DNA of 64,000 nucleotides, from the NCBI GenBank assembly GCA_008632985.1, contig QPGO01000039.1:62001-126000 (forward strand). The letters are read 5' to 3'. Shown here piece after piece: positions 1 through 64,000 of the stretch. Origin of the DNA: Psammoneis japonica. Its lineage: Eukaryota. Both the position numbers and the translations under genes were made by a program. Position 1 is the first letter of the stretch. The number at the start of each line of letters is the position of its first letter. The notes beneath the pieces were generated by a model. That model did no database searches and had not been told where the DNA came from. It worked only from the letters and a program-made list of their open reading frames with translations.

Positions 1-700
1 AACCAACAAAGTTGTTTGTGATGCAGGTGCAAAAGACAGCAAATGAAAAGTTTTGTTGACAATGATGACAAAGTGCTGTTTTCATGCATGCTGTCACAGC
101 TCTGCACAGGCAACATGGAGAAGCCAAGAGCAACCGCTCACTGTCAGGCATCAGAAATGACACCTTGCAGTCACTGCCTTCAAAGCAACAAACTCCAAAT
201 GCTGTTGACAACACTCCAATGAACAGCTGAGTGCTGGAAAAATTCAAAAGACTGCTTTTGCCATTTTCCAAGATAAAATGTGTGAGTTTTCTGAAATGGA
301 CCCTGGTGCTGACTGCCAGCCACTGTCTCAGTGTTGACCTCACAGTGTGCTCTCATCAAGACTTTGGGAGCAGCATGAGAGCCTTTCAACAGCTCAAGGA
401 CAACAACCAACACAGATGCTAAGAACAAATTACAGCTGCAAATGGCTGGATTTAATTAAAGAAGCACTGGAGCCAGCCGTTGGCTTGGAATGTCACAATT
501 TTTCGTTCTAAGGAGGAGGCGCTCATGAACAACATTGCATTGACCTTGCCCGTCAAGTCAGTGAAGAATGTGCCCACCCTTGTTCACTCAAAGACAGACA
601 GCAACAGGGGAGATGGTACAAAGACAAAAACAAGATTTCCAACACCACCTCACAATGACAAGAATGGCCACAAATCTCATTGAGTCACCATGCAGACAAG
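1..700. mobile_element. Decayed repeat block (CpG/TpA-eroded), family unresolved
   Basis: 0 TpA and 1 CpG in nt 1-240; no coherent ORF; composition returns to normal at about 700-780. Confidence 0.55.
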
Positions 701-959
701 AAGTTAACGGTCGTGACTTAATTTTTCAAATTTCAAATGATGTAAACTAACTACGACATGCCGAGTAATTTGTATTAATATTTAAAACATTAATTCATGT
801 GTGTTCGATGAAAAATTCGCACCAAGAAGGATGAGGGAAAAAAAGAAAAATCACATGATGTACCCTATGTCACTTTCTTCCTATCGTGCACTTGCATGCG
901 CCGCATTCCTTATCCTGTCATTCTGAGAAGCAAAGGAACGAGTCATCTGTATCTTTGTC

Positions 960-1442
960 ATGAAGATTCTTTTCCGTTTGTTGTTGTTGTTGTTGTTGTT
1001 TTCCTCTGCGGTCGGAGCAGGCGAACCGAAAAGCACACAGAAAGGAGGGAAAAAAAGCAGTGCTGTCGCGTCGTGCCCTACCGCATGCGACGATGAGTGT
1101 CCGGCCGCATGCGACGATGTGATTGAAGAAAAGCAGGTGACGTGCCGAGTGAAACAAAATGTTGGTCTAACTCTGGGCAGAACTGCCACCGTCGGATCGA
1201 GTGTGCAAACGCCTTTTGTAAAATGCGACTCGGACGAGGTCGTTGTTTCCTACTTTTGTTCGACAAACATCTTCAACAATGGGTGGGTTCCCATTGCGGC
1301 TGATACCTCATCACCAGCTGTTGGCATAAGCATACTCGACGCTGTGAGTTGCAAATTCCGTCGTGTGCTGGACGTGAACGATGGACAAGATGGGAGAGGG
1401 CAAGTTCGGGTTACTTGCTGCTCCGGAATCATTGGAATTTGA
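960..1442 (+). CDS. Small secreted Cys-rich protein (160 aa)
   Basis: ATG ORF; signal peptide MKILFRLLLLLLLFSSAVGA encoded partly by a (TTG)n tract; CPTACDDE/CPAACDD repeat; normal dinucleotide composition. Confidence 0.7.
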   Translation: MKILFRLLLLLLLFSSAVGAGEPKSTQKGGKKSSAVASCPTACDDECPAACDDVIEEKQVTCRVKQNVGLTLGRTATVGSSVQTPFVKCDSDEVVVSYFCSTNIFNNGWVPIAADTSSPAVGISILDAVSCKFRRVLDVNDGQDGRGQVRVTCCSGIIGI

Positions 1443-1494
1443 AGAAATCAACAAGTATCTACACACTACTTAAAATCTAATCTATGTGCTATAG

Positions 1495-2104
1495 AAGCCT
1501 ACGAGTTCTCTCTATTGAAGAGTGGGCGCTAGGAGTCGACTTTGTAGGGACGCCCGCTCCTATTGTATTTTCAACGCCCTTCTTACGCTACATGACCATG
1601 TATCCGTTGGTCAGTGTCGACAAAAAGTCCATGCTTTCCGTCTTGCAAACAGAGCACAAAAATGTTGGCGTCGTCCCGGATGGCATTGCTGGGATATTCC
1701 GCCAATCCCGTGATCGAGAGGTTGTAGCCCTGGCCGATCGCATGGGAATTGCCAAGTTGGCTTGTTCGTATGAAAACATTGCGATAATGCCAGCGTACTC
1801 GTTCAATAACACGGGTGTCTTCTCGTCGTGGTGGGATCCCTGGCACGTGATGGAACGCATCAGTCGCAAACTCAAGGCATCCATCTTTTTCTATTGGGGA
1901 CGGTTTTACCTGCCCATTCCTCATCGTGTTCCCATCGCCATGGTGTTTGGGGATCTAGTCGTGCCGCCTGAAACAACAACGAAACCGCCCACACAGGAAG
2001 AAATCGCAGCCGTTCACAAGCAACTGCTGGACTCGATTCGTGATTGCTATGAGAATTTCAAAGAGTCATTGGGGTTTAAAGATAAGGAGTTGCAATTTGT
2101 TTAG
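1495..2104 (+). CDS. DGAT2/MGAT-family acyltransferase, C-terminal exon only (5' part not seen)
   Basis: Motifs GVVPDGIAGIF, RMGIAKLA, PAYSF, WGRFYLPIPHRVPIAMVFG, VHKQLLDSI match the DAGAT family; HPHG region absent; branch/acceptor-like tctaa...atag ends at 1494. Confidence 0.7.
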
Positions 2105-2403
2105 CGGATCGAAACGCGGTTCAAACATTGCTCAGCCTTTTCTTCGACTCAAAGCTAATCGAAGGTGTACTGTATCGCACCGCATTCGCAAGCCCTTTTT
2201 TTGTTTTTCAGATTCAAGGTCATCCTCCATGATCACTGTAATAGACAATAAAGGTTTCTTCTAAATTATTCGCCTTTGTTTTACACCTATTGGAACATCA
2301 TATCGTTGATTTCGGTAGAGTTGCGCTCTCCCAAACAAGGAACAATGCAGAAAGTAACTGCAAGGACAGAGTGATGCATTCCATAAACATGAAATCTCCG
2401 CCA

Positions 2404-2494
2404 CTAGCTGGTGCCACATTGTCAGGAAGAAATCATAATAGCTATAATGGCAAATTCAATGATTTTCTTCCGTCATTCAGTAGGGACCAACCAA
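2404..2494 (-). promoter_or_regulatory. Eukaryotic SECIS element in the SPS2 3' UTR
   Basis: Minus-strand RNA: helix I UUGGUUGGU/ACCAGCUAG; core AUGAC (2476-2472) and UGAC (2424-2421); helix II GGAAGAAAAUCAU/AUGAUUUCUUCC; apical region with unpaired AA; about 65 nt after the stop. Confidence 0.88.
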
Positions 2495-2558
2495 CGTGTA
2501 TCTTTCAGCACGCTTTCAAGTTGAAAAAGCTTCTCTTCCTAGACACAAATTCCAATTT

Positions 2559-3695
2559 CTACACCTCTAGCACCTTCAAGTCGTCAGTTAAACACGCCTT
2601 TCGTTCGGGATTGTTAACGACCCTTCCAATAATCCAAGCAGGACTATCATCCAATTCTTGCAGCTTGCTACAAAAGGCCTCTGCAGTATCTTCAGGCATG
2701 CAAATTAGCAAACCACCCGAGGTCTCGGCGGAATACCCAGACACGAGTCGAAAGTTAAACACTTGGTCATTGACTTGTGGAGTCTTGGCAATGCACGGTA
2801 AGGTGTGAATCTCGATACCCACGTCCGCCACTTGATTCTCGGCAAGATTCTGAGCGTGACCCAGAATTCCAAACCCCGTGACATCGGTCGCCGCGTTGGC
2901 ACCGTAGTGTCGCATGAGACGGCCACCGTTGCGATTCAAACGAGCCATGCTGCACACCGCCTCGTGTATCATATTGTCCGCGTCCTCCTCTGTCAAAATG
3001 TCGAGACACTGCTTCCACTTTTTGTTGTTTTCACGTCGCCACTGGTAGACATTGACGGCAATTTGCGTTCCCAATGGCTTGGTCAAGACCAATACATCTC
3101 CGACTTTGGCACCATCCGATGGTACATACTCGTCTTTTGCAACCACTGAAGTTGCAACTCCACCTATAATTGGCCAGGGATTCAATACAGTCTGCCCACC
3201 CGTAACCGCCGTTTCTGCTTCAGAGCACGCGTCTCGAAATCCTCGGACCATTTCGGTTGTGCAAATGTTTCGTTCTTGTTCCGGCATTTCGTTCGACGCG
3301 GCCAAGAGCATGAGCACAAAATCACAAGTATCCACACCTTCGGCATACAAATCGGATAAGACATTGGCCGCACCAATCCGTCCCTGAAGATAGGGCGAAT
3401 GGACGAGTGGAAAGAAAAAGTCCGTGGTGGAAATCACATAATGTCCCTGTCGCGTTTCTCGAACGCTACAATCCAACGCAATGTGTCCGTCTCTTGTATG
3501 GAGATTGGACCCGTCCCCCAGATTTAATTCGGCAAGCATCAATTGCAAATCATCCTGGGGGATCTTACAGGCTCATCCCTTGAGCTTGCTCCAATCCGTG
3601 AGAGACCAATCGGCGGGGAGACCAATCGATGTGGGATCAAAATGAACCGTATCTGCCTTTGTAGGCTTGAATGGAGTAATTGTAGTAGTACTCAT
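2559..3695 (-). CDS. SPS2: Selenophosphate synthetase, Sec-containing (378 aa, Sec at codon 41)
   Basis: ATG at 3695 reads MSTTT...WSKLKG-TGA(3575-3573)-ACKIPQ in frame with ORF 2559-3548; motifs TTDFFFP, GRIGAANVLSDLYA, GGQTVLNPW, TDVTGFGILGH, SAETSGGLL. Confidence 0.95.
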
Positions 3696-4356
3696 AAGAT
3701 GTACTTTAACGCGTGTGGTAAAAGAGGACTGTTGCGTTGGGTAAATCGTCTCGATGGGGAATGCTGCAATTTGTTACGATGAGCTTCTGCAATGAGCACG
3801 ACCGCTTCCACCGTTACGTTTTGCGTCTTGCATGCGTGGCGCCTTGGATACTGTGATGATGAAAGAAAACATGCGTCACATTTTTTGGCGGGCAACGGAC
3901 AAACGTTCGTAGCGGTTATTTATTATTTCGGACGAAATCGCCTTCGGTCAAATGACCTAAAAGACTTTTTAGAAAATGTCCGATCCAAAGGTCATCACCG
4001 CCAATTTCACTCCACATTTTCAAAGTTTACTTCGATGTTGAAAGCACCCGAGAGATTTAAGACAAAGAGTCCAACTGCAATCGGAACCTCAACAACGAAC
4101 AATCATGCCGTTCGATGCTCCTGCCTTCATTCACGACAGCAGTCATCTGATCCAAGTTTTGGAAACGGCGATCAGAACTGCCACAGAAGGAGAAATGTAG
4201 GAGACGATTCATGTCCAACCGGTGTTCGTTACCTTTTCTCATATTTAGTCTAGGATTCATAACATTCAGTGCACTGCAATTGGTCGGGTTCGGCTTCAGC
4301 TGGCGCAGTGCTCTCTTGTCTTAAGAAAACGATGGTCGCATCGCAGCACCGCATCT

Positions 4357-6936
4357 TCAAGGATGTTCCTCGCACCGCACACTATGACCATTTCTTTCAG
4401 GTTCTCTTGCAACAAACTGTACAATCTCAAGAAGTCCATGCAGCTCTTCAAGAGATGCCTTGGCGTCGTTCCACTCCTCCCGGTCGATTTGAAAGCCGGA
4501 GAGCATTCTTGTGTTCAACCGCGTCATTACAGTGGTGTGACTGACGACTCTTGTCGTGAGTTCACTCGGTGGCGATTCTCCATCTACAACAGTGAGAACT
4601 GGCCGGTGTGGCCGGTCGTCAAGGACTTCTGCATCTGAGACCCGTGACACATCCGAAGTAACTTTGATGGAATTCTCATCAAAGGAAACAATCCGGCCTT
4701 CTCGCGTTTTCTTTGGAAGCGGGCAGGTCAACTCAGATGCTTCAGAGACTCTCCCTTTGGGAGTGTCTGGCTGTTCATTGGATAAGGACTGTCGAACTGC
4801 TCTTCGATGATCATCAAGTATCCGGCTTATAATAACTTTCTCCCCTCGCCAGATAAGTCGAAGTTTGGGAAGAACAAGCCGCACAGAGAGAATTGACGCG
4901 ATGTATACAACAACAAAGACCTGCACGATGTACGGAACATCGGGATATGCCGTGGGGTCCTGGGAAACGAGCACCACCGCAATCCCCAGTGACGCAACAA
5001 AAAAGGACGAGACAAGAGCAAAGGACACAGTCTCGGCTTCGTTAAAAAATGCCGGAAGTCGCCGCGATCGTTGCGCCTGCACCAAGGCAAGAAATATCGT
5101 GATGAAAATAACGCCAATGCTTGCCAAACGAAAGAGTTGATCCTCGTTACTCCCGCATTCAAACCGACCGATTGATTCTTCATCGTTCATATGTAGCGTC
5201 AGATTGGGAGTAAATACAGTCAATCCGATAATTTCCAATACAGCAACGGGAAGCGTAAGGAGGACGACCAGTACCCACAAGTGACCAGCCGTAAATTTCT
5301 GACGAAGCTTGGGAGTGCGTATCGGAGACCAGGAAAACCTTCGAGTGCGATGATTCCCCCGATCTATGTCGTTAGACTCTTCACTGTTGCTGCTGGTGCC
5401 ATTCATGTCTCCAGAAGATGATCGAGAAGTCCCTGAAGATTGCCCAATCATAAAAGTGTGCCTCCAAGTTTTCAACCCTGCCCTGACATTGCGTGAATCT
5501 TGAGGACTATCCCAGCTCATCAGTGGTTCCATGACGCGTAGCGTACGAACAAGTCTTCCGACCACAATTGCTAACATTACTTGCAAAGGGATCAGCGTCA
5601 TTGGGCTTTGAAGAAAGCAGTAAGCATCGGATTCTGGGGCGTATAGAAAGCTGCAAACTGTAGCAACAAAGCCCGAAGCCTGCAAAACGATCAAGAAAAC
5701 TCCCTGAGACAACGTCATGACTGCTTCATTTCTATAATGAATTGTAGAGACAATCAATGCAAGCTGGACAGCACCGGCAACGCCCAGCACGAAATAAGAG
5801 AGAATCTTTACCGACGTTTGGACGGAACGAATATCCGGCATTTTGTAGTACGAAACTGCTCTCTGGTGCAAAAGATTTGCAACATCAAATTTGAAGCTAG
5901 CATCAGAGTCAATTCCTGCCGCATGCCCATGGATCGTGTCATTTGTGAGGAAGAACTGCATGGTAGCCAGAGGTATATATTCCCCCGGGGTCTCGATTTC
6001 AATGTCCACATCAACATGAAACTCAAACACTGTCTCGTTCACATCCTCAACAGGTATCCGAAATAGTGGAGACCTACGTGTACTTGTCACGACATCATCA
6101 CTAGAGCCGTGCACATCATGGCTATGATGACTTTCGTGCTCTTCATCACTTGCGTTTCCACCTTCATCGCTTTCATGCTCTTTATCGTTCAACAAAGCTC
6201 GACGAAACCTTCCGCTATCATGCGTTTCATCGTGGTCCTCCTCCTCGTGGCCTTCGTGGTCCTCCTCACTGTGCTCTTCTTCGTCGTGACTATCGCGATC
6301 GTGATCTTCATCATGACTATCGTGATCGTGACCTTCGTCGTGCACAGAACCATCAACTTCCTCTCCTTCAAGAAACGGGGAACACAGCCCCGAGACGGGA
6401 CAAAATTTAATTCGCATCCCAACCTCTTTCAGACCATTGGCGGAATGAAAAAATGCATTCTCAGAGAGCTCGTACTGTTTGCGAATTTCTTCGAGGTCAA
6501 TTTTCCCAGTGACATGGAAGGTATAGAGACGATGAGTCCTCATTCTGAAGCTTCCAGCGACTTGCTCCCGAAGAATGTCTGCGTGAATCTCAGTCCCGTT
6601 GGGGCAGGAACTCAGCATGGTTGTTGGTCCAGCCACGAACTCGGGAAGGAGTTGAGAATTCCAATTCTTTCCAGAAAAAGTTTCAATAATGAATTCTTGT
6701 TCCTCTTCGTGTTCGTGGTGTTCTTCCTCATGGTGTTCTTCCTCGTGTTCTTCGACCGCGCTGTGATTGTGATACGAAGGCGCTGACCAGCAAATGGCGT
6801 CAGATCCGTCGATATTGTCATAGCCTGATTCTGTGTATATCATACCCGGAATGCGAGCCTGTACTTGCACCACCACACCGGTAAGAGATCCCACAACGAG
6901 CAGCCAAACCAGGATCTTGCGGGATAATATCGTCAT
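4357..6936 (-). CDS. Class C (7tm_3-like) GPCR with His/Glu/Asp-rich ectodomain, 859 aa
   Basis: Signal peptide, seven hydrophobic segments, LPAFFNEA motif typical of class C receptors, Cys before TM3 and in ECL2; single open frame. Confidence 0.8.
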   Translation of the reverse strand: MTILSRKILVWLLVVGSLTGVVVQVQARIPGMIYTESGYDNIDGSDAICWSAPSYHNHSAVEEHEEEHHEEEHHEHEEEQEFIIETFSGKNWNSQLLPEFVAGPTTMLSSCPNGTEIHADILREQVAGSFRMRTHRLYTFHVTGKIDLEEIRKQYELSENAFFHSANGLKEVGMRIKFCPVSGLCSPFLEGEEVDGSVHDEGHDHDSHDEDHDRDSHDEEEHSEEDHEGHEEEDHDETHDSGRFRRALLNDKEHESDEGGNASDEEHESHHSHDVHGSSDDVVTSTRRSPLFRIPVEDVNETVFEFHVDVDIEIETPGEYIPLATMQFFLTNDTIHGHAAGIDSDASFKFDVANLLHQRAVSYYKMPDIRSVQTSVKILSYFVLGVAGAVQLALIVSTIHYRNEAVMTLSQGVFLIVLQASGFVATVCSFLYAPESDAYCFLQSPMTLIPLQVMLAIVVGRLVRTLRVMEPLMSWDSPQDSRNVRAGLKTWRHTFMIGQSSGTSRSSSGDMNGTSSNSEESNDIDRGNHRTRRFSWSPIRTPKLRQKFTAGHLWVLVVLLTLPVAVLEIIGLTVFTPNLTLHMNDEESIGRFECGSNEDQLFRLASIGVIFITIFLALVQAQRSRRLPAFFNEAETVSFALVSSFFVASLGIAVVLVSQDPTAYPDVPYIVQVFVVVYIASILSVRLVLPKLRLIWRGEKVIISRILDDHRRAVRQSLSNEQPDTPKGRVSEASELTCPLPKKTREGRIVSFDENSIKVTSDVSRVSDAEVLDDRPHRPVLTVVDGESPPSELTTRVVSHTTVMTRLNTRMLSGFQIDREEWNDAKASLEELHGLLEIVQFVAREPERNGHSVRCEEHP

Positions 6937-8299
6937 CCTCCGTAATTTATTATTTGCAAGAATGATTCAGCGGTTTTATCTCAGGCGGCCAAACGACACC
7001 AGATTGATAGTTTAGTGTGCAACCTATATGCGCTACTGGTAAAACTATACTCTAGTAGAGTTGCGTCGTTGGCATCCATCAATAATGTGTTCAATATAAT
7101 GTTGTGGAAATTGGAAATGATGTGGAATGTGGACCGGCGTGTCTGTTGCCTGCTGCCTGCTGCCTGCTGCGGCTCACCGCTCACCGCGCCGTGCGGCACT
7201 TTTTTTTTTTTTTTTGCATGGCTGCCTTGCCTTATCTTCTTTTGTGCGAAGGGTCATTGAGGGGATTTATGAAAAGTCATCATGTGTGTCAGTGAGTGTC
7301 ATAATGTCGAACAAGTGATGTTCACAAAACAGTTGTTGGATCGTGTCAAAAAACAAACGACGTGGCTTGGCAAAGAGACTTTGAAAAAGAGGAGAGCCAT
7401 TAGAAGTGGAGACAACATGAGAGTTCCAGGAAATGCAAGCCAACTCCATGTTCTTCTGGCTGGTGGAGCAAGCTTCTTCTGGCTTCACTCTCTTGTTGAC
7501 AAAGTGGGCGTCACACTGCCAGGCTCCCGCGCTGCCAAAAACAGCCTTTTTTGCCTTTCCAGCTGCTTGGCCTTTTGACCAGCAGCAACAACTGCCATTG
7601 TTGGAGGGGCACCTGGCTTGAGGGGTGCCATGTGTGACCCAGAAATGAAGCCACGTGTGTTTTGAGTCCCTGGCGTGGCTGGCTGAAGAATGTTCTTTGG
7701 AGGGCCCCCCATTGTCGATCTCAAACTTGCCAACTTTTTGTGCTCACTCTTTGGAGTGAATCATCTGGTTCACCAAGAACAACAAGTGGTGTCCATTGAC
7801 ACCCAACAATCTGTTTGGCATGCGCACGATGTTTGGCGTGAAGGCAAAACACAGCAGGTGCAGAGACCAGGGCAAGTGTGGCGAGCAACACAAAAAGCTC
7901 AACAGGGCTTGCTTTTGGTGACATGGACTTGCCATTTTAATGTTCACTTCAAAAAGTCATTTGCACTTGTTGAGTGGTGCACGCCAGCTTGTCAGAAGAT
8001 CATGAAATCATCGACACCTGCACTGTGAGTGGCAGAAGATGCGGGAGGCAACAAGGGAAATGCCGTGACCAGCACGAGGGTTGTGGTGGAAGAGGTGACA
8101 AAAGCCATGCCAAGAGCAAGAAATCCTTCCAACATGAGATGAAATTTCATCCTTCAACCGTGAACAACAATGCACGCAATGCGACACACAAAGACGTCAA
8201 CAGGAGGATCTGCAGATGCACACAAAAGGAACTTGAACAGGGCAAATGCATGACAAGGTCCCTGGAGAACATGAAGTGCCTTGACTTTAAGGCCAAAAA

Positions 8300-9250
8300 G
8301 CCTGTGCTGAGACTGCCAGCAACTGCACCCAAACAAGGGTCAGCCACATGCAGTGCTGACATGCAAACCAACAAGGAGCATGAGGACAAGCAGCTGGAAT
8401 GTGAGCACCATGCCGAGTGCCAGGACTGCCGTGCAAAACTGAAAAGCAGTTCAACAAGAACAGATCAAATGCACTTGCCATGATTGTGAATGGCTGCTGC
8501 ATGAACCACATGAGGAACAGGGTCCCAGGTGACCCAAGCTGTGACAGCACTGGAGATGATCCATTCGAGTCATTGAGACTTGTCCATTCTCTGACACTTG
8601 ATCGCCCAGCCAGAGGTTGACATCCATTCCGTGCATCGACAATGTCTCTGAAGAACACACTGCAGGTCTGGCAACAAGAAAATGGGTCCATTGCAGATTT
8701 CCCATCAAGATTCAAGAACCAGCAAGATTCCACCTGAGAGATGGTCTGGGCAATGAGATGCTTGACAGGTTCACTCAGAACACCAAGGAGCACAAGGAAA
8801 GCAGCAGTGCTGGCAAGCAGGCCAAGCTGAAGAAAACAGCATTTGATGCCTGAACAACCCACCTGTTCATTGAGAACAGTGACAACCATTGCTGCAAGAT
8901 GCTGAAGAAGAGCTTTGTGATGTGCTGCAGTTTGAGAAACAGCATGTGCCTGAAGGACCCCGACAGAGCAATGGATGTCATCTTGCTCAATCATGAGTGG
9001 GATGACAAGCAGAAGCAAGTCAACCTGAAGAACCCTGACTGTCAAGATGATGAGAATGGGAGGGACAAGAATGGCAACAAGACCAAGAGCCAAAGCCACA
9101 CCCAGAAGACCAGCACCAAAGGCAAGATGACACACTCCACTGTTGTGGCAAAGAGGACCACAATTTCCCGGATTGTTGCCCTGACACACAGGATCCACAG
9201 CATGCAGAGAAGGGCCCGGCATCTTTGGAAGGTCTCACTGCTGCAGCGTT
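8300..9250 (+). mobile_element. Ty1/copia (CoDi-type) gag remnant with zinc knuckle
   Basis: EMLDRFTQNTKEH...KLKKTAFDA*TTHLFIENSD...AMDVILLNHEWD and HCCGKEDHNFPDC (about 9135-9180); stops and frameshifts. Confidence 0.7.
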
Positions 9251-11039
9251 GTTCAGAGTTGGAAGATTTGCCTGTCATGATGGATGATGAGGTGGACGGA
9301 GCCACAGGTGAGGATGGGGACACTGCTGCAGCAAGGCAGTCAGTGAGAGTTTTGAGGACCGCAGCGAGTTTGTCAGTCACAGAGGGAGAGATGTCAAGAT
9401 TGGGTCTGGCAACGGTGCGCCCGTGGTGGCCGAGGGTGTTGTCCGAGGGGCAGAAGATGCCTTGAAAGAGTGCAGGTCCTTCTCAACACTTTCTGCAGCC
9501 CGTCAGGCAGCCTCAGAGACCATGTGAACCGTCTTGAGACATGTCTCGTGGTCTTGGATGGAGCTGGTGTGCGCTGTCATTTGTGCATCGACACCATCAC
9601 AGCAGGATTTAAGAGTGTTGGCTGGCTGGTCCTGTGTGATGAGTTTTGTTGCATCTGGAGTCTGGAGGTGCGGGGGTGGAGGAGAGGAAACAACATTTTC
9701 ACAATCGTCAAGGATGCCCGTCATGGTGGCAGCCACAGAAAGACCATTCTTGACAGCATTCTCCATGTCAGCTTTCATGGAATCCAGTGCAGCAAGCAGC
9801 AGATCAAGGTCATCCGTGTGTCACTTGATGTCGCCTTCCACCTGATTTTGGAAATCAGTCCTGGCAGAGCTGGCGAGTTCACCAACAGCATGGGCAGATT
9901 CAGATGAAGTGGATTCCAGCAGTTCAACATCAGACGCAGTGACCACAGTGAGGCGTTGTTCTTCAGTCTGAGACACAGTCTTGAGGCACTGGAGAACAGC
10001 AGCCCTGGCACCCTCAACCAGCGCTTCTGCATCAGACAGGTGAGGGCAAGGTGCTTGTCAAGCCATTGCACAAATTGCTTGTCACCAGCTGCCACTGCAG
10101 TGTCAGCAGCATCTCCTGCAAGAGCAACAGCCTCTTGCTTGGTGGCTTGCAGTTGTCTCTCAACAGATGTTTGGAAGGTGTCCATCACTTGTGCAGCAGC
10201 AACACTGGCCACATCAGCATGAGTCTGTTCAATCACAGACCAAAGAGAAGCAAGTTCTTGGTGGAAGGATGCAACAGTGGCCTGCACCTCTGCAAGAGAG
10301 TCACTGTGCTCTTTGTTCAGTGCTGCAGAGTCCAACAACTGTGTTTGAAACTGCCGGATGAGGTCAGCAGGAGAAACCAGAGGTGAGTGTGGCCAGTTGT
10401 GGTCCAGAGGTGGAGGCAAACGAGGCGGAGGAGAGCGCGCCAATGTGCCAGCAGGCAGAGCAGCAACAGTGGGTGGCGTGGGCGGTGGTTGGGGAGATGC
10501 AACGACAGGGGCATCAGCCAAGGGATCGGTGGCAGTGGATGTGCAGATGCCATCACGGACCGCTGCCATGATGGATGTGCCAACTGATGGAGCAGCTGTG
10601 ATGGGTGGGGCAGTGGCATCCGGCGCTGTTGATGGTGACACCACCACTTGAAGAGATGAGATGTGTTCCCACCAAGACATTGCCATCTTGGAGTGGGTGC
10701 TGTTTGCTTGTGCCATCACAATTCAGTGATCGGGGAGCGGTGGCACACATGAGCTGTTGGTGTCAGCACTTTTGTGTGCGAGAGCACACAAGCAGAGATG
10801 ACACCAAGAGCTGCAGCAACAGCAGTGGATGCAAATGACAATGGCACAAGATTTGTCAGCTTGCGGCAGAGATGTTGCAGCCACAAAAATGAGAAAGAGC
10901 ACGTGTGAAACGGTCTCTTTGTCATTGTCAACGAGGTTGTCAAAGAGTGTTTTTTGAGTGTCGTTGGTCGGCAGAGGGGCCCCGCTTGTGCCAAGCACAA
11001 GTGTTGTGCTCACAACCTGACAAAGATCCCAATCTAACA

Positions 11040-12404
11040 AGTGAGAATGACACACAGCCACTGAGACATGTCAAAGCAGGCAAAAAAATGGCCCAGGCCC
11101 AGGGAGGTGTCAAAGATTTTAAATTCACAGGAAAATGTGGAGACAATCTTCATGATGCTGATTGGACTGCGGGAGTGGAACATGAGGACAACAACAATGA
11201 CTGTGATGACAACAATGAAAATGATGACAAAGAAAGCAAAAACAGCAATGGCAAAGACTGCGTGATGAGATGGACTCAGACAATGAATGCAAAGAAGTCA
11301 ATGACATCCCAGCTGGTGTGAAGTTCAGTCCTGACCAGCACAACAAAGAGACAGAGTCCATTGATGAGAATCCCGACTGTCACAAAGGAGATGATCACAA
11401 AGATGTTGATGGCATGCAAGACAAAAACAGGCTGAACAAAGATGTCAAGGGAGCCAAAGAAAGAACAGAGGAAAAAGCCAGAGCCACAACTGGCAGGACC
11501 ACAAGGTCCAGGAAGTCCTTTGCACAAAGGCACAAGAAGCATGAGAAAATGGCACAGTTTGCAGGAGTGGCTGGTGCTGAAGAAGAGCAAGAAGAGATTG
11601 CTGAAATCAAGCACTGCCATCACTTGCAAACAATGCAGGTCAAAACCAAGAGCATGACATTGAATGCAGTTCTGAATTGGTGATGGCACTGGTGCAGTTT
11701 GTGTGCAAAACAAATGACAGATTCCATTCAACTGGAAAGGGCATTTTGTTTGCCCAACAGTGCCCACCACACAAAGGCCTAAAAGCAGTTGGACAGAAGG
11801 GGCACAATGCCTCCAAGAAGGAGACAGGACAACTCCACAACAGGGTGTGCTTTGCACCAACATCTGTCAAAGACAAGACTCCAAGTGAGAGGGCAAAAAC
11901 CATTTTCCTTGTGGAGAAATGAGATGGTCAGATTGAAGGATGAATGGTGTGCAACAGGAAACTGACCAGAGAGTGGCTGGACAAAGATGAGTCAGCCACC
12001 AGTCCAGTGGCATCATCAGAAGGAATGTTCATGACTGCCATTGTTGATGCTGAGAAAGGATGCAACATCACAAGTGCTGACACACCCAGTGCATTCATTC
12101 AAACTCAGGCTCCAAAAGTTGAGGAAGGAAAGGATTGGATCATGATGAAGATTGCAGGAGCACCAGTTGACATGCTCATCAGCATCAATCCCAACCTTTG
12201 TGGACCATGCATGGTCCTGGAAAAGGGCAAAAGAGTCCTTTGCTCACAAGTGGTTGGAGCAACATGTGGGGCATGTTGGTTGCAGTGCCACTGTGGTGCA
12301 AGCAGCTCTGCAAGAACTTGGAAAAGATTGGGTTTGTGTCAAACCCATGTGACCCATGCATTGCCAATTGTGCTGTCAATGGCAATCAGCACACAGTCAG
12401 ATGA
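11040..12404 (+). mobile_element. Ty1/copia (CoDi-type) pol remnant (post-integrase linker and reverse transcriptase)
   Basis: LHDADWTAGVE; FLVEK*DGQIEG*MVCN; SPVASSEGMFMTAIVDA; ADTPSAFIQ; GMLVAVPLWCK; GFVSNPCDPCIAN...QHTVR. Confidence 0.9.
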
Positions 12405-13929
12405 CTGGCTGGGACAGCACTGGTTGAAGCCTCAGACAGGTGTTGTGCATCCCTCTTCTGCAGAGATCAATTGCCAGAAACTGAAAAGGCAACAGACACA
12501 GAGAGACACTGTGGGCTGCATCCAGCTGGTGGTTGAAGAAACAGAAGATGAGAATGCAATCATTCATCTGATGTGGCAAGAATTAAAGAGCACACTTTGA
12601 CCAAAATGGGTTGAACCACACAAAAGAAGATTTGAATTTGTGGAGGACCTGCACATGTGCAAAGTCACGGGTTGGTCTCCAGAGATTGATGAACACATGT
12701 CTGCCACCACACCAATGATTTCTGCACATGACAACTTTGAAGATCTTGAAGAAGACATTGAGAACAAAGTCAGGTCCTTGCACCTGACTGAGGAATGTTG
12801 GCAGATCATTGGAGGCAATGCCTGCAGGCAATGAGTCCCATTCTGTGCCAGATGGGGAGCATCGCACAATTTCAATGAGGCATTTGATGAAACAACAGGG
12901 GCGGGCTCAGGGGGTGACAACTTGCAGTTGGCCCTGGGTTGTCCCACCTGCAGCATGGGCATGCAAGGGAGTTGCAGCCCCTCAATGAAAAAGAATCATC
13001 AACGAACCTGATGGGATCTGAGGCTGCAGTGGGCTCATTTTCACCACAACATTGAGGTTGCGAAGCTGGGTTTGATGTGCACATGCCACAGAATGGAGTT
13101 CTTAGAAATGTGCAAACACAGAGAGACTCAGCAGTTGGGCTGAACAACCACTTGTTGGTCTGTCAGACAACATCATGAAATGGATTTTTTTTGTGCCTGT
13201 GTCAGGCATTTTGTGGAAGCTGTGGAAAGGTGCACCCACAAGTTTCATCACATGGTCAATTTCTCAGACAAATGACCTTTCTTCAACATGGCAACCAAGA
13301 TGTCAAAAACATTGATGGGACAAATGGTGTCCCAGAAGAGGAAATTGTCAAGTTCCTTGTCCCAAATCATTGGAACACTGGCAACAGCAGCAGGAGTGTG
13401 TGTCAGAGCATCTGGCTCTGTGGGCACCATGTGTGACCCAGAAACAAAGTTGCATTTTTTGAGTCCTGAAATAACATGGTGAGTTGATGACTGTTCTTTG
13501 GAGGATCTTCTCAATTGTTGATTGTGATCTCACCAACTTTTCATGCTCACTTTTTGGAGCGAATCTTCTGGTTTGTCAAGAATGACAAGGGGCATCCGTT
13601 GAAGCCCAACAATCTGTTTGGCCCAGGTGCAATGTTTGACATCAAGGCAAACCATGGCTGACACAGCAACCAGGACAAGTGCAATGAGTGGCACAGGAAG
13701 CTTGCAATGACCCTTTTGGCAACATTGACTTGCCAGCGCTCAACAGCCACATTGCAACAGCACAGAGACAGCATGTCAACGCTGCCTCAGCACACACCCA
13801 AAAAGCCCATCTGTTGCTGGATGGATGCACAGCCATGTGGGAGAGATCCTGTTTGAAGATGCACCTGAGCTCCTTGGCAAGTTCATCATGCTGTGACATG
13901 CTGTGTTGATGCCAACTTGTTTGTTTGCA

Positions 13930-14400
13930 TGCTCTCAGCGGGGGGAATCCATTGCAGGCATCCCCTCTCTTTCTCAACAAGCTCCCAGCTGCCTGATTCT
14001 CCAACAAAAGAAAAACCATCAAGACCAGCTCTCCACAATTTGTGAATCTGAGTTTGTTGCTGCAAGGGCTTGCATGGAGGAACAGATTGTGGACCTGCAT
14101 GCCATGCTGCATCACCTTGGCATCCTGACCTGTGATGCCAGCTGTGTGCTTGGTCATGACAACAAGTCAGCCATGGATGGCATCACCACCCTGCACTCTC
14201 CAAGCTGCGCAAGTGCCACACACTGCCCTCCAGTTCCACCATGCTCACAGGCATTTGCCTCTGGCATTCTTGGGCTCTGCTTTGTTGAAGGCTCCCACAA
14301 CTTTGCCAACATTCTCAGCAAACATTGGGGTTGCTCTTAGATCTGGAGCCTCTTCCATCCCCTCATGTTCTGGAGCTCTGACTCTAAAACCTTTTGTCTG
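13930..14400 (+). mobile_element. Ty1/copia RNase H remnant
   Basis: ESEFVAARACMEEQIVDLHAMLHHLG...DNKS...NFANILSKHWGCS matches copia RNase H (SEFVAAR...LRYLG...DNKS...NPADILSKHWGY). Confidence 0.85.
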
Positions 14401-15479
14401 TCTGATGTCAATGTGGCTCCTTCCAGCAAAATGGAAAGTGACAGGATTCGAGCAGGATTTTGGTTGGGTGTGATTGTTCATGTGCGCTGCATGCATCCAG
14501 GGTTTTGCAAAAACATGTTTGTGTGCTGCGGCAGTTTTGTCACACTTTCACACATTCCAGTTTGGCTCTTGGGCTGCACAGCTCAGTCTGCCAGCAGCCC
14601 CTGCAACAATTTTCACACAGAAACCCATCTTCCATCTGACAGCAGCAAGCAAGGCATTGTTGTTGTTGTTTTCACACCCAGCTCTCCTCTTCAACTCCTG
14701 TCATCACAAGCCAGCAGTTTTTTTTTTTCTTGGAAAGTGGATTGGGTGTGCATTTTGTCTGGTTTGCAAAACATTTTTTGAAACAGACCAACTGCTTCAA
14801 CAATGATGAACAAACAGAGCTGCTGCCTGTCTTCTGTGCACATTTTGTGGGGGGGGGAGATGCCTGGTGCAAAAACAGCAAAAGGAGTGAGGTCACAGGA
14901 CCAGTGCACTCACCACCTCAGTTGTGGACTGGCAAGCACTGCAATGTGTCAAAGAAGATGACAAAGAAGCTTCCCAACTGCAATGGTGTGAGCCCCACCC
15001 ATCAATCTGAGCTGTCTTGAGAGGGTCAGCAGACAACAAAGAGTGATGTGAAATTTTCATTTTTTTCTCAAATCAGTGGGTTCTTTGACAAAAATCTAAG
15101 ATTTTTTGTTGAAGTTTCACACAGAACAAGTCTCTTTGACTTGCTTGTCACATGTGTCAGCCTGGTTGACAAAAAAGCATCTCCTGGATGACCCCTGCAG
15201 TGTGGGAGAAAAGTGTGCAAACCAGCTGGGCTTGAAATGCCAGCGTGTCACAGGCTCAAGTTCAAGAAACAGGCTGGCATGTCGCCTCAACGGAAAAATC
15301 TTTAACATCCATGACTTAGGACAATTTTATGTGTGCTGATTTGCAACCTTTTTCGCGAACATTTGGTCCGTCATCTGTCCATCAGAATGTGGATTTTCGT
15401 GACCCTTCAGGCCTTTTTCACCGTGACACAGCACGGCACATTTTTTGTGCCGTCACGCCGTCGCGATTTTGAGCACAAT

Positions 15480-15573
15480 GGAAGGTGGGGCATCGGTTGC
15501 CGACGATTGCATTGGTCCCTTTCGACACTCTAAAGGCTCGAATGTGTCATCGGCGACCGATGCCCCACCTTCC
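15480..15573. repeat. 27-bp inverted repeat with 40-nt spacer
   Basis: ggaaggtggggcatcggttgccgacga (15480-15506) vs tcatcggcgaccgatgccccaccttcc (15547-15573); both mismatches are CpG/TpG. Confidence 0.85.
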
Positions 15574-17323
15574 TTCATCATGAAAATGCCGTCTCTTTTT
15601 TGCCATGGCCGCACCACGCAAGCGTTGAGCGATCTTGCGAGCGATGACAAGGTGCGCACATCTCTGCATGATTCAGTGCTCGTCACTTGAATTTCCATTT
15701 TTCTCACACCAACATCATCAACCGTCATCGTCGTTTGTGCAGCCATGGCATCCAGCAAGAAAAAGAGCAGCGACACAGGAAAGAAAAAAAGTTGTTGTCC
15801 CATTGAAAAGAGAGTTGACAATGCTCTCATTCTTTTGACAGCACACGTCTTGGTGAGCTTTGATGGGAAATGGCCAAATGCAGGAGACATTCACCGTGTG
15901 CTCCAGGTTGGTGGCATTCCAGGCAGAACAGCCCAAGTGACACACCGGATTCAATCCAGAAGGGATTTGGATCCAAAGGCTTGGTTTCATTTCGCAGAAT
16001 GTCCAACGACAATGAAAGGCACAGCCATTCAGCAAAATTTGAATCTGATCCCGATGCTCCCAAATCTCAAGCCCACACTCAAATTGAATCATTCAGGATT
16101 GACTTGTCGGCATGCTGTGTGGTTTGTGTGATTCCCTTGTTGCATCTGTTGATGCTCACATTGCACAATCTGCCGTGAAGTCATGCAACAGAATGGAACA
16201 ATCTATTTTATGGCAACAGCGATTGCAGCGGTGTCAATTTTTTCAACTGCCATTGCAGTTGGCGACATTGCATCTAGAGTTGCAATTTGCAATGTCATCA
16301 TGTTCTTTGAAAGCATCCTCTTCTTCAGACGACTCAGCTGCTGGCATCCATGCAGTCGTCATGGCAAAGAAACAGCTCTCGCTTTTTCTTCAGTGTTGGA
16401 GGGAGAAAAAAAATCTAAGATTGCACGTAATTTCAACACTGAAACACACGTAGAACAGACAGCAAAAAGACGTGCAGGCCAACCCACATTCGCAAAATGG
16501 GGCTCACGTGGCGGCCCTTCATGCCAGCCTGTTTCTTTTGCTTGAGCCTGTGGCGTGTTGCTCATCCGAGGAAGACCAAGTTTTGTGGCATGCTGATGCT
16601 GTTGTTGTTTTAAAATGGCTGTCATCCATGGCATCCCCACATGTGTGTGCCCTTGCCTGCCACACATGCTTGTCTTTTGTGCCTGTGCCCCGCTGATGCT
16701 GCAAGCTCTGAGGGACACAGAATTTTTTCAGGCGAGGAGAGAGAGAGTCGTGAAGTCACAGAAGCAAGTGCCAAGCTGCACTTGAGAACTTGGCATGTTG
16801 TCAGAGCACTCAGCAAGCAAAAGGTGCTGCACATGCTTTGGCAATGCACAGCCCTGAGACACCCTGCTGGGGCACCTGGTGGAGTGAGAAGCTTTCTGCT
16901 GTTTTTTGACGAGGCAAGATCATCAACAAGAAGTGCACAGGCAGCCGGGGAGAACCAATTTTAGTGATTGGTGTGTGGCCAATTGCAAACATCTGATTTC
17001 CACCCCAAATTTTGCCTCTGCTAGCTAGAAGACTTTGCATCAGTGTAGTTGGTGTGGGCAGCAGCATTTCGTTGAAAGAGTTTGTGGTTACACGTGGAGG
17101 TGCCAGATAGATGGCAAAGGACGCACGGTCAAGCAAGATTCATTCGAAAGATTCTTCCACGAGATTCACGGGAAGATTCGCCACACCACGAGCAAAAATT
17201 TTGATCGGTGGATACTGGCCTGGACTGGACACCACATGTTTGTTGTTGGTTGGACGCTGTGCACTGAAGAGGCACGTAGCACAAATCTTGTGTTCGACCC
17301 AATTGACAATACGAAGCCCAATC

Positions 17324-17707
17324 ATGCGTCCGTTCGAAGCAGCAGCTTGCAACGAACTCGGTTGCACCTATGCCGAGGCCAAGGAGATGATCAAAGAGGC
17401 CATGGAATCTCTTGGAATCGACAAAGTTGAAGGCCACGAGGAAGAACTCGTTCCCAAGATCGAAGAGCTGTGGGAGCAGCGCAAACCTTCTGATGAAGAA
17501 CTCGCAGCCCGTAAGAACACTCACACGCCGGAAGAAAAAGCGGCCCTGGAGGCGCAGTTGGCCCACGCCAGGGAGAAGAAGGGAGCGGGAGACCGTCTCG
17601 GGGGTATGTTCATGACGGCTGGTGTCTCTCCTTGGTTTGTCAAGGAACGTAGCCCAATTGCGGATACAGCCAATAGGACTTTTAATAAGAACAAGGAAGA
17701 GAGCTAA
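17324..17707 (+). CDS. Hypothetical charged helical protein (127 aa)
   Basis: ATG ORF MRPFEAAACNELG... with coding-like codon usage, in an uneroded island. Confidence 0.6.
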   Translation: MRPFEAAACNELGCTYAEAKEMIKEAMESLGIDKVEGHEEELVPKIEELWEQRKPSDEELAARKNTHTPEEKAALEAQLAHAREKKGAGDRLGGMFMTAGVSPWFVKERSPIADTANRTFNKNKEES

Positions 17708-18609
17708 GTCTTTAAAGAGACTCCACGAGTGGGACTTGCAACGTTCGGTTCAAATGAAAAGAAGTTATCCATGTCTCAAGTTGCTTTGAAGTAAAATTAC
17801 TAAGAAACTTGTGATAATGATTATCTTAATCGAATGAAAAGCCAGTAAATCTACGCAGCTATGTAGGGCTTGTGTGTCACAAAGGTTTGTTTCGACGTAC
17901 CTTGTCGTCCTTTATTCACAGCGAATCCGGTCATCAGTGATCTGCAAAATTGCGGATGCAGATTTCTCCACTTTCTAGAGCTTGCTCTGAGTTCCGTATT
18001 CTCACTATACCGCGGTATCATCAGGTTGTTTGTGCAATATTCTGCCTCATGTCTTTTTTTCTCGGATTGGTGTTGCAAGTCGCAAAGATCATTGATTTCT
18101 CATTTCGGAATCAACTTCAAAAATCGATACGAACCAGAACATGAAATGTGTTCAATCTCCTCCTCAAAGAACAATGGCATTGCTAAACTGACAATCTGGT
18201 ACATACAACGAAGGCATCCCGATCCGGGTTCGGAACTCAGGTGCCCATTGTCACTTTGTCGGCGCCAACAACGACTTTGATCACATCTTTAATCGATCCA
18301 GTCTGAAGTCTGTTTTCCCGGTCTAATCTTCAGTCTGATACCCACAGTGATGTAGTTGATTGGAGTACTCGACGGATGCGCTTCGTAGCACTGATGCAGT
18401 GAGTGCCCGTTTCGCCGACAAAATGGAGACATTTAACGAGGAACCTATGGATATGCACGCAGACAAGAGCGAAACCGCGGGTATATTACTATGTGCAAAG
18501 GATGGGCTCATCAATCAATGGAAAACCATCCTTGGTATTTACTTCATCTACACTATACCCTCCCGTTGCTGAAGCTCCATCAAGATACCGTGTGGAAGGA
18601 GACATCTCA

Positions 18610-19488
18610 CTAGCTATTGCGGTCTCTTGCTCTGTTGCGGCGCATGCACCGATTAACGAGACGAGTTTTCGGTTTGTACTGATTGCAGTCTTCACGTCCA
18701 CCATCCTGGACACAAGTCCATTTCGCCACTTTAAAGATCCATCGTTTATCTCCTTTTGCCGTGACAAACAAACCGTTGGGAGCGTTGGATGGTTTGATCC
18801 TCCTAATCTTCTTCTTTGGGTCTTGGTCAGGAAAAGAGAGAGAGTAGCGCTTGCCTTCTTCAGTTCCAGCATCATACGGAAGAGTTGTGATCACGAACTC
18901 GTAGTACCAGTTTCCAGTCGTTTTGTTGATAGGTATAACATCGTGAAAGCCTGAGAACCAATCAGGAGAGGGAGCAATCATGGAAATGGACGAGATGCGA
19001 TTGTATGTGGAATTCATGCTCAAGAGGCTGCTGGCATCCCAAACGTCTCCTCGTACGTTGCGGAGCACTTCATACTCCAAGACACCCTCGTCGTTTTCCA
19101 ACTCCTGTTTCAATGTCGATGTTCCTCCAGTCTGAGAAAAAAATAGCGTCAGTCTTAGCTTCGATGGAATGCGTGGTGATCCCAGCTTTCAAGGCGCCAC
19201 ACGTACCTCTGCGACCAGTTCAATTCCAGGCGTCGCCAGAGCTCCTGTATTCCACATGGAATATTCGGCGCTATGGGATGTAATGACCGGTGGACTCCAG
19301 TGTGCGGATAGCACAGGATACTCTTTGGGGTGGCGCTTTTTTGTCCACAATCCTAGAAAGCCACATTGGTACTGAACGGCTTCATCGCTCGGTGTCAATC
19401 CATCCGTAGACTCGTGGACGGGAGTCGGCTTCCCAGCAGCAGCCACGGCCACAAAAAGGAAACCAACAGTGAAACGAATCATTGGCAT
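18610..19488 (-). CDS. Secreted Spondin_N domain protein, 2 exons (19488-19207, 19131-18610)
   Basis: Signal peptide; W...HPKEYP..AHWSP, ATPGIELVAE|TG, SMIAPSPDWFSG, YDAGTE motifs; 75-nt GT-AG intron 19206-19132. Confidence 0.9.
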
Positions 19489-19720
19489 TGCACACGGACG
19501 ATTTATGTGAGAAGAAAACGAGAAGTTGCTATCACAACATCATTTATCTTCTTCCTTTTTATCACACAAGTCACGATATCTGTTTGGCTCGTGACCTCGA
19601 GTGAGAGGTGATGAGATCGCCCGAGCAATGTTGAAAAATGTCCTACTGTGTCTTGAGGTACTACCATGATGTGTTGATCTTTAACTTCAATGTTCTTTTA
19701 TAATAGAAACAGGGATAGCA

Positions 19721-19810
19721 AATTGAAATTATATAAGTGAAAGTCATAGACAATAAGTGTTTTGAAACATTTAACAAGGAATGAATTCAAAATGACGTTC
19801 TCGTTCTCGT
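19721..19810 (+). repeat. Dispersed ~100-bp motif, copy 1 (uneroded)
   Basis: aattgaaattatataagtgaaagtcat...gtgttttgaaacattt...gaattcaaaatgac...gttctc; homologs at 26661, 33096, 34400. Confidence 0.7.
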
Positions 19811-19981
19811 TTTATTTTTGCTGTCACAAAACAAAAAACGCACCCGAACTCCGAACAGGTAGCCTCTTATCTTTCAAAAGCTCTACTCTCTAGACGACAC
19901 GTTATTATTTATCTTGTTGACAATAAGCACTTCTTTCGAATCATTCCGTTGTCCAGAAGACTAACCACACAAACGATTATC

Positions 19982-21652
19982 ATGACACGTTCGATCACAA
20001 CATGTTCCGTCTTGCGGGGCTTGTTCATTTTGATGGTATGTGATTTTGCGAGTGCTGAGAGTGGCATTGTCATTGCCGAGGACATCGAGAACACCATTGA
20101 AAAAAACACTTTGGCTTCCAAGCGTAGCGGCCGTTCCGATTTCCCTGACCTTGCAGGTGCATCTACTCCACCACCTCCGGACCGTCGCCTCGCAGGATCC
20201 GCTATTGGTGAATGGGTTCAAATGGGAAATACAGTTTCGACGCGGAAACGCAGAAGGTTTGAAATGATGGCCTTGTGTAGAAATGGTAATAGGATGGTCG
20301 CTTCTGAGACGCTTGACGGACCCATCACAGCATATCAGTGGAACACCTTGAAGTCTCAATGGAAACGTATGGGTCAAAGTATTCCCGGAATAGCTTATAG
20401 CTCTCAGGTAGCCATGTCGAACTACGGAAACTACTTGGTGACTGCTGCAAGACAGGAAACTGCTCGTGTGTTCAAGTGGGAAAATAGAATGTGGAAACAA
20501 GTTGGAAAGAGCATCGACATGTGGGTTGGCACAGGTTTCGATCGTAGGTTTTTCGGCGAACTCGCAATGTCGGATGATGGCAAAACCATCGCGATTGCAC
20601 TCTACGTTTTCCGCACAGTTCGTGGCGAAGTTAAAATCTTCCACTGGAATGGATCCAAATGGATCGAGGAAGCTCATCTATTCGAAAGCCGAGACTTGCT
20701 AGGAGTCTTTGGACGGTTTGGAGCAAGTATAGCAATGTCCGGTAATGGAAAGGTATTGGCGGTGGGGTCTCCGATTGCTCTTGCTCACAATTCCAAAAAA
20801 CCAGTGGGTAAGGCCCAAGTGTTTGAGAAGCAGGGGTCTTCCTGGAAACAAAGAGGTAGCGACATCTTCGGAAAAGGAAAAGACTATGGATTTGGTACAT
20901 CAATTGCCATGTCTAGAGATGGAAGACGCATTGTCATCGGCGAAGCTACCCATTTGTCAAATGGATATGCTCGCGTCATGGAGTGGGACGTTTCCACGGA
21001 CGATTGGATAATGGTAGGAAACGACATTGAAGGAGAGTATAAAGCAGATTTTGGAGAAAAGGTGTCCATGTCGAGTGACGGCCGACGGGTAGTTGTGTCT
21101 GCCTTTGATTTCAGAGATCAGGTCAAGCCTGACAGAGGGTTTTCTCGGGTGTTTGAGTTCAACGGAGACTCATGGCCACAGCTGGGCAATGCGCTACCCG
21201 AAGGTGGACTAGGGCTGTCCATGGCGGGCAGCGGAAATCGTCTTGCCATATTTGAAAGCACCGACATTCGAGTTTACAACTACGTCGACCTGGCTGCTGA
21301 TGCTCGTGTTGTCGAGATTAAAATCAAACCCTTCAAAGGGAACAATGCTGGGATCAAGATTTCAAGGTCTCGCAAAGAGGAAGTTATAAGCGTCGGAATA
21401 CGTACAACCGACGATTTTGATGCCAAAAAGGTCAATGTGACTTCCATCAGGTTTGGTCCGGACCAAGCAAAGCCCGTTGGTTCACTAAAGAAGGACTTTG
21501 ATTTCGATGGCATCAAAGACATGATTCTCCGATTTAAGTTGCACCACACAGGGTTTAGCCCCGGCCGTCAGCAAGCCTGTCTCTTTGGGGAGCACAAATC
21601 TGGGGAGGAGATAAAGGGGTGCCAATTTGTTCAAGTCACCAAGGCCAAGTAG
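19982..21652 (+). CDS. Secreted beta-propeller (FG-GAP-like repeats) with prokaryote-like C-terminal domain
   Basis: Signal peptide, RRL motif, repeats such as FGASIAMSGNGKVLAVG and WKQRGSDIFG; tail VEIKIKP...FDA..V....IRFGP...DFDFDGIKDMILRF; no intron needed. Confidence 0.85.
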   Translation: MTRSITTCSVLRGLFILMVCDFASAESGIVIAEDIENTIEKNTLASKRSGRSDFPDLAGASTPPPPDRRLAGSAIGEWVQMGNTVSTRKRRRFEMMALCRNGNRMVASETLDGPITAYQWNTLKSQWKRMGQSIPGIAYSSQVAMSNYGNYLVTAARQETARVFKWENRMWKQVGKSIDMWVGTGFDRRFFGELAMSDDGKTIAIALYVFRTVRGEVKIFHWNGSKWIEEAHLFESRDLLGVFGRFGASIAMSGNGKVLAVGSPIALAHNSKKPVGKAQVFEKQGSSWKQRGSDIFGKGKDYGFGTSIAMSRDGRRIVIGEATHLSNGYARVMEWDVSTDDWIMVGNDIEGEYKADFGEKVSMSSDGRRVVVSAFDFRDQVKPDRGFSRVFEFNGDSWPQLGNALPEGGLGLSMAGSGNRLAIFESTDIRVYNYVDLAADARVVEIKIKPFKGNNAGIKISRSRKEEVISVGIRTTDDFDAKKVNVTSIRFGPDQAKPVGSLKKDFDFDGIKDMILRFKLHHTGFSPGRQQACLFGEHKSGEEIKGCQFVQVTKAK

Positions 21653-21979
21653 GAAATGCACAGACTCTAATTTTTAGTCAATGATGATAGGACCGATTCT
21701 CCTCGCTGCGCATTCTACGCATTACTGTATGCAAATTATGCAAAGATATACCTACGTAGCCGAACAATTGTCGGTATTATTCTGGATCTGTCATTACAAT
21801 GCATTTTGCTGTTTTGCAGCCACAAGTGCAATCCTCACCAATGACACGATACCACCTTGAATTTTCGATCATCGCCTGTGGGACATAGATCGGAGGCGCT
21901 CCATCTGGCTGTTCTCGCCAAATTCCACAATGTCCTAGCACTGTCTGATACAAACGTGCCAGTTCTCTCCAGAATTTCG

Positions 21980-23913
21980 TCCCTAGTGACTGGCCTTCAT
22001 GAAAACAACGAAGACCTCGAACAGAGCACGAAAACAACTGCAACCTTGCTGAGTGCCAGTGTTGGGAAATAAGCAACGCTCTTCGTCGCTGAGATCTGCT
22101 CGTCGTGCAAGCGAGGCACGGATGCCCGGTAATTCGTACTGATGAAGAAGCTGGAGTCCCTTCAGGAGCGATGCAGTTTCACCGTAAGCAGCTCGACGGA
22201 AGCAAATCTTTAGGTGCGCGCGAACCCTGCTCTTCATTATGTCATCCTCAGTCAAAAGACCAACATCTTTTCCATCGGGATCAAGCTGTCTGCCATCATA
22301 TACCATCGCACACACCCACCTAAATGCAATTTCGGCACCTTCCTCATCATATTTCTGACAGTATCCCATGTTGATGTGCGCCCAACATCGTGGTCCGAGG
22401 GCGAATTCTCCAAGAATTGTGCCAAAACAAGCGTGTAGTCACCTCCGTTCGTAAAGTAAGCTTGTCCAGTGAGAAGCGGTACAATGGATGGGTACTTGTC
22501 GAAGCGTTGTACTTGCCCATCCCTCATGATACTGACGTTGTTCCTCTTGCCGTTAACGAGTTCGGTGACAATCCATCCGCGTTCCAAGTCCTTATCCTCA
22601 CCCACATACAGCACAAACGATATCTGGGTGAGATAATCAATTTGATATCATTTGACGCTTTCGCTGTTTACACGTCGTGCATTCAGCGTGAGCGTTGTCA
22701 TTGGTACCACCAAATAGTCCAACCAAACACCAATGTTGGTTTGGAGAAATCCATGCATCACTAAAACTCATGCCTGCAACACGGAATAATCCGTCACTCC
22801 GTCGTTTCGTCTGTGCCACTGGTCAAAAGACGATTCCTCCCCGATACAGTGCCTCGCGAATTGGTCAACAAATAGTGGAAGATCTCGTGGAGCTCTTTCA
22901 GTAGTTTTCCATCAGGATCTGGGTGGTCTTCGCGAAGCCATGGATGCGAAATAAAGATAATTTTTCGCCACTCGCGCCAAGTGGTCCGTGCACGCTTGCA
23001 ATTTGGGGGGATCCATTCTTTCATCTTCATAAAGTCTTTGTACGGAATCGCGGCAACTTTTTTGGTCTCTGCACGCGTGGTAACGTCCAATTCTCCACTC
23101 TCCGCAGTGGGTCGTCCTTGTCAAGCAATAGACAGCCCGGTAACGAACGCATCGAATCTGTGAAGAACGGCCCAATATTACCTGGCGGCTGAGATCAAAC
23201 ACATCCACATATACAAGCCCATCAGTAGGAAACTCTAGAACTAGCACACTTCCGACGCTTCGATCAACTTTCCATTCACAGGCAAGGAGTGGTCCCCCGC
23301 TTGCATTGTCGAGCAACTGATGTGAAGCTTTTATTACACAAGCCACTGCCATTGAGAATGTCACAATATCTGTCGGTGGATTGGGCTGCTGCCCAAGCTC
23401 GCCAAACAAGGCGGAAGACAAAGAATTCCAACTCTCCGCATCACTGAAGGAGCCTCCGTCTTTTGCAGCTACCTCGCTTGGAGTGTTGTACACCAGCGCA
23501 GCTTTCTCATGAATTTCACGCTCAGTGACGACTGTTGACTTGTTAGGATTATCAACAGTCACAATCCAATCTTCCCGAGCGTCGGAGCGCATGACATTCC
23601 AAGTACGCCGCGCCGCATCGGGATTAGGCTCCGGTTTCTCTCCAGTGCGATGCCGCCAATCGTACTCTCGGATGATAAAACGGCTTTTGGATTCAATAAC
23701 TACGTCAAGAAGTGCAAGGGTTCCGGTTTCAACACCATCAAGAGATCGGCGATCTATTTTCTCTGGCAGGCGAACAAAATCGTCTCCGGCCGACAGAACA
23801 CTCCACGAAGATGAGGAAGAGCTGCCTGCATACTGACGCGTGTGTCGCAAACTACTTGAAGGCTCAGGGCAATCATATTCCAACAGCCTGCCTTCGGAAT
23901 AACAACGACGCAT
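21980..23913 (-). pseudogene. HET-like domain gene with several frameshifts
   Basis: Motifs in successive frames: FISHPWLREDHPDPDG, IGVWLDYLVVP, LERGWIVTE; needs at least 3-4 frame changes with no obvious introns. Confidence 0.6.
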
Positions 23914-26660
23914 GATGCTGTGTACGGTGTTAACACCCCCTCTTCAGAAGTGAGGTTGATGCGATGCACCGGTGGACCGGTGGAGCAAAAACAACACCAC
24001 AAAGATAAGTCCGTCTGCGCAGTCTGTCAATCAGCGTTTAGTGACGCTCACTAAACAATTTTAATAGCACCCCACATAGTTCGAATTTCTACGTGCAACA
24101 TTCGAGGTTGTTTTCGGCGCGAGAGCTCGCACTCAACAATAACACGTGTTGAAGCACGTCCCGACATTGGCAATGGCAAAAGAGAAAGTTGATACAAGCA
24201 ACGAGATGCTAAATGAAGTCACGCTGTTAATGTATTCATTGAATGTAGTGTATTAATGAGTTTTAGTAGCTACAATCTCTAGACAAGTCGACCGCCAGAT
24301 GAATTCATCATGTTGGTTGCATCTGCCTCGCACTTCGCACGCGGTAGATCACGACAGTCTACTAAATTTTTCCTTAAGATGTGCGCACAACGAGCGCACA
24401 GCAGCGCAATGTCAGCCAGACGACTGTTGTGCATTTTTTGCGATTTGCGCGACAAATTGTCGTCGACGCCGACGATGACGATGACAATTTTCAGACGCTG
24501 ACAGAGGACGACTTTGCAACAGGCACTTGACACATCAATCAATTGTGCTGTGGAGAACACACACATGCAAAGAAAGTCCCCCGGATGAACTCACAATCGT
24601 TCGACAATCGAGTGCATTTTAAACGATCGTCGAAAAACAGAGCTCCTTGTTGGCATGACGTTTTGCTTTCGAACTGAGGTTGCTCCCGGGGACTTTCATG
24701 ACTGAATGCGTTCGTAAACTTGACAAACTGAATGTCTGCAATGACAAAAGACTCTGGGACACGTCGCTGTCATCGCTGTCGTTGCAACAATGCACCACCG
24801 TCACATCGCCTGTTTTTGGCGACGAGGCGCATGGCATGCTGCGCGTTTCTCGTGCAGCAGAAAATCCTGAAAAATCAAATTGTCATGCCTGCACCCCTTT
24901 GTTCTGCGAATGCCTTGATTTGGTTTCCATTTCTTTCCTTGTTGTCTTTTTTTAATCACGGAAATCAGGGGCATGTCAAACAAGGAATTCATCTGTCATG
25001 CGTTTTCACCAAACAATTTCTGTCACCAAATGATTTGCATGGCTGCTGGCGTGTTTGGGGGTTTTGGTGAACACTGGACAGATGCGCAGCAGGCCCCTCT
25101 CAAGTGTGGGGATGGTGCCTGGCATCTTCCAGGTTGATGTTTTGATGTGTGGCACAAATGACCTCAACACCTGCTGTGTGATGAAGCAGCTTGGTTGGGG
25201 GCAGGCCTGTGCCACCTCTGAGTGCCCCTCTTCCTTGCTGCCTTCTTCTGACAAAGTGTGTGCAACAATGTTGTTTTTGCCAAATGGGTTCAAACACTCA
25301 CATCAATGCAGCTTTGTTCACCAGCCATCAAGGAAAGAGGAGCTCTGCATTGGCACAGACAGAGGGTGTGTGCTGGAACTTCTGCAGCCCCATGGCACCT
25401 GGAGATCATCAGAAAATGATGCCCCTTGTGTGCACCACATTTGCCAACAACCCATTTCCTGCCCCCAGCTCATTTGGTCTGATGCTTCCATCTTTCTCAT
25501 GATGAAATTTGTCAGCTGTGCACATGGACAGAATTGGTCAAAACCTTGCAAGGCTCTCAACAATGCATTTCATGGAAGATTCTCTCTTGTTGCTTGTGGC
25601 TGTTGCCCCCCAAGAAAAGCTCCTCTCCACCACACCCCCTGCTGCTGCTCTCTTCCACCCTGGTGTCTTTGTTGGAAACTTTTCTTTCCCAGTGCTCTCT
25701 CCAAACTTCACAGCTGGTGGCTGCATGGTTGCAAACAGCGCATCACAGTGGGTTCTTTCCTGGTGCCCAGCTGCTTTCCACCAGTCTCTTGTGCCAGACA
25801 GCAAGGTCACGCAAAAGATGGCTCCACAAGGATGAAGCTCAGCAGCCGTCAGTGGCTTGTGGTTGCCTGCAACAAAATCTGCTGCACACTGTTCTTGGCA
25901 ATGCAACAGGGCTTGTGTGGCATGGCAAAGCATGCCAGCTGTTGCTTTTTGCTGTGGCAAACAGGATCAAAACTGGCGTTTTGTTGTGCCCCTGCGGCGC
26001 ACTGGCAGGTGGACTTTTTCAGCTGGCACAACTGAAGGAGACGTCCCCAGCCACCCCAACATGGCACACCAGCCACTGCAGGCCCCACCGGTGGATGATG
26101 CAAGAGTTGCAGTGCAGTGGACCCGTCTCTGTCATGCAGATAGCAGAGAGTGTTACAATCTTTGAAGACGTGCCCAAAAAAGCATTGGCAATGCACCAAG
26201 CACTCTCTCATGAGGCAGTTTAGGGGATGTCTCCAGCCAACACAATTTTTATGTGCAAAAGAGTTGTTGAGGCGTCTCTTGCTGCCATGTCATTGGTTGA
26301 ACAATGTCATGGTGGAAAACACAAAGTGCAAGGTCCTTGCCCCCCCCCCCCCCCCCCGCCTCAGAACTCATGAGTGTGTCGATGCTGAAATCACCATGCA
26401 TCACGCACAAACTCCGGACACTCAAACTTCCAAAGCTGATCAAACTTTTAAATCTGCTCCCTCTCTCACAGTCACTGACTCACAAATGAAACTTTGACAC
26501 ATCATCATCACTTGATCAGGGTGGTCAGTTAAAACAAAAGAATGTCCTGCTGCACAACGCATCATGTGTGCATGCCAATGTGCACAGCACGCACCCACCA
26601 GGGCACCATCCATGTCCTAAAAAGTGCCGAGCATGTTGAGCAATTGACAAATGGACAGAG

Positions 26661-26780
26661 AATTGAAATCACTTGCATGCAAGTCATTTCAACTGCAAGT
26701 TGGGTGTGAGTGTTTTCCAACATTTAAAAGCTGAAACAATTCAAAATGACCCCTTCAGAATTCTCTTCTTGTTCTCATCT
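26661..26780 (+). repeat. Dispersed ~100-bp motif, copy 2 (eroded)
   Basis: aattgaaatc...aagtcatttcaa...gtgttttccaacatttaaaag...aattcaaaatgacccct...ttctcttct. Confidence 0.7.
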
Positions 26781-28467
26781 CTCAAAGATGCACGTGTTCA
26801 GTGTGAAACTGACTGGCATGGGTGCTGTGAGCAGTTTGGAGAATTGACAAAGCTTCCGTTGGTGGTTGTTGCTGAAGCATGCAGAATTTGTGCTGAAGTC
26901 CATGCAAAAAAATTCTTGAAAAAGAAGAACAAGCATGCAAACCACAAAGAGTCAACACCAATCATGCTCCACTTAGAAACATTGCTTGACATGCTGAAAA
27001 AGGGTGTGCCATTGGTTGAAATGGCCTGAATGGTCTTGGCAGACCTGGCAGAGCACCAACAGAGAATGGCGACATCAGTGGCATGAGAGCATGAACAGAA
27101 ACACACACAGGAGCTGCTGCACAAGTGGGCAGCTGATGTCAAAAAGTGTTCTTGCTAGACAAGTTGTTCAGCAATGAGAGCACACAAACATTTCTCACAT
27201 GGTCCAAGCAGTGCAGTGGAAATCAAGTTGTCATTGGGAAATGACTTGTGGTGTGTGTTGTGTGCACATGTGCTGGGAGATGTGTTGCATCAATTTGTGA
27301 GGTTTTGCATGCTGGTTTGACCATTGCATTGTGTGTGTTGCTGCTGAGCCAACTTGGTTGTTTGGTCAACAATTGCATGTGACCTGTGTTCGCTCACTCA
27401 GCACACACCTTGCTTGTTTGAACATCATGTGCTTGGCTGCAGTCGTTCGTTGATGGCTGGCACAGTGTCATGATCAACAGGTTGTGTGCTGTCCAGCAAT
27501 CTTTGTGTTGGAGTCTGCACTTGTGAGGAAAGGTGGAAGTGGCATGATCAGTTGCAACTTCATTTTCACCGTGGCTTTGGCTCCAGAGGGTGGAGGAGTC
27601 AAGGTTTTGATGCTCTTGGTTGAGCCAAGGTTCGCTCTTGAGGCTGTTCCAGGTTGTTGCGCCAGCATTGAGGGTCTTGAAGAGGTTTGCTGGGTTCATC
27701 AAAACTGGCGCATGTCCAGTCATGCAGGCAGCTCCGAGTTTAGACTAATGAAAAAAAGAAGAGGAAAAGGAGGAGGGGAAGGAGAGAGCAACATGTTCAA
27801 TGTGCACACATGACGCCCAGACGATCAGTGCTTCTGACGTGCACAGCGCAGTCATCTGCTCTCCAGCTGGCCAGCTGGTCACGGCTCTCCACTCCAGAGC
27901 AAACACTCTAAAGAACAACAACACTGCATGATCCATCTAAATGCATTGTCCACTGGTTCGTTGCTCACAGAAATGCAGAAAAAGCACACACCCACAGCTG
28001 ACTAACTCCACAGTCAACACACAACAGCACACTCCCCAAACATTTTTTCATCACTTTTCTGCAACCAGCTCCACATTGTTCCATCCATTCCCTCTCTAGA
28101 GACCTGACTAGATGCGGAAAGTTCCAGGATCTGATTTCCCCATGTGAGTGAGGAACATCAAAAGACATCTGTCATTTAGAATGTGGGCCTGGAAATGCCA
28201 CTGCAAGCTTTGGCAGCAAACGACATTCACGCTGGAAAATGACGGGCAAAACAAAAATGTGAGTGGAACAACGTGCACAATGACATGGGATCACATGACA
28301 CAGCACACTCACCAGGGCACCTTTTGGAGGTGGAGTTGAGTCACCTCACCAATTTTTGTGCCCCCATGTGCCGTCAGCGGCTCGTGGCGTCCGTGCATTC
28401 AAGAGGAGGCGATGAGCCCACCAACACAAGCCTCAACCTCTCCCCATTTTGCCCTGTGCAAAGCCTG

Positions 28468-29180
28468 GACTCGTTGGTCACTGCCAAGATCTCCCAAAAT
28501 AATGTGGGTGACATTGTGTCTTAGATGATGAAGAGAGTCGATTGCAGAATAGGAAAAAAGGCTCGTCACAGACCAGATGCCTGCACGCATGAACGAGACG
28601 CACAAAAAAAGGCTCGTGAGGTGTGCAAGTTTCGTCAAAACGAGTCCAACCATCAAACAATTCGAACATGCTCACAGGATCACCTTTTTTGGACTGTGAT
28701 GAGACTGTCTGACAATTGCCAACGTCACAAGTGTCCTCCAGGCTCCATCGCATCATTTTGTTCTAACAGCACGCACTTTCCAAAAATTGTGACGGCTGAA
28801 TGCACGACATGCCATGATTGTGTGACTCGTTGGTCGCTGCCAAGATCTCCCAAAACATCATGGGTGACATTGTGTCTTAGATGATGAAGAGAATCGATTG
28901 CAGAACAGGAAAAAAGGCTCGTCATAGACCAGATGCCTGCACGCATGAACGAGACGCACAAAAAAAGGCTCGTGAGGTGTGCAAGTTTCATCAAAACGAG
29001 TCCAACAATCAAACAATTCAAACATGCTCACAGGATCACCTTTTTTGGACTGTGATGAGACTGTCTGACAATTGCCAACATCGCAAGTGTCCTCCAGGCT
29101 CCATCGTGTCGTTTTGTTCTAACAGCGCGCGCTTTCCAAAAATTGTGACGGCTGAATGCACGACATGCCGTGATTGTGTG
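28468..29180 (+). repeat. Tandem duplication, 2 x ~356 bp
   Basis: Units start gactcgttggtc(a/g)ctgccaagatctccc at about 28468 and 28824; duplicated ORFs at 28525 and 28881. Confidence 0.95.
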
Positions 29181-29981
29181 CCGACCAAGCCCCCAAGAAG
29201 GATGTCAAGCACGTCACAAATCCACATTAATGCACACAAAGGGTGCACCAAAGGATGCAGAGTGGGGTGAAGCATGAAGATCCCAAACGGATGCGCTTTG
29301 GCTGCACCAACGACTTGAAAAACATGCCAACATCACAGATGTCTTAATCGACCGCATGAGACGATCAATCCACCTTGCAAGCTGCAACAAAAAACAACAA
29401 TGATCTTCGGCAAACAGGGAAACAAAATAAAATGAGAAAACGCACAAAGAGCTTGCCTTGGCAACGTTGTCGACCATTCAGATGCAACCCGCAGCGCACA
29501 GTGATCGAGGCACGAGTGAGTCGTCGAGTCGATGCACACAACCGTTTGCACCGTGTGTTGCAACCAAAGCCCCCCAGGAAGCCAAGCCAACATGTCAACC
29601 TCTTTGCAACAGCAACAGAAAGAGATCACACATGCAAAATGCATCTGCCCCACGATGTTTGCCATGCCGAGACACATCAAAGTGCAATGTGCATGGCCGT
29701 TTCTTGTGGTGCAATGTGCCAAATCGGGATCATTTGAGTGGAATGAAGGAAATGAAGAGGATTCCCCGTCAGGCGTCCTTGTCAAATTTCTGCCAAACTG
29801 GACCGTTGCTTTCCACTTGTCCTTGTCAAAATGGAGTTGCGTCCTCATCAAATTCTGCACAAGTTCCAGTGCATTTCCCAGTGCAGTGACACCAAAACAC
29901 AAAACACAGCAAAGAAGAGTGCAACAACCAAGCTTGTGCAGCCTCTCCTTTCGTCCCCACTGCACCTCCAAACACCAAAAG

Positions 29982-31372
29982 ATGGAAGAACACCGCAAGT
30001 GCCAGCATTGTTTGAAAGATTTCGATTCGGACAACATGGCGGCAAATGCTCCTGTCTGTGGTTTGGAATGTCCCCACATGCTCTGCCAACTGTGTGTGAT
30101 GAACCTGTGTGTCAGCACCAAACAATCAAGTGACAGCAATGCCAAGAGCATCAAGTGTCCCTTTTGCAACAAGCCCAAATCATTCTGCATCAATCGAGGG
30201 GCCAATGTCTCGTTTTCTGCAGTGTGCCAAAGGCGTGGGAAGACTGTTGAAAGGAATTGTCCATTTGCCAAGAACGCCTGGCCAAGCGACAAAGACCCGA
30301 AGACACTGGTGGCGATGGGTTGGAAGATTTGACGACAAGCTCAGTGCAGGCTGCAAGGGGAGGAGAAGCTGGGGCCGAAACAGAAAACCAAAAAGCCCCA
30401 GAGAGCACCAGCAACGAGCAAGAAGAAATGGAGGATCAAAAGCCAGCAGCAGTGGACACTGCTGCGGCTGCTGACCAAGATGCCCAAGGCGAAAATGGGG
30501 CAGAAGAAAACGGAATTGTGGCTGCAGCTGAAGTGGGAAATGTGGAAAATGCTCCTCCCTTCAACATGGACACCAGCCAACCAGCGTCCAGCAGTGAGGC
30601 AAATGCTCCCAAAAATGGAGCTGCAGCTGAAGTGGAAAACACTGGGGATGTTGCTGCTTCCAATCCCGCCCACCCTTCTTCCAATGAAGCAAACAACCCC
30701 ATTGAAGCTGTTGCCAGTGCAGCTGCAGGTGGTGCTTCCAATCCCAGTCAACAGGAAATTCCAAGCGTCTCCAATCAAAACAGTGCCGCAGCTCATTCTG
30801 TCCAATCTGAGGAGGAACAAGAGGCCTTTCTCCAGGTTGCCATTGCCAATTCCTTGGGAATCCAACAGCAACAAGCTGCTTGTCCAGCCCAGCAACACGA
30901 ACAGAACAGCAACAACAGCGAGGAAGAGGAGGGCGACCGAAAACCTGCAGCAGTGAACAGAGACACCCAAAATGCTCAAGCAGCTGCTGCAGCAAGTGGG
31001 TCTGGGGACACAGAGCACAATCAAATTCAGAACGCAAATGTTTCTGTTCCCAGTGTGGCTCAAATGCCAGATCCAGAGGAGGACACCAATGACAACAAGC
31101 CACCCACTGAAGGAGAGCAAGCCCTGCTTCAGGTGGCCATTGCCAGCTCTCCAGGTGCTCCGGTTGGTGAGGGTGCCAATGAGGACACGATTGCCTTCCA
31201 ACAAGCAACTGCGCTGTCTGCAGGTGTCACTCTGCCAAAAGAACAGCCCTCCATCTATGCCGCTGGGGCTGGCTTGGAGCAGGATCCCCTCCTGATCCAG
31301 GATGACGAGGAGGAACAGACAGAGACAATGCAATTGCAGCAGGTGATTGCGCTGAGTTTGCAGAGCCGTTGA
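29982..31372 (+). pseudogene. RING finger plus four UIM-like motifs (putative E3 ligase), disrupted
   Basis: CQHC...CPHMLCQLC...CPFC; acidic linker; EEEQEAFLQVAIANS, EQALLQVAIASS, AFQQATALS, MQLQQVIALSLQ; frame change and TGA near 30190-30250. Confidence 0.7.
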
Positions 31373-33095
31373 TTTCATGTGATGCATGGGAATTTGGTTG
31401 CAGCATCACCGGGAAGAATCACATGAGACTTGTGGGAAGCACAGGGTTCTGGACTGAAGCAATGTGGGGGGACCTCATCAGTGTGCTGTCAGCAAGCCAA
31501 AAATCCCACAAATGTGACTTGCATTTGTGGCTGTCGATGCACATGGTTGCAGCAATGACTCCACTGCACTGTTGGCACTTTTTTTTGTTCAATCATGTTG
31601 TTCATCCAAGGAAGCATCCGCAACTCAATGAGCACCAACCCGCAGGCAAGATGGTGATGAGATGCCATTTCATCAGTCTGAGATGTTCCCTGCCAGCTAG
31701 TTCGTTAGAACACAAGCTTGCAATCTTCCTCCTTTTTCTTGAATCATTGGAAATCCACCTTAAAAACACCCGTGACAATTGGTGGTTTACAAAACTTGAC
31801 AAAGATCCAGGGACACTTTTGGCAGGAGGTTTTCACCTTGATAAAGTGCAGGGCACCCAGCAAGGACACGTGTCCCTCTGTGGGAGATCAGGTCATCGTG
31901 TGTGTTGCCTTTAAGCTGGAAAGATGGCCTGGTCCCAACTGCACTTAAATGTCACGATGCATCCAACCCACCAGAGTTTGGGTGTGCTTGGAGGGCTCTG
32001 TGACTTTGGTGGGAGGGCAAAACAAGGAATCCTCTTGTTCTTATTCCACCAAGAGAATGGCACAACAATTGGAGCAGCAGGACATGTTGCTGCAATGCTG
32101 TTGTTCCAGTGTGCGCACATCTCTTTGGTGGGTGTCACCACAAGCACTGTCCATGGTGTGATCGGTTGCCTGTCTTTCAAGTTTCATGCCATGCAATCCC
32201 ACCACCTTTGCCAAACATGACTCACTCTTCAGGGAGAGCACTGAGGGCCCAATGGATTTAAACAACTGTGACACTCTGGCAGCATTCTGGGCACATGTCT
32301 CATGTCTCACTGGGTTGCATCATAAAAAAAATTCTCACTCCACATGTGTCCTCCATGACCACATGACCACCTTCCATCATCAATCAATGAAGAGAAAATG
32401 TTTCCATCATCAACTGACAGACAGAGAGAAAAAGACACTGGATGACTGATGGCAGCACAGTGCAAGCAATGCACAAGCATCCACTCACAACTTCTAAAGC
32501 AACAAGAGAGAGGCTGTCTTGTCTCAATTCTCAAGAATCCATGAAGTGATGTGTTTTCTTTTCCCTCACTCTTCAGAGATGCCATCTCCTCCCACTGCAC
32601 TTGCATCCAACACACAGCTCAACATGCACAGTGCAGCAATGTTCATGATGATGATGCTGGAGCAGTTCTTCAAGGAGAAGCAGAGCGGGATGGATGTGTG
32701 GCACCAAGTTGAGGAAAAAGCTGGATGCAGTGTCAAGGATGGTGGCCTTGTCACTCAAGTGCAGCTGTTGTGGGGATGAGTGCTTTGTGCTGGGTTGCAT
32801 TCAAAGAGGTGCAGATGTGCTGCTGGGAGTGCTGCCAGTGACATGCTGGGAGAGCTGACTTTGGGCACTGCTTTGCTTGGCTCCTCTGCAAATGAGGCAT
32901 GTCACGCAGCTTGATGAGCACTCAATGAATGACCCTGAGAAGTTGGTTCTTGTCCAACCCAAATTGAGTGCATGAATGCAATTTAGTGAGCAACCCTGGT
33001 GGCAGCAGCAAAGCTCTGCCACAGCAATGCATTGCATGCCCAAGTCACCATGCCTTTTAAATGCTGAGCATGCCCAGCAATCAACAGATGTGGTG

Positions 33096-33205
33096 AACTG
33101 AAAGCACATGAGTGAAAGTCATTTCAATGACAAGCATGTTTTCAAACATTTGAAAAGCAAAAGAATTCAAAATGACCTCTTTGGATTTCTCTTCTCATTC
33201 TCTCG
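33096..33205 (+). repeat. Dispersed ~100-bp motif, copy 3 (eroded)
   Basis: aactgaaagcacatgagtgaaagtcatttcaa...gttttcaaacatttgaaaag...gaattcaaaatgacc. Confidence 0.75.
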
Positions 33206-34399
33206 CACTTTGAGCATGAAAAGATGCTGCCTGTTGCATGCTCTTAGAATGCTCCAAGAGATTCTGCCAGAGAGGAGCAAAATTGAAGCATCGCAAAAGT
33301 GTGACACCTTCCAGCCAAACCTCTTGGATGTCTTGGAACCATTCATGCAACACAAGACTGTGGTTCAGAACAAAAAAAAATGGAAACTCCAATGTCCAAG
33401 CTGTTGATTTGCTGTGCCTTGTTTGATGGCAGTCTCAATGTGATGATGATGACTCAAGCTTCTTGGCAAACAACAATGAACCGCAGAATGGCTTGGTTCA
33501 TTTTTTCTTGGTTTCATGATTCCCTCTTTCACATTGGCCATTGTGCACTCATGCTGTGCATGAAACAAACATTTTGTCACTTGCACCCCACTGCCATGCA
33601 TGTCATGTTTAAAGCACTGGAGTGGATGAACTTCACAGACAAGCCAGCAGTCACGACAAGTTGTCTTGGCATGTTGGTCTTACAGGAGTTTGACTCTGTG
33701 GTTGTGATGGAAAGAAGATTCCCAAGGAATGTGCAGAGAATGCTTTTGCTTTCACTGGGCATGGAAGGGTTGGTGGCGGGTTGCTTTCTCAGACCGTGCT
33801 GGCACTCTGAAGTCATGCCACTGATGGCAGACAAGCTGCAAAACAATTTTGTGAACATGTTTTGAATGTTTGCACAGTGAACAGCAACAAGGACATGACG
33901 ATGCTTTGTTGTGACTCAAATGTGCAGCGTCGCATTGTCCGGATTCTGCACCTGCTCCTGTGTTGCTCCATGTGCAGGCATCGCACTTTCTCTTTCCTGT
34001 TTTTGCCTTGCTTCTTGCTCGAAGAACCTCTTTTGTCTGCTGGTGCCAAGCTTTGCATCCATTCTTCTGGGGGTGCAGTCAAACAGCTTGACAAAAGCCC
34101 ATCTCAGACTGCCTGCGATTGGTTTCTTGAGCAAGCAAAACAAATCTTTGCCCATGGCGCCATCATGCGCTGCACTCTGCAACTCAACCGTGGCTGCTGA
34201 CTCCTCATGAATCAGGCATGACAGCTTTGAGATGGCACTGGAGCTGAGTCTTGAGGAGCTCTGCACAGGTCAGACATTTGCTCATGAGCTTGACTTGAGC
34301 AGAGTGGAGGAACGGGGGTCATTGTCAGAATTGTTGGCCTTGACATTTTCCAGCTCGCTCAGGCAGATGCCACGATAATTTTTGAATAACGCGGGGATA

Positions 34400-34490
34400 C
34401 AAAGTAATTTCAACCATTAAGTGTTTTCAAACATTTAAGACTGAAAGAATTCGAAATGACCCCCTTCTGAGTTCTCTTCTCGTTCTCTCG
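34400..34490 (+). repeat. Dispersed ~100-bp motif, copy 4, at the repeat/gene boundary
   Basis: aaagtaatttcaa...gtgttttcaaacatttaagactgaaagaattcgaaatgacccc...ttctcttctcgttctc. Confidence 0.75.
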
Positions 34491-34533
34491 TTTTTTGCAA
34501 AACCATCAACCAGCAAAGCTAACCAAAATCAAA

Positions 34534-35947
34534 ATGAAGCTTGGACTGCCTATCTTATTCTTATTCTTGGTTAGTGCATGTGGCAATGGCGAGCAAGGTA
34601 TGTATAATACATTGATGTGCATTGATTGTTTCTTTTAACAATGTTCCATCATTGTTGGTGGGTGGGAGCTCCCGCACCGTAATCGGCACACATTTTACAC
34701 ATTGTAGGGTTCGCATTTCCGATGCACCGAGTGCTTGCCTGTTTTCTCAACTCGCTCTTTCCACATGCTTTCTATGTTTCGAAGAAAAACAAGGATACAT
34801 CCTTCTAAACATAGAAGCTTGCAACAGGTATTGTGCATTTGAAGCATGGGAAGTAGAGCGAAAGACATGCGATGAAACCTCTGATTGCAAGCGCATGTGC
34901 TCGAGCTTGCAAAACAATGGACTTGTCCTTTGGAACAGACTTGGATCAATGGATGAGCTCCAGAATAGTGAGGTTGGACCTAATGCAGTCGTTGCAGGCT
35001 CCTCTCGTGGCATTACCTTCGTGCCGGGAAAGCACGGGAATGGATTTACTTCCGGACACGGCAAAGCTGGTGTGAGTCTATTGTTTTGACATTCATTGAG
35101 AATTGACTGGACTCGTACATATATGTCGCTGTATCACTCATCACTTTTTCACTTTTAAAAACTCATATTACAGCCCAACTTTGGCTTGTGGGAAGAGATA
35201 AACCCGAATTTTCACTTGGCTGGCACGGTGGAGTTTTGGTGGAAGCCCGCACGCAATTACGATGAACGCAATTCCCCACCTGACGACATCTTTGTATCCG
35301 GTACATGGCAGAGGGATTGGATTCTCCCCTTCCAGCTACTGTACCGGTGGCGGCGAAGCAGCGGAGGCTTGGGCGGATTTGATTTTCAGGTTACGGCAGA
35401 AGAAGATAACAGAGATCACTACTTATATACCGGTAAAGTGGTGGAATTCCAGGCTGGAGATTGGGTACACGTAGCATTTGTCTGGGATATGAACGGACTG
35501 CCTGTTGAGGGTGGACACCGCTATGGTGTATTTGTAAATGGCCAATACTACCCACTGATTGACGCCGAATTTCCCGGGCGTAACATAGATGTCACAATGA
35601 GAAAATCAGAGGGCGCGTATTTTTCCATGGGATACTATTCGGCTGATTATAATAATCAGCTAAATGGTGTTCTGGACAACGTCAAGATCTGAGATCACGC
35701 AAAGACTAGCTTTGATTTGAGTACAGAACGCAAGCTTACGAGCATTGAACCATGTTATAATTATTGTTCCGATGGGAGCTGGAAAACACACCTCGAGAAG
35801 TGCTTGAAACACTGTGATTGTTATTTTGCAGGCAAGAACAAGAAACGTACCGGTTTTCGTTTAAATTGCAAGAAGCAGTGCCGTAAAGAGAAACAGGCTG
35901 GAACCACTCTTTGTAAGAACATGTGCCGAAAATTGGCAAGTGGTTAG
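34534..35947 (+). CDS. Secreted LamG/concanavalin-like protein with Cys-rich flanks; 3 exons (34534-34597, 34815-35071, 35174-35947); in-frame TGA at 35690-35692
   Basis: Signal peptide MKLGLPILFLFLVSA; GT-AG introns keep frame; GTVEFWWKP, WVHVAFVWD, VFVNG, GVLDNVKI*DHAKT; frame continues 84 codons past the TGA. Confidence 0.75.
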
Positions 35948-37887
35948 GATCACTCCCCATTCAGTTCCTTCGGCAAACTGCCGTGAAAGCATGGGTGCCG
36001 GGAACCAAAAATAATGCATAGATAAGAATACGAAAAGTGGAGAAGAATTTCAAGTAGAAAGCAAAGAGCGTCTCACAACCCGTGTCTCGTTAGCTTCATC
36101 TCGCTTCTTCTTTGGAGCGGAGCACTTGTGGAGTGGTTCCTTGCCTTTGCACATGGCTTATGACTTATCCAGAATTGTGTGCAATTATGCGGTCACGTTC
36201 TCGGGTTGCATAGATTATGAATTTGCTCCAAACGCTCCATGAGGGGCGCTCCTGGCGAAGGATGGCTTCTTGGAGCGTTTGAGCCGGAGTTTTCTGCCTA
36301 TCTCCAGAAGCGCCAAGACGGCGACGATCGCTAAACTGCCCATGGCGGTCGTCAAACAGCACAAAGATATCTTTGGCATAGGATAACGTACAGAGTTTTC
36401 ATATTCGTCACATGGCAAAAAGATAGTGGAGGACTTGAATCGCTCCCCTGGAGGACGCCCAACATGCGCCTGAGAAGAGTCAAGTTGTTGAGTTCGATTT
36501 CACAGCTAGATCATAAACAATCCGAACCGTTTTTTTGCCCTCTAGAGTACATCATAGATACCTCCAGGAATCAATTGGTGTGGGGATGTCGAGTGAGTCT
36601 GAAAGAGAAGCCCAAAGATTCTCTGTTGACGGATTCTGCGAAATCTGCCACAATGCGTCACAGCTTTCTCGGCTTGTACTTCTGGCAAGGTCAGCAAGGC
36701 GACACCCCAGTGCACACGTCAAGGCAGCAAAAGGTGGTGTGATGGTTGGAAAAATGAAACCATGGGAAACGCACTGGTCAACAGAGCCAAGCCAATGAAC
36801 AGGTTCATTTCCCTCATCTCTGGCCTTCCCCTCACTTTGGAATCACGTTTTCCAATGCGACCGCAGCCAGTCAATTAAGGAGACCTTGCAAAAAGGGGCA
36901 ATGCAGGAGGTTGGATGCTCAAATTTCAAATTGTTGTGCTCAAAAAATCCTGTGGGACTGCGGTGGGACTGTCCGGCAGAACTGCCCACAGGACAATCGC
37001 CATGACTCAACATGCAACATGGTGGTGCCAGTCACAGTCGACAAAATGGAAACAATTTCCCAGGCAAAGCTGCTCAACATGAGCATGCGAGTCATCTTTT
37101 TTGATGTGCAAATGAGTTGAGTGTTGTCCAAGTTGGGTCCCACATGGTCTCGGCTGTGTCCAGCAAGCTCACAAAAACATGGCACCTGCAACAAGGGTTG
37201 CGGGAGCACCCAAGTTTGCCACCCATTCAAAGGCATTGTCCACCAAAAATCGGGCTCAACAATGGACAGTGCCACCCCACCTCTGATGCTGAACACATTT
37301 GATGACAATTCTGGAACAGGAGAGACATTTTGCTCTTTGCAAAAAAACATCAACACTGGTGGCAGTTTTTTCTTTTTTACAACCCATCACACATGTGTTG
37401 TGCAGTGCATGCAGGGACAAAGCCTGCCAACAGTGACATGGAATCAAAGCTCCTCATTGTGTTGCTGTTGTTGAAGTTCAAATTGCAGTGGCCTTTAGAG
37501 TTGGGTCACAAATTTTAAAAAATTGCAAAGCTGAAAATTCCCAAACAAGTCACTGATCAAGCAAGTCCAAGTGTTGGAAAGCAGTCTGCATTGACTGCCA
37601 TGTGTTCATGTTGGTTGAGAAACAGCAAATGAGACAGGTGCAATCTTCACAGGAGTTGTGCAACATGATGTGTGTTGTCATTTTGTCTGAGAAATGGGGG
37701 CAAGAATGCTGTGACACAGGCCACAGCACTGCTCCGCTGTTTCCTCTCTTTGTCAAAACTGTCATGTGTGGCTGGGCATTCAAGTGAAATGAAGTCATCA
37801 TGGCAAGGGTGTTTGTTGCTGTGCAAAGCCACGTGGGTCCAGTGTCAGCCACAAACAAAGCACTGGGTTCTTTGCATGTGTTCCACA

Positions 37888-38870
37888 CAATGTCATGAAC
37901 ATCAAAATGCAAGTTGACAGCGAGAGTTGCTGCAGTTGAAATGACACCACACTTGCAAGTGAACCAGTTTCTGACTCACTCAGACAAAGTGGTGTGGAGC
38001 TCACCTCTCCTCATCAGTCAACTGTGTGGACCTGTTGCCCTGGCACTGGCAGAGTGTTTGGTTTCCTGTCATTGCCCACTGTGCAAGTCTCACAGCCGCC
38101 TTGTTTGTTTAAAAAATAGACATCATCTGATTGTTGCTGCATTGTGGGAGATGTGACAGCAGTGCAGGCTCAGGCTTCAGTGGTGCTGGTGCTTGCAGTT
38201 GATGCTGACATGTGTTGCAGACATGTGGTGTTGCTGACACCAATGCAAGAGCTTGTTTGGCACTCTGCAATGGGCTTGCAATCTTGGAAAATGTTGCAAT
38301 CATGGAGGGTGACTTGGACATCATAGAAATGGCAAGCAGGGCCAGTTGGCCCTCTGCTCCTCGCTGTGAAACAAGAGAGCTGCAATGTCATGAACATCAA
38401 AATGCAAGTTGACAGCAAGAGTTGCTGCAGTTGAAATGACACCACACTTGCAAGTGCACCAGTTTCTGACTCACTCAGACAAAGTGGTGTGGAGCTCACC
38501 TCTGCTCATCACTTGACTGTGTGAGCCTGTTGCCCTGGCACTGGCAGAGTGTTTGGTCTCCTGACATTGCCCACTGTGCAAGTCTCACAGTCTCACCTTG
38601 TTTGTTTAAAATGGACATCTCATCTGCATTGTGGGAGATGTGGCAGCAGTGCAGGCTCAGGCTTCAGTGGTGGTGGGGCTTGCAGTTGATGCTGACAATG
38701 TGCTGCAGACATGTGGTGTTGCTGACATCAATGCAAGAGCTTGTTTGGCATCATGCAATGGGCTTGCAACCTTGGAAAATGTTGCAGTCATGGAGGGTGA
38801 CTTGGACATCATACAAATGGCAAGCAGGGCCAGCAGGCACTCTGCTCAGGATGGAACAAGAGAGCTGCAC
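37888..38870 (+). repeat. Tandem duplication, 2 x ~495 bp
   Basis: caatgtcatgaacatcaaaatgcaagttgacagc at about 37888 and 38383; ORF starts at 38004 and 38499 are duplicated. Confidence 0.9.
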
Positions 38871-38989
38871 TTGGAACCATGCAGATTGAGAACTTGCAGG
38901 CTTTAGTTTGGCAGCTTTGTAATCATCAGAAGCACAATTTTCCATTGGATGCAGTGCAGTTTAATCAGGCAATGCTGGCAGAGGCTCAT

Positions 38990-40600
38990 CAGGGAAAGTG
39001 TGCCAAAATGATGTGGTTGGATTGGGTGTGACAGTCAGCTGTCAGCTTGTCAACTGTGTTCAAGTCAGAGGATTTTGATGTGTCAGAAGATGTGTTCTTG
39101 AATCTCTTGTCACAGAAGATTGGTGCATTAAAAGAGCCATCACAATGTGTGGTGAGGCCGGCAGCTCCTGCCATGATTGTTGATGACATTGAGGAACGCG
39201 TGCATCAGCTGGGTTTTGGTGGGCCAGTTTTCAACTTGGACAGCTGCACTGTGCATTTCCTGTTGAAAGGACACCTGGTGAACATGGAAGGATGGGCCTG
39301 GATTGAGCAGCACCATGGTGTGGAGAAAAGAAGAGACATGTTTTGGGCATTGGCTTGTCACAGCACAATGGACAGGAAGAGCTCAGCAAGCAGTGCACAC
39401 AGCTGGCATTGGCAAACACCAGGTTCTTGGTGCACTGTGAGAATGAGCAACACTTGTCATTTGAGCATCACATGGCAAAACTTGCCAGCACATTTGTGAC
39501 CTTAGAGAAAGACAAGAATGGGTGTGATGTGGAAAGGCGGAAGGATGAAATTCTCCTGTGGGAGATTGCAGCTCATGATGTCAGGCTGCAGGCTTGCACC
39601 TCTGTGATCAGTCAACAGTCTTTGGCCACAAGACTTTGACCAATGGAACAGCCTGGCTAGAGATCTGACATTGTTCAAAGAACAAAACATCAGAAACATG
39701 CTGCCATGATGGAAACCCAGGTGCAGGCTTTGCCAGAGGTGGTGGTCATGGTCCCCAAGGTGGTCAAGACCACAGACTGGGAAGAGACAGCAAAGGCCAC
39801 AGCAGGGGATGCTTTGGACAAGGCACAGTGATCAACTGAGTGGATGTGGCAGATCTCCCTTGCTCATTTTTCCCAGATGAGTGGCAATGATTGAGATTTG
39901 ATGGTGGTCAAGTGTGCATCATCGTGCAAGCTCTTGAACACAATTTGGTTGAGGACAACAGGGTTGCGGCAATTCTGGCATGGATGACAAGTGGCAGGTG
40001 GTGCACACCAGCGTGCAGATGAGTCAAAGAGCAGCAGCAGGTTTGACATCCAACAATGCCTCAAATGCAGGATGTGGAAGAGGATGAGAAATTGACAAGG
40101 GTGGCAGGAATGGAGCAGTGTTTGGTCATGGTGCGGCGGTGTCAGCATTGTCCACATGTTGTGAGCATGCAATTGCTTTGTCTTTGCTGCTGACACTGTT
40201 CAATCTCAACCCCATCCAATGTCAAAACAAGCTGCTGCAGGGTTTTGGTGACCTCCAAGCAATTGATGCAGTCCCTGGCCACATTTCCATGATGAATGTG
40301 ACACCCATGCAGACACTTGTTGTGCAGGAGTGAATTGGATGCCAATGGAAATGACTGATGAAGTGTGTGAAGCAAGTCTGTTGTGGCAGTCAAGCAGTTT
40401 CCCACAGCACATTGCTGTGGTGCAAATTGGACAGATCCAGATGCAATGAACAAAAGTGTCTCTTGAGTTGGTGAATGGATGCTGCGGCTTGGGCAACAAA
40501 AATGGAACATTCCATGATCAACCTGAGTCAGCTGTGAGCATGCAACATCCTTGTGAATGACAACCCTTGCAGCCCTCAAAACAGTTTTGGAGGTGCATCA
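38990..40600 (+). mobile_element. Copia gag and protease remnant
   Basis: GPVFNLDSCTVHFLLK...EGWAWIE...; HCENEQHLSFEHH; ECDTHADTCCAG (about 40295-40330). Confidence 0.8.
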
Positions 40601-40917
40601 ATGGAGGAAGCTTGCACCCCTTTTCACACCACTGGGGGTGACCTGGGGTGCAACTTCAAAAGGATGCAACGCAGCAGCTGAAGAAGGCAGTGACAAAAGG
40701 TTGGGAGCCATTGGCAGCATGGGGAAGGATGGCAGCTCCTGTTGTGGGTCAAGCAAGCTGAAAGATGTCAAGAACTCCAACCATCAAGTGGAAGTGACAG
40801 AGCACACAGTGGCAAATTGAGTCATCATTGATGAACCAGCACTTGCTTGGTGGGTGCCCCCATGTTTCAAGGATGCCTGGAATTGGATCATGTCAAAAGT
40901 CAAGTCAAAGCATCAGA

Positions 40918-41829
40918 GACTTGTTCCAGACTTAGGTGCCCTCACGCGCGAAAAAATGACCCTTTTCGCATGAAACGCGCGGTCCACACTTGCGGCACCA
41001 TTTTCGATAGTAAAAACATAACAATTTTCAAATGTGTTGTTATGGGTACATACAGAAAGGTCTTGTGCGTGTACCCATGTATTCGAAACTGTGGATGGAC
41101 TCAGTTATTAGTCCCTAAATTGTACCGTAAGTTGAGAGCTCTGTTTTCCGAGGAGCGATTTATAGATGTCTAAATGTGTGTAGAAACGTATAAAATATTA
41201 TTCTTATATATAAATGAACCCTCTAACATAACATAATTAATCTTTGGTTACAATGCGCGAATACAACTTTGATTTCAACGGATCGAATAAAACATACGTT
41301 GATTGATAAGTTTTGGACGACGTGAGAAGAAGGGTAGCTCAGCCCACGCAATGGCGTCGACTTCGGACCATTTTTCACTGTTTAAGAGGCATAAACGATT
41401 GAGACACTTGAATCCGTCGAATATATTGAGGAAGTGTACATGGTAATGGCAAAGAAATGGTCCTTAGAGGCAAATTGTGAGTGAATTGAGGCTCAATTGT
41501 TGTTGCTGACAGATTTAGTATTATTGTGCCGCGCTGCAACCTGTAACAAGCATTTTCACTATTGTTGTTGATGCCATAGACTATGTCAAATACGGAGGTC
41601 CTCGTCATGACATTAAATTTTCCACAAGGCTGAAAAAAGTGGGCCGTCATGGTCACTGAAAGCCATGGCCGGTTTGGCTGTTTGTTTGTTCGAGTTTATT
41701 CTGTTTATTTTACTTAAAAGCAATTGATATGATCAATATAATGAAATATGTACGATGTTGTATAAAGCATAAAAAAATTGTTTTCTGCGAAAAGGGGCAT
41801 GTGCGCGCCACCTAAGTCTGGAACAAGTC
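40918..41829. mobile_element. 912-bp non-autonomous DNA transposon, 21-bp perfect TIRs, 4-bp TSD (caga)
   Basis: gacttgttccagacttaggtg (40918-40938) and cacctaagtctggaacaagtc (41809-41829); caga at 40914-40917 and 41830-41833; excision restores the copia frame KHQRTANKFWIKLPKS. Confidence 0.92.
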
Positions 41830-41833
41830 CAGA

Positions 41834-43400
41834 GGACTGCAAACAAGTTTTGGATCAAACTGCCAAAGAGCATTGTTGGAGCACTGCAGATTGACCACAA
41901 GATGGGGACAGACTGTTGGGCCAGAATGACCAACAAGGAGATGACCAAAGCAAAGGTTGCATGGGAGAAGCATGAAGGAGAGACTCCACAACAAGTTTGG
42001 GAAGGAAGGAGCGAGATGCTGCGCAGGGATGTCAGGAGATGCAGCATCATGTTGTGATGTTTTGTGTCAAAATGGATTTCACATGGAAGGCCAGGTTTGC
42101 AGCTGGAGAGGTCACATGCTACAAAAGCACCAGATTCAATTGCATGCTCAAGCATCATTTCAAGGAACAGCACTCAAATTGTGCTTTTAGGTTGGCAGCT
42201 TTGAATGATGTGGACACAACTGCAATCAACTTAGAGAGTGCTTGCTTCAGCGCACCATGCACTGAGAAGATCTGGTTTGAAGGTGGCAGGACCAAGTGTG
42301 GTGAGTTCAAAGGGTGTGCGTCAGTTGTCATGAGAGCACTTTGTAGATTGAAGAGTTCAGGGTTTTTGTGGTGAGCAGCATTTGCTTCTGCTTTGCGAGA
42401 CATGGGTTTTGACCAATGTGTGCAGACCCTGATGTGTGCTTGTGAGCAGCAACTTGTGAAGACAGACAAGAGAGCAGTGCAGTGTCACACCAAGGAAGGT
42501 TGGTTGTCAAGTCTGTTGCTGCATGTTGCAAGATCAAGCCTGGGAGCAAAGGTGAGTCCAAGACTTGCCTGGGAGCAATGACAAAGAAGACTCATGTGAA
42601 GGATGGTTGAATGATTTGGAGCTGTTTGCCAAAGGATTGCATGAAGAGTGCAATCAAGACAGTGGAAGACTTGCTGAACAAAGATGGAGATGGTGCAGTT
42701 CTAAAGAATGATGATTGTCTGAAGTGTCTTTGCTTTTTCAACATCAAGCAAATCCAAGGAAGTGTCATTTGGAAGCTTTGTGCCCCATGTTTGCATGCAT
42801 GAAGAAGCACCTGAGCAGGGGGAGAACTGGCTTTAATTCCACAAATCCCAAGATTGACACCTCTGTGTTTGGCACTGCAGCAGATTGGACCAAGTTCTGT
42901 GGCAACATTCTTGAGGAAGAACTGCCACCCAAGATGCCTCAACCATGCGACAATCCAGCAACAGTGCAAACCTTTGTTGACTTGAGTCATGCTGGCAATG
43001 TTGCCATGCACAGGCTGCACTCTAGTGTCATCATCTTTTTGAATGGCTCCCTGATCATGTGGTTCAGCAAGTGGCAGAATGTGGTTGCATCCTCTGTGTG
43101 TTTGGCAGCGAGTTGGTTGTGACATGCATTTGCAAGGACATGGTTGTTGTGTTGCAATTTGCACATGTTTGGAGCACCAACTGATGGACCGGTGAATGTG
43201 TTTTGTGACAATCACAGTGTGGCAAGGAGCACCAGCATCCCAGAATCTGTGCAGCACAAGAAGCACAATGTGGTCAATTGTCACACAGTGAGAGAGGCAG
43301 CTGCAGCTTGAGCTGTTGAAGTTGGAAAAGAGGATGTGGAGACAAACTTGGTGGGTCCATTGACAAAGCTTGTGACAGGTGAAAAGCATTGGCAGCTGTG
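41834..43400 (+). mobile_element. Copia reverse transcriptase and RNase H remnant
   Basis: GCQE...VKMDFTWKARFAAG; LAALND; ESACFSAPCTEKIWFEGG; RALCRLKSSG; VDLSHAGN; WFSKWQNVV. Confidence 0.92.
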
Positions 43401-44921
43401 TCCATTCCTGCTCTGGTGGCAGCGGTCTTTTGTTGCCAGGGTCCAGGACCTCCTGCAGCTTGCCCTCATGCCCTGCAACCTCTCAAGCCAGACCAGATGG
43501 CAGCAACAAGTTGGGTTTGTGCCTCATCTCTTGATGAGAGAGTGTTTTCAGTGGATGGGCCACCACAGTCTTGGTGGTCATTCATGGGGACCAAAAAAGC
43601 CCAAGTGAAGTGGTCTGCAGTTGAGGCTTTGCAGAAGTTGTGCAGATGTGTGTGTGTGTCCCCATTGTGCTGGAGAGACAGGGGCAAAAATGCTGTGGCA
43701 CAAGCTGCAGCACTGCACCACCATTCATTCATGATGACACCAGAATGTTTTCATTGATGTTGAAAACTGTGCATTTTTGAAGGATGTGTTTCATCTGGCA
43801 GGTCTGTTTCCTGTGCTTTTTGCCATCCTTTCTGATGTTCACTGACCACTCAGTCAAGTGATCTAAATGTTTTGTTGACATTGAAAGTGTGTGGGTCTGT
43901 GTGACCTCACTTGTGAGTGAGCAATCTCACAAGTGAGTGAGTGAGTGAGTGGGCAGCTCTGAGTTTGATCACAGGGGTGTGCACCTTCATTGTGCAAAAT
44001 CCAGATTGGGTTTGGAGTTTGTGTGTGAGTGCAGCAAATTTAGCATCAACATGTTCGTGAGCTTTGAGGGGGTCAGGACCTTGCACAATGACTCTGCTGC
44101 AGAAAGGATGAAATTTTGTGCTGCTGTCCATCAATGTTTTGTGATTCTTCAAACATGAGCGCCATGCAGCAATGGCAAAAGGGCACACAACAACTGCTTT
44201 TTATTTGCACCCTTGTTTCTGAATGTTTCTTTGGTCTTGCACATGCACACACCTGACAAGTTGCCTGCTGTTTGTTTGCAACATCATTTCTGAACATGTG
44301 CGCCACTCCACTCCACCCCTCATGCCACCCCACCCCTCCACTGCTCCACCCGCTGACCACCCATTGCAGCACACATCATTCGGTGACTTGTTTGCAATTT
44401 TTGAAAGGCACTCAAATTGCCTCTGAAAGAGAACACTCTGTGCTCACTCTGCTGCAAACGCTCTGTTCAAAACAGACAAATGCTCAATGTGGGACATCGG
44501 GCACCTTGCTGCAAAATGGCTTGGTGTGCTCAGAACAAAGAAAGAGAAGCACTTTGCAGATGAGCAGGAGGTTTGTGCTCTTTGGACCCAGCACCTTGAG
44601 CAACAGAGTCAACCACAGTGTTTCCAGGGCTGCGCGAGTTCTTGCGTGCAATGACTTCAGCACCGCTCTCTTCTTTGCTTTGCGTGTGTCTTCTTCTTGG
44701 TGCCAGCTCTGTCCTCCTTTCTTGTTCATTTGTTGTGATTGTTTTGCAGCACAGGTGCTTCCACTCATTCTCATTCAGCTGGCAGGTGGTGAGCTGGCCT
44801 TGCATGTGAAACATGTTTCGTAGAAAGAGTTCGCAAATTCGCAAATTCGAGCTCGTACTGGGCGGATCTTTTTCAGAATAGAGAAAAAGATCTTCTCCAA
44901 AATTCCCCAAGAACTTCTGCC

Positions 44922-46268
44922 ATGGCGCAAGACAGTAGTAGGCCCATGCACAACTTGGTGTTGCTCGCGAGTCCGCCTCGTGTGGAAGCTCTCTTCAATT
45001 GGCTTAAGGCTAGGAGGATTGATTATGTCAAGGACGTTACCCTGGTCACCACCGAAACTCTTGCCAAGCGTCTCGCCGCCGACGATCTCTTATCGTCCCT
45101 TCCCGTCAAACAAGTGCCCGACATTAGTTCGGGTGGCGACATTCATCTCGCCAAGCTCATTTTGGACGGTGACGCGGATGGAGTCATTTATCTGCACGAC
45201 CCACAACTGACTTCTGTAGAAGAACCGGATTTGAAACTTTTGTTGCGTGCTTGCGACATTGCGGACAATACACCCCTTGCGCTGAATGAGGCTTCCGCCG
45301 AGATGACGCTCCGAGCCTTCTCGACGACTCGTCGTGCCTATCTCATTTTCAACCCCGTTGCGGGTCAGCGCGATCCCAACGACGATCTGGCTATCATTCG
45401 TAAATCCCTCGAACCGCACATGGTTCTGACCATCATCATGACGAAACCCAATGTGGAGGCAGCCGACCAAGCTAAGGATGTCATTAAAGTGATTCAGTCA
45501 AGCCAAACGACAGAATACGAGTCGAGCGCCATGATTATTGCTTCGGGTGGAGATGGAAAGGTCTCTGCCATTGCAGGCGCCACCATTGGAACCGGCATCC
45601 CGTTTGGGGTTATTCCCCGTGGCACCGCAAATGCCTTTTCGGTTGCGCTGGGAATTCCTGTAGACTGCGAAGGAGCCTGTCGCAATCTTGTCAATGGCAA
45701 CATTCGTGTGATTGACGGCGCCATGTGCAATGACATTCCAATGGTTCTGCTGGCCGGTTTGGGCTTTGAAGCCGGAATGGTAGAAAATGCACCCCGTGAG
45801 TTAAAGGACAAGGTCGGTTGCTTGGCCTATGTCTTGGGTGGCGCTCAGCAGGTGGTGATGGGGAACACATTCAAGTGCACGGTGGAAATCGACGGCAAAG
45901 AAGTTACGGAAATGGAAACCGGAGCCGTTACGGTTGCCAACGTTGCGCCGCCCACGTCGGTTCTTTCGCAAGGATTCGGAGACGTGATTCCAGATGACGG
46001 TTTGTTGGAGGTTACCATTTCCACGGCCACCAGTTTCGTACAGGGTTTGGAACACATGGCTGCCCTTTTGACAGCGGCCGTCGTGAAGCAACCCACCAAT
46101 GCGGTTGGACTGTTGTGTGTCCGTGCCAAGACTGTAAAGGTCGCGTGCGACCCGCCACAGAAAGTTGTGATTGATGGCGAAATGTTGGAAATGAATCCGA
46201 TTACATTTCAGGTCTTGCCCAAAGCCCTCAAGGTAGTGTGCCCACCAGCCGAGTCAAAGGACGAGTAA
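44922..46268 (+). CDS. Methylglyoxal-synthase-like domain fused to a YegS/BmrU-type diacylglycerol/lipid kinase (448 aa)
   Basis: N-terminus GGDIHLAKLI.DG...VIYLHDP...EPDLKLLLRACD...PLALN.ASA (MGS fold); C-terminus IFNPVAG, ASGGDG, IPRGTANAF, DDGLLEV, IDGE; single open frame. Confidence 0.88.
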   Translation: MAQDSSRPMHNLVLLASPPRVEALFNWLKARRIDYVKDVTLVTTETLAKRLAADDLLSSLPVKQVPDISSGGDIHLAKLILDGDADGVIYLHDPQLTSVEEPDLKLLLRACDIADNTPLALNEASAEMTLRAFSTTRRAYLIFNPVAGQRDPNDDLAIIRKSLEPHMVLTIIMTKPNVEAADQAKDVIKVIQSSQTTEYESSAMIIASGGDGKVSAIAGATIGTGIPFGVIPRGTANAFSVALGIPVDCEGACRNLVNGNIRVIDGAMCNDIPMVLLAGLGFEAGMVENAPRELKDKVGCLAYVLGGAQQVVMGNTFKCTVEIDGKEVTEMETGAVTVANVAPPTSVLSQGFGDVIPDDGLLEVTISTATSFVQGLEHMAALLTAAVVKQPTNAVGLLCVRAKTVKVACDPPQKVVIDGEMLEMNPITFQVLPKALKVVCPPAESKDE

Positions 46269-46699
46269 TAGCTTGGGATATGCCCATGCAGGTTATCGAT
46301 ATGCGATGAATGTATGTTGACGTTGGTGTGTTGCAATCCCTCCTGCCTGTTCCACAAGCAATCACCATTATGCCACTTTCTTCTTGGAAGCTGTAGTACG
46401 CGTATTCTAGAGTCTCTTACATATGGACTTACACATACTTTACACGTAAAAAAAATTACGACGTGGCTATGCGAAGGCGTCGTTGAGGCATGTATTTGCC
46501 TTTGCGTCGCTTTTGTAATACGCCTGGTAGTCTTCGTGCAGATTATTTATGATGACAGTACCAATCGTCAATGAAGCTTCTGAGGGGGCTCAGCGTCGCT
46601 TGAGAATGTACATGTCTTATCGTCTTTCTGTACAGGCTAAATTATTTGTGTGCACATCGTCAATGTCCGTGGAAGGTCTTTGCAAATGTGTTTGCCCAA

Positions 46700-48730
46700 T
46701 GCACGCAATCTACTTTGGGGGGTCATAACAAGGGTTTCATGCATCTCAAAATGGCCATTGAGAGTGAAAGACCCCTGATCTCCCAGATCTGGGTAAAGAC
46801 GTTTCAGGTTGGGGATTGGTGCTGGAGTCACAGTGCTGTCCATTCTTTCATTGGTGTGGGTTCTGGTGGCACTGGAACACAGCTCCATTTCAGCTGAAAC
46901 ACATGTTGATTTATCTCAGCTGCAAAGTTCATCACAATGCAGAGGCCTTTCTGAAGCCATGTCCTCCAGGAGTCAGGACTTCCAGAGAGTGAGGAACTTT
47001 TCTTTTGAGCAACATTTCAGTGGGCATGTTTAATTTCAATTTGACTTTGCACGCGGCAGATTTCAGAAGAATCTTGGCAAGTGCAAGCACCAAGACACAT
47101 TGAAAAAGGACAGAAACCCTTTTTTTGACACACAAACAAATTGGTGTGCAGTGGCATCAGATGTGTCTGTTCAGTCCTTGCTCATGTCACCTTGTTGACT
47201 GTGATTAAGCACTCACCAACTTTCTTCTGTCAGAATGTTGCCCTGTCACCAACATGTGCCATCCACTGCAAGAAAACAAGGCACAAAGCTTTGGTGCATT
47301 TCATGCATCCATCTCTCTTTTACAGATTTGTCTTTGCACCAGCTCCAAGTCAACACTTGGAAAAGCTTGCTTTCATGGTTGTTTTGCTGGTGCTGAAGCA
47401 AAATGCTGTCCAAGGATTGCCTTTTTTGTTGTTTGTTCATGTTTTCTGATGCAGCGTCAACCACACAACATGGAGTCCTTTTTCCACCCATGTCTTTCAC
47501 ATTGACCAGGAGCTCCAAAAAAAAAGAGTCAATGTTTCTGTGAGTGTTCCTTCTACTTTTTCATTCAAGTTCAATCTGCCTTTGCATGCTGGAGGGCTCA
47601 GATGTGCACGTTGGCCAAACAGCCATGGCAAAGACAAGAACATTCAGAAACAAAAATTCCAGCCAAAATTGCCTTTTTGATGTGTTCTCTCACCTTTGCT
47701 GGAGCAGCTTTAAAAATTTCAAAATGAGTGTTGTTTCCCATGACATCTTGTCATTGCTGACCATGATGCTGTGAGAAACAGTGCCTCACTCTCACAGCAA
47801 AAGCAACAAAGTGCATGCCATCAAAACGGGAAAAATGCTCGGCAGCTGGAGCAACCATGAAAAATTGTCGCAAATGAGAGCAACAGTGATGCTGACTCAA
47901 GTGCCACATGTGCTGGAATCTTTGCAACTGAGCTTCTGTTGGCTTCAAGGAAACACTCATGTTTTTCATCCAGTTGCTTGGGGCGCAGCACCCAGATGTG
48001 TGGGAGTTTAGCCTTTTGCAAAAAAAAAAAACAGAGATCTGTTTTGCACAGAGATCTTTTTTGCTCTTTTCTTAACTTTCAGATGCAAGAGCCCAAACAC
48101 CAGCCATTTGAAGGGGGGGCATTTGCCGCTGTTGTTCTTTGCCCTTTCTTGTGCGGGTTTGCTGGCTCACGTCATCGCCAACTTTGGGGGTGCTCGATTG
48201 CAACCACTTGGACACAGATTGAAGACCAGCAAGAGACAACAGTCTGTGCCTTTCCCTGTGTGAGTGGGAGGCTGTCTTCTGTGATCTGCTTTTGCATGGC
48301 TTGTTTGGCACACAGGCAGTGCGAGCCTGCAAGCGCTGCCAAAGCCGCGGCAGCAAGCTCGTTTTTTTCTTTCCTCAACATTGCACTCCAGCACACTGAC
48401 GAGTCAAGAATTGGTTTTTGCTTGCAGCCTGCACCAACCACCCTTTGCAGCTCTCTGGCCAAAGCTCTTGCTCCGGGTTCCCCAGACATGCAAGCTTTGG
48501 CTGAAGTCTGGTGTTCGTGGCCTGCACCACAATCCAGCCAGAGAGGGGCAGAGCTCATCCAAGAGCACCTCAGACACTTGAGGAAAGACAGTCAGAGAGC
48601 AACACTGCAGAGGGCAATGGACCCATCGATTGGACCAACATTTTTCCCATTTTTGAGATGTGGGCAGCACAGTGCAGCTTTCACTTTCACAACATTTTGT
48701 CCATGGCAGTGTCGACACGATGCTGTAAAA
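46700..48730. mobile_element. Decayed repeat block, family unresolved
   Basis: CpG/TpA-depleted; no coherent ORF. Confidence 0.5.
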
Positions 48731-48858
48731 GCTAGCACGTGACATCGTGACGCATTGAAGGGTTTGACGCGCAACGACCGCACGCTGCGATTTCAGATTT
48801 CTGACAACGTTTGTTCTGCTTCTCGATTGCTCTCTTGAACCATGATATGCAATCTCAT

Positions 48859-50196
48859 TATGAGGATCTCAATTGTTTTTTGTTTGTTTGTAACGCTTTT
48901 TGTTGCCTGACTGCTGCTATTGACGCAACCTTTTACCCCGCAAACCAAACTGAGAATTTTAGCTACACCGGCCGCTGGCAACAGCTTGAGGATGATGGTG
49001 TTGTCAGGTCGGACTGGCCCTGCAGCAGAGTACAATTCAACCTAAACGTGACCGCAAAAGACGGAAGCATTACCCTCGAGTAAAAATTCATCGCGTGCGC
49101 CTCAATGTTGTCGTCACCAACACTGCTACCGGCGACATTGAAAACTCTACGATTCTTGAAGGAAATTCGTTTCTGCCCGACAAAGACAAGTATGACATGG
49201 TAATTGAAACACCGGAATACATACCGTCACTCTGACAAAATTGACGCAAGCGGCACCGTACGGCAATGGTGTAGGAAAGGCGATCAAGTCGGTTCTTGAA
49301 TTCATTGGAGTAGAAATATGGATGAAAGCTTTGCAACTCTCTCGACTCCACCAGAGCTGCCAGTACGCCGGATTGGTTTCATTGGTGCAAGTGATACCGC
49401 TGGATATTGCGTGGACGGCACCCTAGAAACAACCGACTTTCGCCTCAACCCTTGGAAATACGACAATTGCGAAATGGCAAATCCTGGCGTCCTGGGAAAG
49501 CGCTTGGATGCCGAGGTTAGCGTGCAGGCAATTGCAGGGATTGGAGTAACGCAGAACGCCTTTGCGGATCAACCAGCATTACTAGGTGAATTGACAATGC
49601 CGGATTATTACAACCGAACCTTGCAGACCGAGACTCAACCTTTTTGGAACTTTGAAGAGTGGCGTCCTGACCTTGTGATTGTTTCTCTAGGTGGAAACGA
49701 TTATAACCACCAAGAGGAGATACCTCCCAATGAGACTTTTATTCAAGCATATGAAGAGTTTCTTCTTGACATTGCCGAGCCATATACAAATGATACCATG
49801 CCAACCATTGTGAGTATATGCGGACAAGGGGATCCTACCGAAGTGGAACGAGATCCAAACAATGATCGTTGTCGTCCTTGTCCTCATGTACAAGATGCGG
49901 TAGATTCCTTCCAAGCCAAGTACAACGAGACCATTCCAACGGAATACATTTTTATTCCGTGTGATGGCACAGTCGTGACGGGAGATGGTGACATTGGTTG
50001 TGATGGCCACAAGAACCAGCTTGGCCAAGAGCGGGTGGCTGACTTTTTGGAACCAAAGCTTCGTGAAATCATGGACTGGCCAAGCGAAGGTTCAACAGAG
50101 CCGACGACTGCACCGTCAAGCGGAGGTGTTGCGATGACTATGAGATGGTTGTTGCAAAAATTGTTTACAGGTGTAGGGTTGTTGGCATCATTGTGA
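48859..50196 (+). pseudogene. CE2-like SGNH carbohydrate esterase, 5' third frameshifted
   Basis: YTGRW...DWP, HTVTLTKLTQ, RRIGFIGASDTAGY, PDLVIVSLGGND, GCDGH, hydrophobic tail; TAA at 49081 and about 4 frame changes before 49318. Confidence 0.75.
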
Positions 50197-50820
50197 CAGT
50201 GTGTATGGGAAGTTCTACTCGTGACTTTCTTCGGGCTCCACACTGCATAGACTCAAGAGAGTAGCATAACGAAGTCTCGTTTACATGCCTAAGAGTGCGA
50301 CACTGAATCTGCGGTGGTAGGGTTCAAGAAAGACTTGAATAGAGTTACGAATTTCGTTGAGTATTTGGCTGATTTAAAGTAGCATTTCGCGGACAACTCT
50401 TAAAATAATATCTTCGATTGGCTTGGGCTTTTGCCACCACCGGACACGTCTCCGTTGCTTTTCACGCTGACACATCAACACCAAAATTGGATAAGTGCAA
50501 CCCCGGATAGATTCAAACCCCAGGAATCCGCCAATTTAGCTTGGGCTTGGGGTTTTTATAGCAAATCGTTTGTTTTTGTGCAGCTTGACGCAGAAACTAC
50601 TTGCCCAAGGCACTCGAAGAAGCTTTTGCTAAGGTGGAGCCCCCCGCAGGTAGAGCCACAATATCTGATCAACGCTTTCTTCCGGAATCGTTGTATAACC
50701 TGCTTATTTTTCACCATCTCGAATCAGCACTGGAACGCTGGCGGCGATTGTCCAAATGAAACTCATGCATGTTGTTCCTTCACTTGCTTAAGGCATGTTT
50801 ATCCGTGTTTAATTTAGCTC

Positions 50821-53800
50821 TCATACAATGGAACTCATTGCGGCACCATCGTTTCTGTTCCCTGACGGTGCAGTGGCCCTTTCTTCACTGGAACTTAAAG
50901 GAGCAACGCCTGATGCATACATAGGCCTTGCATTGTTCTGGGTGCGTTTCTGCTCTGCACGATATGAGTGATAGCGGTCAAGCCACATATACTGTTGTAG
51001 CACAAAAAAAGGAAACGTCCTACCATTAGAAGGGAGAATCAACAAGAAAAACACAAAAAGAGTAACCGCAAACATACCTGACGCTCTGCGGCTTCCTCTA
51101 TCTCCTCTCTCTTCGAGACAAGGGTCGAGCTGATAAGATGGCTAACGGGATCATCAGCGAATATGTCGGCATCAAGCGTAGATCTGTTCAATACTCGCTG
51201 TAGTTCAGTGGACAGACCTTCGTCTGTGTAGTGAAGCGCACTACTCGATGATGTCGGTCGCATATTTCCAACAAGTCTATGTCGAATGTTTGGTGCAACA
51301 GTTGAAGATGCCCCTTGACTCTCTCCTGGTGGAAGTTCCGACGAGCGAGCACAAGAATGCTGCCTATTTACAGCTTCGAAGTATTCTCTAGAAGTTGCAA
51401 CGGAGCCAGAGAAAGTGTCCAGTTGTGCTGGCAAAGCTGACGACTCCACAACCGATGAGGCGTGACCAACCTCCTTTCGCGGCGGCTGTAGAGCATCAGC
51501 TAGCGGGTTTTCTCGAGCCGCAGCTGGACCCGGAACGGCACCCCCACCTCCGCTGTCTGCTCCACTCTCAGGAGATGTTCTTGCAGCTTCTTGGTGAATC
51601 ATATATGACTCATCCACTCCCATGAAACCCGGTGTCAACGAATGGGAGGACCGAAGCTTTCTTCTCTCAATTTCGGACAACGTCTCAAGCTGCCGGGCCG
51701 CCGCTTCAATATACAGCTGTCTTTCTCGAGCAAGAGCCATCGTCTCTTGTTGTTGATACCGGTCAACCTCATCGACAAGATTCTGTCCGGAAGGCAGGCA
51801 CTTCCAAGTCGGGTTTGCTACCTTGAAGCTGAAAAAGCTCTTCTCTAGCTTTCCTTGTCTAGTCTTGGGACACGCATGAAGCGCTGTCGCTCTCTCGACA
51901 TTCCGAGTCAAGTATGTCGACGCCATTGCGCTACTCGCCATAGGTTGTCCTGGACCAGCAGATTCATCTGGAGGACTATTCCCTCCTTCCCAGTTCTCAT
52001 CTTGAAAGGAATCGAAATCAAAGGTAGCAAAACCACACATTTCACCTGCGCCGGGGACCTCGGTTTTCACTTGCATCACGACCTCGCAAATGTGCTCGGC
52101 ACATTTCGGTAGATTAACGCAAAGGACTATTGGGGCCACAATCACAGAAACAATTTCCATAACAAAAAGCTGTGCTTTGTACTTGAACATGGAGGAGAAT
52201 TCTTTGTAAGTTCTTCGACGCCAGCCACGTCCCTTCCATGCGTCAGGGTAGTGATGAGTATGCTTCGAAACTTGCGCCAGTGTTCGGTCCATTTCAGTGA
52301 AGAGGTTTCGTGTGTGTTTGGGATACGCCTCGGGATCAGGTAACATCGACTTCCCACCGGAGTAAACGACTCCAAATATACCAACATACCAGAGAAGATT
52401 CCAGTCTCCAATTTTAACGTGAAGTAGAATGGCGTCGTTGATCGCTGCAAACACAAGCAAAATAGCACCGAGTGATCCGCCCACAAACACCATGATCCTA
52501 CCAACTGCCGTCACGATAGAATTCTGACTAAAGAGCTTTAGATACTCTTCAGCGGCCGCATAAGACGGGCCAAGGCGCCTCTCAAAAAAGTGCGGCAATT
52601 CATTGAACTCCCGCATAGTCCATCTACAAAATTCACTGGGTTAGATGGAGAGCGACCTAGTGCAAAGCGAAACGAAACCTCATCAAGTCACTTACTTGGC
52701 AGCAAGAGACCATTCTCTTGGGCCCAGATATTTCTTTGTCGATTTCCAATCGTAAACGTTCTGCATTGAGAAGTGAAGCGTCATGAAAAAGAGCAAAAAT
52801 GGCATAAAGACCGCATGGAACACGCCGCATATTACAAAACGCCGTCTCAGTGACGCGGGATCAAGATAAAATGCTGGGCGAATCTGGTATTTGTGGTTGA
52901 ACATGTAGTTCAAAACACAAAAATACAAGCTCCACTGATATTCAAAAGATGCGGCAGTAACGCAAAATCAGCAACTCGGACAATCACAATGTCAAGATCT
53001 TGAGAGACAACAACGTACCTCCAGAGTTTTGCTAAAATAAACAGTGCTCGAAAAAGGCAACGACAGATCCAACATTGGAATGTTGAAAAAGGCAATCAAA
53101 AAGTTTTCCTTTCTCATGATGCGCTGCGCCACCACCAAGGAATCCAAGTCATCTTGGCCATGAATGGATATGCGGTATTCCCCTGATTGCTGCAAATCTC
53201 GCATTTTAGCCACAACGTCGCGATCCCATTCCACGGCGCCCCCCTCGAGTCTCCTTGGCGAGATGCCAAGTCGTTCTTCGAAAAAGTACTTGGATTCCCA
53301 TGCATCTCGCACTGTACAGACAAAGCTCCACAATGCAAATACTCCATAACAAGCGAATAGCAAAATGTAAATAACCACAATAAAGTTCCAAAGGGATATT
53401 CTTGAGAAGGGCTAAAGGAACACATGACAGAGGAGCCAAAAAGCTATACAGTAAGGCCATTTGAATGCGCAATAATGCCACAGTCATGTATTCATGGACG
53501 TACCTTATGAATAACATAGTCGCTAAAGTCCCCATGGCAGGTTTGTTCATCTGTGCAGGTTGCCAGGGCCTTCCAATCCAAATAAGCAAATAGAAACACG
53601 GATAGCCATAGCGTCAGAAAAAGAGATACCATTTCCACGATACCCTTGCTTAGAATGGGCGTGAAACCTCGGTGGTAATAGTAGTTGTATATTGAAGCAT
53701 AGAACAGGTCAAGATTTGCAACCGCTCCCCAACCATCTCGTTTGGGAAAGAGTCTAAACTTGTTGAGCAAAACAAAATTTCCATCCTCGTCTGACATGGT

Positions 53801-54279
53801 TGAGCCATGTCGGACATACGACGAAGAGGTGTGATTGTTTTGTGGCGATTGATAGCCATAACTTTCATTGTTTGGTTCCAACAAGGGATCTCTCCGTTCT
53901 ACTTCTTGACCAGCAAAGGATTCAAGACCAAAATCGGATAAATTCTTCGATTCACTCGTCGGTACAGTTCTATAGTATGCAGAAGACGCCAAGTTCCCTG
54001 CTGCAGCAGCTGCTGCGGATGCCGCTGTCGAAATGGTAGCTGCGGCTTGCTGAGCTACACTCTTGATGGCTGCAGCTGTGTGACTGCGACGGATGTTTGA
54101 ATGATGCTGTTGAATTTCTCGGGATTGCTGGTGGTTTAATTCTATTTGCAAGCATCGCATTTGCTGCCGCGTGAGCTTGAGGAACAAAAATCAAGAGGAA
54201 CTGTGACTAGAAACAAGAAACACAATCATTAGAACTTACCATCCCATAATCCCTCATCATCCGGTAGTGCGATGTCCAT
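50821..54279 (-). CDS. ATG9: Autophagy protein 9; exons 54279-54240, 54141-53504, 53411-53019, 52934-52696, 52623-51078, 50991-50821
   Basis: NLDLFYASIYNYY, AQRIMRKENFLIA, LGPREWS, REFNELPHFF.RRL, GKLEKSFFSF; five GT-AG introns preserve frame (exon 1 is least certain). Confidence 0.95.
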
Positions 54280-54427
54280 TTTCACTTTCTATGTAATATT
54301 ATCCGAACTCCTGATACATATTCTCAGACGTGCCAGATGCGTTTCCCGACTCAACAACGAACAACAACGACTTGCTGTTGATGGAGTTGTGAGTGTTGTG
54401 AGTTGTGATGTGCGTGTGGACTGTGTA

Positions 54428-54646
54428 CCGTACTGGGGGGCGTCTTTGGAAGTGAGATCGTCGAAGACGGTCTAATCGCCAGTGCGTTTGGGGGTTTCCC
54501 CAGTACAATTTGTACGCACAAGAAAACACGTAGGATCTGTCCAGAGGTCCCAAATACCCAATCGCACTGATTGACAGACTGTTTTGGTACAAATTCTACG
54601 TAACTTTCTTCGACAGTCTCACTTCCGAAGACGTCCCCCAGTACGG
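54428..54646. repeat. MITE-like element with ~44-bp imperfect inverted termini upstream of ATG9
   Basis: ccgtactggggggcgtctttggaagtgagatcgtcgaaga vs tcttcgacagtctcacttccgaagacgtcccccagtacgg; TA on the left flank only. Confidence 0.7.
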
Positions 54647-55713
54647 GAGTTCGGAGTGCGTTGTTTCGTCAAAAATTCTTTCGACTTTTCGCTTTTTCAC
54701 CCAACATTCTATGAAACCGGTTGACGGCTGGACTGAATTGTACAGAGTGGCGTCGGATCGATCTCTTCGACTGAATCTAAAACACATTTTCTGGAGCTCG
54801 ATCGACCTCGAATTCAATTGGAGATGCCGCAGTCGCATCATCGCGCTTTGCCGAAGATGCAACCATGACATGAACACGGCACAAGGGTGCAACAAAGATG
54901 TTCAACTGATGGAGCAAAAGCCTGGATTGTTGCAATGCTCTGTCTCTGCTGTCCATCCAATGAACTGCAGCCGGGCGAGAAAATTGGCGAAGATGATGAC
55001 ATTGTCAAAATTTCAATGAGCGCGGCACTCTGCAAGTGCAGTGTTCATGTTGCACCACAAATGCAGTGCTTTTCCAAATCTTTCTCAATGTCAATCTTTG
55101 CTCACATGACAATGGTGGCCTGTCATGCTGTTGTGGCTGTGGAGCGAGTCAGTGTCTCGCATCATCACAATGTCTGGGGAAGCTGAGCTTCTTGATTTTT
55201 GATGCTGACCCTCATCTCCTTTGCTGTCAGCTCAAATGCCAGCCCCTGAATCCCCAATGTTCATCACAATGGCATGACTCCAACCCACTTGTTTGTTTTG
55301 GCTGGACAGCAGTCCTCTGCCCAACATGGCTGGCAAAAGGGCAGTGTGAAACACCCGGGGGGCACGCTGGTGCTCAGAGCTGCGCTCTTGTCCACATGAC
55401 ACACACCAGTCTCTTCCATGGAATGCAACTTCACGCCATTTTCCACAGTGCCCCAATCACTGACTCAATGAGTTCACCATGCATCGTCTTGGCCCGATTT
55501 TTTCGATTTCCTCTGGGAACAGGAGAGGGCTCGCGCGACCGGCGGAGTGGAGGGTGCGGGGTCCGGTGTGTGTGCCTGCCCGTGCGTGCGCGATTGTCAG
55601 TCATGCAAGAAGGGTGATGGCGGAACACAACATGTCATGACACAAGTCGACAGACGCCATTTTGATCCATCAACATGTCAGAACACCTTCAACAACAACA
55701 CCCAGAAGCCACC

Positions 55714-57133
55714 ATGTCTAAAGACAAAGCCAGACCGGAAAACAACGATCCAACCCACACATTGTCGGAAGACTCCTTGGGGTTGGCATTCCAGTTTCTC
55801 TCGGTTCACGACTTGGCCACTTGTTGTCGCGTGTGTCGTGCTTGGCACGAGTTTCTTGTTCTTGGTGACGACAACGACATTACGTGGAAGTGCATGATGG
55901 AACATTTGTGGTGGTGGACGACTCAGCCTCGTATTGGTGGTGCCAGAGAAGTGTTTTGCAGTGCAGTTTGCAGTGGAACACAATTGGCAAAAGGGTTGGA
56001 GGAAGGTCGATTCGTGGATGAATGCGACACGCGCCGTTCGTGGTTGCTTTGTGGCCACAATCGACACGTCTTGTCCATTCTTGAGATTGAAGACTTTGTT
56101 GTTACAATAAGTGAAGATGGAGAGATTAGAAGCTGGAAACTTCCTTTTGTCACCAATCGTCCAGCTGGACGTTTGTTGTGTCAAAAAGATGATCGCGTTG
56201 GGATGCTTTTCTCGGCGGTTGCGCTTGACTCAAAACGCATGGCGGTCTCGGGTATGAAATCTGTGGCCATACTCTATTTTTGGAAAGATGAAGAAGATAG
56301 TTTGAGTTGCCGAGTAACGCAATACCTTTGCGGCCATGGAGGCCCCGTTCGTTGCCTGTGTTATGACGGCTCTGAGAAAGTTGTGATTACTGGATGCTCA
56401 GACGGACTCATTCGTATTTTCAAAGTGTTGCATGACGAACGAGAATCAGGCGATAACAATAGAAGCGTTTCTGTTGCCGACGAGACGGAAGCAGTTTTAG
56501 AATTGATGGCCACAGCAGCGGTGTCAATCGGGTTAGTCTAGGGTGTGATAAGTGGACTGTCCTTTCCAGCAGTAGTGACCAGACTGTTCGAATATGGAAC
56601 TACAGGAATGGAAAATGTCTGAAACGTGTGGATTTGCTGGATCTGTGGGAGGAGCTTCGCTCATTGGTTTGAAACAAAGTGAGTGCGCCGTGTTTTATGA
56701 TTCTGTCGAAGACGGGTGTTCTATCCGCATATTTCGAACCTCGGATGGATTTGTAAAGCAAGAGATTTCCACGTCGAATCGAATCTGCGAAGTTTGCTTC
56801 CACGGACGGTTGCTCATGTGTGGCACCAACAATGGTAGTCTTATTGAGTTCAATGTGGACACGGGAAGGCAGACTCATTTTGTAGACAGGGTTTTCAAAT
56901 CAGCGGTATGCAGCGTTCAATACCTTTGCCATGACAATGTACTTGCCATTGGCGAAGACGGGCAGATGCTCATGATTAAGTTATCCCGCGATTCTTCTTC
57001 GGGTTGGAGCATTCTACGTGAGATATCACTGAGAATGCGCCCGCGAGGAAGCATCTGGTTCAGTGAGGAACGACGGACATTACTCATTGCCAGTTTCGGT
57101 TACCTGGTACGAGCTTTTGTTTTCTCAGATTGA
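55714..57133 (+). pseudogene. F-box/WD40 protein with two frameshifts
   Basis: F-box LSEDSLGLAFQFLSVHDLATCCRVCRAW; WD repeats GHNRHV..SEDGEIRSW, GHGGPV..SDGLIRIF, and in a shifted frame GHSSGV..SDQTVRIWN; frame changes near 56505 and 56660. Confidence 0.8.
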
Positions 57134-57464
57134 GCCGAATTGCTAGATTGCCGCCCTCTTAGAAATGGCTTTTAATCATCAATAGTAGAGTACCCTCCTC
57201 TCTATAGTAGTAGCTCATAGCTGCTCAAAACAATTCATTTCAGTACGAAACTCTGAAATATTGAAGATTCAATCCTTTGATATAAACCGTGTTTCCATTC
57301 ATATTATTGAGAAGTATTCCCAATTCCACAATGTTTCTCTCTTGTCTTTTACAGACGAACACGTGACCTTACAGGTACACTCTTGACTCGTCCATCAGGT
57401 TGCATTTCGGTTTTGACTGTAAGTAAAAAATACGTCGCATTGGTATTCTTGCTTGCCTTTTAAA

Positions 57465-58161
57465 CTAGGACAACCAAGCATAACCCGTGTTGGATTCTCC
57501 TTCTGCGTTTTGCTTGTCTGCCTCTTGCGCGTTGCCATTCTTGTCTCGCAAATACAAAATGACGCTAAAGGCAAAGCCAAATATCATCCAGAGCATAAAT
57601 GATAGAGGAACAAACATGGCGGATGACCAAAAGCCTTCATCTTCGGGACGGTCCCATTCAATCTGCATACAACAGAAAGGAATTTTTTTTGTGAGTCCAG
57701 CGGAACAGCGTGTAACATCATGTAACGAGACGATGGTTTGAGAAGCAAACTGACTGTCAAACAATAAGTCGCACCATGGATCCTTCAAGGATAACAAACA
57801 ACAGCAACGCCAAATTTCCAAACACAAACGTCGCCCCCGTCAGCATACCACGTCTATGGCCGTCGTTGACACTGTCGTTTGCACTACTACTTCTAGAAAA
57901 CCATCTGCTCTTGCTGTTATGGGGTTGAAATACCGTGTTTGCAAACCAACAGAGTGCACCAAACAACAAGACCGTCCATATATAGGCAAAGAGCACAGAA
58001 AAGGCGCCTTGTTCGTCAGGTCCTTCACCCCAACCCCAATCGCCAGAACCCTCATCGCCGTCATTGCCAATCCGTAAGGCAATGCGATTGACAATCAAGA
58101 TCAAAATTGGAAGGAGGACGCACACGGCACTCGCCACGTTCCAAGCAACAATCAATCTCAT
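57465..58161 (-). CDS. Hypothetical 4-TM membrane protein, 2 exons (58161-57775, 57662-57465)
   Basis: Four hydrophobic helices; GT-AG intron 57774-57663 joins EGSM|IEWD in frame. Confidence 0.7.
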
Positions 58162-58419
58162 GCGGTTTTTATTACAATGGTTTGCGGCTACAAAAAGCCA
58201 GAACAACCATATACACAGCTAAAATATAGTAGGGCCCTACTAGAGCTAATGAAAAAGAGTTGTCAACTCTATCTTGATGATGCCGAGGGTCGGACAACGG
58301 ACAACGGGCGGGGCGGAAAGCGGAAACGTACCGTACGGCAGTAAGTTAGCGCCTAACAGGTGGGTGTGCTTTTCAGCCCACCGAAAAGCGGGCGGGCGGG
58401 CGGGTCGTTTTTTGAAGGC

Positions 58420-60400
58420 TTTCTCATCAGCGGCTGCATTTGCACAGTCCTCCAAAGCAACAAGATGCTGCATCATTAGACTGCACAGTGGGGGCACCAG
58501 TCAGAAATGATTGCAGGAATTCATCCGACATTTGCCACTCACATGGCGCCCCTTTCGCAAAGACTGCAGTTGATGGCGGTTGTGAGGCTGTTTCTGAGTT
58601 GGCACATTTGCTGAAAAAAAAATTGTGCGCTCACTTCATGCACATCATGCACAAAGTCAACTTCTCTGCCCCAAAGGTGAAAGTGGCCTTGCTCTGACTG
58701 ACACATTGCACACGTTGCTCATCTTGTGAGTGAGTGACTGTGCGGCACAAAGTTTTGTGCTTCAAGTCTTTGCACAATGGGCGTGACTTGGGGAGGAGGG
58801 GGGGATGATCCTTGTGATTCATGTTCACTGGCAGCTGGCTTGAAATCATGCCAGCCCTTCTGGTGCTCAGCAGATTTGGTGCAAGTCTTGCAAGGCAGGG
58901 CTTGCTTGCGCGTGCCTGTGCTGGAGGCTGCACACACACACCCTCTCCTCTGGAAGGTTTGTGTCACAAGGTGTGTGCTGGCATCTGCCAGCTGTTGGAA
59001 CAGTGTGAAAATGCAAAGCATTGGCTGGAGCAGCAAGACATGCAAAATTTGGATCTTGAGAGTCATCCATGAGCTGCCACAAGCAAGCGGCACTGTTTGT
59101 TGTCACACTTTTACAGTGCTTCTAGTCAAGAAAACGGAGTGTGGCAGAGCTGCATCCAACCACGCATTGACAGCTGGGGCCAGACCCACAACCATGACAA
59201 AAAATGGGCTGCCAGCTTGAGTTGAAAAAAAGAGCTGACAGAAAGCTCTTGTGCATGCACGGGAGCTCAGCACATTGTGCCAAGTTGCTGGGGCTGGAAA
59301 ATTGTGACATCTCCATGTGCATGAAATCCAAGAATTTGTCAATGCTGCAGCCACCCCCCCCATCCTCCAGTGCGCCAGTGCACTCCACAATTTGGGGTGC
59401 TGGCAGACATGTGCACACATGTGAGGAGGCATGTTCACATTGCTTGATGAGTTGGAAGAAGTGGTTGTTCTGTGTCAATGCACCAAACACTTTTTGAAAA
59501 GACCCGCACATTGGCTTTTTTGCCCATGCCCCCCAAAGGTCACACCCAACACTGAGTGGAGCAACACAAAAAGCTGCTTTGCTGAGCCACAAACTCAAAG
59601 AGAGTGTTTTTTGAGAGCACCCCAGTGGCACAAGCCTGAAAGAACACTTCATCAGCTTGGCAGCATTTTGTTGTTCCCCACCCAACAATGGCACCTTGTC
59701 ATTTTATTTTGATTTGATGCTCAATGACAGGGCCATTGCAAATGCAACACCTGGCATTTTGGGTGGGGACACCTTGGTGGACGGAGTGATGCAGGCAAAG
59801 CAATCATCGTTGTCACTTCTTAGAGGAACTGCACTTTTCTGCAATTGATGCTGCAGGGAGGCACCTTCATTTGAGTGAAAACAGCAACCACTGCACAAAG
59901 AACTTGCAGCCTTTCATCTTTTCCAGTGCTTCATGGGTGTGCCTGCTGCTTGTGGCTCTTCTTGACTGTGCTGGTGCAGTCATCTCCTCTGGAGTGTTTG
60001 CCTCACCTGTTTCTCACTGTGGCAAGAGGGTGCTTCCTTTTTTTGCATGTCTGGATGATGATGGGACCTTTTGGTCATGACTGGCTGTGTCAACTCAGCT
60101 TGTGCAAGACTGGTTGTGGTCTCATGTCTTCTTCCAACTTCTGTGGCTGTCAACAATGGCACAAAACAAAATGAGGTGACTGTTGAGCAGTGTTCTGTTT
60201 GAGAGATCATTGCCAACACCCAGGCTAACAGCTCTCAAGGCCACATGAAGAAATGCCCCAACCATGTCAACACCATGCCTTTGGGCCAATCTCAGAAGAC
60301 TTTTGAGTGGCGATGCTTGAGGGAACGTTCATGCCCATGGTTCAGCTCACAAGGATTTCAGCTTTGTGGCAGCAAAAGATGAATTGACTGGAGTGTCAAC
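58420..60400. mobile_element. Decayed repeat block, family unresolved
   Basis: CpG/TpA-depleted; no coherent ORF. Confidence 0.5.
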
Positions 60401-60791
60401 TTTCATTGGAGACACTTGGAGGATTGGTTGTGATCACGCTTTTTCCAATTGGCCAGCATCCAAGCCCTGTTGGACATAAATTGTGAAGGTTGCAAACTTG
60501 TCCTTTGCAGCAAGCAAAGAAGCACAGCTTCCTGGAAATGATTCCAATAATTCACATTTGGCGGCAACGGCATGGGTCTGCTGGAATTGGCACTCGAGCT
60601 CGATAAACGTGTGAGAGATGACCTCAGTTGTGGGAAACTCAGAGAATGGTTCGAGGGCTGGCCATTGGCTGGAAGAGATCGATTCTCTCGGAAAGACAGT
60701 GGACAGTGAGAAGAGAACAGTTGACACACAGCTAAGAATAAGTGTGTCGGAAACAGCTTTTTAAGTTTTTAGGGATTCAGCATTGTCCAGC

Positions 60792-62018
60792 CTATTTGTT
60801 TCTCTTCCACCAAATATTGACTGATCCATCAATGCTGGGAATGACCTTTTTTACAATGTAGTCAATCGTTTCATTTGTTGACGCGTTGGGCTTTTCATAC
60901 AAATTGTCTGGTCCCAACCACGCCCCTATTGCGTGCAAGTGATATCCTGACTCCATTATTTCCGTGTACATTGCTATAAGATCACTTGTATCGTCATTTG
61001 GAGATGCCTCCATGAAAATGTTTTGAATCATACCGGACTTGACCAATCGTGCCGCTCCGCGGAACACCTTTGAAAACAACACAAGAGGGGAAAGGCAAAA
61101 AATGAGTATCGGAACGACGGCACAAGCAACAAAAAAAAAAGATAACCAAGAAGCAGCTCGTACCTGCGGCTCGAAACCTTCTACATCCACCTTTAGAATA
61201 GGAATCAACGGTCGATTTTTGAACCAGCCTTTATCTTCCGCAAACTGATCTAGCGGAATAACCTGAACCGTGGCGGTTGCATTCCCTGCCCAACCCTTTC
61301 TGACAAAGCTCCCAGTTCCAGGGTTATTCCAAGCGCTCACGTAGAGTTCCAATTTGTCTTCTTTTTCGCCAACACCGTTATTGTAAAAGTTGATGCTGCT
61401 CTTTCCTTGATGAGCACTCTTATGTAACAACGACTGCTCATCTACGCTGCTGCTCCACTCGTTGAATTTGATAGACTGGCAAATGCGAATACCATTCATG
61501 ACGTTGGGTTCAAACACATCAACATGGTACCCTAATGATGCAGAGAGGTGAGTAAACCATCCAATGTTTCCACCAACATCCAAGACACGAGAGTTTGGAT
61601 GTTTCAATGTCTCGTCCTCTAATAAAACCTTTCGAAATGCCTCCGTCAAAACCTTCTCGTAGTACTGTCCGTTCTTCAAAATGTCAAATCGTGGTGCGTC
61701 GTATTCTTTTTTGTGTAAAGACACATAGAACGGTGGATCTAATGTGGTCAATCGACTGAAGACTTGACCGTCGTTGGGGTCTTTTATGGGATAATCGTTG
61801 CGATGAATGTTGCTCAGCAAATTCTTGCAGTCAAAAGGCTTGATTCCGGTAAACTGCTGCTCAGTAGGTGGTGTCGGCTCCAGGTATCTATCATTGTAAT
61901 TCTTTAGAAAAGAAACGGTATTCCAACTCACAATAACGCAGACACCCAGAAACAACGCTTCAAAAAGAAATGGAATCGAACGCGGCTTCGTCGGTTGGCG
62001 ATTTCTCATGAGGACCAT
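60792..62018 (-). CDS. FkbM-family methyltransferase, membrane-anchored; 96-nt stopless intron 61163-61068
   Basis: N-terminal TM; VLDVGGNIGWF, VFEPN, LKVDVEGFEPQ|VFRGA; gtacga...aag intron. Confidence 0.9.
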   Translation of the reverse strand: MVLMRNRQPTKPRSIPFLFEALFLGVCVIVSWNTVSFLKNYNDRYLEPTPPTEQQFTGIKPFDCKNLLSNIHRNDYPIKDPNDGQVFSRLTTLDPPFYVSLHKKEYDAPRFDILKNGQYYEKVLTEAFRKVLLEDETLKHPNSRVLDVGGNIGWFTHLSASLGYHVDVFEPNVMNGIRICQSIKFNEWSSSVDEQSLLHKSAHQGKSSINFYNNGVGEKEDKLELYVSAWNNPGTGSFVRKGWAGNATATVQVIPLDQFAEDKGWFKNRPLIPILKVDVEGFEPQVRAASWLSFFFVACAVVPILIFCLSPLVLFSKVFRGAARLVKSGMIQNIFMEASPNDDTSDLIAMYTEIMESGYHLHAIGAWLGPDNLYEKPNASTNETIDYIVKKVIPSIDGSVNIWWKRNK

Positions 62019-62279
62019 TTTGTGTTGATTGAATAGCTTTTATTGCATCAATAAAGGCGCTCAGGAAACTGCTCGTCATGTTTTCGAGCTTCGGAGGACT
62101 TGCAAAGTATCGGTAGGTCTGCACTTCATGGATGCGGTGAAATGAAACTGTGACCTTCTGCAGAACCCCTTGACGTTTGCAGAAGGCGGAAGCCAAGAAT
62201 CAAATTTTCGAAATTTTGGAATGTCTCTGCCTCGCTCTGACAGATCTCGTATAAATTAGTCGCATGTGCTGTCACAGAT

Positions 62280-63720
62280 CACTTGCTGGCGCGCGCGGCG
62301 CCATGAAACGCTCTGGCTGGTGTGGCATTGCAAGGCAGCACTGGAGCAGCTGATGGTGGAGTCAGAGGTGCTAGAGCAGCTGGACAGCAAGCATTGGAGT
62401 TGATGGCATTAGATCAGCTCAGAGACAATGGGGTGGCCAGCATGCAGCACTGTGGAGCAGGTGTGCCAGAGCAGGCAATGCAAAAGAGCTCGGGGGCAGG
62501 GCTGGCAAGGCGAGGCAGCCAGCATGCACACAAGAGCAGCAGCACAGGAGGAGTCAGCATCAATGGAGCAGCTGGGTGGTGTTCAAGTTTTTAAGCTGGA
62601 AATGGGAACATGAGCCAATGATGGTTTTTCACTGCAACAAGTGGTGCTTTTCTACAAAGAACACACAGGGCGTGAGATCTGTTGCTTGGAGCGATGGTCT
62701 TGTGTCTCCCCTTGGTGTTTTTCTTGCCACAACTCTTTTTTTAGCAGCATGGTCACCACTTGGGCACAATTCTGACCCAGCTGACATTTGGAGTGAGCAC
62801 GTCTTGCCGCACAAAAATGATGATGGCTCTCTTCCACACCTGGTGAGCTCTCGGGGGTTGATGAAAAGCCAATGTCGCCCACTGCTCTGAGAGCTCTCCT
62901 CTTTTCCAAGAGCAGCACACCACACAGTGTGAAAGTTTGTGATCTTTTTTCCTTGCACGCCCATTGCAAAGTCAGTTTCCAGCATCGTTCTTTTGCAAAA
63001 AAGAATGGCCTTGCTTTCATTTTTTTTTGCAGCTTGCCCAGGTTGTCAAAGCATGCAGCAAATCACCGCAAACAACATTCTTGGTTTGGTCTTGAGGCCC
63101 AGAAGTGTTTTTTTGTTGTGAGGTTTTGGTGCCTTCTGCAGCAATCATTCTTTGCTTTGATGCTCTGTGAGACAATGGCAGCGTCAGAGAACAACCATTT
63201 CTCCTCAAATGTGCTGCACACAAATGAAGGCCCTTGACAGACTCATGAGCTTGAGGAGCACTGAGACAGCATTCTGCTTGCATGCACAGTTTCTCAAGAC
63301 CAAGAGGATTGCACTTTTTTTTTTGCTGAGAAACAAGCTCTGGCAGGTGTGCCAGTGCCCGCTTCATCACTCCTGGTGGCTCTGGTGTGTGGCTCTGAGC
63401 ACACCTCTGGTGTGGCTCTGAGCACACATCATGCTCCACACCACCAGAGTCACCTGTGTGCATGTTTCAATGGCGCTTCTTCAGCTGCCAAACTTTTGCC
63501 TTTTTTCACAAAGAGAGCCAACTTGCTTCTTGCAATGGCGAGCCATGGCGCTGCTGGCCCCTCAAACAAAAGGTTTGCTGCTGGTGCCTGCTGGTGCCAA
63601 GGTTTTCAAAAAAGGAAAAGCATGCAAGTTTGCAGTTTGCAGGCAATGTTGGCCTTGCATGGTCCCAGGCAACCAGATGTGTGGGGCGTTGTGACACAAA
63701 AAGAAAAGCCTGTGAAGCTT
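62280..63720. mobile_element. Decayed repeat block, family unresolved
   Basis: CpG/TpA-depleted; no coherent ORF. Confidence 0.5.
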
Positions 63721-64000
63721 GTAGCGATGTTTCAAAGGCTTGACGGGAAAACCGTTATCTCAACGGATCTCAACGGACAATTGACGGTTGCAACGGCCGG
63801 TCGTGAAAACCGAAAGTTCAATCTTCCGACAGCAACCTACAGCCCCAGACGGCATAAAGGGTAATCATCAACAGCCCAATGTGACGTCAAAAATGAACCC
63901 AGACGTCATTGTGCAAGCATACCACTTCTACATGCCGTTGAGTCTAGTTTGGTATATTATAGTATATATTCGTTTGATGTTGAAGAAAGATGCATGAGCG

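Follow-up and report, generated by a model that had tools for sequence, protein, structure and literature searches.

Introduction

In the alga Bigelowiella natans, mutation accumulation has revealed that integrated viral DNA is hypermutated only at TpA, which is turned into TpG or CpA (Mettrop et al., 2026, bioRxiv 10.64898/2026.01.13.699255). According to the main text of this preprint, the de novo rate is about 1000 times the background rate and the process is active in only some lines. Its authors propose, by argument only, an ADAT2-like adenine deaminase and refer to the reported DNA activity of the ADAT2 of amphioxus and of trypanosomes; CpG, trinucleotide context and diatoms go unmentioned in that main text (10.64898/2026.01.13.699255). 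Experimental proof of a TpA-erasing process has so far been provided in this one, distantly related, alga only.

Regarding diatoms, (i) cytosine methylation of transposons is documented (PMC9998398); and (ii) mutation accumulation in Phaeodactylum has revealed a GC-to-AT bias, with TpA unmentioned in the matching passages of that paper (PMC6604790). The process described below may thus be absent from some diatoms.

Here, a stretch of 64 kb from the diatom Psammoneis japonica (hereafter, the window) is compared with these systems. A first-pass annotation of the window had described a loss of TpA in its repeats and, pending a literature check, had known of no description of the process behind it. 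As the B. natans preprint demonstrates the same signature (10.64898/2026.01.13.699255), the diatom case joins a kind of process that has just been described.

Extent of the TpA depletion

Positions 7260-15300 (8041 b) contain exactly 15 TpA, as against the about 15 counted by eye in the first-pass annotation, with 512 expected from base composition and ~329 predicted from the genic density of the window; the minimum in 1000 shuffles of the same segment was 448. There, the observed/expected ratio (o/e) is 0.20 for CpG, 1.83 for TG and 1.82 for CA. Ten TpA-depleted blocks, with TpA o/e values of 0.045-0.095, cover 35.8 kb of the 64 kb (Table 1). The earlier claim that every repeat block, about half of the window, has suffered the same loss agrees with this extent, and the repeat status of the blocks is supported for positions 1-20000. 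Genes had been said to keep normal TpA, and genic kilobases do have TpA o/e values of ~0.5-0.7, with CpG at ~1.0.

Per 1000 dinucleotides, TpA amounts to 4.6 in the blocks versus 40.9 in the rest of the window (an approximately ninefold loss) and CG to 18.2 versus 52.8; AA, TT and AT shift little. The gain of TG plus CA (72.4) matches the loss of TA plus CG (70.9): it is twice the CpG loss (34.6), and the remainder corresponds to the TpA loss (36.3).

The TA borders of the blocks are sharp and the depletion disregards the limits between coding and non-coding sequence. In the 7-17 kb block, the TA-poor zone extends ~0.5 kb beyond the multi-copy part into a single-copy flank. The block at 54651-56250, with zero TpA over 54778-55719, overlaps ~450 b of an F-box/WD40 ORF (55666-56538). 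The island at 41026-41775 has a TpA o/e of ~0.7, a CpG o/e of 0.84, 39.5% G+C and sharp edges on both sides.

Table 1. Features of the 64-kb window (positions are those of the window).
Feature	Position	Strand	Basis or remark
TpA-depleted block, truncated by window start	1-450	.	o/e 0.09
Main TpA-depleted repeat block	7101-17025	.	29 TpA in 9925 b, o/e 0.045; CpG 0.28; TG, CA ~1.8
Left direct-repeat copy, probably 5' LTR of copia-type element	7609-7934	+	blastn pair, contig joints
Decayed Ty1/copia-type reverse transcriptase	11605-12441	+	tblastn from intact relatives
ORF inside decayed reverse transcriptase	11944-12597		602 relatives
Right direct-repeat copy, probably 3' LTR	13408-13735	+	blastn pair, contig joints
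ORF, called RNase H end of copia in the first-pass annotation	13897-14337	+	first-pass reading
Two adjoining TpA-depleted blocks	24351-31825 and 31851-34400	.	o/e scan
Tandem duplication, 2 x 357 b, 94.7% identity	28468-29180	+	self-comparison
TpA-depleted block	36551-41025	.	contains tandem duplication 37888-38384 / 38383-38869
Normal-TpA island between two TA-free blocks	41026-41775	.	o/e scan
TpA-depleted block with second, more decayed reverse transcriptase fragment 42270-42461 (+)	41776-44925	.	
TpA-depleted block	46651-48875	.	o/e 0.095
TpA-depleted block, CpG retained	54651-56250	.	TA o/e 0.09, CG 0.80
TpA-depleted block	58351-60725	.	o/e 0.066
TpA-depleted block	62276-63850	.	o/e 0.083

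Read support and copy number

Over positions 1-20000, the bins between 7338 and 16675 reach a multi-copy summed contig depth of 101-1813, as compared with 36-94 before and 60-112 after them. In a public run (X1), a 1561-b contig of depth 60.8 covers 13714-15275 with 0 differing letters, the depth of genic contigs being 36-62; the library type is absent from the record of this run, which may derive from the source sample of the window assembly and, in consequence, is possibly not independent of it. These contigs were built from exact 31-letter words. The TA-free sequence is no assembly quirk, since it is carried by public-run contigs at single-copy depth. Contigs of other copies link ~7760 to ~13650, joining the two direct repeats.

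Relation to CpG decay

The loss of TpA is separable from CpG decay, which affects the majority of the blocks and is lacking in some. Among 64 TA-depleted 500-b segments, 52 have a CpG o/e below 0.4 and 12 keep at least 0.4 (in five of these, at least 0.7); segments with CpG below 0.4 and TpA of at least 0.4 do not occur in the 64-kb window. Within the blocks at 24351-34400, CpG is partly kept at 24.4-24.9 kb and 28.5-30.5 kb. Furthermore, relatives elsewhere (L040 and L033) combine CpG values of 0.08-0.22 with normal TpA. Deamination of 5-methylcytosine (5mC) also yields TG and CA and is found in most of the same blocks, but it is unable to remove TpA. As the sole cause it was rejected, given that the gain of TG plus CA is twice the CpG loss and that TA-depleted segments with normal CpG exist.

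The copia-type element

The two direct repeats of the main block are 5.8 kb apart and share ~70-71% identity (blastn). Between them lies the reverse transcriptase region, broken by two in-frame stops and one frame change; each of the 40 tblastn HSPs obtained with 23 intact relatives is located in it (best E 4.7e-51). The ORF within this region has no Pfam match even at E<=10. RVT_2 was found in 10 of the 11 long relatives of this ORF that were scanned (seven at or above the gathering score, three below), and one gave no match; hence, copia membership is a matter of transitive homology, and the element appears, through its relatives, to be of copia-type (RVT_2) ancestry. The label CoDi stems from the first-pass annotation.

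Integrase, gag and RNase H were not detected in the element by profile search, tblastn or comparison with relatives. The ORF at 13897-14337 has no Pfam match at E<=10 and no similarity to eight long relatives (z -0.9 to 0.6), so that the replacements LRYLG>LHHLG and KHWGY>KHWGC claimed for it are putative.

Direction of the change

At 4/4 columns where 104 intact relatives carry Tyr, a test that comprises one element and four columns, the reverse transcriptase of the window has Cys (TGC twice, TGT twice). Regarding the individual replacements previously proposed, MVYN>MVCN and NPYDPC>NPCDPC are directly visible in the tblastn alignments and LWYK>LWCK matches approximately. LYGPY>LCGPC is confirmed for its first Tyr: of 101 intact relatives, 91% have Tyr in this column, where the window reads Cys. 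ALYG>ALCR (42327-42461) falls in the second reverse transcriptase fragment (42270-42461), which gave only weak tblastn matches (E 0.015-0.75), in the same register in 11 relatives.

The same replacements are found in 26 Tyr-poor public relatives, where 98 consensus-Tyr cells read Cys (49) or His (36) in 85/98 cases and Tyr in none; these relatives were selected for lacking Tyr and, hence, the 0/98 is partly circular and only the replacement by Cys or His is informative. They also have Val>Ala (39), Leu>Ser (19), Leu>Pro (9) and Ile>Thr (9), counts that fit the change of GTA, TTA, CTA and ATA, each into xCA. As for contexts other than TpA, the corresponding residues are mostly kept: Phe 24/25, Gln 26/26, Asn 32/39 and Lys 49/65. 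Relatives of this kind, poor in Tyr and with Cys or His in its place, come from three collections (ena, jgi and lgn). Intact relatives are not equally TpA-free: at 53 metagenome loci, TpA o/e is 0.44-0.84 and 0/1809 500-b segments fall below 0.15. These comparisons indicate that the direction is from TA to TG/CA, with T:A>C:G transitions restricted to the TpA context, and that the loss is not native to the element lineage.

Strands, timing and flank preference

That both strands are affected, as had been claimed, is borne out by the TG:CA ratio of the main block (1075:1128) and by the Cys:His ratio in the relatives (49:36). Along the sequence, the order of TG and CA shows no clustering in excess of that of genes (z -2.2 to +1.4). 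When the direct repeats are aligned over 322 bases, 92 differences are seen; TG|CA doublets account for 17 of these, whereas column shuffles predict 1.8 and never exceed 7 in 1000 runs. Of the 19 sites that differ between the 357-b tandem copies, 16 are CpG or TpA steps and, therefore, both processes acted after the duplication; in this young duplicate, 9/9 CpG and 3/3 TpA changes are on the same strand. The duplication at 37888-38384 / 38383-38869 has ordinary differences and was, accordingly, copied when TA was already gone. The process thus works after insertion or duplication and on both strands about equally. Since both strands are equally hit and the copies diverged after duplication, it is the DNA itself that is mutated.

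Residual TpA in the blocks is YTAR in 94/163 cases and RTAY in 8/163, versus 187/1152 and 347/1152, respectively, in normal DNA, an estimate that presupposes a formerly gene-like tetranucleotide content of the repeats. TTGC and TTGT are the most frequent TG words, and neither is a precursor of the TA words that survive. It appears, then, that TA followed by a pyrimidine (RTAY) is removed far more completely than YTAR. As TpA is its own reverse complement, this preference can be written T-A*-Y or R-T*-A, and the sequence cannot separate an A target from a T target.

A candidate process and its rivals

It is, in our judgement, highly probable that the end state of the window reflects a diatom hypermutation process that acts at the DNA level, converts T:A to C:G at TpA, is aimed at silenced transposon repeats and spares host genes. 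TpG would arise from a hit on one strand and CpA from a hit on the other, and the process runs to near saturation in the repeat blocks. What marks the repeats as targets might be their silent-chromatin or small-RNA state. With regard to the chemistry, an ADAT/TadA-like deaminase might convert adenine to hypoxanthine, which is read as G. In the natural tRNA substrate of these enzymes U always precedes the edited A (A34 follows U33), which would give the TpA rule and, to our knowledge, no polynucleotide adenine deaminases other than TadA and ADAT2-ADAT3 are well known. No deaminase gene was found in the 64-kb window, so the enzyme is a guess, and we rate the adenine-deaminase step, taken alone, at slightly under an even chance. 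Of the adenine-directed, repeat-targeted process of the first-pass annotation, what stands is a TpA-specific process, on both strands, in repeat blocks, distinct from 5mC deamination and repeat-induced point mutation (RIP).

By analogy, we infer a process of the same kind as the TpA-only hypermutation of B. natans. A broader and rather unlikely reading is that of an ancient, chromatin-guided DNA adenine-deaminase defence common to stramenopiles and rhizarians (SAR), which would saturate on diatom transposons and spill over by ~0.5 kb into single-copy flanks and the beginnings of genes. Within that reading, the CpG loss that goes with it may likewise be due to this deaminase acting on single strands, as the same-strand changes of the young tandem duplicate (9/9 CpG, 3/3 TpA) suggest.

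Thymine might be the target instead: a TET/JBP-type dioxygenase, or another modifier, would make 5-hydroxymethyl- or 5-formyluracil at TpA in silent chromatin, which would mispair with G and yield T>C; targeting and footprint would not change, the attacked base being the sole difference. The palindromic nature of TpA allows it, the flank rule reading equally as R-T*-A; moreover, 5-formyluracil mispairs with G and the 5-hydroxymethyluracil of dinoflagellates favours TpA. We know of no 5-hydroxymethyluracil in diatoms, and the only experimental study of the signature, that of B. natans, favours adenine deamination, by argument; thymine chemistry is accordingly regarded as improbable. ADAR-like hyperediting of RNA before reverse transcription, copied into new insertions, would be compatible with the preference of ADAR-type enzymes for U before the edited A (10.64898/2026.01.13.699255) and with the retrotransposon nature of the sole element identified. 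Such a route would pass on nothing but A>G on the sense strand (TA>TG), yet TG:CA is ~1:1, and this strand symmetry already largely refutes it. Besides, (i) single Tyr-poor relatives contain both Cys and His; (ii) TG|CA doublets arose between the direct repeats once these had been copied, and a tandem DNA duplication shows the same; (iii) the depletion spans non-coding parts and ~0.5 kb of single-copy flank; and (iv) the targets in B. natans, according to the preprint, are integrated DNA viruses. RNA editing is, in consequence, very hard to sustain.

We give equally little credence to a sequencing or basecalling artefact, in which a modified base in silent repeats would be misread and TpA would be present in the cell. 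The record of run X1, with its missing library type and its possible origin in the source sample, leaves some room for it. Nevertheless, contigs built from exact words, at a depth of ~60, copy 1.5 kb of TA-free sequence without a mismatch, unlike noisy long reads, and common modified bases are read correctly in polymerase-based sequencing. Furthermore, Tyr-poor relatives with Cys or His come from three collections, and the copies bear stops, frame changes and transversions like old relics. Finally, a native composition or a selection against TA (e.g., by a TA-cutting nuclease or TA-targeting transposons), with GC-biased gene conversion as a variant, has nothing in its favour besides the depletion itself, and its probability is minimal: conserved Tyr are replaced, not recoded; the reading frame is broken; relatives show normal TpA; the depletion crosses coding/non-coding boundaries; and, as to gene conversion, A/T outside TpA is kept.

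Comparison with known systems

Like the hypermutation proposed for the diatom, fungal RIP is a mutational genome defence that is limited to repeats, follows a dinucleotide rule and produces extended blocks of odd composition, the borders of which are fairly sharp, with a certain leakage into the flanks. But RIP changes C:G to T:A, mostly at CpA, and creates TpA, so that the window is its mirror image; with TpA lost about ninefold and CpA/TpG gained, it was rejected as the cause. In animals, the ADAR hyperediting and the APOBEC3 hypermutation of retroelements are deaminase-driven and context-biased (ADAR prefers U before A) and cripple selfish elements; nevertheless, their substrates are RNA or single-stranded cDNA and their signature is confined to one strand, whereas both strands of resident DNA are equally affected here, and APOBEC changes C instead of A. 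TadA and ADAT2-ADAT3, together with the adenine base editors to which they gave rise, are adenine deaminases whose natural target follows U, but they leave the action on chromatin-embedded double-stranded DNA and the targeting of repeats unexplained.

The closest likeness is with B. natans where, according to the main text of the preprint (10.64898/2026.01.13.699255), (i) the changes are T:A>C:G only, at TpA only, with TpG or CpA depending on the strand; (ii) they are confined to foreign or selfish DNA, host genes being normal; and (iii) reverse transcriptase and DDE domains are over-represented among TpA-depleted coding sequences. There, de novo mutations were measured in a rhizarian, while here the end state is observed in a diatom, i.e., a stramenopile. 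The targets differ as well: the main ones in B. natans, a giant-virus and a virophage insert, are still rich in TpA (Rho 0.45), whereas those of the window are retrotransposon-derived repeats near saturation (o/e 0.02-0.09).

Extent and balance of the TpA depletion

The repeat blocks of the window bear the mark of a TpA-specific T:A>C:G process that acted on resident DNA, on both strands. Within 7260-15300 (8041 b), the first-pass annotation had put the number of TpA dinucleotides at about 15, and the exact number is indeed 15. Base composition predicts 512 (with a minimum of 448 in 1000 shuffles) and the genic density of the window approximately 329. In this same span, the observed/expected ratio (o/e) is 0.20 for CpG, 1.83 for TG and 1.82 for CA. 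Per kb, TpA o/e is 0.00-0.05 at 8-15 kb, compared to 0.5-0.7 in genic kb. A 300-b sliding scan delimits ten depleted blocks, which make up 35.8 of the 64 kb and have a TpA o/e of 0.045-0.095 each. Per 1000 dinucleotides, the pooled blocks contain 4.6 TA and 18.2 CG, versus 40.9 and 52.8, respectively, in the rest of the window. Their excess of TG plus CA (72.4 per 1000) roughly balances the shortfall of TA plus CG (70.9), and AA, TT, AC, GT, CC and GA differ between blocks and rest by at most 3.5 per 1000.

As the loss of TA leaves almost only TGA stops (422 TGA versus 27 TAA/TAG over the six frames of 7260-15300), long meaningless ORFs are common in this span: on both strands there are ORFs of 150-315 aa which encode nothing recognisable. 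Such TA-erased blocks may mislead gene finders into false gene calls.

Identity of the blocks and of the host

Among the ORFs of at least 110 aa covered by the Pfam scan (132 of 153), those in the depleted blocks matched no transposon family, and ten repeat-block ORFs gave nothing relevant at E<=10. The 21 ORFs outside the scan, nearly all overlapped by another ORF, lie mostly in genic stretches; 29756-30130:+ was among those scanned. Inside the blocks, Pfam matched only the F-box/WD40 ORF and, below threshold, a RING finger at 29520-30329. Rfam, tRNA and tandem-repeat scans of the window gave nothing relevant apart from the 357-b duplication, and comparing the window with itself yielded only 5 DNA matches.

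The reverse transcriptase (RT) ORF had 0 matches in a word-indexed protein search; a full HMMER search returned 602 relatives, 104 of them at E<=1e-10. RVT_2 is the Ty1/copia reverse transcriptase: of 11 long relatives scanned for it, seven reach the gathering score, three lie just below and one has no match. With 23 intact relatives as queries, all 40 tblastn matches fell on the RT remnant (best E 4.7e-51). Contigs of other copies jump from one direct repeat to the other. The earlier reading of the ORF at 13897-14337 as a copia RNase H end found no support in a comparison with 8 long relatives.

Regarding the host, the best named matches of the selenophosphate synthetase gene are from Entomoneis, Cylindrotheca, Seminavis, Nitzschia and other diatoms (identity <=76%); therefore, the host is a diatom and the window is not from Bigelowiella.

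Coordinates of the features discussed in the text
Feature	Position	Remarks
Selenophosphate synthetase gene	2562-3539	
7tm_3 receptor-like gene	4357-6936 (-)	
Main TpA-depleted block	7101-17025	
Direct repeat	7609-7934 and 13408-13735	71% identical; brackets RT region at LTR-like spacing
Decayed copia-type RT remnant	11605-12441 (+)	two in-frame stops and a frame change
RT ORF	11944-12597 (+)	
Tandem duplication, 357 b	28468-29180	94.7% identical
Tandem duplication, ~490 b	37888-38869	90% identical
Island between two TA-free blocks	41026-41775	0.75 kb; TpA o/e ~0.7, CpG o/e 0.84, G+C 39.5%
Second, weaker RT fragment	42270-42461	found by tblastn
F-box/WD40 ORF	55666-56538 (+)	intact

Presence in reads and copy number

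The read evidence comes from one sample (three runs of 2019, library type not on record), possibly the assembly's own source. Contigs built from exact 31-letter words of the public run X1 contain 95% of sampled words; one of 1561 b, at a depth of 60.8, matches 13714-15275 with 0 differing letters, and genic contigs have depths of 36-62. From this read set, which is not independent of the assembly, it is unlikely that the TA-free sequence is a sequencing artefact, because noisy long reads would not yield such contigs and, as is established, polymerase-based reads do not misread the common modified bases.

Summed contig depth reaches 101-1813 in the bins of 7338-16675, with 36-94 on the left and 60-112 on the right, which shows that the genome has multiple copies of the 7-17 kb block. 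The TA-poor, CpG-rich stretch 15576-15801 lies in the repeat with the most copies, whose summed depth rises to 1813. In place of 15611-15760, a contig of a second public run (X2) has 39 letters with three TpA; thus, less mutated or different family copies may exist in the genome.

Direction and specificity of the change

The RT ORF was aligned with the best 150 of its 602 relatives, of which 104 are intact (at least 2% Tyr), 26 have less than 0.5% Tyr and 20 fall between. In the window, the Tyr test concerns one element and the four columns, all among the first 112 residues of the ORF, that read Tyr in 60% or more of the intact relatives. All four read Cys in the window (TGC, TGC, TGT, TGT). 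Of three consensus-Arg columns, one is kept and the others read TGC and TGG; 35 of 56 other conserved columns are kept. Two of the replacements read by eye (MVYN>MVCN and NPYDPC>NPCDPC) reappear in the tblastn alignment: MVYNGKPTREW and NPYDPCVAN in relatives versus MVCNRKLTREW and NPCDPCIAN in the window.

In the 26 Tyr-poor relatives, Tyr is kept in 0 of 98 consensus-Tyr cells, a figure that is circular in that the set was chosen for low Tyr; 49 of the 98 cells read Cys and 36 His. Next in frequency come Val>Ala (39), Leu>Ser (19), Leu>Pro (9) and Ile>Thr (9), the replacements that result from GTA, TTA, CTA and ATA once their TA reads CA. Phe is conserved in 24/25 cells, Gln in 26/26, Asn in 32/39 and Lys in 49/65, so that A>G change is not general. 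CpG decay fits a further set of changes: Asp>Asn, Glu>Lys, Ala>Val and Arg>Gln/Cys/His.

Cys and His are raised in these 26 of the 150 best relatives, which include eight proteins labelled P0121, P0125, P0149, P0153, P0158, P0164, P0167 and P0187, and 18 besides. Three of the Tyr-poor relatives come from different source collections (ena, jgi and lgn), and the same footprint is therefore present in other public assemblies. A search with the alignment of Tyr-poor relatives returned mostly intact ones (1 of 116 new proteins was Tyr-poor); the only relative carrying an organism name was from the diatom Grammatophora oceanica.

In 53 metagenome loci encoding intact relatives, TpA o/e is 0.44-0.84, and 0 of their 1809 500-b windows are below 0.15, in a search biased to unmutated elements by the Tyr contained in one of its two patterns. 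In the 64-kb window, 64 of 128 such windows are below 0.2. Given the normal TpA of these loci, the element lineage is not natively TA-free.

Both strands and time of mutation

Both strands had been claimed to be hit, in agreement with the near equality of TG and CA in the blocks (1075:1128 in the main block). For the order of TG and CA, runs-test z is -2.2 to +1.4 in blocks versus -2.1 to +1.0 in genes, i.e., the test detected no strand-coordinated runs in the blocks beyond the gene level.

Between the two copies of the direct repeat, 92 of 322 aligned positions are different. Of these, 34 form 17 TG/CA doublets, whereas 1000 column shuffles gave 1.8 as the expectation and never more than 7; a further 9 pair CG or TA with TG or CA. 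The 17 doublets indicate that the same ancestral YpR step was mutated oppositely in each copy, after copying. In the 357-b duplication, 16 of 19 differing sites are at CpG/TpA-type steps (9 CG/CA, 3 TA/CA and 2 doublets). The 12 same-direction changes (CG>CA, TA>CA) correspond to C>T and A>G, all on the bottom strand, and each of the two copies carries derived states. There are no CG/TG or TA/TG pairs, and the 12:0 strand asymmetry is common to CpG and TpA changes. The copies of the ~490-b duplication differ by 16 transversions, 16 other transitions and 1 TG/CA doublet; they were thus copied once TA had already been erased, which provides a relative time order.

Cys and His occur together within single Tyr-poor relatives. 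Editing of sense RNA before reverse transcription is excluded by this co-occurrence, the post-copy doublets and the near equality of TG and CA.

Separation from CpG loss

Of the 128 500-b windows, 52 are depleted in both TpA and CpG, and none combines a CpG o/e below 0.4 with a TpA o/e of at least 0.4. TpA loss had been held distinct from CpG decay, and indeed 12 TA-depleted windows keep a CpG o/e of at least 0.4; in five of them (starting at 15501, 24501, 28501, 29001 and 55501) it is at least 0.7. The reverse pattern is found elsewhere, in metagenome loci L040 (CpG 0.08, TpA 0.55) and L033 (CpG 0.22, TpA 0.60). Together with L036, L041, L042, L045 and L051, these loci span a CpG o/e of 0.08-0.41 and a TpA o/e of 0.55-0.72; the organisms of these copia-carrying loci have methylation-type decay without the TpA process. 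As TpA is lost without CpG here and the converse holds elsewhere, TpA loss is a process of its own, which in this genome equals or exceeds CpG decay in speed and breadth.

Sequence preference around the target

Of the 163 residual TpA in the blocks, 94 are YTAR and 8 RTAY, versus 187 and 347, respectively, of the 1152 in the rest of the window. Relative to normal DNA, survival is highest for TTAA (0.44) and CTAA/TTAG (0.46), and lowest (0.01-0.03) for ATAT, ATAC/GTAT and GTAC. The mixed classes are reproduced to within approximately 1.5-fold by an additive model in which each strand has a single rate that depends on the base following A (high for T and C, lower for G and lowest for A); the poorest fit is that of CTAC/GTAG (0.05 observed versus 0.08 predicted). 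Supply does not explain the survivors, since the commonest TG words (TTGC and TTGT) would yield TTAC and TTAT, both rare among them. Among the products, the gain of TGY is about twice that of TGR, which is suggestive of the same flank preference, assuming that the repeats were once gene-like in composition.

Borders and neighbouring genes

The TA borders of the blocks are sharp at the 100-b scale. The island has no Pfam, Rfam or tRNA match; it may be original intergenic DNA left standing between two insertions, or may have arrived later. The TA-poor zone of the main block outreaches the multi-copy part at either end: contigs are single-copy up to 7770 on the left and from 16482 on the right, and there are 4 TpA in 7098-7770 (versus ~27 at genic density) and 2 in 16482-17022 (versus ~22). 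A further TA-free zone with CpG kept (54651-56250) extends approximately 450 b into the F-box/WD40 ORF. We take these TA-poor flanks and gene start as probable leakage of the TpA process; alternatively, they may be old unique relics.

Within the region 54778-56100, the F-box/WD40 ORF adjoins a 941-b stretch with zero TpA. The ORF has 3 TpA in its first ~450 b, no Tyr in its first ~200 residues and normal CpG throughout. Only ~160 b (6937-7100) lie between the TA-free zone and the initiation codon of the 7tm_3 receptor-like gene, so that the promoter of this gene abuts the mutated block.

Mechanism and significance

In one window, with one non-independent read set and one element for the Tyr test, the TpA process prefers a pyrimidine after A, is independent of CpG decay and is near saturation. 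The core of the first-pass interpretation, a context-specific TpA mutation of repeats on both strands, is thereby supported. The chemistry would be deamination of adenine to hypoxanthine, probably targeted via the silent state of the repeats. In tRNA adenosine deaminases, to our knowledge, U always precedes the target A; the TpA rule would thus be explained if the enzyme were of this type. The sequence data are equally compatible with a thymine-directed route, in which an oxidised T pairs wrongly with G, the flank rule being readable as T-A*-Y or R-T*-A; nonetheless, we consider this route improbable. The pattern of the 357-b duplication would be expected from two hydrolytic deaminations of a single exposed strand, a small hint, for which 12 changes are too few.

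If the footprint is due to the process known from Bigelowiella natans, more than half of a 64-kb stretch would have been remodelled by it, and base-editing enzymology would gain a natural maker of chromosomal A:T>G:C changes that obeys a tight sequence rule. The process would also explain (i) why old diatom transposons escape homology searches, as with the repeat-block ORFs that match no Pfam transposon family; and (ii) possible long false ORF calls in blocks where only TGA stops are left. If leakage into the 5' end of a gene is real, the process is a source of host-gene mutation. Sliding-window TpA o/e offers a simple screen for the process across eukaryotes, together with an enzyme hunt by phylogenetic profiling.

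Comparison with known systems

The first-pass annotation knew of no description of such a process, a view overtaken by a preprint on mutation-accumulation lines of Bigelowiella natans (bioRxiv 2026, 10.64898/2026.01.13.699255). According to this source, 231 of 302 nuclear substitutions fell in integrated giant-virus and virophage regions, at ~1000x the background mutation rate; 230 of the 231 were A>G or T>C changes, each of them at TpA, and hypermutation occurred in some lines only. TpA-poor coding sequences were enriched in reverse transcriptase and DDE domains, and an ADAT2-like adenine deaminase was proposed; the main text makes no mention of diatoms, CpG or wider sequence context.

No report of TpA hypermutation in diatoms was found in the literature searched, subscription journals being outside its coverage, nor a description in the passages of three diatom papers retrieved by term look-ups (PMC6604790; PMC2806351; 10.1101/2025.10.24.684338). 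Mutation accumulation in Phaeodactylum has a GC-to-AT bias, with no TpA effect in the term-matched passages (PMC6604790).

The process in Psammoneis japonica is probably the one seen in B. natans. If so, such a mutational defence is not confined to one chlorarachniophyte and would also exist in the diatoms, which rank among the major marine primary producers. As a mutational genome defence, the TpA process is the mirror image of fungal repeat-induced point mutation (RIP), and the diatom case adds a second major lineage to a newly described kind of process, of which it is the most extreme form known.

Follow-up and report, generated by a model that had tools for sequence, protein, structure and literature searches.

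TpA-depleted blocks in the window

Segmentation of the window, that is, the whole 64-kb stretch of DNA that was analysed, with a two-state HMM separated normal DNA from 11 sharply bounded TpA/CpG-depleted blocks, which total 31,424 bp or 49% of its length. The ratios of observed to expected counts (o/e) in these blocks are 0.00-0.14 for TA, 0.12-0.38 for CG and about 1.9 for CA/TG, while the genes show 0.5 for TA and 1.2 for CA/TG. The GC content of 0.49 is retained despite TpA erasure, and TAA (116) and TAG (66) are almost gone from the six frames, against 1574 TGA. The features are the following, delimited by the HMM unless another source is named and with the strand given where a feature has one.

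1..703: depleted block, truncated by the window start (TA o/e 0.14, CG o/e 0.14)
7364..15281: depleted block of 7.9 kb, described in detail below (TA o/e 0.03, CG o/e 0.19)
7609..7934, + strand: direct repeat copy A, LTR-like, pairing with 13408-13735
13408..13735, + strand: direct repeat copy B, LTR-like, pairing with 7609-7934
15282..15736: TpA-depleted stretch with normal CpG (TA o/e 0.14, CG o/e 1.23)
15737..17022: depleted block (TA o/e 0.09, CG o/e 0.38)
24967..28371: depleted block (TA o/e 0.08, CG o/e 0.21; 15 of 18 residual TpA are YTAR)
28372..29554: high-copy repeat, TpA-depleted with normal CpG (TA o/e 0.13, CG o/e 0.87)
29520-30329, + strand: RING-like relic frame (Pfam RING_XB3-XBAT31, E=9.5e-05, under the curated cut-off)
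29555..34372: depleted block with relic open frames in its left part
30251-31369, + strand: acidic relic frame from translation, with UIM-like motifs as read by eye
36683..40929: depleted block, its right side broken by a young insertion (TA o/e 0.05, CG o/e 0.12)
40918..41829: unmutated MITE-like insertion of 912 bp, with 21-bp perfect TIRs and the 4-bp target duplication CAGA
41819..44815: depleted block, earlier labelled copia (TA o/e 0.05, CG o/e 0.12)
46806..48711: depleted block
54859..55483: depleted block with zero TpA
58433..60540: depleted block
62311..63721: depleted block

Between 7300 and 15100 there are 14 TpA where 494 are expected from base composition, and 95 CpG where 471 are expected. 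Twelve of the 14 TpA are YTAR, namely TTAG at 7401, 13103 and 14338, TTAA at 7938, 8288, 9610, 11120 and 12584, and CTAA at 11035, 11780, 14385 and 15097; the other two are ATAA at 7302 and 13472. This full enumeration coincides site by site with the list given in a sequence-only reading of the same DNA. The block 7364..15281 itself contains 13 TpA, 12 of them YTAR, and 92 CpG, with CA/TG at about twice expectation. A six-frame read-through Pfam scan of 7935-13407 returned 0 families, and so did the six read-through frames of 41819..44815 at E<=0.1. In the latter block 7 of 10 TpA are YTAR, so that the flank bias previously described at 41.8-43.4 kb is borne out, but not the copia identity assigned to it. 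Because the Pfam scans recognised no transposon or viral protein domain in any block, copy number is the sole ground for calling this DNA foreign.

Two TpA-depleted segments retain normal CpG. The residual TpA of 15282..15736 are TTAA, TTAG, TTAT and CTAA, and those of 28372..29554 are six YTAR and four ATAR, with none having a 3' pyrimidine. The latter segment, which includes a two-copy tandem array at 28468-29180 (unit about 356 bp, copies about 94% alike), has a depth of 1000-2000 vs about 33 for single-copy DNA. Among 59 TpA-depleted 500-bp windows, five have normal CpG, and no CpG-depleted 500-bp window with normal TpA occurs within the 64-kb window; the two losses are correlated (Spearman rho 0.76). 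Thus, CpG loss accompanies TpA loss, never occurs alone, and lags behind it. The MITE-like insertion, whose TIRs are exact reverse complements, has a TA o/e of 0.78, a CG o/e of 1.15 and a GC content of 0.39. It is unmutated in spite of a depth of 2600-5000 vs about 33, or about 80-150 times single copy, which implies that copy number alone is no trigger or that the process is inactive now.

Flanking bases of the surviving TpA

The 108 residual TpA of the 11 blocks comprise 76 YTAR, 18 YTAY, 12 RTAR and 2 RTAY, while the 1185 TpA of normal DNA comprise 192, 282, 359 and 352, respectively (Fisher odds ratio for YTAR 12.3, p=8.9e-32). If survivors had the flanks that Y-R steps in general have within the blocks, 23% would be Y..R, and if their two flanks were combined at random from the block frequencies, 32%; the observed figure is 70% (p=2e-25 and p=3e-16, respectively). 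YTAR makes up at least half of the TpA in all 10 blocks that hold any, and, free of segmentation, its share by rising local TpA density is 0.82, 0.64, 0.53, 0.16 and 0.16. We consider the observation real and far beyond chance, given the 14 TpA against 494 expected and the odds ratio of 12 with p=9e-32. The sequence-only reading, which held that survivors are almost all YTAR, was right for 7300-15100, and the same class predominates in the blocks as a whole.

With the gene-rich DNA of the window as a stand-in for ancestral block composition, survival relative to normal DNA is about 37% for YTAR, 3-6% for YTAY and RTAR, and 0.6% for RTAY. The classes are multiplicative, with a per-strand survival of 0.075 for TAY and 0.62 for TAR. 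All 16 NTAN counts are fitted by a four-parameter model in which each strand mutates on its own, at a rate determined by the base that follows the A (deviance 12.5 on 12 df, fit p=0.40); the purine/pyrimidine form of this model is far better than no context (likelihood-ratio chi2=170, p=7e-39). TAY disappears about 5.4 times as fast as TAR (kY/kR = 5.4), and with T, C, G or A next to the adenine on its 3' side the exposure is 2.7, 2.5, 0.7 and 0.3, respectively. The +2 base also contributes: TAAA, TAAG and TAGA survive at 0.53-0.61, and TAAC, TAGC and TAGG at 0.13-0.18 (p=1e-4). TAY is hence an approximately five-fold preference and no strict requirement. The earlier proposal of a TAY target motif stands in that form, as does its premise that YTAR is the sole class without TAY on either strand: survival obeys the per-strand rule, and the NTAN classes are unequally depleted in blocks vs normal DNA, TAY being lost faster. 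A flank-dependent, TpA-erasing mutation process very probably made the pattern.

Direction of change and candidate mechanism

The two LTR-like copies share 70% identity over 334 bp by self-blastn, and their alignment contains 91 differences in 322 columns, including 66 transitions and 17 TG<->CA dinucleotide swaps. Over 24967-44815, to which 1358 contigs of run X1 align, the variant places are 613 transitions and 208 transversions, and the differences include adjacent CA->TG pairs. Since copies of one repeat differ mainly by TG<->CA swaps, the change took place in the DNA where it lies and affected both strands. The products are balanced (TG 3570 vs CA 3576), and the strands are uncoordinated in the order of TG and CA (runs test z=-0.72, autocorrelation about 0.02).

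We infer a context-specific mutating enzyme as the cause. The blocks would be old repeated or foreign DNA in the diatom nuclear genome, subjected to local in-place hypermutation of TpA to TpG or CpA, in which each strand would mutate without regard to the other and the base following the adenine would govern the rate. The target would be T-A-Y, read on the opposite strand as R-T-A -> R-C-A, and TpA would persist where both strands read T-A-R, best of all T-A-R-A. As the most likely agent we tentatively propose an adenine deaminase active on polynucleotides, with TadA/ADAT-like neighbour preference, generating inosine in DNA that would be copied as G. The change of CpG to TpG/CpA would follow a separate and slower path, for which 5-methylcytosine deamination in silenced DNA is the simplest candidate. 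Hypermutated old repeats with a TAY target, a putative deaminase and separate CpG decay make the best explanation overall, one toward which we lean modestly.

The direction of change has to be read from the products, since a mirror motif with the determinant two bases 5' of the mutated A (R-T-A -> R-T-G / T-A-Y -> C-A-Y) predicts the same YTAR survivors and opposite products. The observed TGY/RCA share of TG/CA is 0.560; on the premise that the blocks once had normal-DNA composition, 0.559 is predicted under TAY->TGY and 0.472 under the mirror. The indices I1 and I2 are 0.560 and 0.463, vs 0.559/0.447 and 0.472/0.534, respectively. Book-keeping in which lost TpA and CpG are moved into eight product classes, again with gene-rich DNA standing in for the ancestral blocks, gives a chi2 of 43 for TAY->TGY / RTA->RCA, 398 for the mirror and 111 for no context; the class ratio shifts toward TAY->TGY, opposite to the mirror, in 10 of 11 blocks. 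Forward simulation from normal DNA gives r=0.77, 0.65 and 0.72 in the same order, the mirror being the worst fit. In the transition matrices AT is down, GC is up and TT is unchanged, the fall of AT and rise of GC being as TAY->TGY / RTA->RCA predicts. Both TpA losses polarised by the window copy vs the majority of copies among the 40 of 821 variant places listed (28681 TTAC->TCAC, 28701 ATAA->ATGA) are nevertheless of mirror type, and the unpolarised differences at 31057 and 38117 belong to that type too. We consider TAY->TGY the likely direction and the mirror improbable. Under TAY->TGY, the losses at 28681 and 28701 are slow-path events, and the fast path is not seen among the polarised differences. 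Unpolarised copy differences include at least three RTAR/RCAR and at least two RTAR/RTGR among those listed. The earlier assignment of the mutation to the A of TAY, becoming G, thus gains from a better product fit than the mirror, although the A of T-A-Y and the T of R-T-A are inseparable by sequence and all counts fit both. The T could be attacked by a TET/JBP-type oxidase yielding 5-hydroxymethyl- or 5-formyl-uracil on silenced repeats, occasionally copied as C. 5-Formyluracil mispairs with G, but 5-hydroxymethyluracil (5hmU) itself pairs with A, and we know of no case in which 5hmU is mutagenic at such a scale. According to the available text of PMC11572971, transposable elements of dinoflagellates are marked and silenced by 5hmU, which earlier work cited there found to replace thymine preferentially at TA and TC; here, TC is no target, the T-to-C transition frequency falling only from 0.266 to 0.220, a small fall explained by CpG decay, and our literature search found no such modification on record for diatoms. 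Thymine attack is, in our judgement, unlikely.

Apart from an attack on T-A-Y, error-prone patch repair would join TpA and CpG loss in the same blocks (rho 0.76), if methylated or deaminated CpG recruited a polymerase-eta-like enzyme miscopying T at WA, in the manner of antibody hypermutation in its A:T phase. WA is the hotspot of polymerase eta, yet AA is not depleted (A-to-A transition frequency 0.311 vs 0.320), and complete TpA loss with normal CpG in five 500-bp windows, with CpG loss never alone, is the reverse of the required order. Moreover, de novo mutations in Bigelowiella natans (see below) are nearly exclusive to TpA, with CpG absent from the available text, and we regard patch repair as very improbable. 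ADAR-like A-to-I hyperediting of transposon transcripts, later fixed by reverse transcription, would share the preference for 5' U and a repeat-derived duplex RNA substrate (PMC11334849, available text). However, the optimum given there is 5'-UAG-3', and a TAG site was the best edited in DNA/RNA hybrids (94%; PMC5389660), while here TAG resists change more than most contexts do; conversion is equal on both strands without strand runs, and copies diverged after duplication, which leaves this route hardly credible. Scarcely more tenable is the absence of any flank targeting, with the YTAR excess reflecting original repeat composition or TpA that arose later through ordinary mutation. At the variant places listed, the window TpA at 38905, 38921, 29120 and 41707 (the last in the unmutated MITE) are minority states among copies, so some survivors may be re-created TpA, and some TpA are probably new. 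Nevertheless, TpA reborn from TG/CA would carry the 23% Y..R noted above, only 12 of 65 TpA are YTAR in the MITE-like insertion, which is young and AT-rich (HMM segment 40930-41818), and differential removal is needed, even with some re-creation, to account for the fit to 16 cells and for the growing YTAR share as TpA become more isolated.

Comparison with known systems

We found one publication on TpA-only hypermutation, a 2026 preprint on the rhizarian B. natans (Mettrop et al., bioRxiv 10.64898/2026.01.13.699255). As far as its available text goes, de novo TpA->TpG/CpA changes were measured there in mutation-accumulation lines, and the agent proposed is an adenine deaminase homologous to ADAT2. 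Integrated viral DNA in B. natans resembles our blocks in that only TpA->TpG/CpA occurs, on both strands and in local foreign or transposon-like regions, with TpA-depleted, CpA- and TpG-enriched clusters as the long-term footprint. The host there is a rhizarian and here a diatom; depletion there is partial, with Rho(TpA) 0.45 in a hypermutable giant-virus (NCLDV) region vs o/e 0.00-0.14 here, and 124 depleted clusters are reported in the genome, whereas here blocks make up 49% of the window. The words 'CpG', 'context', 'flanking' and 'trinucleotide' are all absent from the main text as available, which suggests that the TAY>TAR rule and the coupled CpG loss are unreported there.

RIP in ascomycete fungi is alike in its local, near-saturating transitions in repeats, its dinucleotide preference and the fact that it leaves blocks beyond recognition by similarity searches. 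In contrast, RIP turns CpA into TpA, raising TpA and AT content and making stop codons (PMC6714961 and PMC7882544, available text), while TpA is erased here and an element of about 80-150x single-copy depth stays unmutated. Deamination of 5-methylcytosine in methylated repeats would give the CpG->TpG/CpA change of the same blocks (CG o/e 0.12-0.38), but it accounts for the CpG loss alone, which lags TpA loss here. Dinoflagellate 5hmU, a modification of TpA (and TpC) enriched on and silencing repeats, shares the motif if read as R-T-A, but takes TpC too, and our literature search found no diatom report. ADAR hyperediting is likewise A-to-G, with a 5' U/T preference and repeat-derived nucleic acid as substrate; unlike here, where TAG is protected and both DNA strands change in place, it has a UAG optimum and acts on RNA or RNA/DNA hybrids. 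UACG(A) is the context in which RNA is edited by TadA and TadA* (PMC8052359, available text), and among TadA-derived DNA editors the preference is YAC for ABE3.1 and YAY>YAR for ABE8e-YA (PMC12528748, available text). In both, the edited A is preceded by a pyrimidine (U/T) and a 3' pyrimidine is favoured, and the TAY>TAR order agrees with them (UACG; YAY over YAR), as the parallel with TadA drawn earlier had suggested. However, TadA is a bacterial enzyme of tRNA, and the editors are laboratory variants whose substrate is the single-stranded DNA of a Cas9 R-loop; here CA accumulates unconsumed, from which it follows that the 5' base must be T and not any pyrimidine.

Depleted blocks and mutation of DNA in place

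A two-state HMM of dinucleotide transitions divides the window into a mosaic of normal DNA and 11 depleted blocks, the latter summing to 31,424 bp or 49% of the window. The blocks have an observed/expected ratio (o/e) of 0.00-0.14 for TA, 0.12-0.38 for CG and about 1.9 for CA/TG, against about 0.5, 1.0 and 1.2, respectively, in normal DNA, and their GC content is 0.49 versus 0.47. Block edges are sharp, and the genes between blocks are spared. Among the NpA steps compared in the HMM transitions TpA alone is lost, CA builds up and AA stays level, and book-keeping shows that the gain of TG and CA is accounted for by lost TpA and CpG. At 7200-7216, about 150 bp left of the edge of the depleted block in the 7300-15100 region, there are at least 16 consecutive T. 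It was also seen that normal segments such as 704-7363 and 17023-24966 are low in TpA even in genes (o/e about 0.5) and that YTAR, at 16%, is the least common class there; avoidance of in-frame stops explains part of this low TpA.

The pattern is one of mutation of DNA in place. Two direct-repeat copies, possibly the LTRs of one element, lie 5.8 kb apart and are 70% alike:

7609-7934, direct repeat, left copy
13408-13735, direct repeat, right copy

They differ at 91 places, 66 of which are transitions, and at 17 sites TG in one copy faces CA in the other, as independent resolution of ancestral TpA or CpG would give. A single public sequencing run, of DNA, is listed as containing the stretch (run X1), and none of RNA; in run X1, 1358 contigs match 24967-44815 at 80% likeness, with 613 transitions and 208 transversions relative to the window, and several of these differences are adjacent C>T and A>G changes, the window having CA and the contigs TG. 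Depth in this run is about 33 over single-copy genes; most blocks reach 40-270, and 27.6-30.3 kb reaches 1000-2000. Taken with the contig matches, this depth indicates that the blocks are repeated DNA. The strands are equally affected (3570 TG vs 3576 CA), and the blocks have neither strand-coordinated conversion clusters of the kind left by APOBEC or by single rounds of RIP (runs test z=-0.72, autocorrelation about 0.02) nor regional strand skew (p=0.08). Equal strands without coordination rule out the editing of one RNA strand and favour many independent events. Selection against TA and CG words and GC-biased gene conversion were both rejected as causes, because TG in one copy stands where another has CA, and GC is nearly constant.

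Flanks of the residual TpA and direction of change

The 7300-15100 region holds 14 TpA (three TTAG, five TTAA, four CTAA and two ATAA) where 494 are expected from base composition. In a full listing, all 14 fall at the positions reported by the sequence-only reading, which had taken the near restriction of survivors to YTAR as the mark of a TAY target. Over all blocks the 108 residual TpA comprise 76 YTAR, 18 YTAY, 12 RTAR and 2 RTAY, whereas the 1185 of normal DNA comprise 192, 282, 359 and 352 (Fisher odds ratio for YTAR 12.3, p=9e-32), and the excess is present block by block. Two internal nulls are rejected: taken over every pyrimidine-purine step of the blocks, the flanks that re-created TpA would inherit are Y..R in 23% (p=2e-25), and multiplying the flank frequencies of the blocks themselves gives 32% (p=3e-16). 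Moreover, when all TpA of the window are ranked, free of any segmentation, by the count of other TpA within 250 bp, the YTAR share is 0.82, 0.64, 0.53, 0.16 and 0.16 as neighbouring TpA rise. A young AT-rich insertion (HMM segment 40930-41818) has YTAR at 12 of its 65 TpA, and therefore the AT-rich repeats of this genome were not YTAR-rich at the outset.

These counts were fitted with a flank model in which loss of the A on one strand is independent of the other strand and the 3' base determines the rate, starting from the composition of normal DNA.

Exposure to loss by the base 3' of A (95% interval)
T: 2.69 (2.30-3.29)
C: 2.50 (2.08-3.09)
G: 0.71 (0.49-0.99)
A: 0.32 (0.13-0.54)

With four parameters the model fits all 16 NTAN counts (deviance 12.5, 12 df, p=0.40). 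The NTAN classes, counted within the window in blocks versus normal DNA, are unequally depleted, as a TAY target would require, and a purine/pyrimidine version of the model beats the no-context model (chi2=170, p=7e-39) with a rate ratio kY/kR of 5.4. TAY is a strong preference and not an absolute requirement, as about 38% of TAR half-sites are also lost by the flank model. The rule extends one base beyond the 3' neighbour of A: among YTAR, 0.53-0.61 of the normal frequency remains for the half-sites TAAA, TAAG and TAGA, against 0.13-0.18 for TAAC, TAGC and TAGG (difference p=1e-4). In the raw logo of survivors T stands at -2 in 60 of 108 and A at +2 in 64 of 108. The safest context is thus T-A-R-A, TAY is lost about five times as fast as TAR, and the strands are hit independently. 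Four TpA of the window are the minority state among copies, namely 38905 TTAG, 38921 GTAA, 29120 CTAA and 41707 TTAT, the last within the young insertion. Part of the survivors are therefore probably re-created TpA, in which case the flank rule describes differential removal at steady state and the inference is unchanged.

The survivors alone fail to separate the change of TAY to TGY, or RTA to RCA on the opposite strand (H1, the direction proposed in the sequence-only reading), from its mirror, TAY to CAY or RTA to RTG (H2); the products do separate them. Observed CpG losses (half to each product) and TpA losses were moved into the products, and we scored the share of TG/CA reading TGY or RCA (I1) and the share reading RTG or CAY (I2). 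The direction tests, like those of survival, assume that the blocks originally resembled the gene-rich normal DNA.

Gain of product tetramers in blocks over normal DNA, per kb
YTGY (H1 product): +10.5
RCAR (H1 product): +18.2
YCAY (H2 product): +4.0
RTGR (H2 product): +8.4

Product shares, observed and predicted, with chi2 over 8 product classes
Normal DNA: I1 0.510, I2 0.472
Observed in blocks: I1 0.560, I2 0.463
H1 predicted: I1 0.559, I2 0.447, chi2 43
No context predicted: I1 0.516, I2 0.491, chi2 111
H2 predicted: I1 0.472, I2 0.534, chi2 398

The shift in the H1 direction is seen in 10 of the 11 blocks (ratio 1.30-1.78 vs 0.96-1.33 in normal segments; Mann-Whitney p=0.002). The dinucleotides concur, with AT down, GC up, and TT and AA unchanged, and forward simulation from normal DNA reproduces the tetramer changes with r=0.77 under H1, 0.72 without context and 0.65 under H2. 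Per-tetramer product shares are too noisy to use, ancestral composition not being fixed. The comparison with contig copies covers 40 of the 821 variant places. Relative to the majority of copies, the window has lost TpA at 28681 (TTAC to TCAC) and 28701 (ATAA to ATGA), both slow-path events under H1; among unpolarised differences, RTAR is paired with RCAR three times (H1-type) and with RTGR twice. The direct evidence from copies is thin and does not favour H1, and a TAY target with A-to-G change stands as the best fit on the strength of the flank model and the product book-keeping.

CpG loss and the content of the blocks

Among 59 TpA-depleted windows of 500 bp, CpG is strongly depleted in 41, intermediate in 13 and normal in 5, and no CpG-depleted 500-bp window with normal TpA was found within the window. 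Since CpG is never depleted alone, TpA loss must be earlier or faster, and CpG loss a separate, slower process. Two stretches of the HMM suggest that TpA loss comes before CpG loss:

15282-15736, TpA-depleted, CpG normal
28372-29554, TpA-depleted, CpG normal

The simplest account of the CpG deficit seen in the blocks (CG o/e 0.12-0.38) would be deamination of 5-methylcytosine in silenced DNA. Two high-copy repeats were also noted:

28468-29180, tandem pair of a high-copy family, unit about 356 bp, about 94% alike, TpA-depleted with normal CpG
40918-41829, MITE-like element of 912 bp with perfect 21-bp terminal inverted repeats, inside a fully mutated block

Four of the residual TpA in the tandem pair are ATAR, and no residual TpA there is followed by a pyrimidine, which hints that the two strands were hit unequally in this family. 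The MITE-like element is flanked by a CAGA target duplication (40914-40917 and 41830-41833), has a depth of 2600-5000 in run X1, about 80-150 times single copy, and is rich in AT (GC 0.39); its TpA and CpG are at normal levels. This means that the element arrived after the latest bout of mutation or that a high copy number is not by itself the trigger, in contrast to fungal RIP.

The blocks have 247 stop-to-stop frames that are 70 aa or longer. Pfam searches of these yielded no domain of a transposon or virus and three weak matches below cut-off (RING-like, FAD_binding_7 and MMS22L_C), and scanning 41819-44815 and 7935-13407 in six read-through frames gave no Pfam family. The sequence-only reading had called 41.8-43.4 kb a copia element; this label was not confirmed, as 41819-44815 gave no family at E<=0.1 in six read-through frames and no reverse transcriptase, integrase or gag domain, stop-to-stop frames included. 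No homologue was found for the frame at 29336-30340 (minus strand), nor viral-contig relatives for two block frames. At about 9130-9180 (plus strand), some 1.2 kb inside the LTR-like repeat 7609-7934, a read-through frame resembles by eye a decayed CX2CX4HX4C zinc knuckle (gag-like), without Pfam support.

The blocks contain five open frames of at least 300 aa where their composition predicts 0.37 (no more than 2 in any of 100 simulations), one of the five being RING-like, and such frames have the look of coding-sequence relics. Cys, His and Trp are abundant in them, and Tyr is at 0-0.5%. Six-frame stops in the blocks number 116 TAA, 66 TAG and 1574 TGA; with TAA and TAG nearly erased, the blocks carry long open frames free of tyrosine. 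By the logic of the code, new in-frame stops can arise only through CGA to TGA, and hence genes are crippled by missense (Tyr to Cys or His) and their frames stay open. Two such frames, Tyr-free or nearly so and in different reading frames of the same block, are probably relics of a repeat-borne gene:

29520-30329, plus strand, RING-finger-like frame (Pfam E=9.5e-05, below cut-off)
30251-31369, plus strand, acidic frame with three UIM-like motifs (by eye)

Depleted blocks escape domain searches, gene callers may mistake their long tyrosine-free frames for genes, and repeat annotation in diatoms may be badly underestimated.

The genes of normal DNA, recognised in long open frames, are of ordinary eukaryotic kinds: ATG9, a diacylglycerol-kinase-like gene, a class-C GPCR, an AIR-synthase-fold gene, an FkbM-type methyltransferase and an F-box/WD40 gene. 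No deaminase domain is found among their domains, and no Rfam RNA family in the window. The AIR-synthase-fold frame is selenide, water dikinase, and among its best 120 hits the matches that name an organism are all from diatoms, at 69-73% identity (Thalass.., Entomoneis, Cylindrotheca twice, Seminavis, a Bacillariaceae MAG, Nitzschia and Stephanocyclus); the sole match of ATG9 with a visible organism name is also a diatom. We regard the host as a diatom. At 14 metagenome loci with ATG9 relatives (28-76% identity, best segment) no depleted blocks were found; one 500-bp window in a contig of 68% GC passed the filter. This result carries little weight, as the organisms are distant.

Comparison with known systems and candidate agents

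A literature search for TpA-erasing hypermutation of foreign DNA gave a single relevant study, a 2026 preprint on the chlorarachniophyte Bigelowiella natans (Mettrop et al., bioRxiv 10.64898/2026.01.13.699255). It reports that in mutation-accumulation lines A:T to G:C changes are elevated about 1000-fold, nearly all at TpA, that the targets are an integrated giant virus and virophage, that the genome has 124 clusters depleted in TpA and enriched in CpA and TpG, and that an ADAT2 homologue is the candidate agent. The hypermutable regions yielded 231 de novo mutations, and CpG, flanks, context and trinucleotides do not appear in its main text. A 2025 preprint on diatom transposable elements makes no mention of dinucleotides, deamination or methylation.

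Any candidate enzyme has to reproduce the flank rule, whose value as a quantitative fingerprint is that it makes the hunt for the enzyme directly testable, and we infer an enzymatic step. Editing of the ADAR type would be strand-specific, from A to G. The optimum of ADAR is 5'-UAG-3' (PMC11334849), and TAG was also the best-edited site in DNA/RNA hybrids (PMC5389660). ADAR does not fit as the agent because TAG is protected here (0.71 vs 2.5-2.7 for TAC and TAT), the strands are equal and strand runs are absent. The rule likewise disfavours errors of the polymerase-eta type. This polymerase errs at WA motifs, but AA is untouched in the blocks and TpA loss occurs without CpG loss, so that such an error does not fit. 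What the rule favours is either a specificity like that of TadA or a thymine modifier reading R-T-A. The latter may be the agent, and in dinoflagellates 5hmU is reported on transposable elements with a preference for TA and TC (PMC11572971). TadA and TadA* edit RNA at UACG(A) (PMC8052359), and on DNA ABE3.1 prefers YAC and ABE8e-YA prefers YAY over YAR (PMC12528748). Two marks of a TadA/ADAT-like signature occur in the window, a T 5' of the target A, as only TpA is consumed, and a preferred 3' pyrimidine (T about equal to C, well above G, then A; kY/kR 5.4), the latter supported by the direction of the products. By this analogy, TadA-family enzymes would fit as the agent.

We would go further only tentatively. 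It is possible, though we think it rather unlikely, that diatoms own a dedicated T-A-Y-specific DNA adenine deaminase, derived from TadA/ADAT or another deaminase fold, which serves as a genome-defence mutator and is shared with Rhizaria. If so, invading DNA would be disabled through missense and not through stop codons, a "reverse RIP", and would be marked before erosion by cytosine methylation sets in. Being common to Rhizaria, the enzyme would be ancient within the SAR (stramenopile-alveolate-rhizarian) group, and laboratory adenine base editors would have in it a counterpart from nature.

Fungal RIP has the opposite effect, since it changes C to T at CpA and raises TpA and AT in duplicated DNA, whereas in the window TpA is erased and frames are left open. 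With B. natans the window shares both the conversion of TpA to TpG or CpA and the confinement to discrete regions with neighbouring genes spared. Relative to the literature found, the ranking of T-A-Y above T-A-R(-A) and the CpG loss that follows TpA loss are new, and we predict that the majority of the 231 de novo mutations of B. natans lie at TAY. The process is the B. natans kind of genome-defence-like hypermutation in another lineage, a diatom as opposed to a rhizarian, and it is far more advanced here, being saturated, spread over half of 64 kb and followed by loss of CpG.

Follow-up and report, generated by a model that had tools for sequence, protein, structure and literature searches.

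Across the window analyzed here (the whole stretch of DNA, 64 kb in length), repeat-derived blocks have lost TpA, in some zones with CpG intact. On balance we favor two distinct transition processes acting on repeat DNA, a TpA-specific one first and a slower decay of CpG second, with the focal zone at 24340-24950 caught between them.

Results

The window is a mosaic of gene islands of normal composition and sharply bounded TpA-low blocks that make up 54% of the 64 kb, with block limits taken from a two-state HMM segmentation at 25-bp resolution. Gene blocks had an observed/expected ratio (o/e) of 0.565 for TpA and 0.974 for CpG; in the TpA-low blocks about 90% of TpA has been lost and CpG loss reaches about 95%, with CpG o/e down to 0.00-0.13 in the deep blocks. 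From gene blocks to TpA-low blocks, TA fell from 40.3 to 3.7 per kb and CG from 52.8 to 17.1, CA rose from 74.9 to 111.3 and TG from 73.5 to 111.9, total YpR was 241.5 versus 244.0 per kb, and GC was 0.466 versus 0.489. Both strands are affected, as CA and TG reach the same density in the TpA-low blocks (111.3 and 111.9 per kb). The blocks, to which no strand applies, are as follows.

1-400: TpA-low block truncated where the window begins, with CpG-low DNA at 1-700
7101-16950: TpA-low block; CpG-low at 7376-10400 and 11001-15275, CpG-normal at 7101-7375, 10401-11000, and 15276-16950
24376-34375: TpA-low block; CpG-low at 24876-28200 and 30526-34350, with a CpG-normal island at 28201-30525
36576-41000: TpA-low block; CpG-low at 36876-40925
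41826-44800: TpA-low block; CpG-low at 41826-44625
46801-48725: TpA-low block; CpG-low at 46676-48700
54801-56100: TpA-low block of 1.3 kb with no CpG-low part; the first 435 nt of an F-box/WD40 ORF lie within it
58376-60725: TpA-low block; CpG-low at 58601-60550
62276-63700: TpA-low block; CpG-low at 62326-63675

A transposon protein was recognized in one block only, and the signs of a mobile origin are the copia reverse transcriptase in that block and two multi-copy zones, most blocks being without recognizable protein. Pfam searches with 120 block ORFs of at least 100 aa gave no match at E<=1e-3 except one sub-threshold RING, and Rfam and tRNA scans of the window found nothing. Self-comparison of the window detected only 7 repeat pairs, and the blocks are therefore mostly unique within the 64 kb.

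The first-pass annotation had described 24340-24950 as CpG-rich with only about five TpA, four of them YTAR. The core of this zone in the segmentation is the following.

24376-24875, no strand: focal TpA-low, CpG-normal segment (HMM segmentation, TpA and CpG counts, word depth of 2117 in run X1)

The zone is real, its 611 bp (GC 0.478) containing 6 TpA against 41.6 expected from base composition (o/e 0.14) and 44 CpG against 34.8 (o/e 1.26); at the gene-block rate 23.5 TpA would be expected (Poisson P = 1.9e-5). The count of YTAR was too high, with three of the six TpA in that context (CTAA, TTAA, and TTAA) and the others in GTAG, CTAC, and GTAA. The TpA boundary is abrupt rather than graded: at the left edge TpA occurs at 24345, 24360, 24363, and 24375 and next only at 24620, and 24376-24950 has 2 TpA, where 21.8 would match the gene-block rate, and 41 CpG versus 32.5. 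The zone lies upstream of a minus-strand ORF at 22912-23943. Three zones named as similar also proved genuine by their counts, with 1 TpA versus 22.4 expected and 28 CpG versus 24.0 at 15340-15720, 0 versus 4.6 and 11 versus 8.3 at 29460-29560, and 1 versus 17.9 and 24 versus 26.2 at 55500-55850, although the 101-bp zone 29460-29560 taken alone was not significant (P = 0.076 at the gene-block rate). GC in the zones is the same as elsewhere and so accounts for nothing. None of 487 windows of 611 bp inside gene blocks had six or fewer TpA.

TpA loss and CpG loss are uncoupled, and the asymmetry is directly observed. Among 256 windows of 250 bp, 11 were TpA-low and CpG-high versus none TpA-high and CpG-low, and the segmentation assigned 7,550 bp to TpA-low DNA with normal CpG versus 425 bp to the reverse. 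Relative to the coding DNA of the gene blocks, a baseline which is not the true ancestor of the blocks, TpA-only zones kept 10.5% of TpA and 80% of CpG, and deep blocks 8.8% and 18%. Of 15 block edges that could be paired with a CpG edge, 12 had the TpA boundary on the outer side and 2 on the inner side, and in 1 the two coincided (7 outer versus 2 inner for offsets of at least 100 bp). A profile of 17 edges aligned on the TpA boundary had a CpG share of 0.157 in the outermost 125 bp of the block, about 0.09 from there to 750 bp, and 0.02-0.04 deeper in; such alignment biases CpG towards a gradual appearance. The zones do not occur only at block edges: the stretches 28201-30525 and 10401-11000 are inside blocks.

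The dependence of TpA loss on flanking bases was opposite to that of CpG loss. Survival of TpA was 0.3% in RTAY, 4% in mixed contexts, and 38% in YTAR, and survival of CpG was 27% in RCGY, 17% in mixed contexts, and 12% in YCGR. Of 128 residual TpA, 84 were YTAR, compared with 196 of the 1171 TpA in gene blocks (2.7e-30 by Fisher test); among tetranucleotides survival was 0.20 for CTAG, 0.012 for GTAC, and 0 for ATAT, with TAG contexts among the most spared. These patterns suggest T-A-Y as the preferred target, with YTAR spared and RTAY erased. Because TpA loss occurs with CpG intact, saturates at about 10% residual TpA whether CpG survival is 80% or 18%, and follows the opposite flank rule, it appears to be a process of its own. 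The proposal that it is not a by-product of 5mCpG deamination is supported on these grounds, and also by the TpA-only case of Bigelowiella natans considered below.

The direction of change can be read from repeat copies and from a transposon remnant.

33059-33205, no strand: short dispersed repeat, with one further copy in a TpA-low block (26622-26776) and two in gene blocks (34401-34490, 19721-19796)
7609-7934 with 13408-13735, no strand: old repeat pair, 70% identical (pairwise comparison)
28468-29180, no strand: two tandem units of 356 bp with 94.7% identity, within CpG-normal island 28201-30525
11734-12600, plus strand: degraded Ty1/copia-type reverse transcriptase remnant (phmmer homologues, with RVT_2 in the homologues)

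In the short dispersed repeat, TA and CG are kept in the gene-block copies and read CA or TG in the two copies in TpA-low blocks, differently in each. The old pair had 17 CA/TG double differences, where column shuffling yielded 1.98 (at most 8 in 2000 shuffles), and was without strand bias (5 CG/TG versus 4 CA/CG). In the tandem pair, 16 of the 19 differing sites were YpR-to-YpR, including 9 CG/CA, 3 TA/CA, and 2 CA/TG doubles, with 3 non-YpR differences in 357 bp. All 12 single-step differences of this pair (the CG/CA and TA/CA sites) were on one strand, in both copies (two-sided binomial 0.0005), which is unexpected from spontaneous 5mC deamination and hints that the C and A changes may share a mechanism. 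A one-unit variant of the pair was present in X1 contigs (joint 28800 to 29159).

The reverse transcriptase remnant had 1425 phmmer matches at E<=1e-3 among 1.84 billion representatives (best 3.9e-38), and Pfam RVT_2 was found at E<=1e-3 in all eight long homologues tested, above the curated cut-off in six; the remnant itself gave no RVT_2 match even at E<=1, and a word-indexed search for longer homologous proteins gave 0 matches among 1138 candidates. Its 289 aa include 0 Tyr and 14 Cys. Well-aligned columns with consensus Tyr (at least 60%) read Cys in 4 of 4, with codon TGY, and columns in which Tyr is the commonest residue read Cys in 6 of 7. Of seven consensus-Arg columns (at least 60%), four read TGA, TGA, TGC, and TGG, two kept Arg with AGG and AGA codons, and one read GGA. 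Changes of CGA to TGA, CGC to TGC, and CGG to TGG occurred, as did K>E, I>V, L>P, and V>A at T|A junctions, and 20 of 36 core mismatches were reachable by TA/CG decay alone versus 10 by other transitions alone. Judged from the sequences of the copies and the remnant, TA and CG have both gone to CA or TG, and these changes arose independently in each copy.

Copy number was taken as the depth of exact 31-letter words in run X1 (single copy about 58), measured for 20001-36000, a range that covers two of the four zones, 24340-24950 and 29460-29560. Depth was 2117 in bin 24273-24806, about 36 times single copy, and 640-1000 in 28011-30146, with single-copy values of 52-66 in 25341-26408 and 30147-32282. 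The focal zone is part of a multi-copy repeat and not eroded flanking DNA. Over 18 TpA-low bins CpG share increased with depth (Spearman 0.63, P = 0.005), a directly observed link between CpG retention and copy number. It had been suggested that TpA erosion is either faster than CpG decay or spreads farther; the former gains support from this increase, and the latter, as spread from transposon boundaries, is not supported for the multi-copy focal zone. Limits of a focal element may be proposed.

24343-24957, no strand: candidate discrete element of 615 bp, multi-copy, with uncertain limits (24342 and 24958 are joined in one X1 contig)

As the joining contig had a depth of 32.1, about half the baseline, 24343-24957 may be a discrete element on one haplotype, although with 30 letters on the shorter side of the contig this is weak. 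An 11-nt perfect inverted repeat (24296-24306 and 24985-24995) provides alternative limits, and beyond it nothing convincing was found by way of terminal repeats of the focal element or of 26.8-30.0 kb. There were several internal deletion variants among the focal-element copies. Presence/absence variation also affects 27743-29804. No high-depth variant restoring TpA was present among the best-supported variants listed for the family, suggesting that focal TpA poverty is probably family-wide and inherited rather than acquired at the locus. An exact 34-base word of the element had 0 matches in metagenome contigs.

X1 contigs reproduced the TA- and CG-free blocks with 0 differences in three, 2 in 2593 bp, and 10 in 1372 bp. 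These last 10, in a deep block, were all transitions, 9 of them at YpR, with CG/CA, CG/TG, and CA/TG changes, and in a gene-block X1 contig 7 of 11 differences were transversions. X1 may be the window's own source sample, with platform unrecorded, so that the agreement excludes assembly error better than a chemistry-specific artefact. ATG9 relatives from metagenome contigs, 14 loci with at most 56% identity, provided a weak negative control: the signature was present in 1 of their 274 windows of 500 bp.

One TpA-low block extends over part of an intact frame.

55666-56541, plus strand: intact F-box/WD40 ORF, with its 5' 435 nt inside TpA-low block 54801-56100

The first 435 nt contain 3 TpA, the frame is open, and a homologue is 73% identical. 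Mismatches to this homologue numbered 32 of 122 in the TpA-low half versus 24 of 98 in the normal half, and those explainable by TA/CG decay 5 versus 6. Spread of TpA loss into unique DNA is possible only here.

Discussion

The targets would be repeat-derived, presumably silenced DNA of a probably diatom-like eukaryote. The earlier of the two processes would be a TpA-specific A:T-to-G:C hypermutation converting TpA to TpG or CpA on either strand, most likely through enzymatic adenine deamination on DNA, like that measured directly in B. natans; it would be fast and context-dependent, striking T-A-Y and sparing YTAR, and would saturate at about 10% residual TpA. The second and slower would convert CpG to TpG or CpA, most likely through 5-methylcytosine deamination in methylated repeats. 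CpG-rich, TpA-poor zones would then be younger, still multi-copy repeats in which the TpA process is complete, either in place or in a master copy before copying, and CpG decay has barely begun, and old single-copy relics would have lost both. The enzymes, the methylation, and silencing as the trigger are what we infer from the patterns in the window.

Several other explanations could be offered. It is rather unlikely that age is not the variable at all, and that TpA-only zones keep CpG because they are unmethylated, as active elements or promoter-adjacent DNA, with the TpA process following a different and wider mark. Such an arrangement would suit the focal zone, which is upstream of the ORF at 22912-23943 and has a CpG o/e of 1.26 with no sign of decay, as well as 54801-56100, which covers the 5' end of the F-box/WD40 ORF, and the outer TpA boundary at 12 of 15 edges, but it would not account for the tandem pair in 28201-30525, where CG/CA at 9 of 19 differing sites places CpG decay far above background, or for CpG retention that tracks copy number. 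Active, unmethylated elements would nevertheless give the same correlation with copy number, so the age and methylation readings are not cleanly separable here. Leakage, in which unique DNA next to repeats is eroded at TpA over a greater distance than at CpG, much as fungal RIP leaks into flanks, is improbable: the focal zone and that at 28.2-29.8 kb are multi-copy and not unique flanks, the step in TpA density is abrupt (24375, then 24620), and the F-box ORF diverges from its homologue equally in its TpA-low and normal halves. The gradual fall of CpG share inside blocks at 17 edges is consistent with leakage but is favored by alignment on TpA edges; the same ORF, open and with a 73%-identical homologue despite 3 TpA in its first 435 nt, also points that way.

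We also think it quite unlikely that a single strand-specific, ADAT2/TadA-like deaminase acts on both A and C, with T-A-Y a far better substrate than Y-C-G, so that the uncoupling is only kinetic and CpG methylation is not a cause. One strand carries all 12 single-step YpR differences of the tandem pair, C>T as well as A>G, a pyrimidine is preferred 5' of the deaminated base in both targets (T-A, and YCG over RCG), and CpG o/e is 0.00-0.13 in elements whose protein is still recognizable, which implies very fast CpG loss. On the other hand, the strand bias comes from one 0.7-kb locus and is absent in the older pair, and a strict G after C is predicted by methylation and not by a TadA-like enzyme. 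Amphioxus and trypanosome ADAT2 are cited by 10.64898/2026.01.13.699255 as acting on A and C in DNA, but the hypermutable regions of B. natans are described there as essentially without G/C mutations (1 of 231). That no mutation occurred is very improbable and largely refuted; the patterns would then reflect either errors of sequencing or assembly where bases are modified, or incoming DNA already poor in TpA and CpG through foreign composition or selection against TpA. Platforms are unrecorded, and the TpA-poor state is seemingly common to the focal-family copies; however, the blocks recur in X1 contigs with exact 31-letter words at about 58x, three separate comparisons show polarity and independent resolution to CA or TG, the YpR total is conserved, and in a deep block X1 and the window differ by just such changes (CG/CA, CG/TG, and CA/TG). 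Nanopore miscalls at modified bases were rejected on the X1 agreement, and biased T:G mismatch repair of the VSP or MBD4 type was set aside by reasoning only, as it should deplete TpG and not TpA. Mutation driven by 6mA or 5hmU was considered but not adopted.

The closest parallel is TpA-targeted hypermutation of integrated viral DNA in B. natans (Mettrop et al., bioRxiv 10.64898/2026.01.13.699255, April 2026). Of the 231 mutations that mutation-accumulation lines had in two integrated viral regions, 230 were A>G/T>C, every one of these at TpA, with a rate of about 6e-7 per site per generation; hypermutation of this type is marked by a rate some 1000-fold above background per generation, in some of the lines (10.64898/2026.01.13.699255). 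As reported in that preprint, TpA goes to TpG or CpA on either strand, regionally and with other DNA ordinary, low TpA with high CpA+TpG is the long-term footprint, and TpA-depleted genes are enriched in reverse-transcriptase and DDE domains; the change, its regional character, and the footprint are like those in the window, where one block has a copia reverse transcriptase. By the preprint's thresholds (Rho TpA <=0.43, Rho CpA+TpG >=1.52), 34 of 64 1-kb windows qualify here, in 4 clusters. Unlike the rhizarian B. natans, the named relatives of two window genes are diatoms, and the lineage is probably different; the scale also differs, at 54% of the window versus the 124 clusters in about 95 Mb reported for B. 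natans, as do the targets, an LTR retrotransposon and short multi-copy elements with no viral gene recognized, as against integrated viral DNA. CpG loss joins TpA loss in the older parts here, with 80% of CpG retained in TpA-only zones and 18% in deep blocks, whereas the preprint describes essentially no G/C changes in the hypermutable regions and its main text is silent on CpG and flanks. Within the literature covered, most subscription journals being outside it, TpA-specific DNA hypermutation was found only in the B. natans preprint and not in diatoms.

Other systems share some of these features. In fungal RIP the mutations are C>T, for the most part in CpA, so that TpA and AT-rich sequence result (cf. 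PMC2621366). There is likeness in the regional transition hypermutation of repeats in a dinucleotide context, with transposon genes degraded and neighbours maybe affected, but the direction is opposite, with TpA reduced from 40.3 to 3.7 per kb, CpA and TpG increased, and GC at 0.489 versus 0.466. Short repeat copies in the gene blocks are untouched, and so, unlike in RIP, duplication alone is seemingly not the trigger. Decay through 5mC deamination, as in vertebrates and plants, likewise converts CpG to TpG or CpA with matching gains, here limited to repeat-derived blocks, but cannot remove TpA, and here YCG was lost more than RCG. The CpG o/e of 0.00-0.13 is lower than that of vertebrate bulk DNA. 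In the diatom Cyclotella cryptica methylation is reported to be mainly at CpG and on repeats (PMC5124317). Deamination-type transitions concentrated in mobile elements are also reminiscent of ADAR and APOBEC footprints, although editing of RNA or cDNA would mark one strand, whereas CA equals TG here, and APOBEC acts on C. ADAR favors G 3' of the edited A, unlike the present case in which TAG contexts were among the most spared. The natural substrate of TadA/ADAT2 is A34 preceded by U33 and followed by C in tRNA-Arg(ACG), a context that matches the T-A-Y preference suggested here. This is the candidate enzyme class named by 10.64898/2026.01.13.699255; no TadA/ADAT2 gene lies within the 64-kb window.

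Returning to two successive processes, every TAA or TAG stop and every Tyr codon is lost from the blocks, which results in long spurious ORFs and hides transposon proteins from Pfam, for example the reverse transcriptase remnant with no RVT_2 match yet 1425 phmmer relatives. To the B. natans account the window adds a TpA process separable from CpG decay in space and time, a strong flank rule that narrows the enzyme search, and a far larger scale. If confirmed, half of a genomic region has been rewritten with GC content untouched, and such a process would be invisible to GC- or CpG-based scans. We suggest tentatively, and with less confidence than in the two processes themselves, that a TpA-directed DNA adenine-deamination defence, described to date in a single preprint on one chlorarachniophyte, also operates in a diatom-like stramenopile, where it would be a major shaper of the genome (half of the window), hitting LTR retrotransposons and short multi-copy elements, striking A followed by a pyrimidine and leaving YTAR nearly immune, done long before CpG decay, and possibly sharing a strand-specific deaminase with the CpG changes. 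TpA-exhausted elements are still multi-copy, which bears on transposon escape from such a defence; under the same tentative proposal they would still amplify, giving an escape route. If confirmed, TpA-specific hypermutation would not be peculiar to one alga but would be a widespread eukaryotic defence or mutational process.

Results

Composition of the window

Observed/expected ratios over the whole window were 0.30 for TA, 0.59 for CG and 1.5 for CA/TG, and a sliding profile with two-state segmentation resolved gene islands (TA 0.56, CG 0.97) and nine TpA-low blocks summing to 34,650 bp (TA about 0.03, CG 0.0–0.8, CA+TG about 1.9). From gene to TpA-low blocks TA and CG changed by −36.6 and −35.7 per kb and CA and TG by +36.4 and +38.4, with near-constant YpR total (241.5 vs. 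244.0 per kb) and GC (0.466 vs. 0.489), as is predicted for transitions within YpR steps; the equal gain of CA and TG indicates changes on both strands.

The window is eukaryotic DNA, and a scan of it found no rRNA, tRNA or other Rfam families. Products of its long ORFs are ATG9, a family-C GPCR, DAGAT, a DAGK/YegS-like kinase, F-box/WD40, a GDSL lipase and an FkbM methyltransferase; the GPCR ORF contains 24- and 27-bp tandem repeats at 6226–6342. Among the 120 ATG9 homologues listed, the closest had 57% identity and the single one labelled with an organism, that of the diatom Leptocylindrus danicus, 43%, and the nearest cluster was mostly oomycete. Together with the affinities of the kinase and of the RT remnant described below, these relatives suggest a photosynthetic stramenopile host, with a diatom the probable candidate. 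The mosaic was absent around distant ATG9 relatives elsewhere, with the signature in 1 of 274 windows. Cyanobacterial affinity of the kinase is as expected for a plastid-derived gene in an alga:

44793–46268, + strand, DAGK/YegS-like kinase ORF, nearest atlas clusters all cyanobacterial

Uncoupling of TpA and CpG loss

The first-pass annotation had described a focal zone (24340–24950) and three like zones (15340–15720, 29460–29560, 55500–55850) as CpG-rich and TpA-poor, which dinucleotide counts bear out. The focal zone has 6 TpA, against 41.6 by base composition and 23.5 by the window's gene blocks (P = 1.9e-5), and 44 CpG against 34.8 expected; none of 487 gene-block windows of its size was as TpA-poor. 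Three of its six TpA are YTAR, where four had been claimed. Strings like CGTCG / CGACGATGAC are abundant in both 15340–15720 and 24440–24880, and BLAST found no alignable similarity between the two.

The further claim, that TpA loss is independent of CpG decay and faster, is upheld by several measures. TpA-low sequence with normal CpG covers 7,550 bp vs. 425 bp for the reverse; among 256 windows of 250 bp, 11 were TpA-low/CpG-high and 0 the reverse; and, with gene blocks as the reference, TpA survives to a similar extent in TpA-only zones and in deep blocks, where both are lost (10.5% and 8.8%), while CpG survival falls from 80% to 18%, so that TpA is the earlier to reach its floor. At 12 of 15 edges TpA loss extends beyond the CpG boundary (7 vs. 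2 for offsets of at least 100 bp only). In the mean of 17 edges lined up at their TpA boundaries, a procedure that favours a sharp TpA step, CpG share runs from 0.19 outside to 0.157, about 0.09, and 0.02–0.04 past 750 bp.

Flanking bases act in opposite senses on the two steps. In deep blocks 0.3% of RTAY, 4% of TpA with mixed flanks and 38% of YTAR survive, and for CpG the values are 27% for RCGY, 17% for mixed flanks and 12% for YCGR; the GCGC ratio in TpA-low blocks is 0.86. YTAR makes up 84 of 128 residual TpA and 196 of the 1171 TpA of gene blocks (Fisher, 2.7e-30), a bias seen in most blocks. A model that has A on each strand changed if a pyrimidine comes next fits the TpA survival values. 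Products of RTAR/YTAY favour YTGY over YCAY about 2:1 against a coding-DNA baseline, and their agreement with the model is only a lead.

Direction of change

Gene-block copies of a short dispersed repeat keep TA and CG where two TpA-low-block copies have CA or TG, with an outcome that differs between these two. In an old repeat pair (7609–7934 and 13408–13735), 17 sites are CA in one copy and TG in the other, compared with 1.98 expected by column shuffling (maximum 8 in 2000), indicating that each copy decayed separately from TA or CG. A further pair of copies is a duplication:

28468–29180, tandem duplication, 2 × 356 bp, inside the second multi-copy zone

Its copies differ at 19 sites (9 CG/CA, 3 TA/CA, two CA/TG doubles and 3 other), and the 9 CG/CA differences point to CpG decay in progress, far above background rate. 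Single-step YpR changes fall 12/12 on one strand in both copies (binomial 0.0005); C>T and A>G are strand-coordinated in this pair.

A coding remnant records the same decay:

11734–12600, + strand, Ty1/copia RT remnant, 1425 relatives by exhaustive phmmer, best E = 3.9e-38

The remnant itself is without a Pfam match; all 8 long relatives tested matched RVT_2 at E ≤ 1e-3 and 6 exceeded the curated cut-off, and the best named relative, a UniRef entry of the diatom genus Grammatophora, had 49% identity. Consensus-Tyr columns of the core (≥60%) are Cys (TGY) in 4 of 4 cases, as are 6 of 7 columns in which Tyr is commonest, and the remnant contains 14 Cys and no Tyr. TGA, TGA, TGC and TGG stand at four consensus-Arg columns, with retained Arg codons AGG/AGA; TA/CG decay alone reaches 20 of 36 core mismatches and other transitions alone 10. 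The relatives and the Tyr and Arg columns show that at least the 7.1–16.9 kb block contains a hypermutated Ty1/copia element. Among the 150 best RT homologues, 95 span at least three of five conserved Tyr columns, and ten of these (P0014, P0021, P0027, P0046, P0055, P0056, P0060, P0067, P0101, P0136) have Cys/His there and 0–1.8% Tyr overall, indicating hypermutated copia copies in other public records.

With TAA and TAG lost and TGA the sole stop left, long overlapping ORFs arise on both strands of TpA-low blocks, which hold 167 stop-to-stop ORFs of at least 90 aa, a trap for gene callers. Opposite-strand ORFs overlap, for example, at 29333–30340 (−) and 29520–30332 (+). Two ORFs together look like a hypermutated former gene:

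29520–30332, + strand, RING-finger-like ORF, weak Pfam match under cut-off, 0 Tyr, TpA-free stretch
30251–31372, + strand, acidic ORF with three UIM-like motifs (by eye), one Tyr, TpA-free stretch

Copy number

Word depth in X1, a coded public sequencing run, was mapped over 20001–36000. Depth was about 58 in genes and 52–66 in deep blocks, so the old relics are single-copy; it reached 2117 in bin 24273–24806 (334 in the adjoining bin), 159–360 in 26943–28010 and 640–1000 in 28011–30146, so the CpG-normal, TpA-low zones of this interval are multi-copy. CpG share rose with depth over 18 TpA-low bins (Spearman 0.63, P = 0.005), averaging 0.147 at depth ≥300 (7 bins) vs. 0.061 at depth <100 (10 bins). 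Contigs joining 24342 to 24958 (depth 32, shorter side 30 letters) and 27742 to 29805 (depth 35, shorter side 21 letters), each at about half baseline, hint weakly that 24343–24957 and 27743–29804 may be insertions on one haplotype. The best-supported rows of the longer variant list held no high-depth variant restoring TpA in the focal zone, which suggests that this family was amplified after TpA loss. Depth was 33 at 32412–36000, across a block edge, vs. 58–66 over the rest of 20–32 kb; haplotypes possibly differ there.

Discussion

An artefactual origin of the TA/CG-free sequence could be considered. X1 contains 70% of sampled words of 22001–30000, and its contigs match such sequence with 0 differences in three, 2 in 2593 bp and 10 in 1372 bp, agreement which rules out assembly error. 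The ten differences are all transitions, 9 of them CG/CA, CG/TG or CA/TG; transversions are 7 of 11 differences in a gene-block contig. Miscalls at modified bases are probably ruled out by X1 as well, although it is possibly the source sample and so not fully independent. An alternative reading of the focal zone, proposed in the first-pass annotation, was erosion spreading out of a transposon. This did not hold: the zone consists of young repeat sequence, and its TpA boundary is abrupt. Spread into a live gene has one candidate, the F-box/WD40 ORF, whose first 435 nt contain 3 TpA; compared with a 73%-identical homologue, divergence is equal in its TpA-low and normal halves, and TA/CG decay could explain 5 of 32 mismatches in the former and 6 of 24 in the latter.

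Among known systems, fungal RIP makes changes opposite to those seen here, and ADAR-type editing is rejected because strand symmetry and 3′ neighbour preference do not match. Our literature search found TpA-specific DNA hypermutation in one account only, a preprint on Bigelowiella natans (Mettrop et al., bioRxiv 10.64898/2026.01.13.699255). In that study, 231 of 302 nuclear mutations in 15 mutation-accumulation lines fell in integrated giant-virus and virophage regions; 230 of these 231 were A>G or T>C, every one of them within TpA, and arose at a rate of about 6e-7 per site per generation, restricted to some lines; the genome has 124 TpA-depleted clusters enriched in RT and DDE domains, an ADAT2-like deaminase is the enzyme proposed, and CpG and flanking context are absent from the main text. 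Here, 34 of 64 1-kb windows pass the thresholds of that preprint. Repeats of diatoms carry CpG methylation (PMC5124317), and 5mC deamination as the slower process would fit this if the host is a diatom. We class TpA hypermutation in the window as a case of this recently described kind of process; what it adds is that TpA loss precedes CpG decay, that flanking bases govern it, how much sequence is affected and, probably, the lineage.
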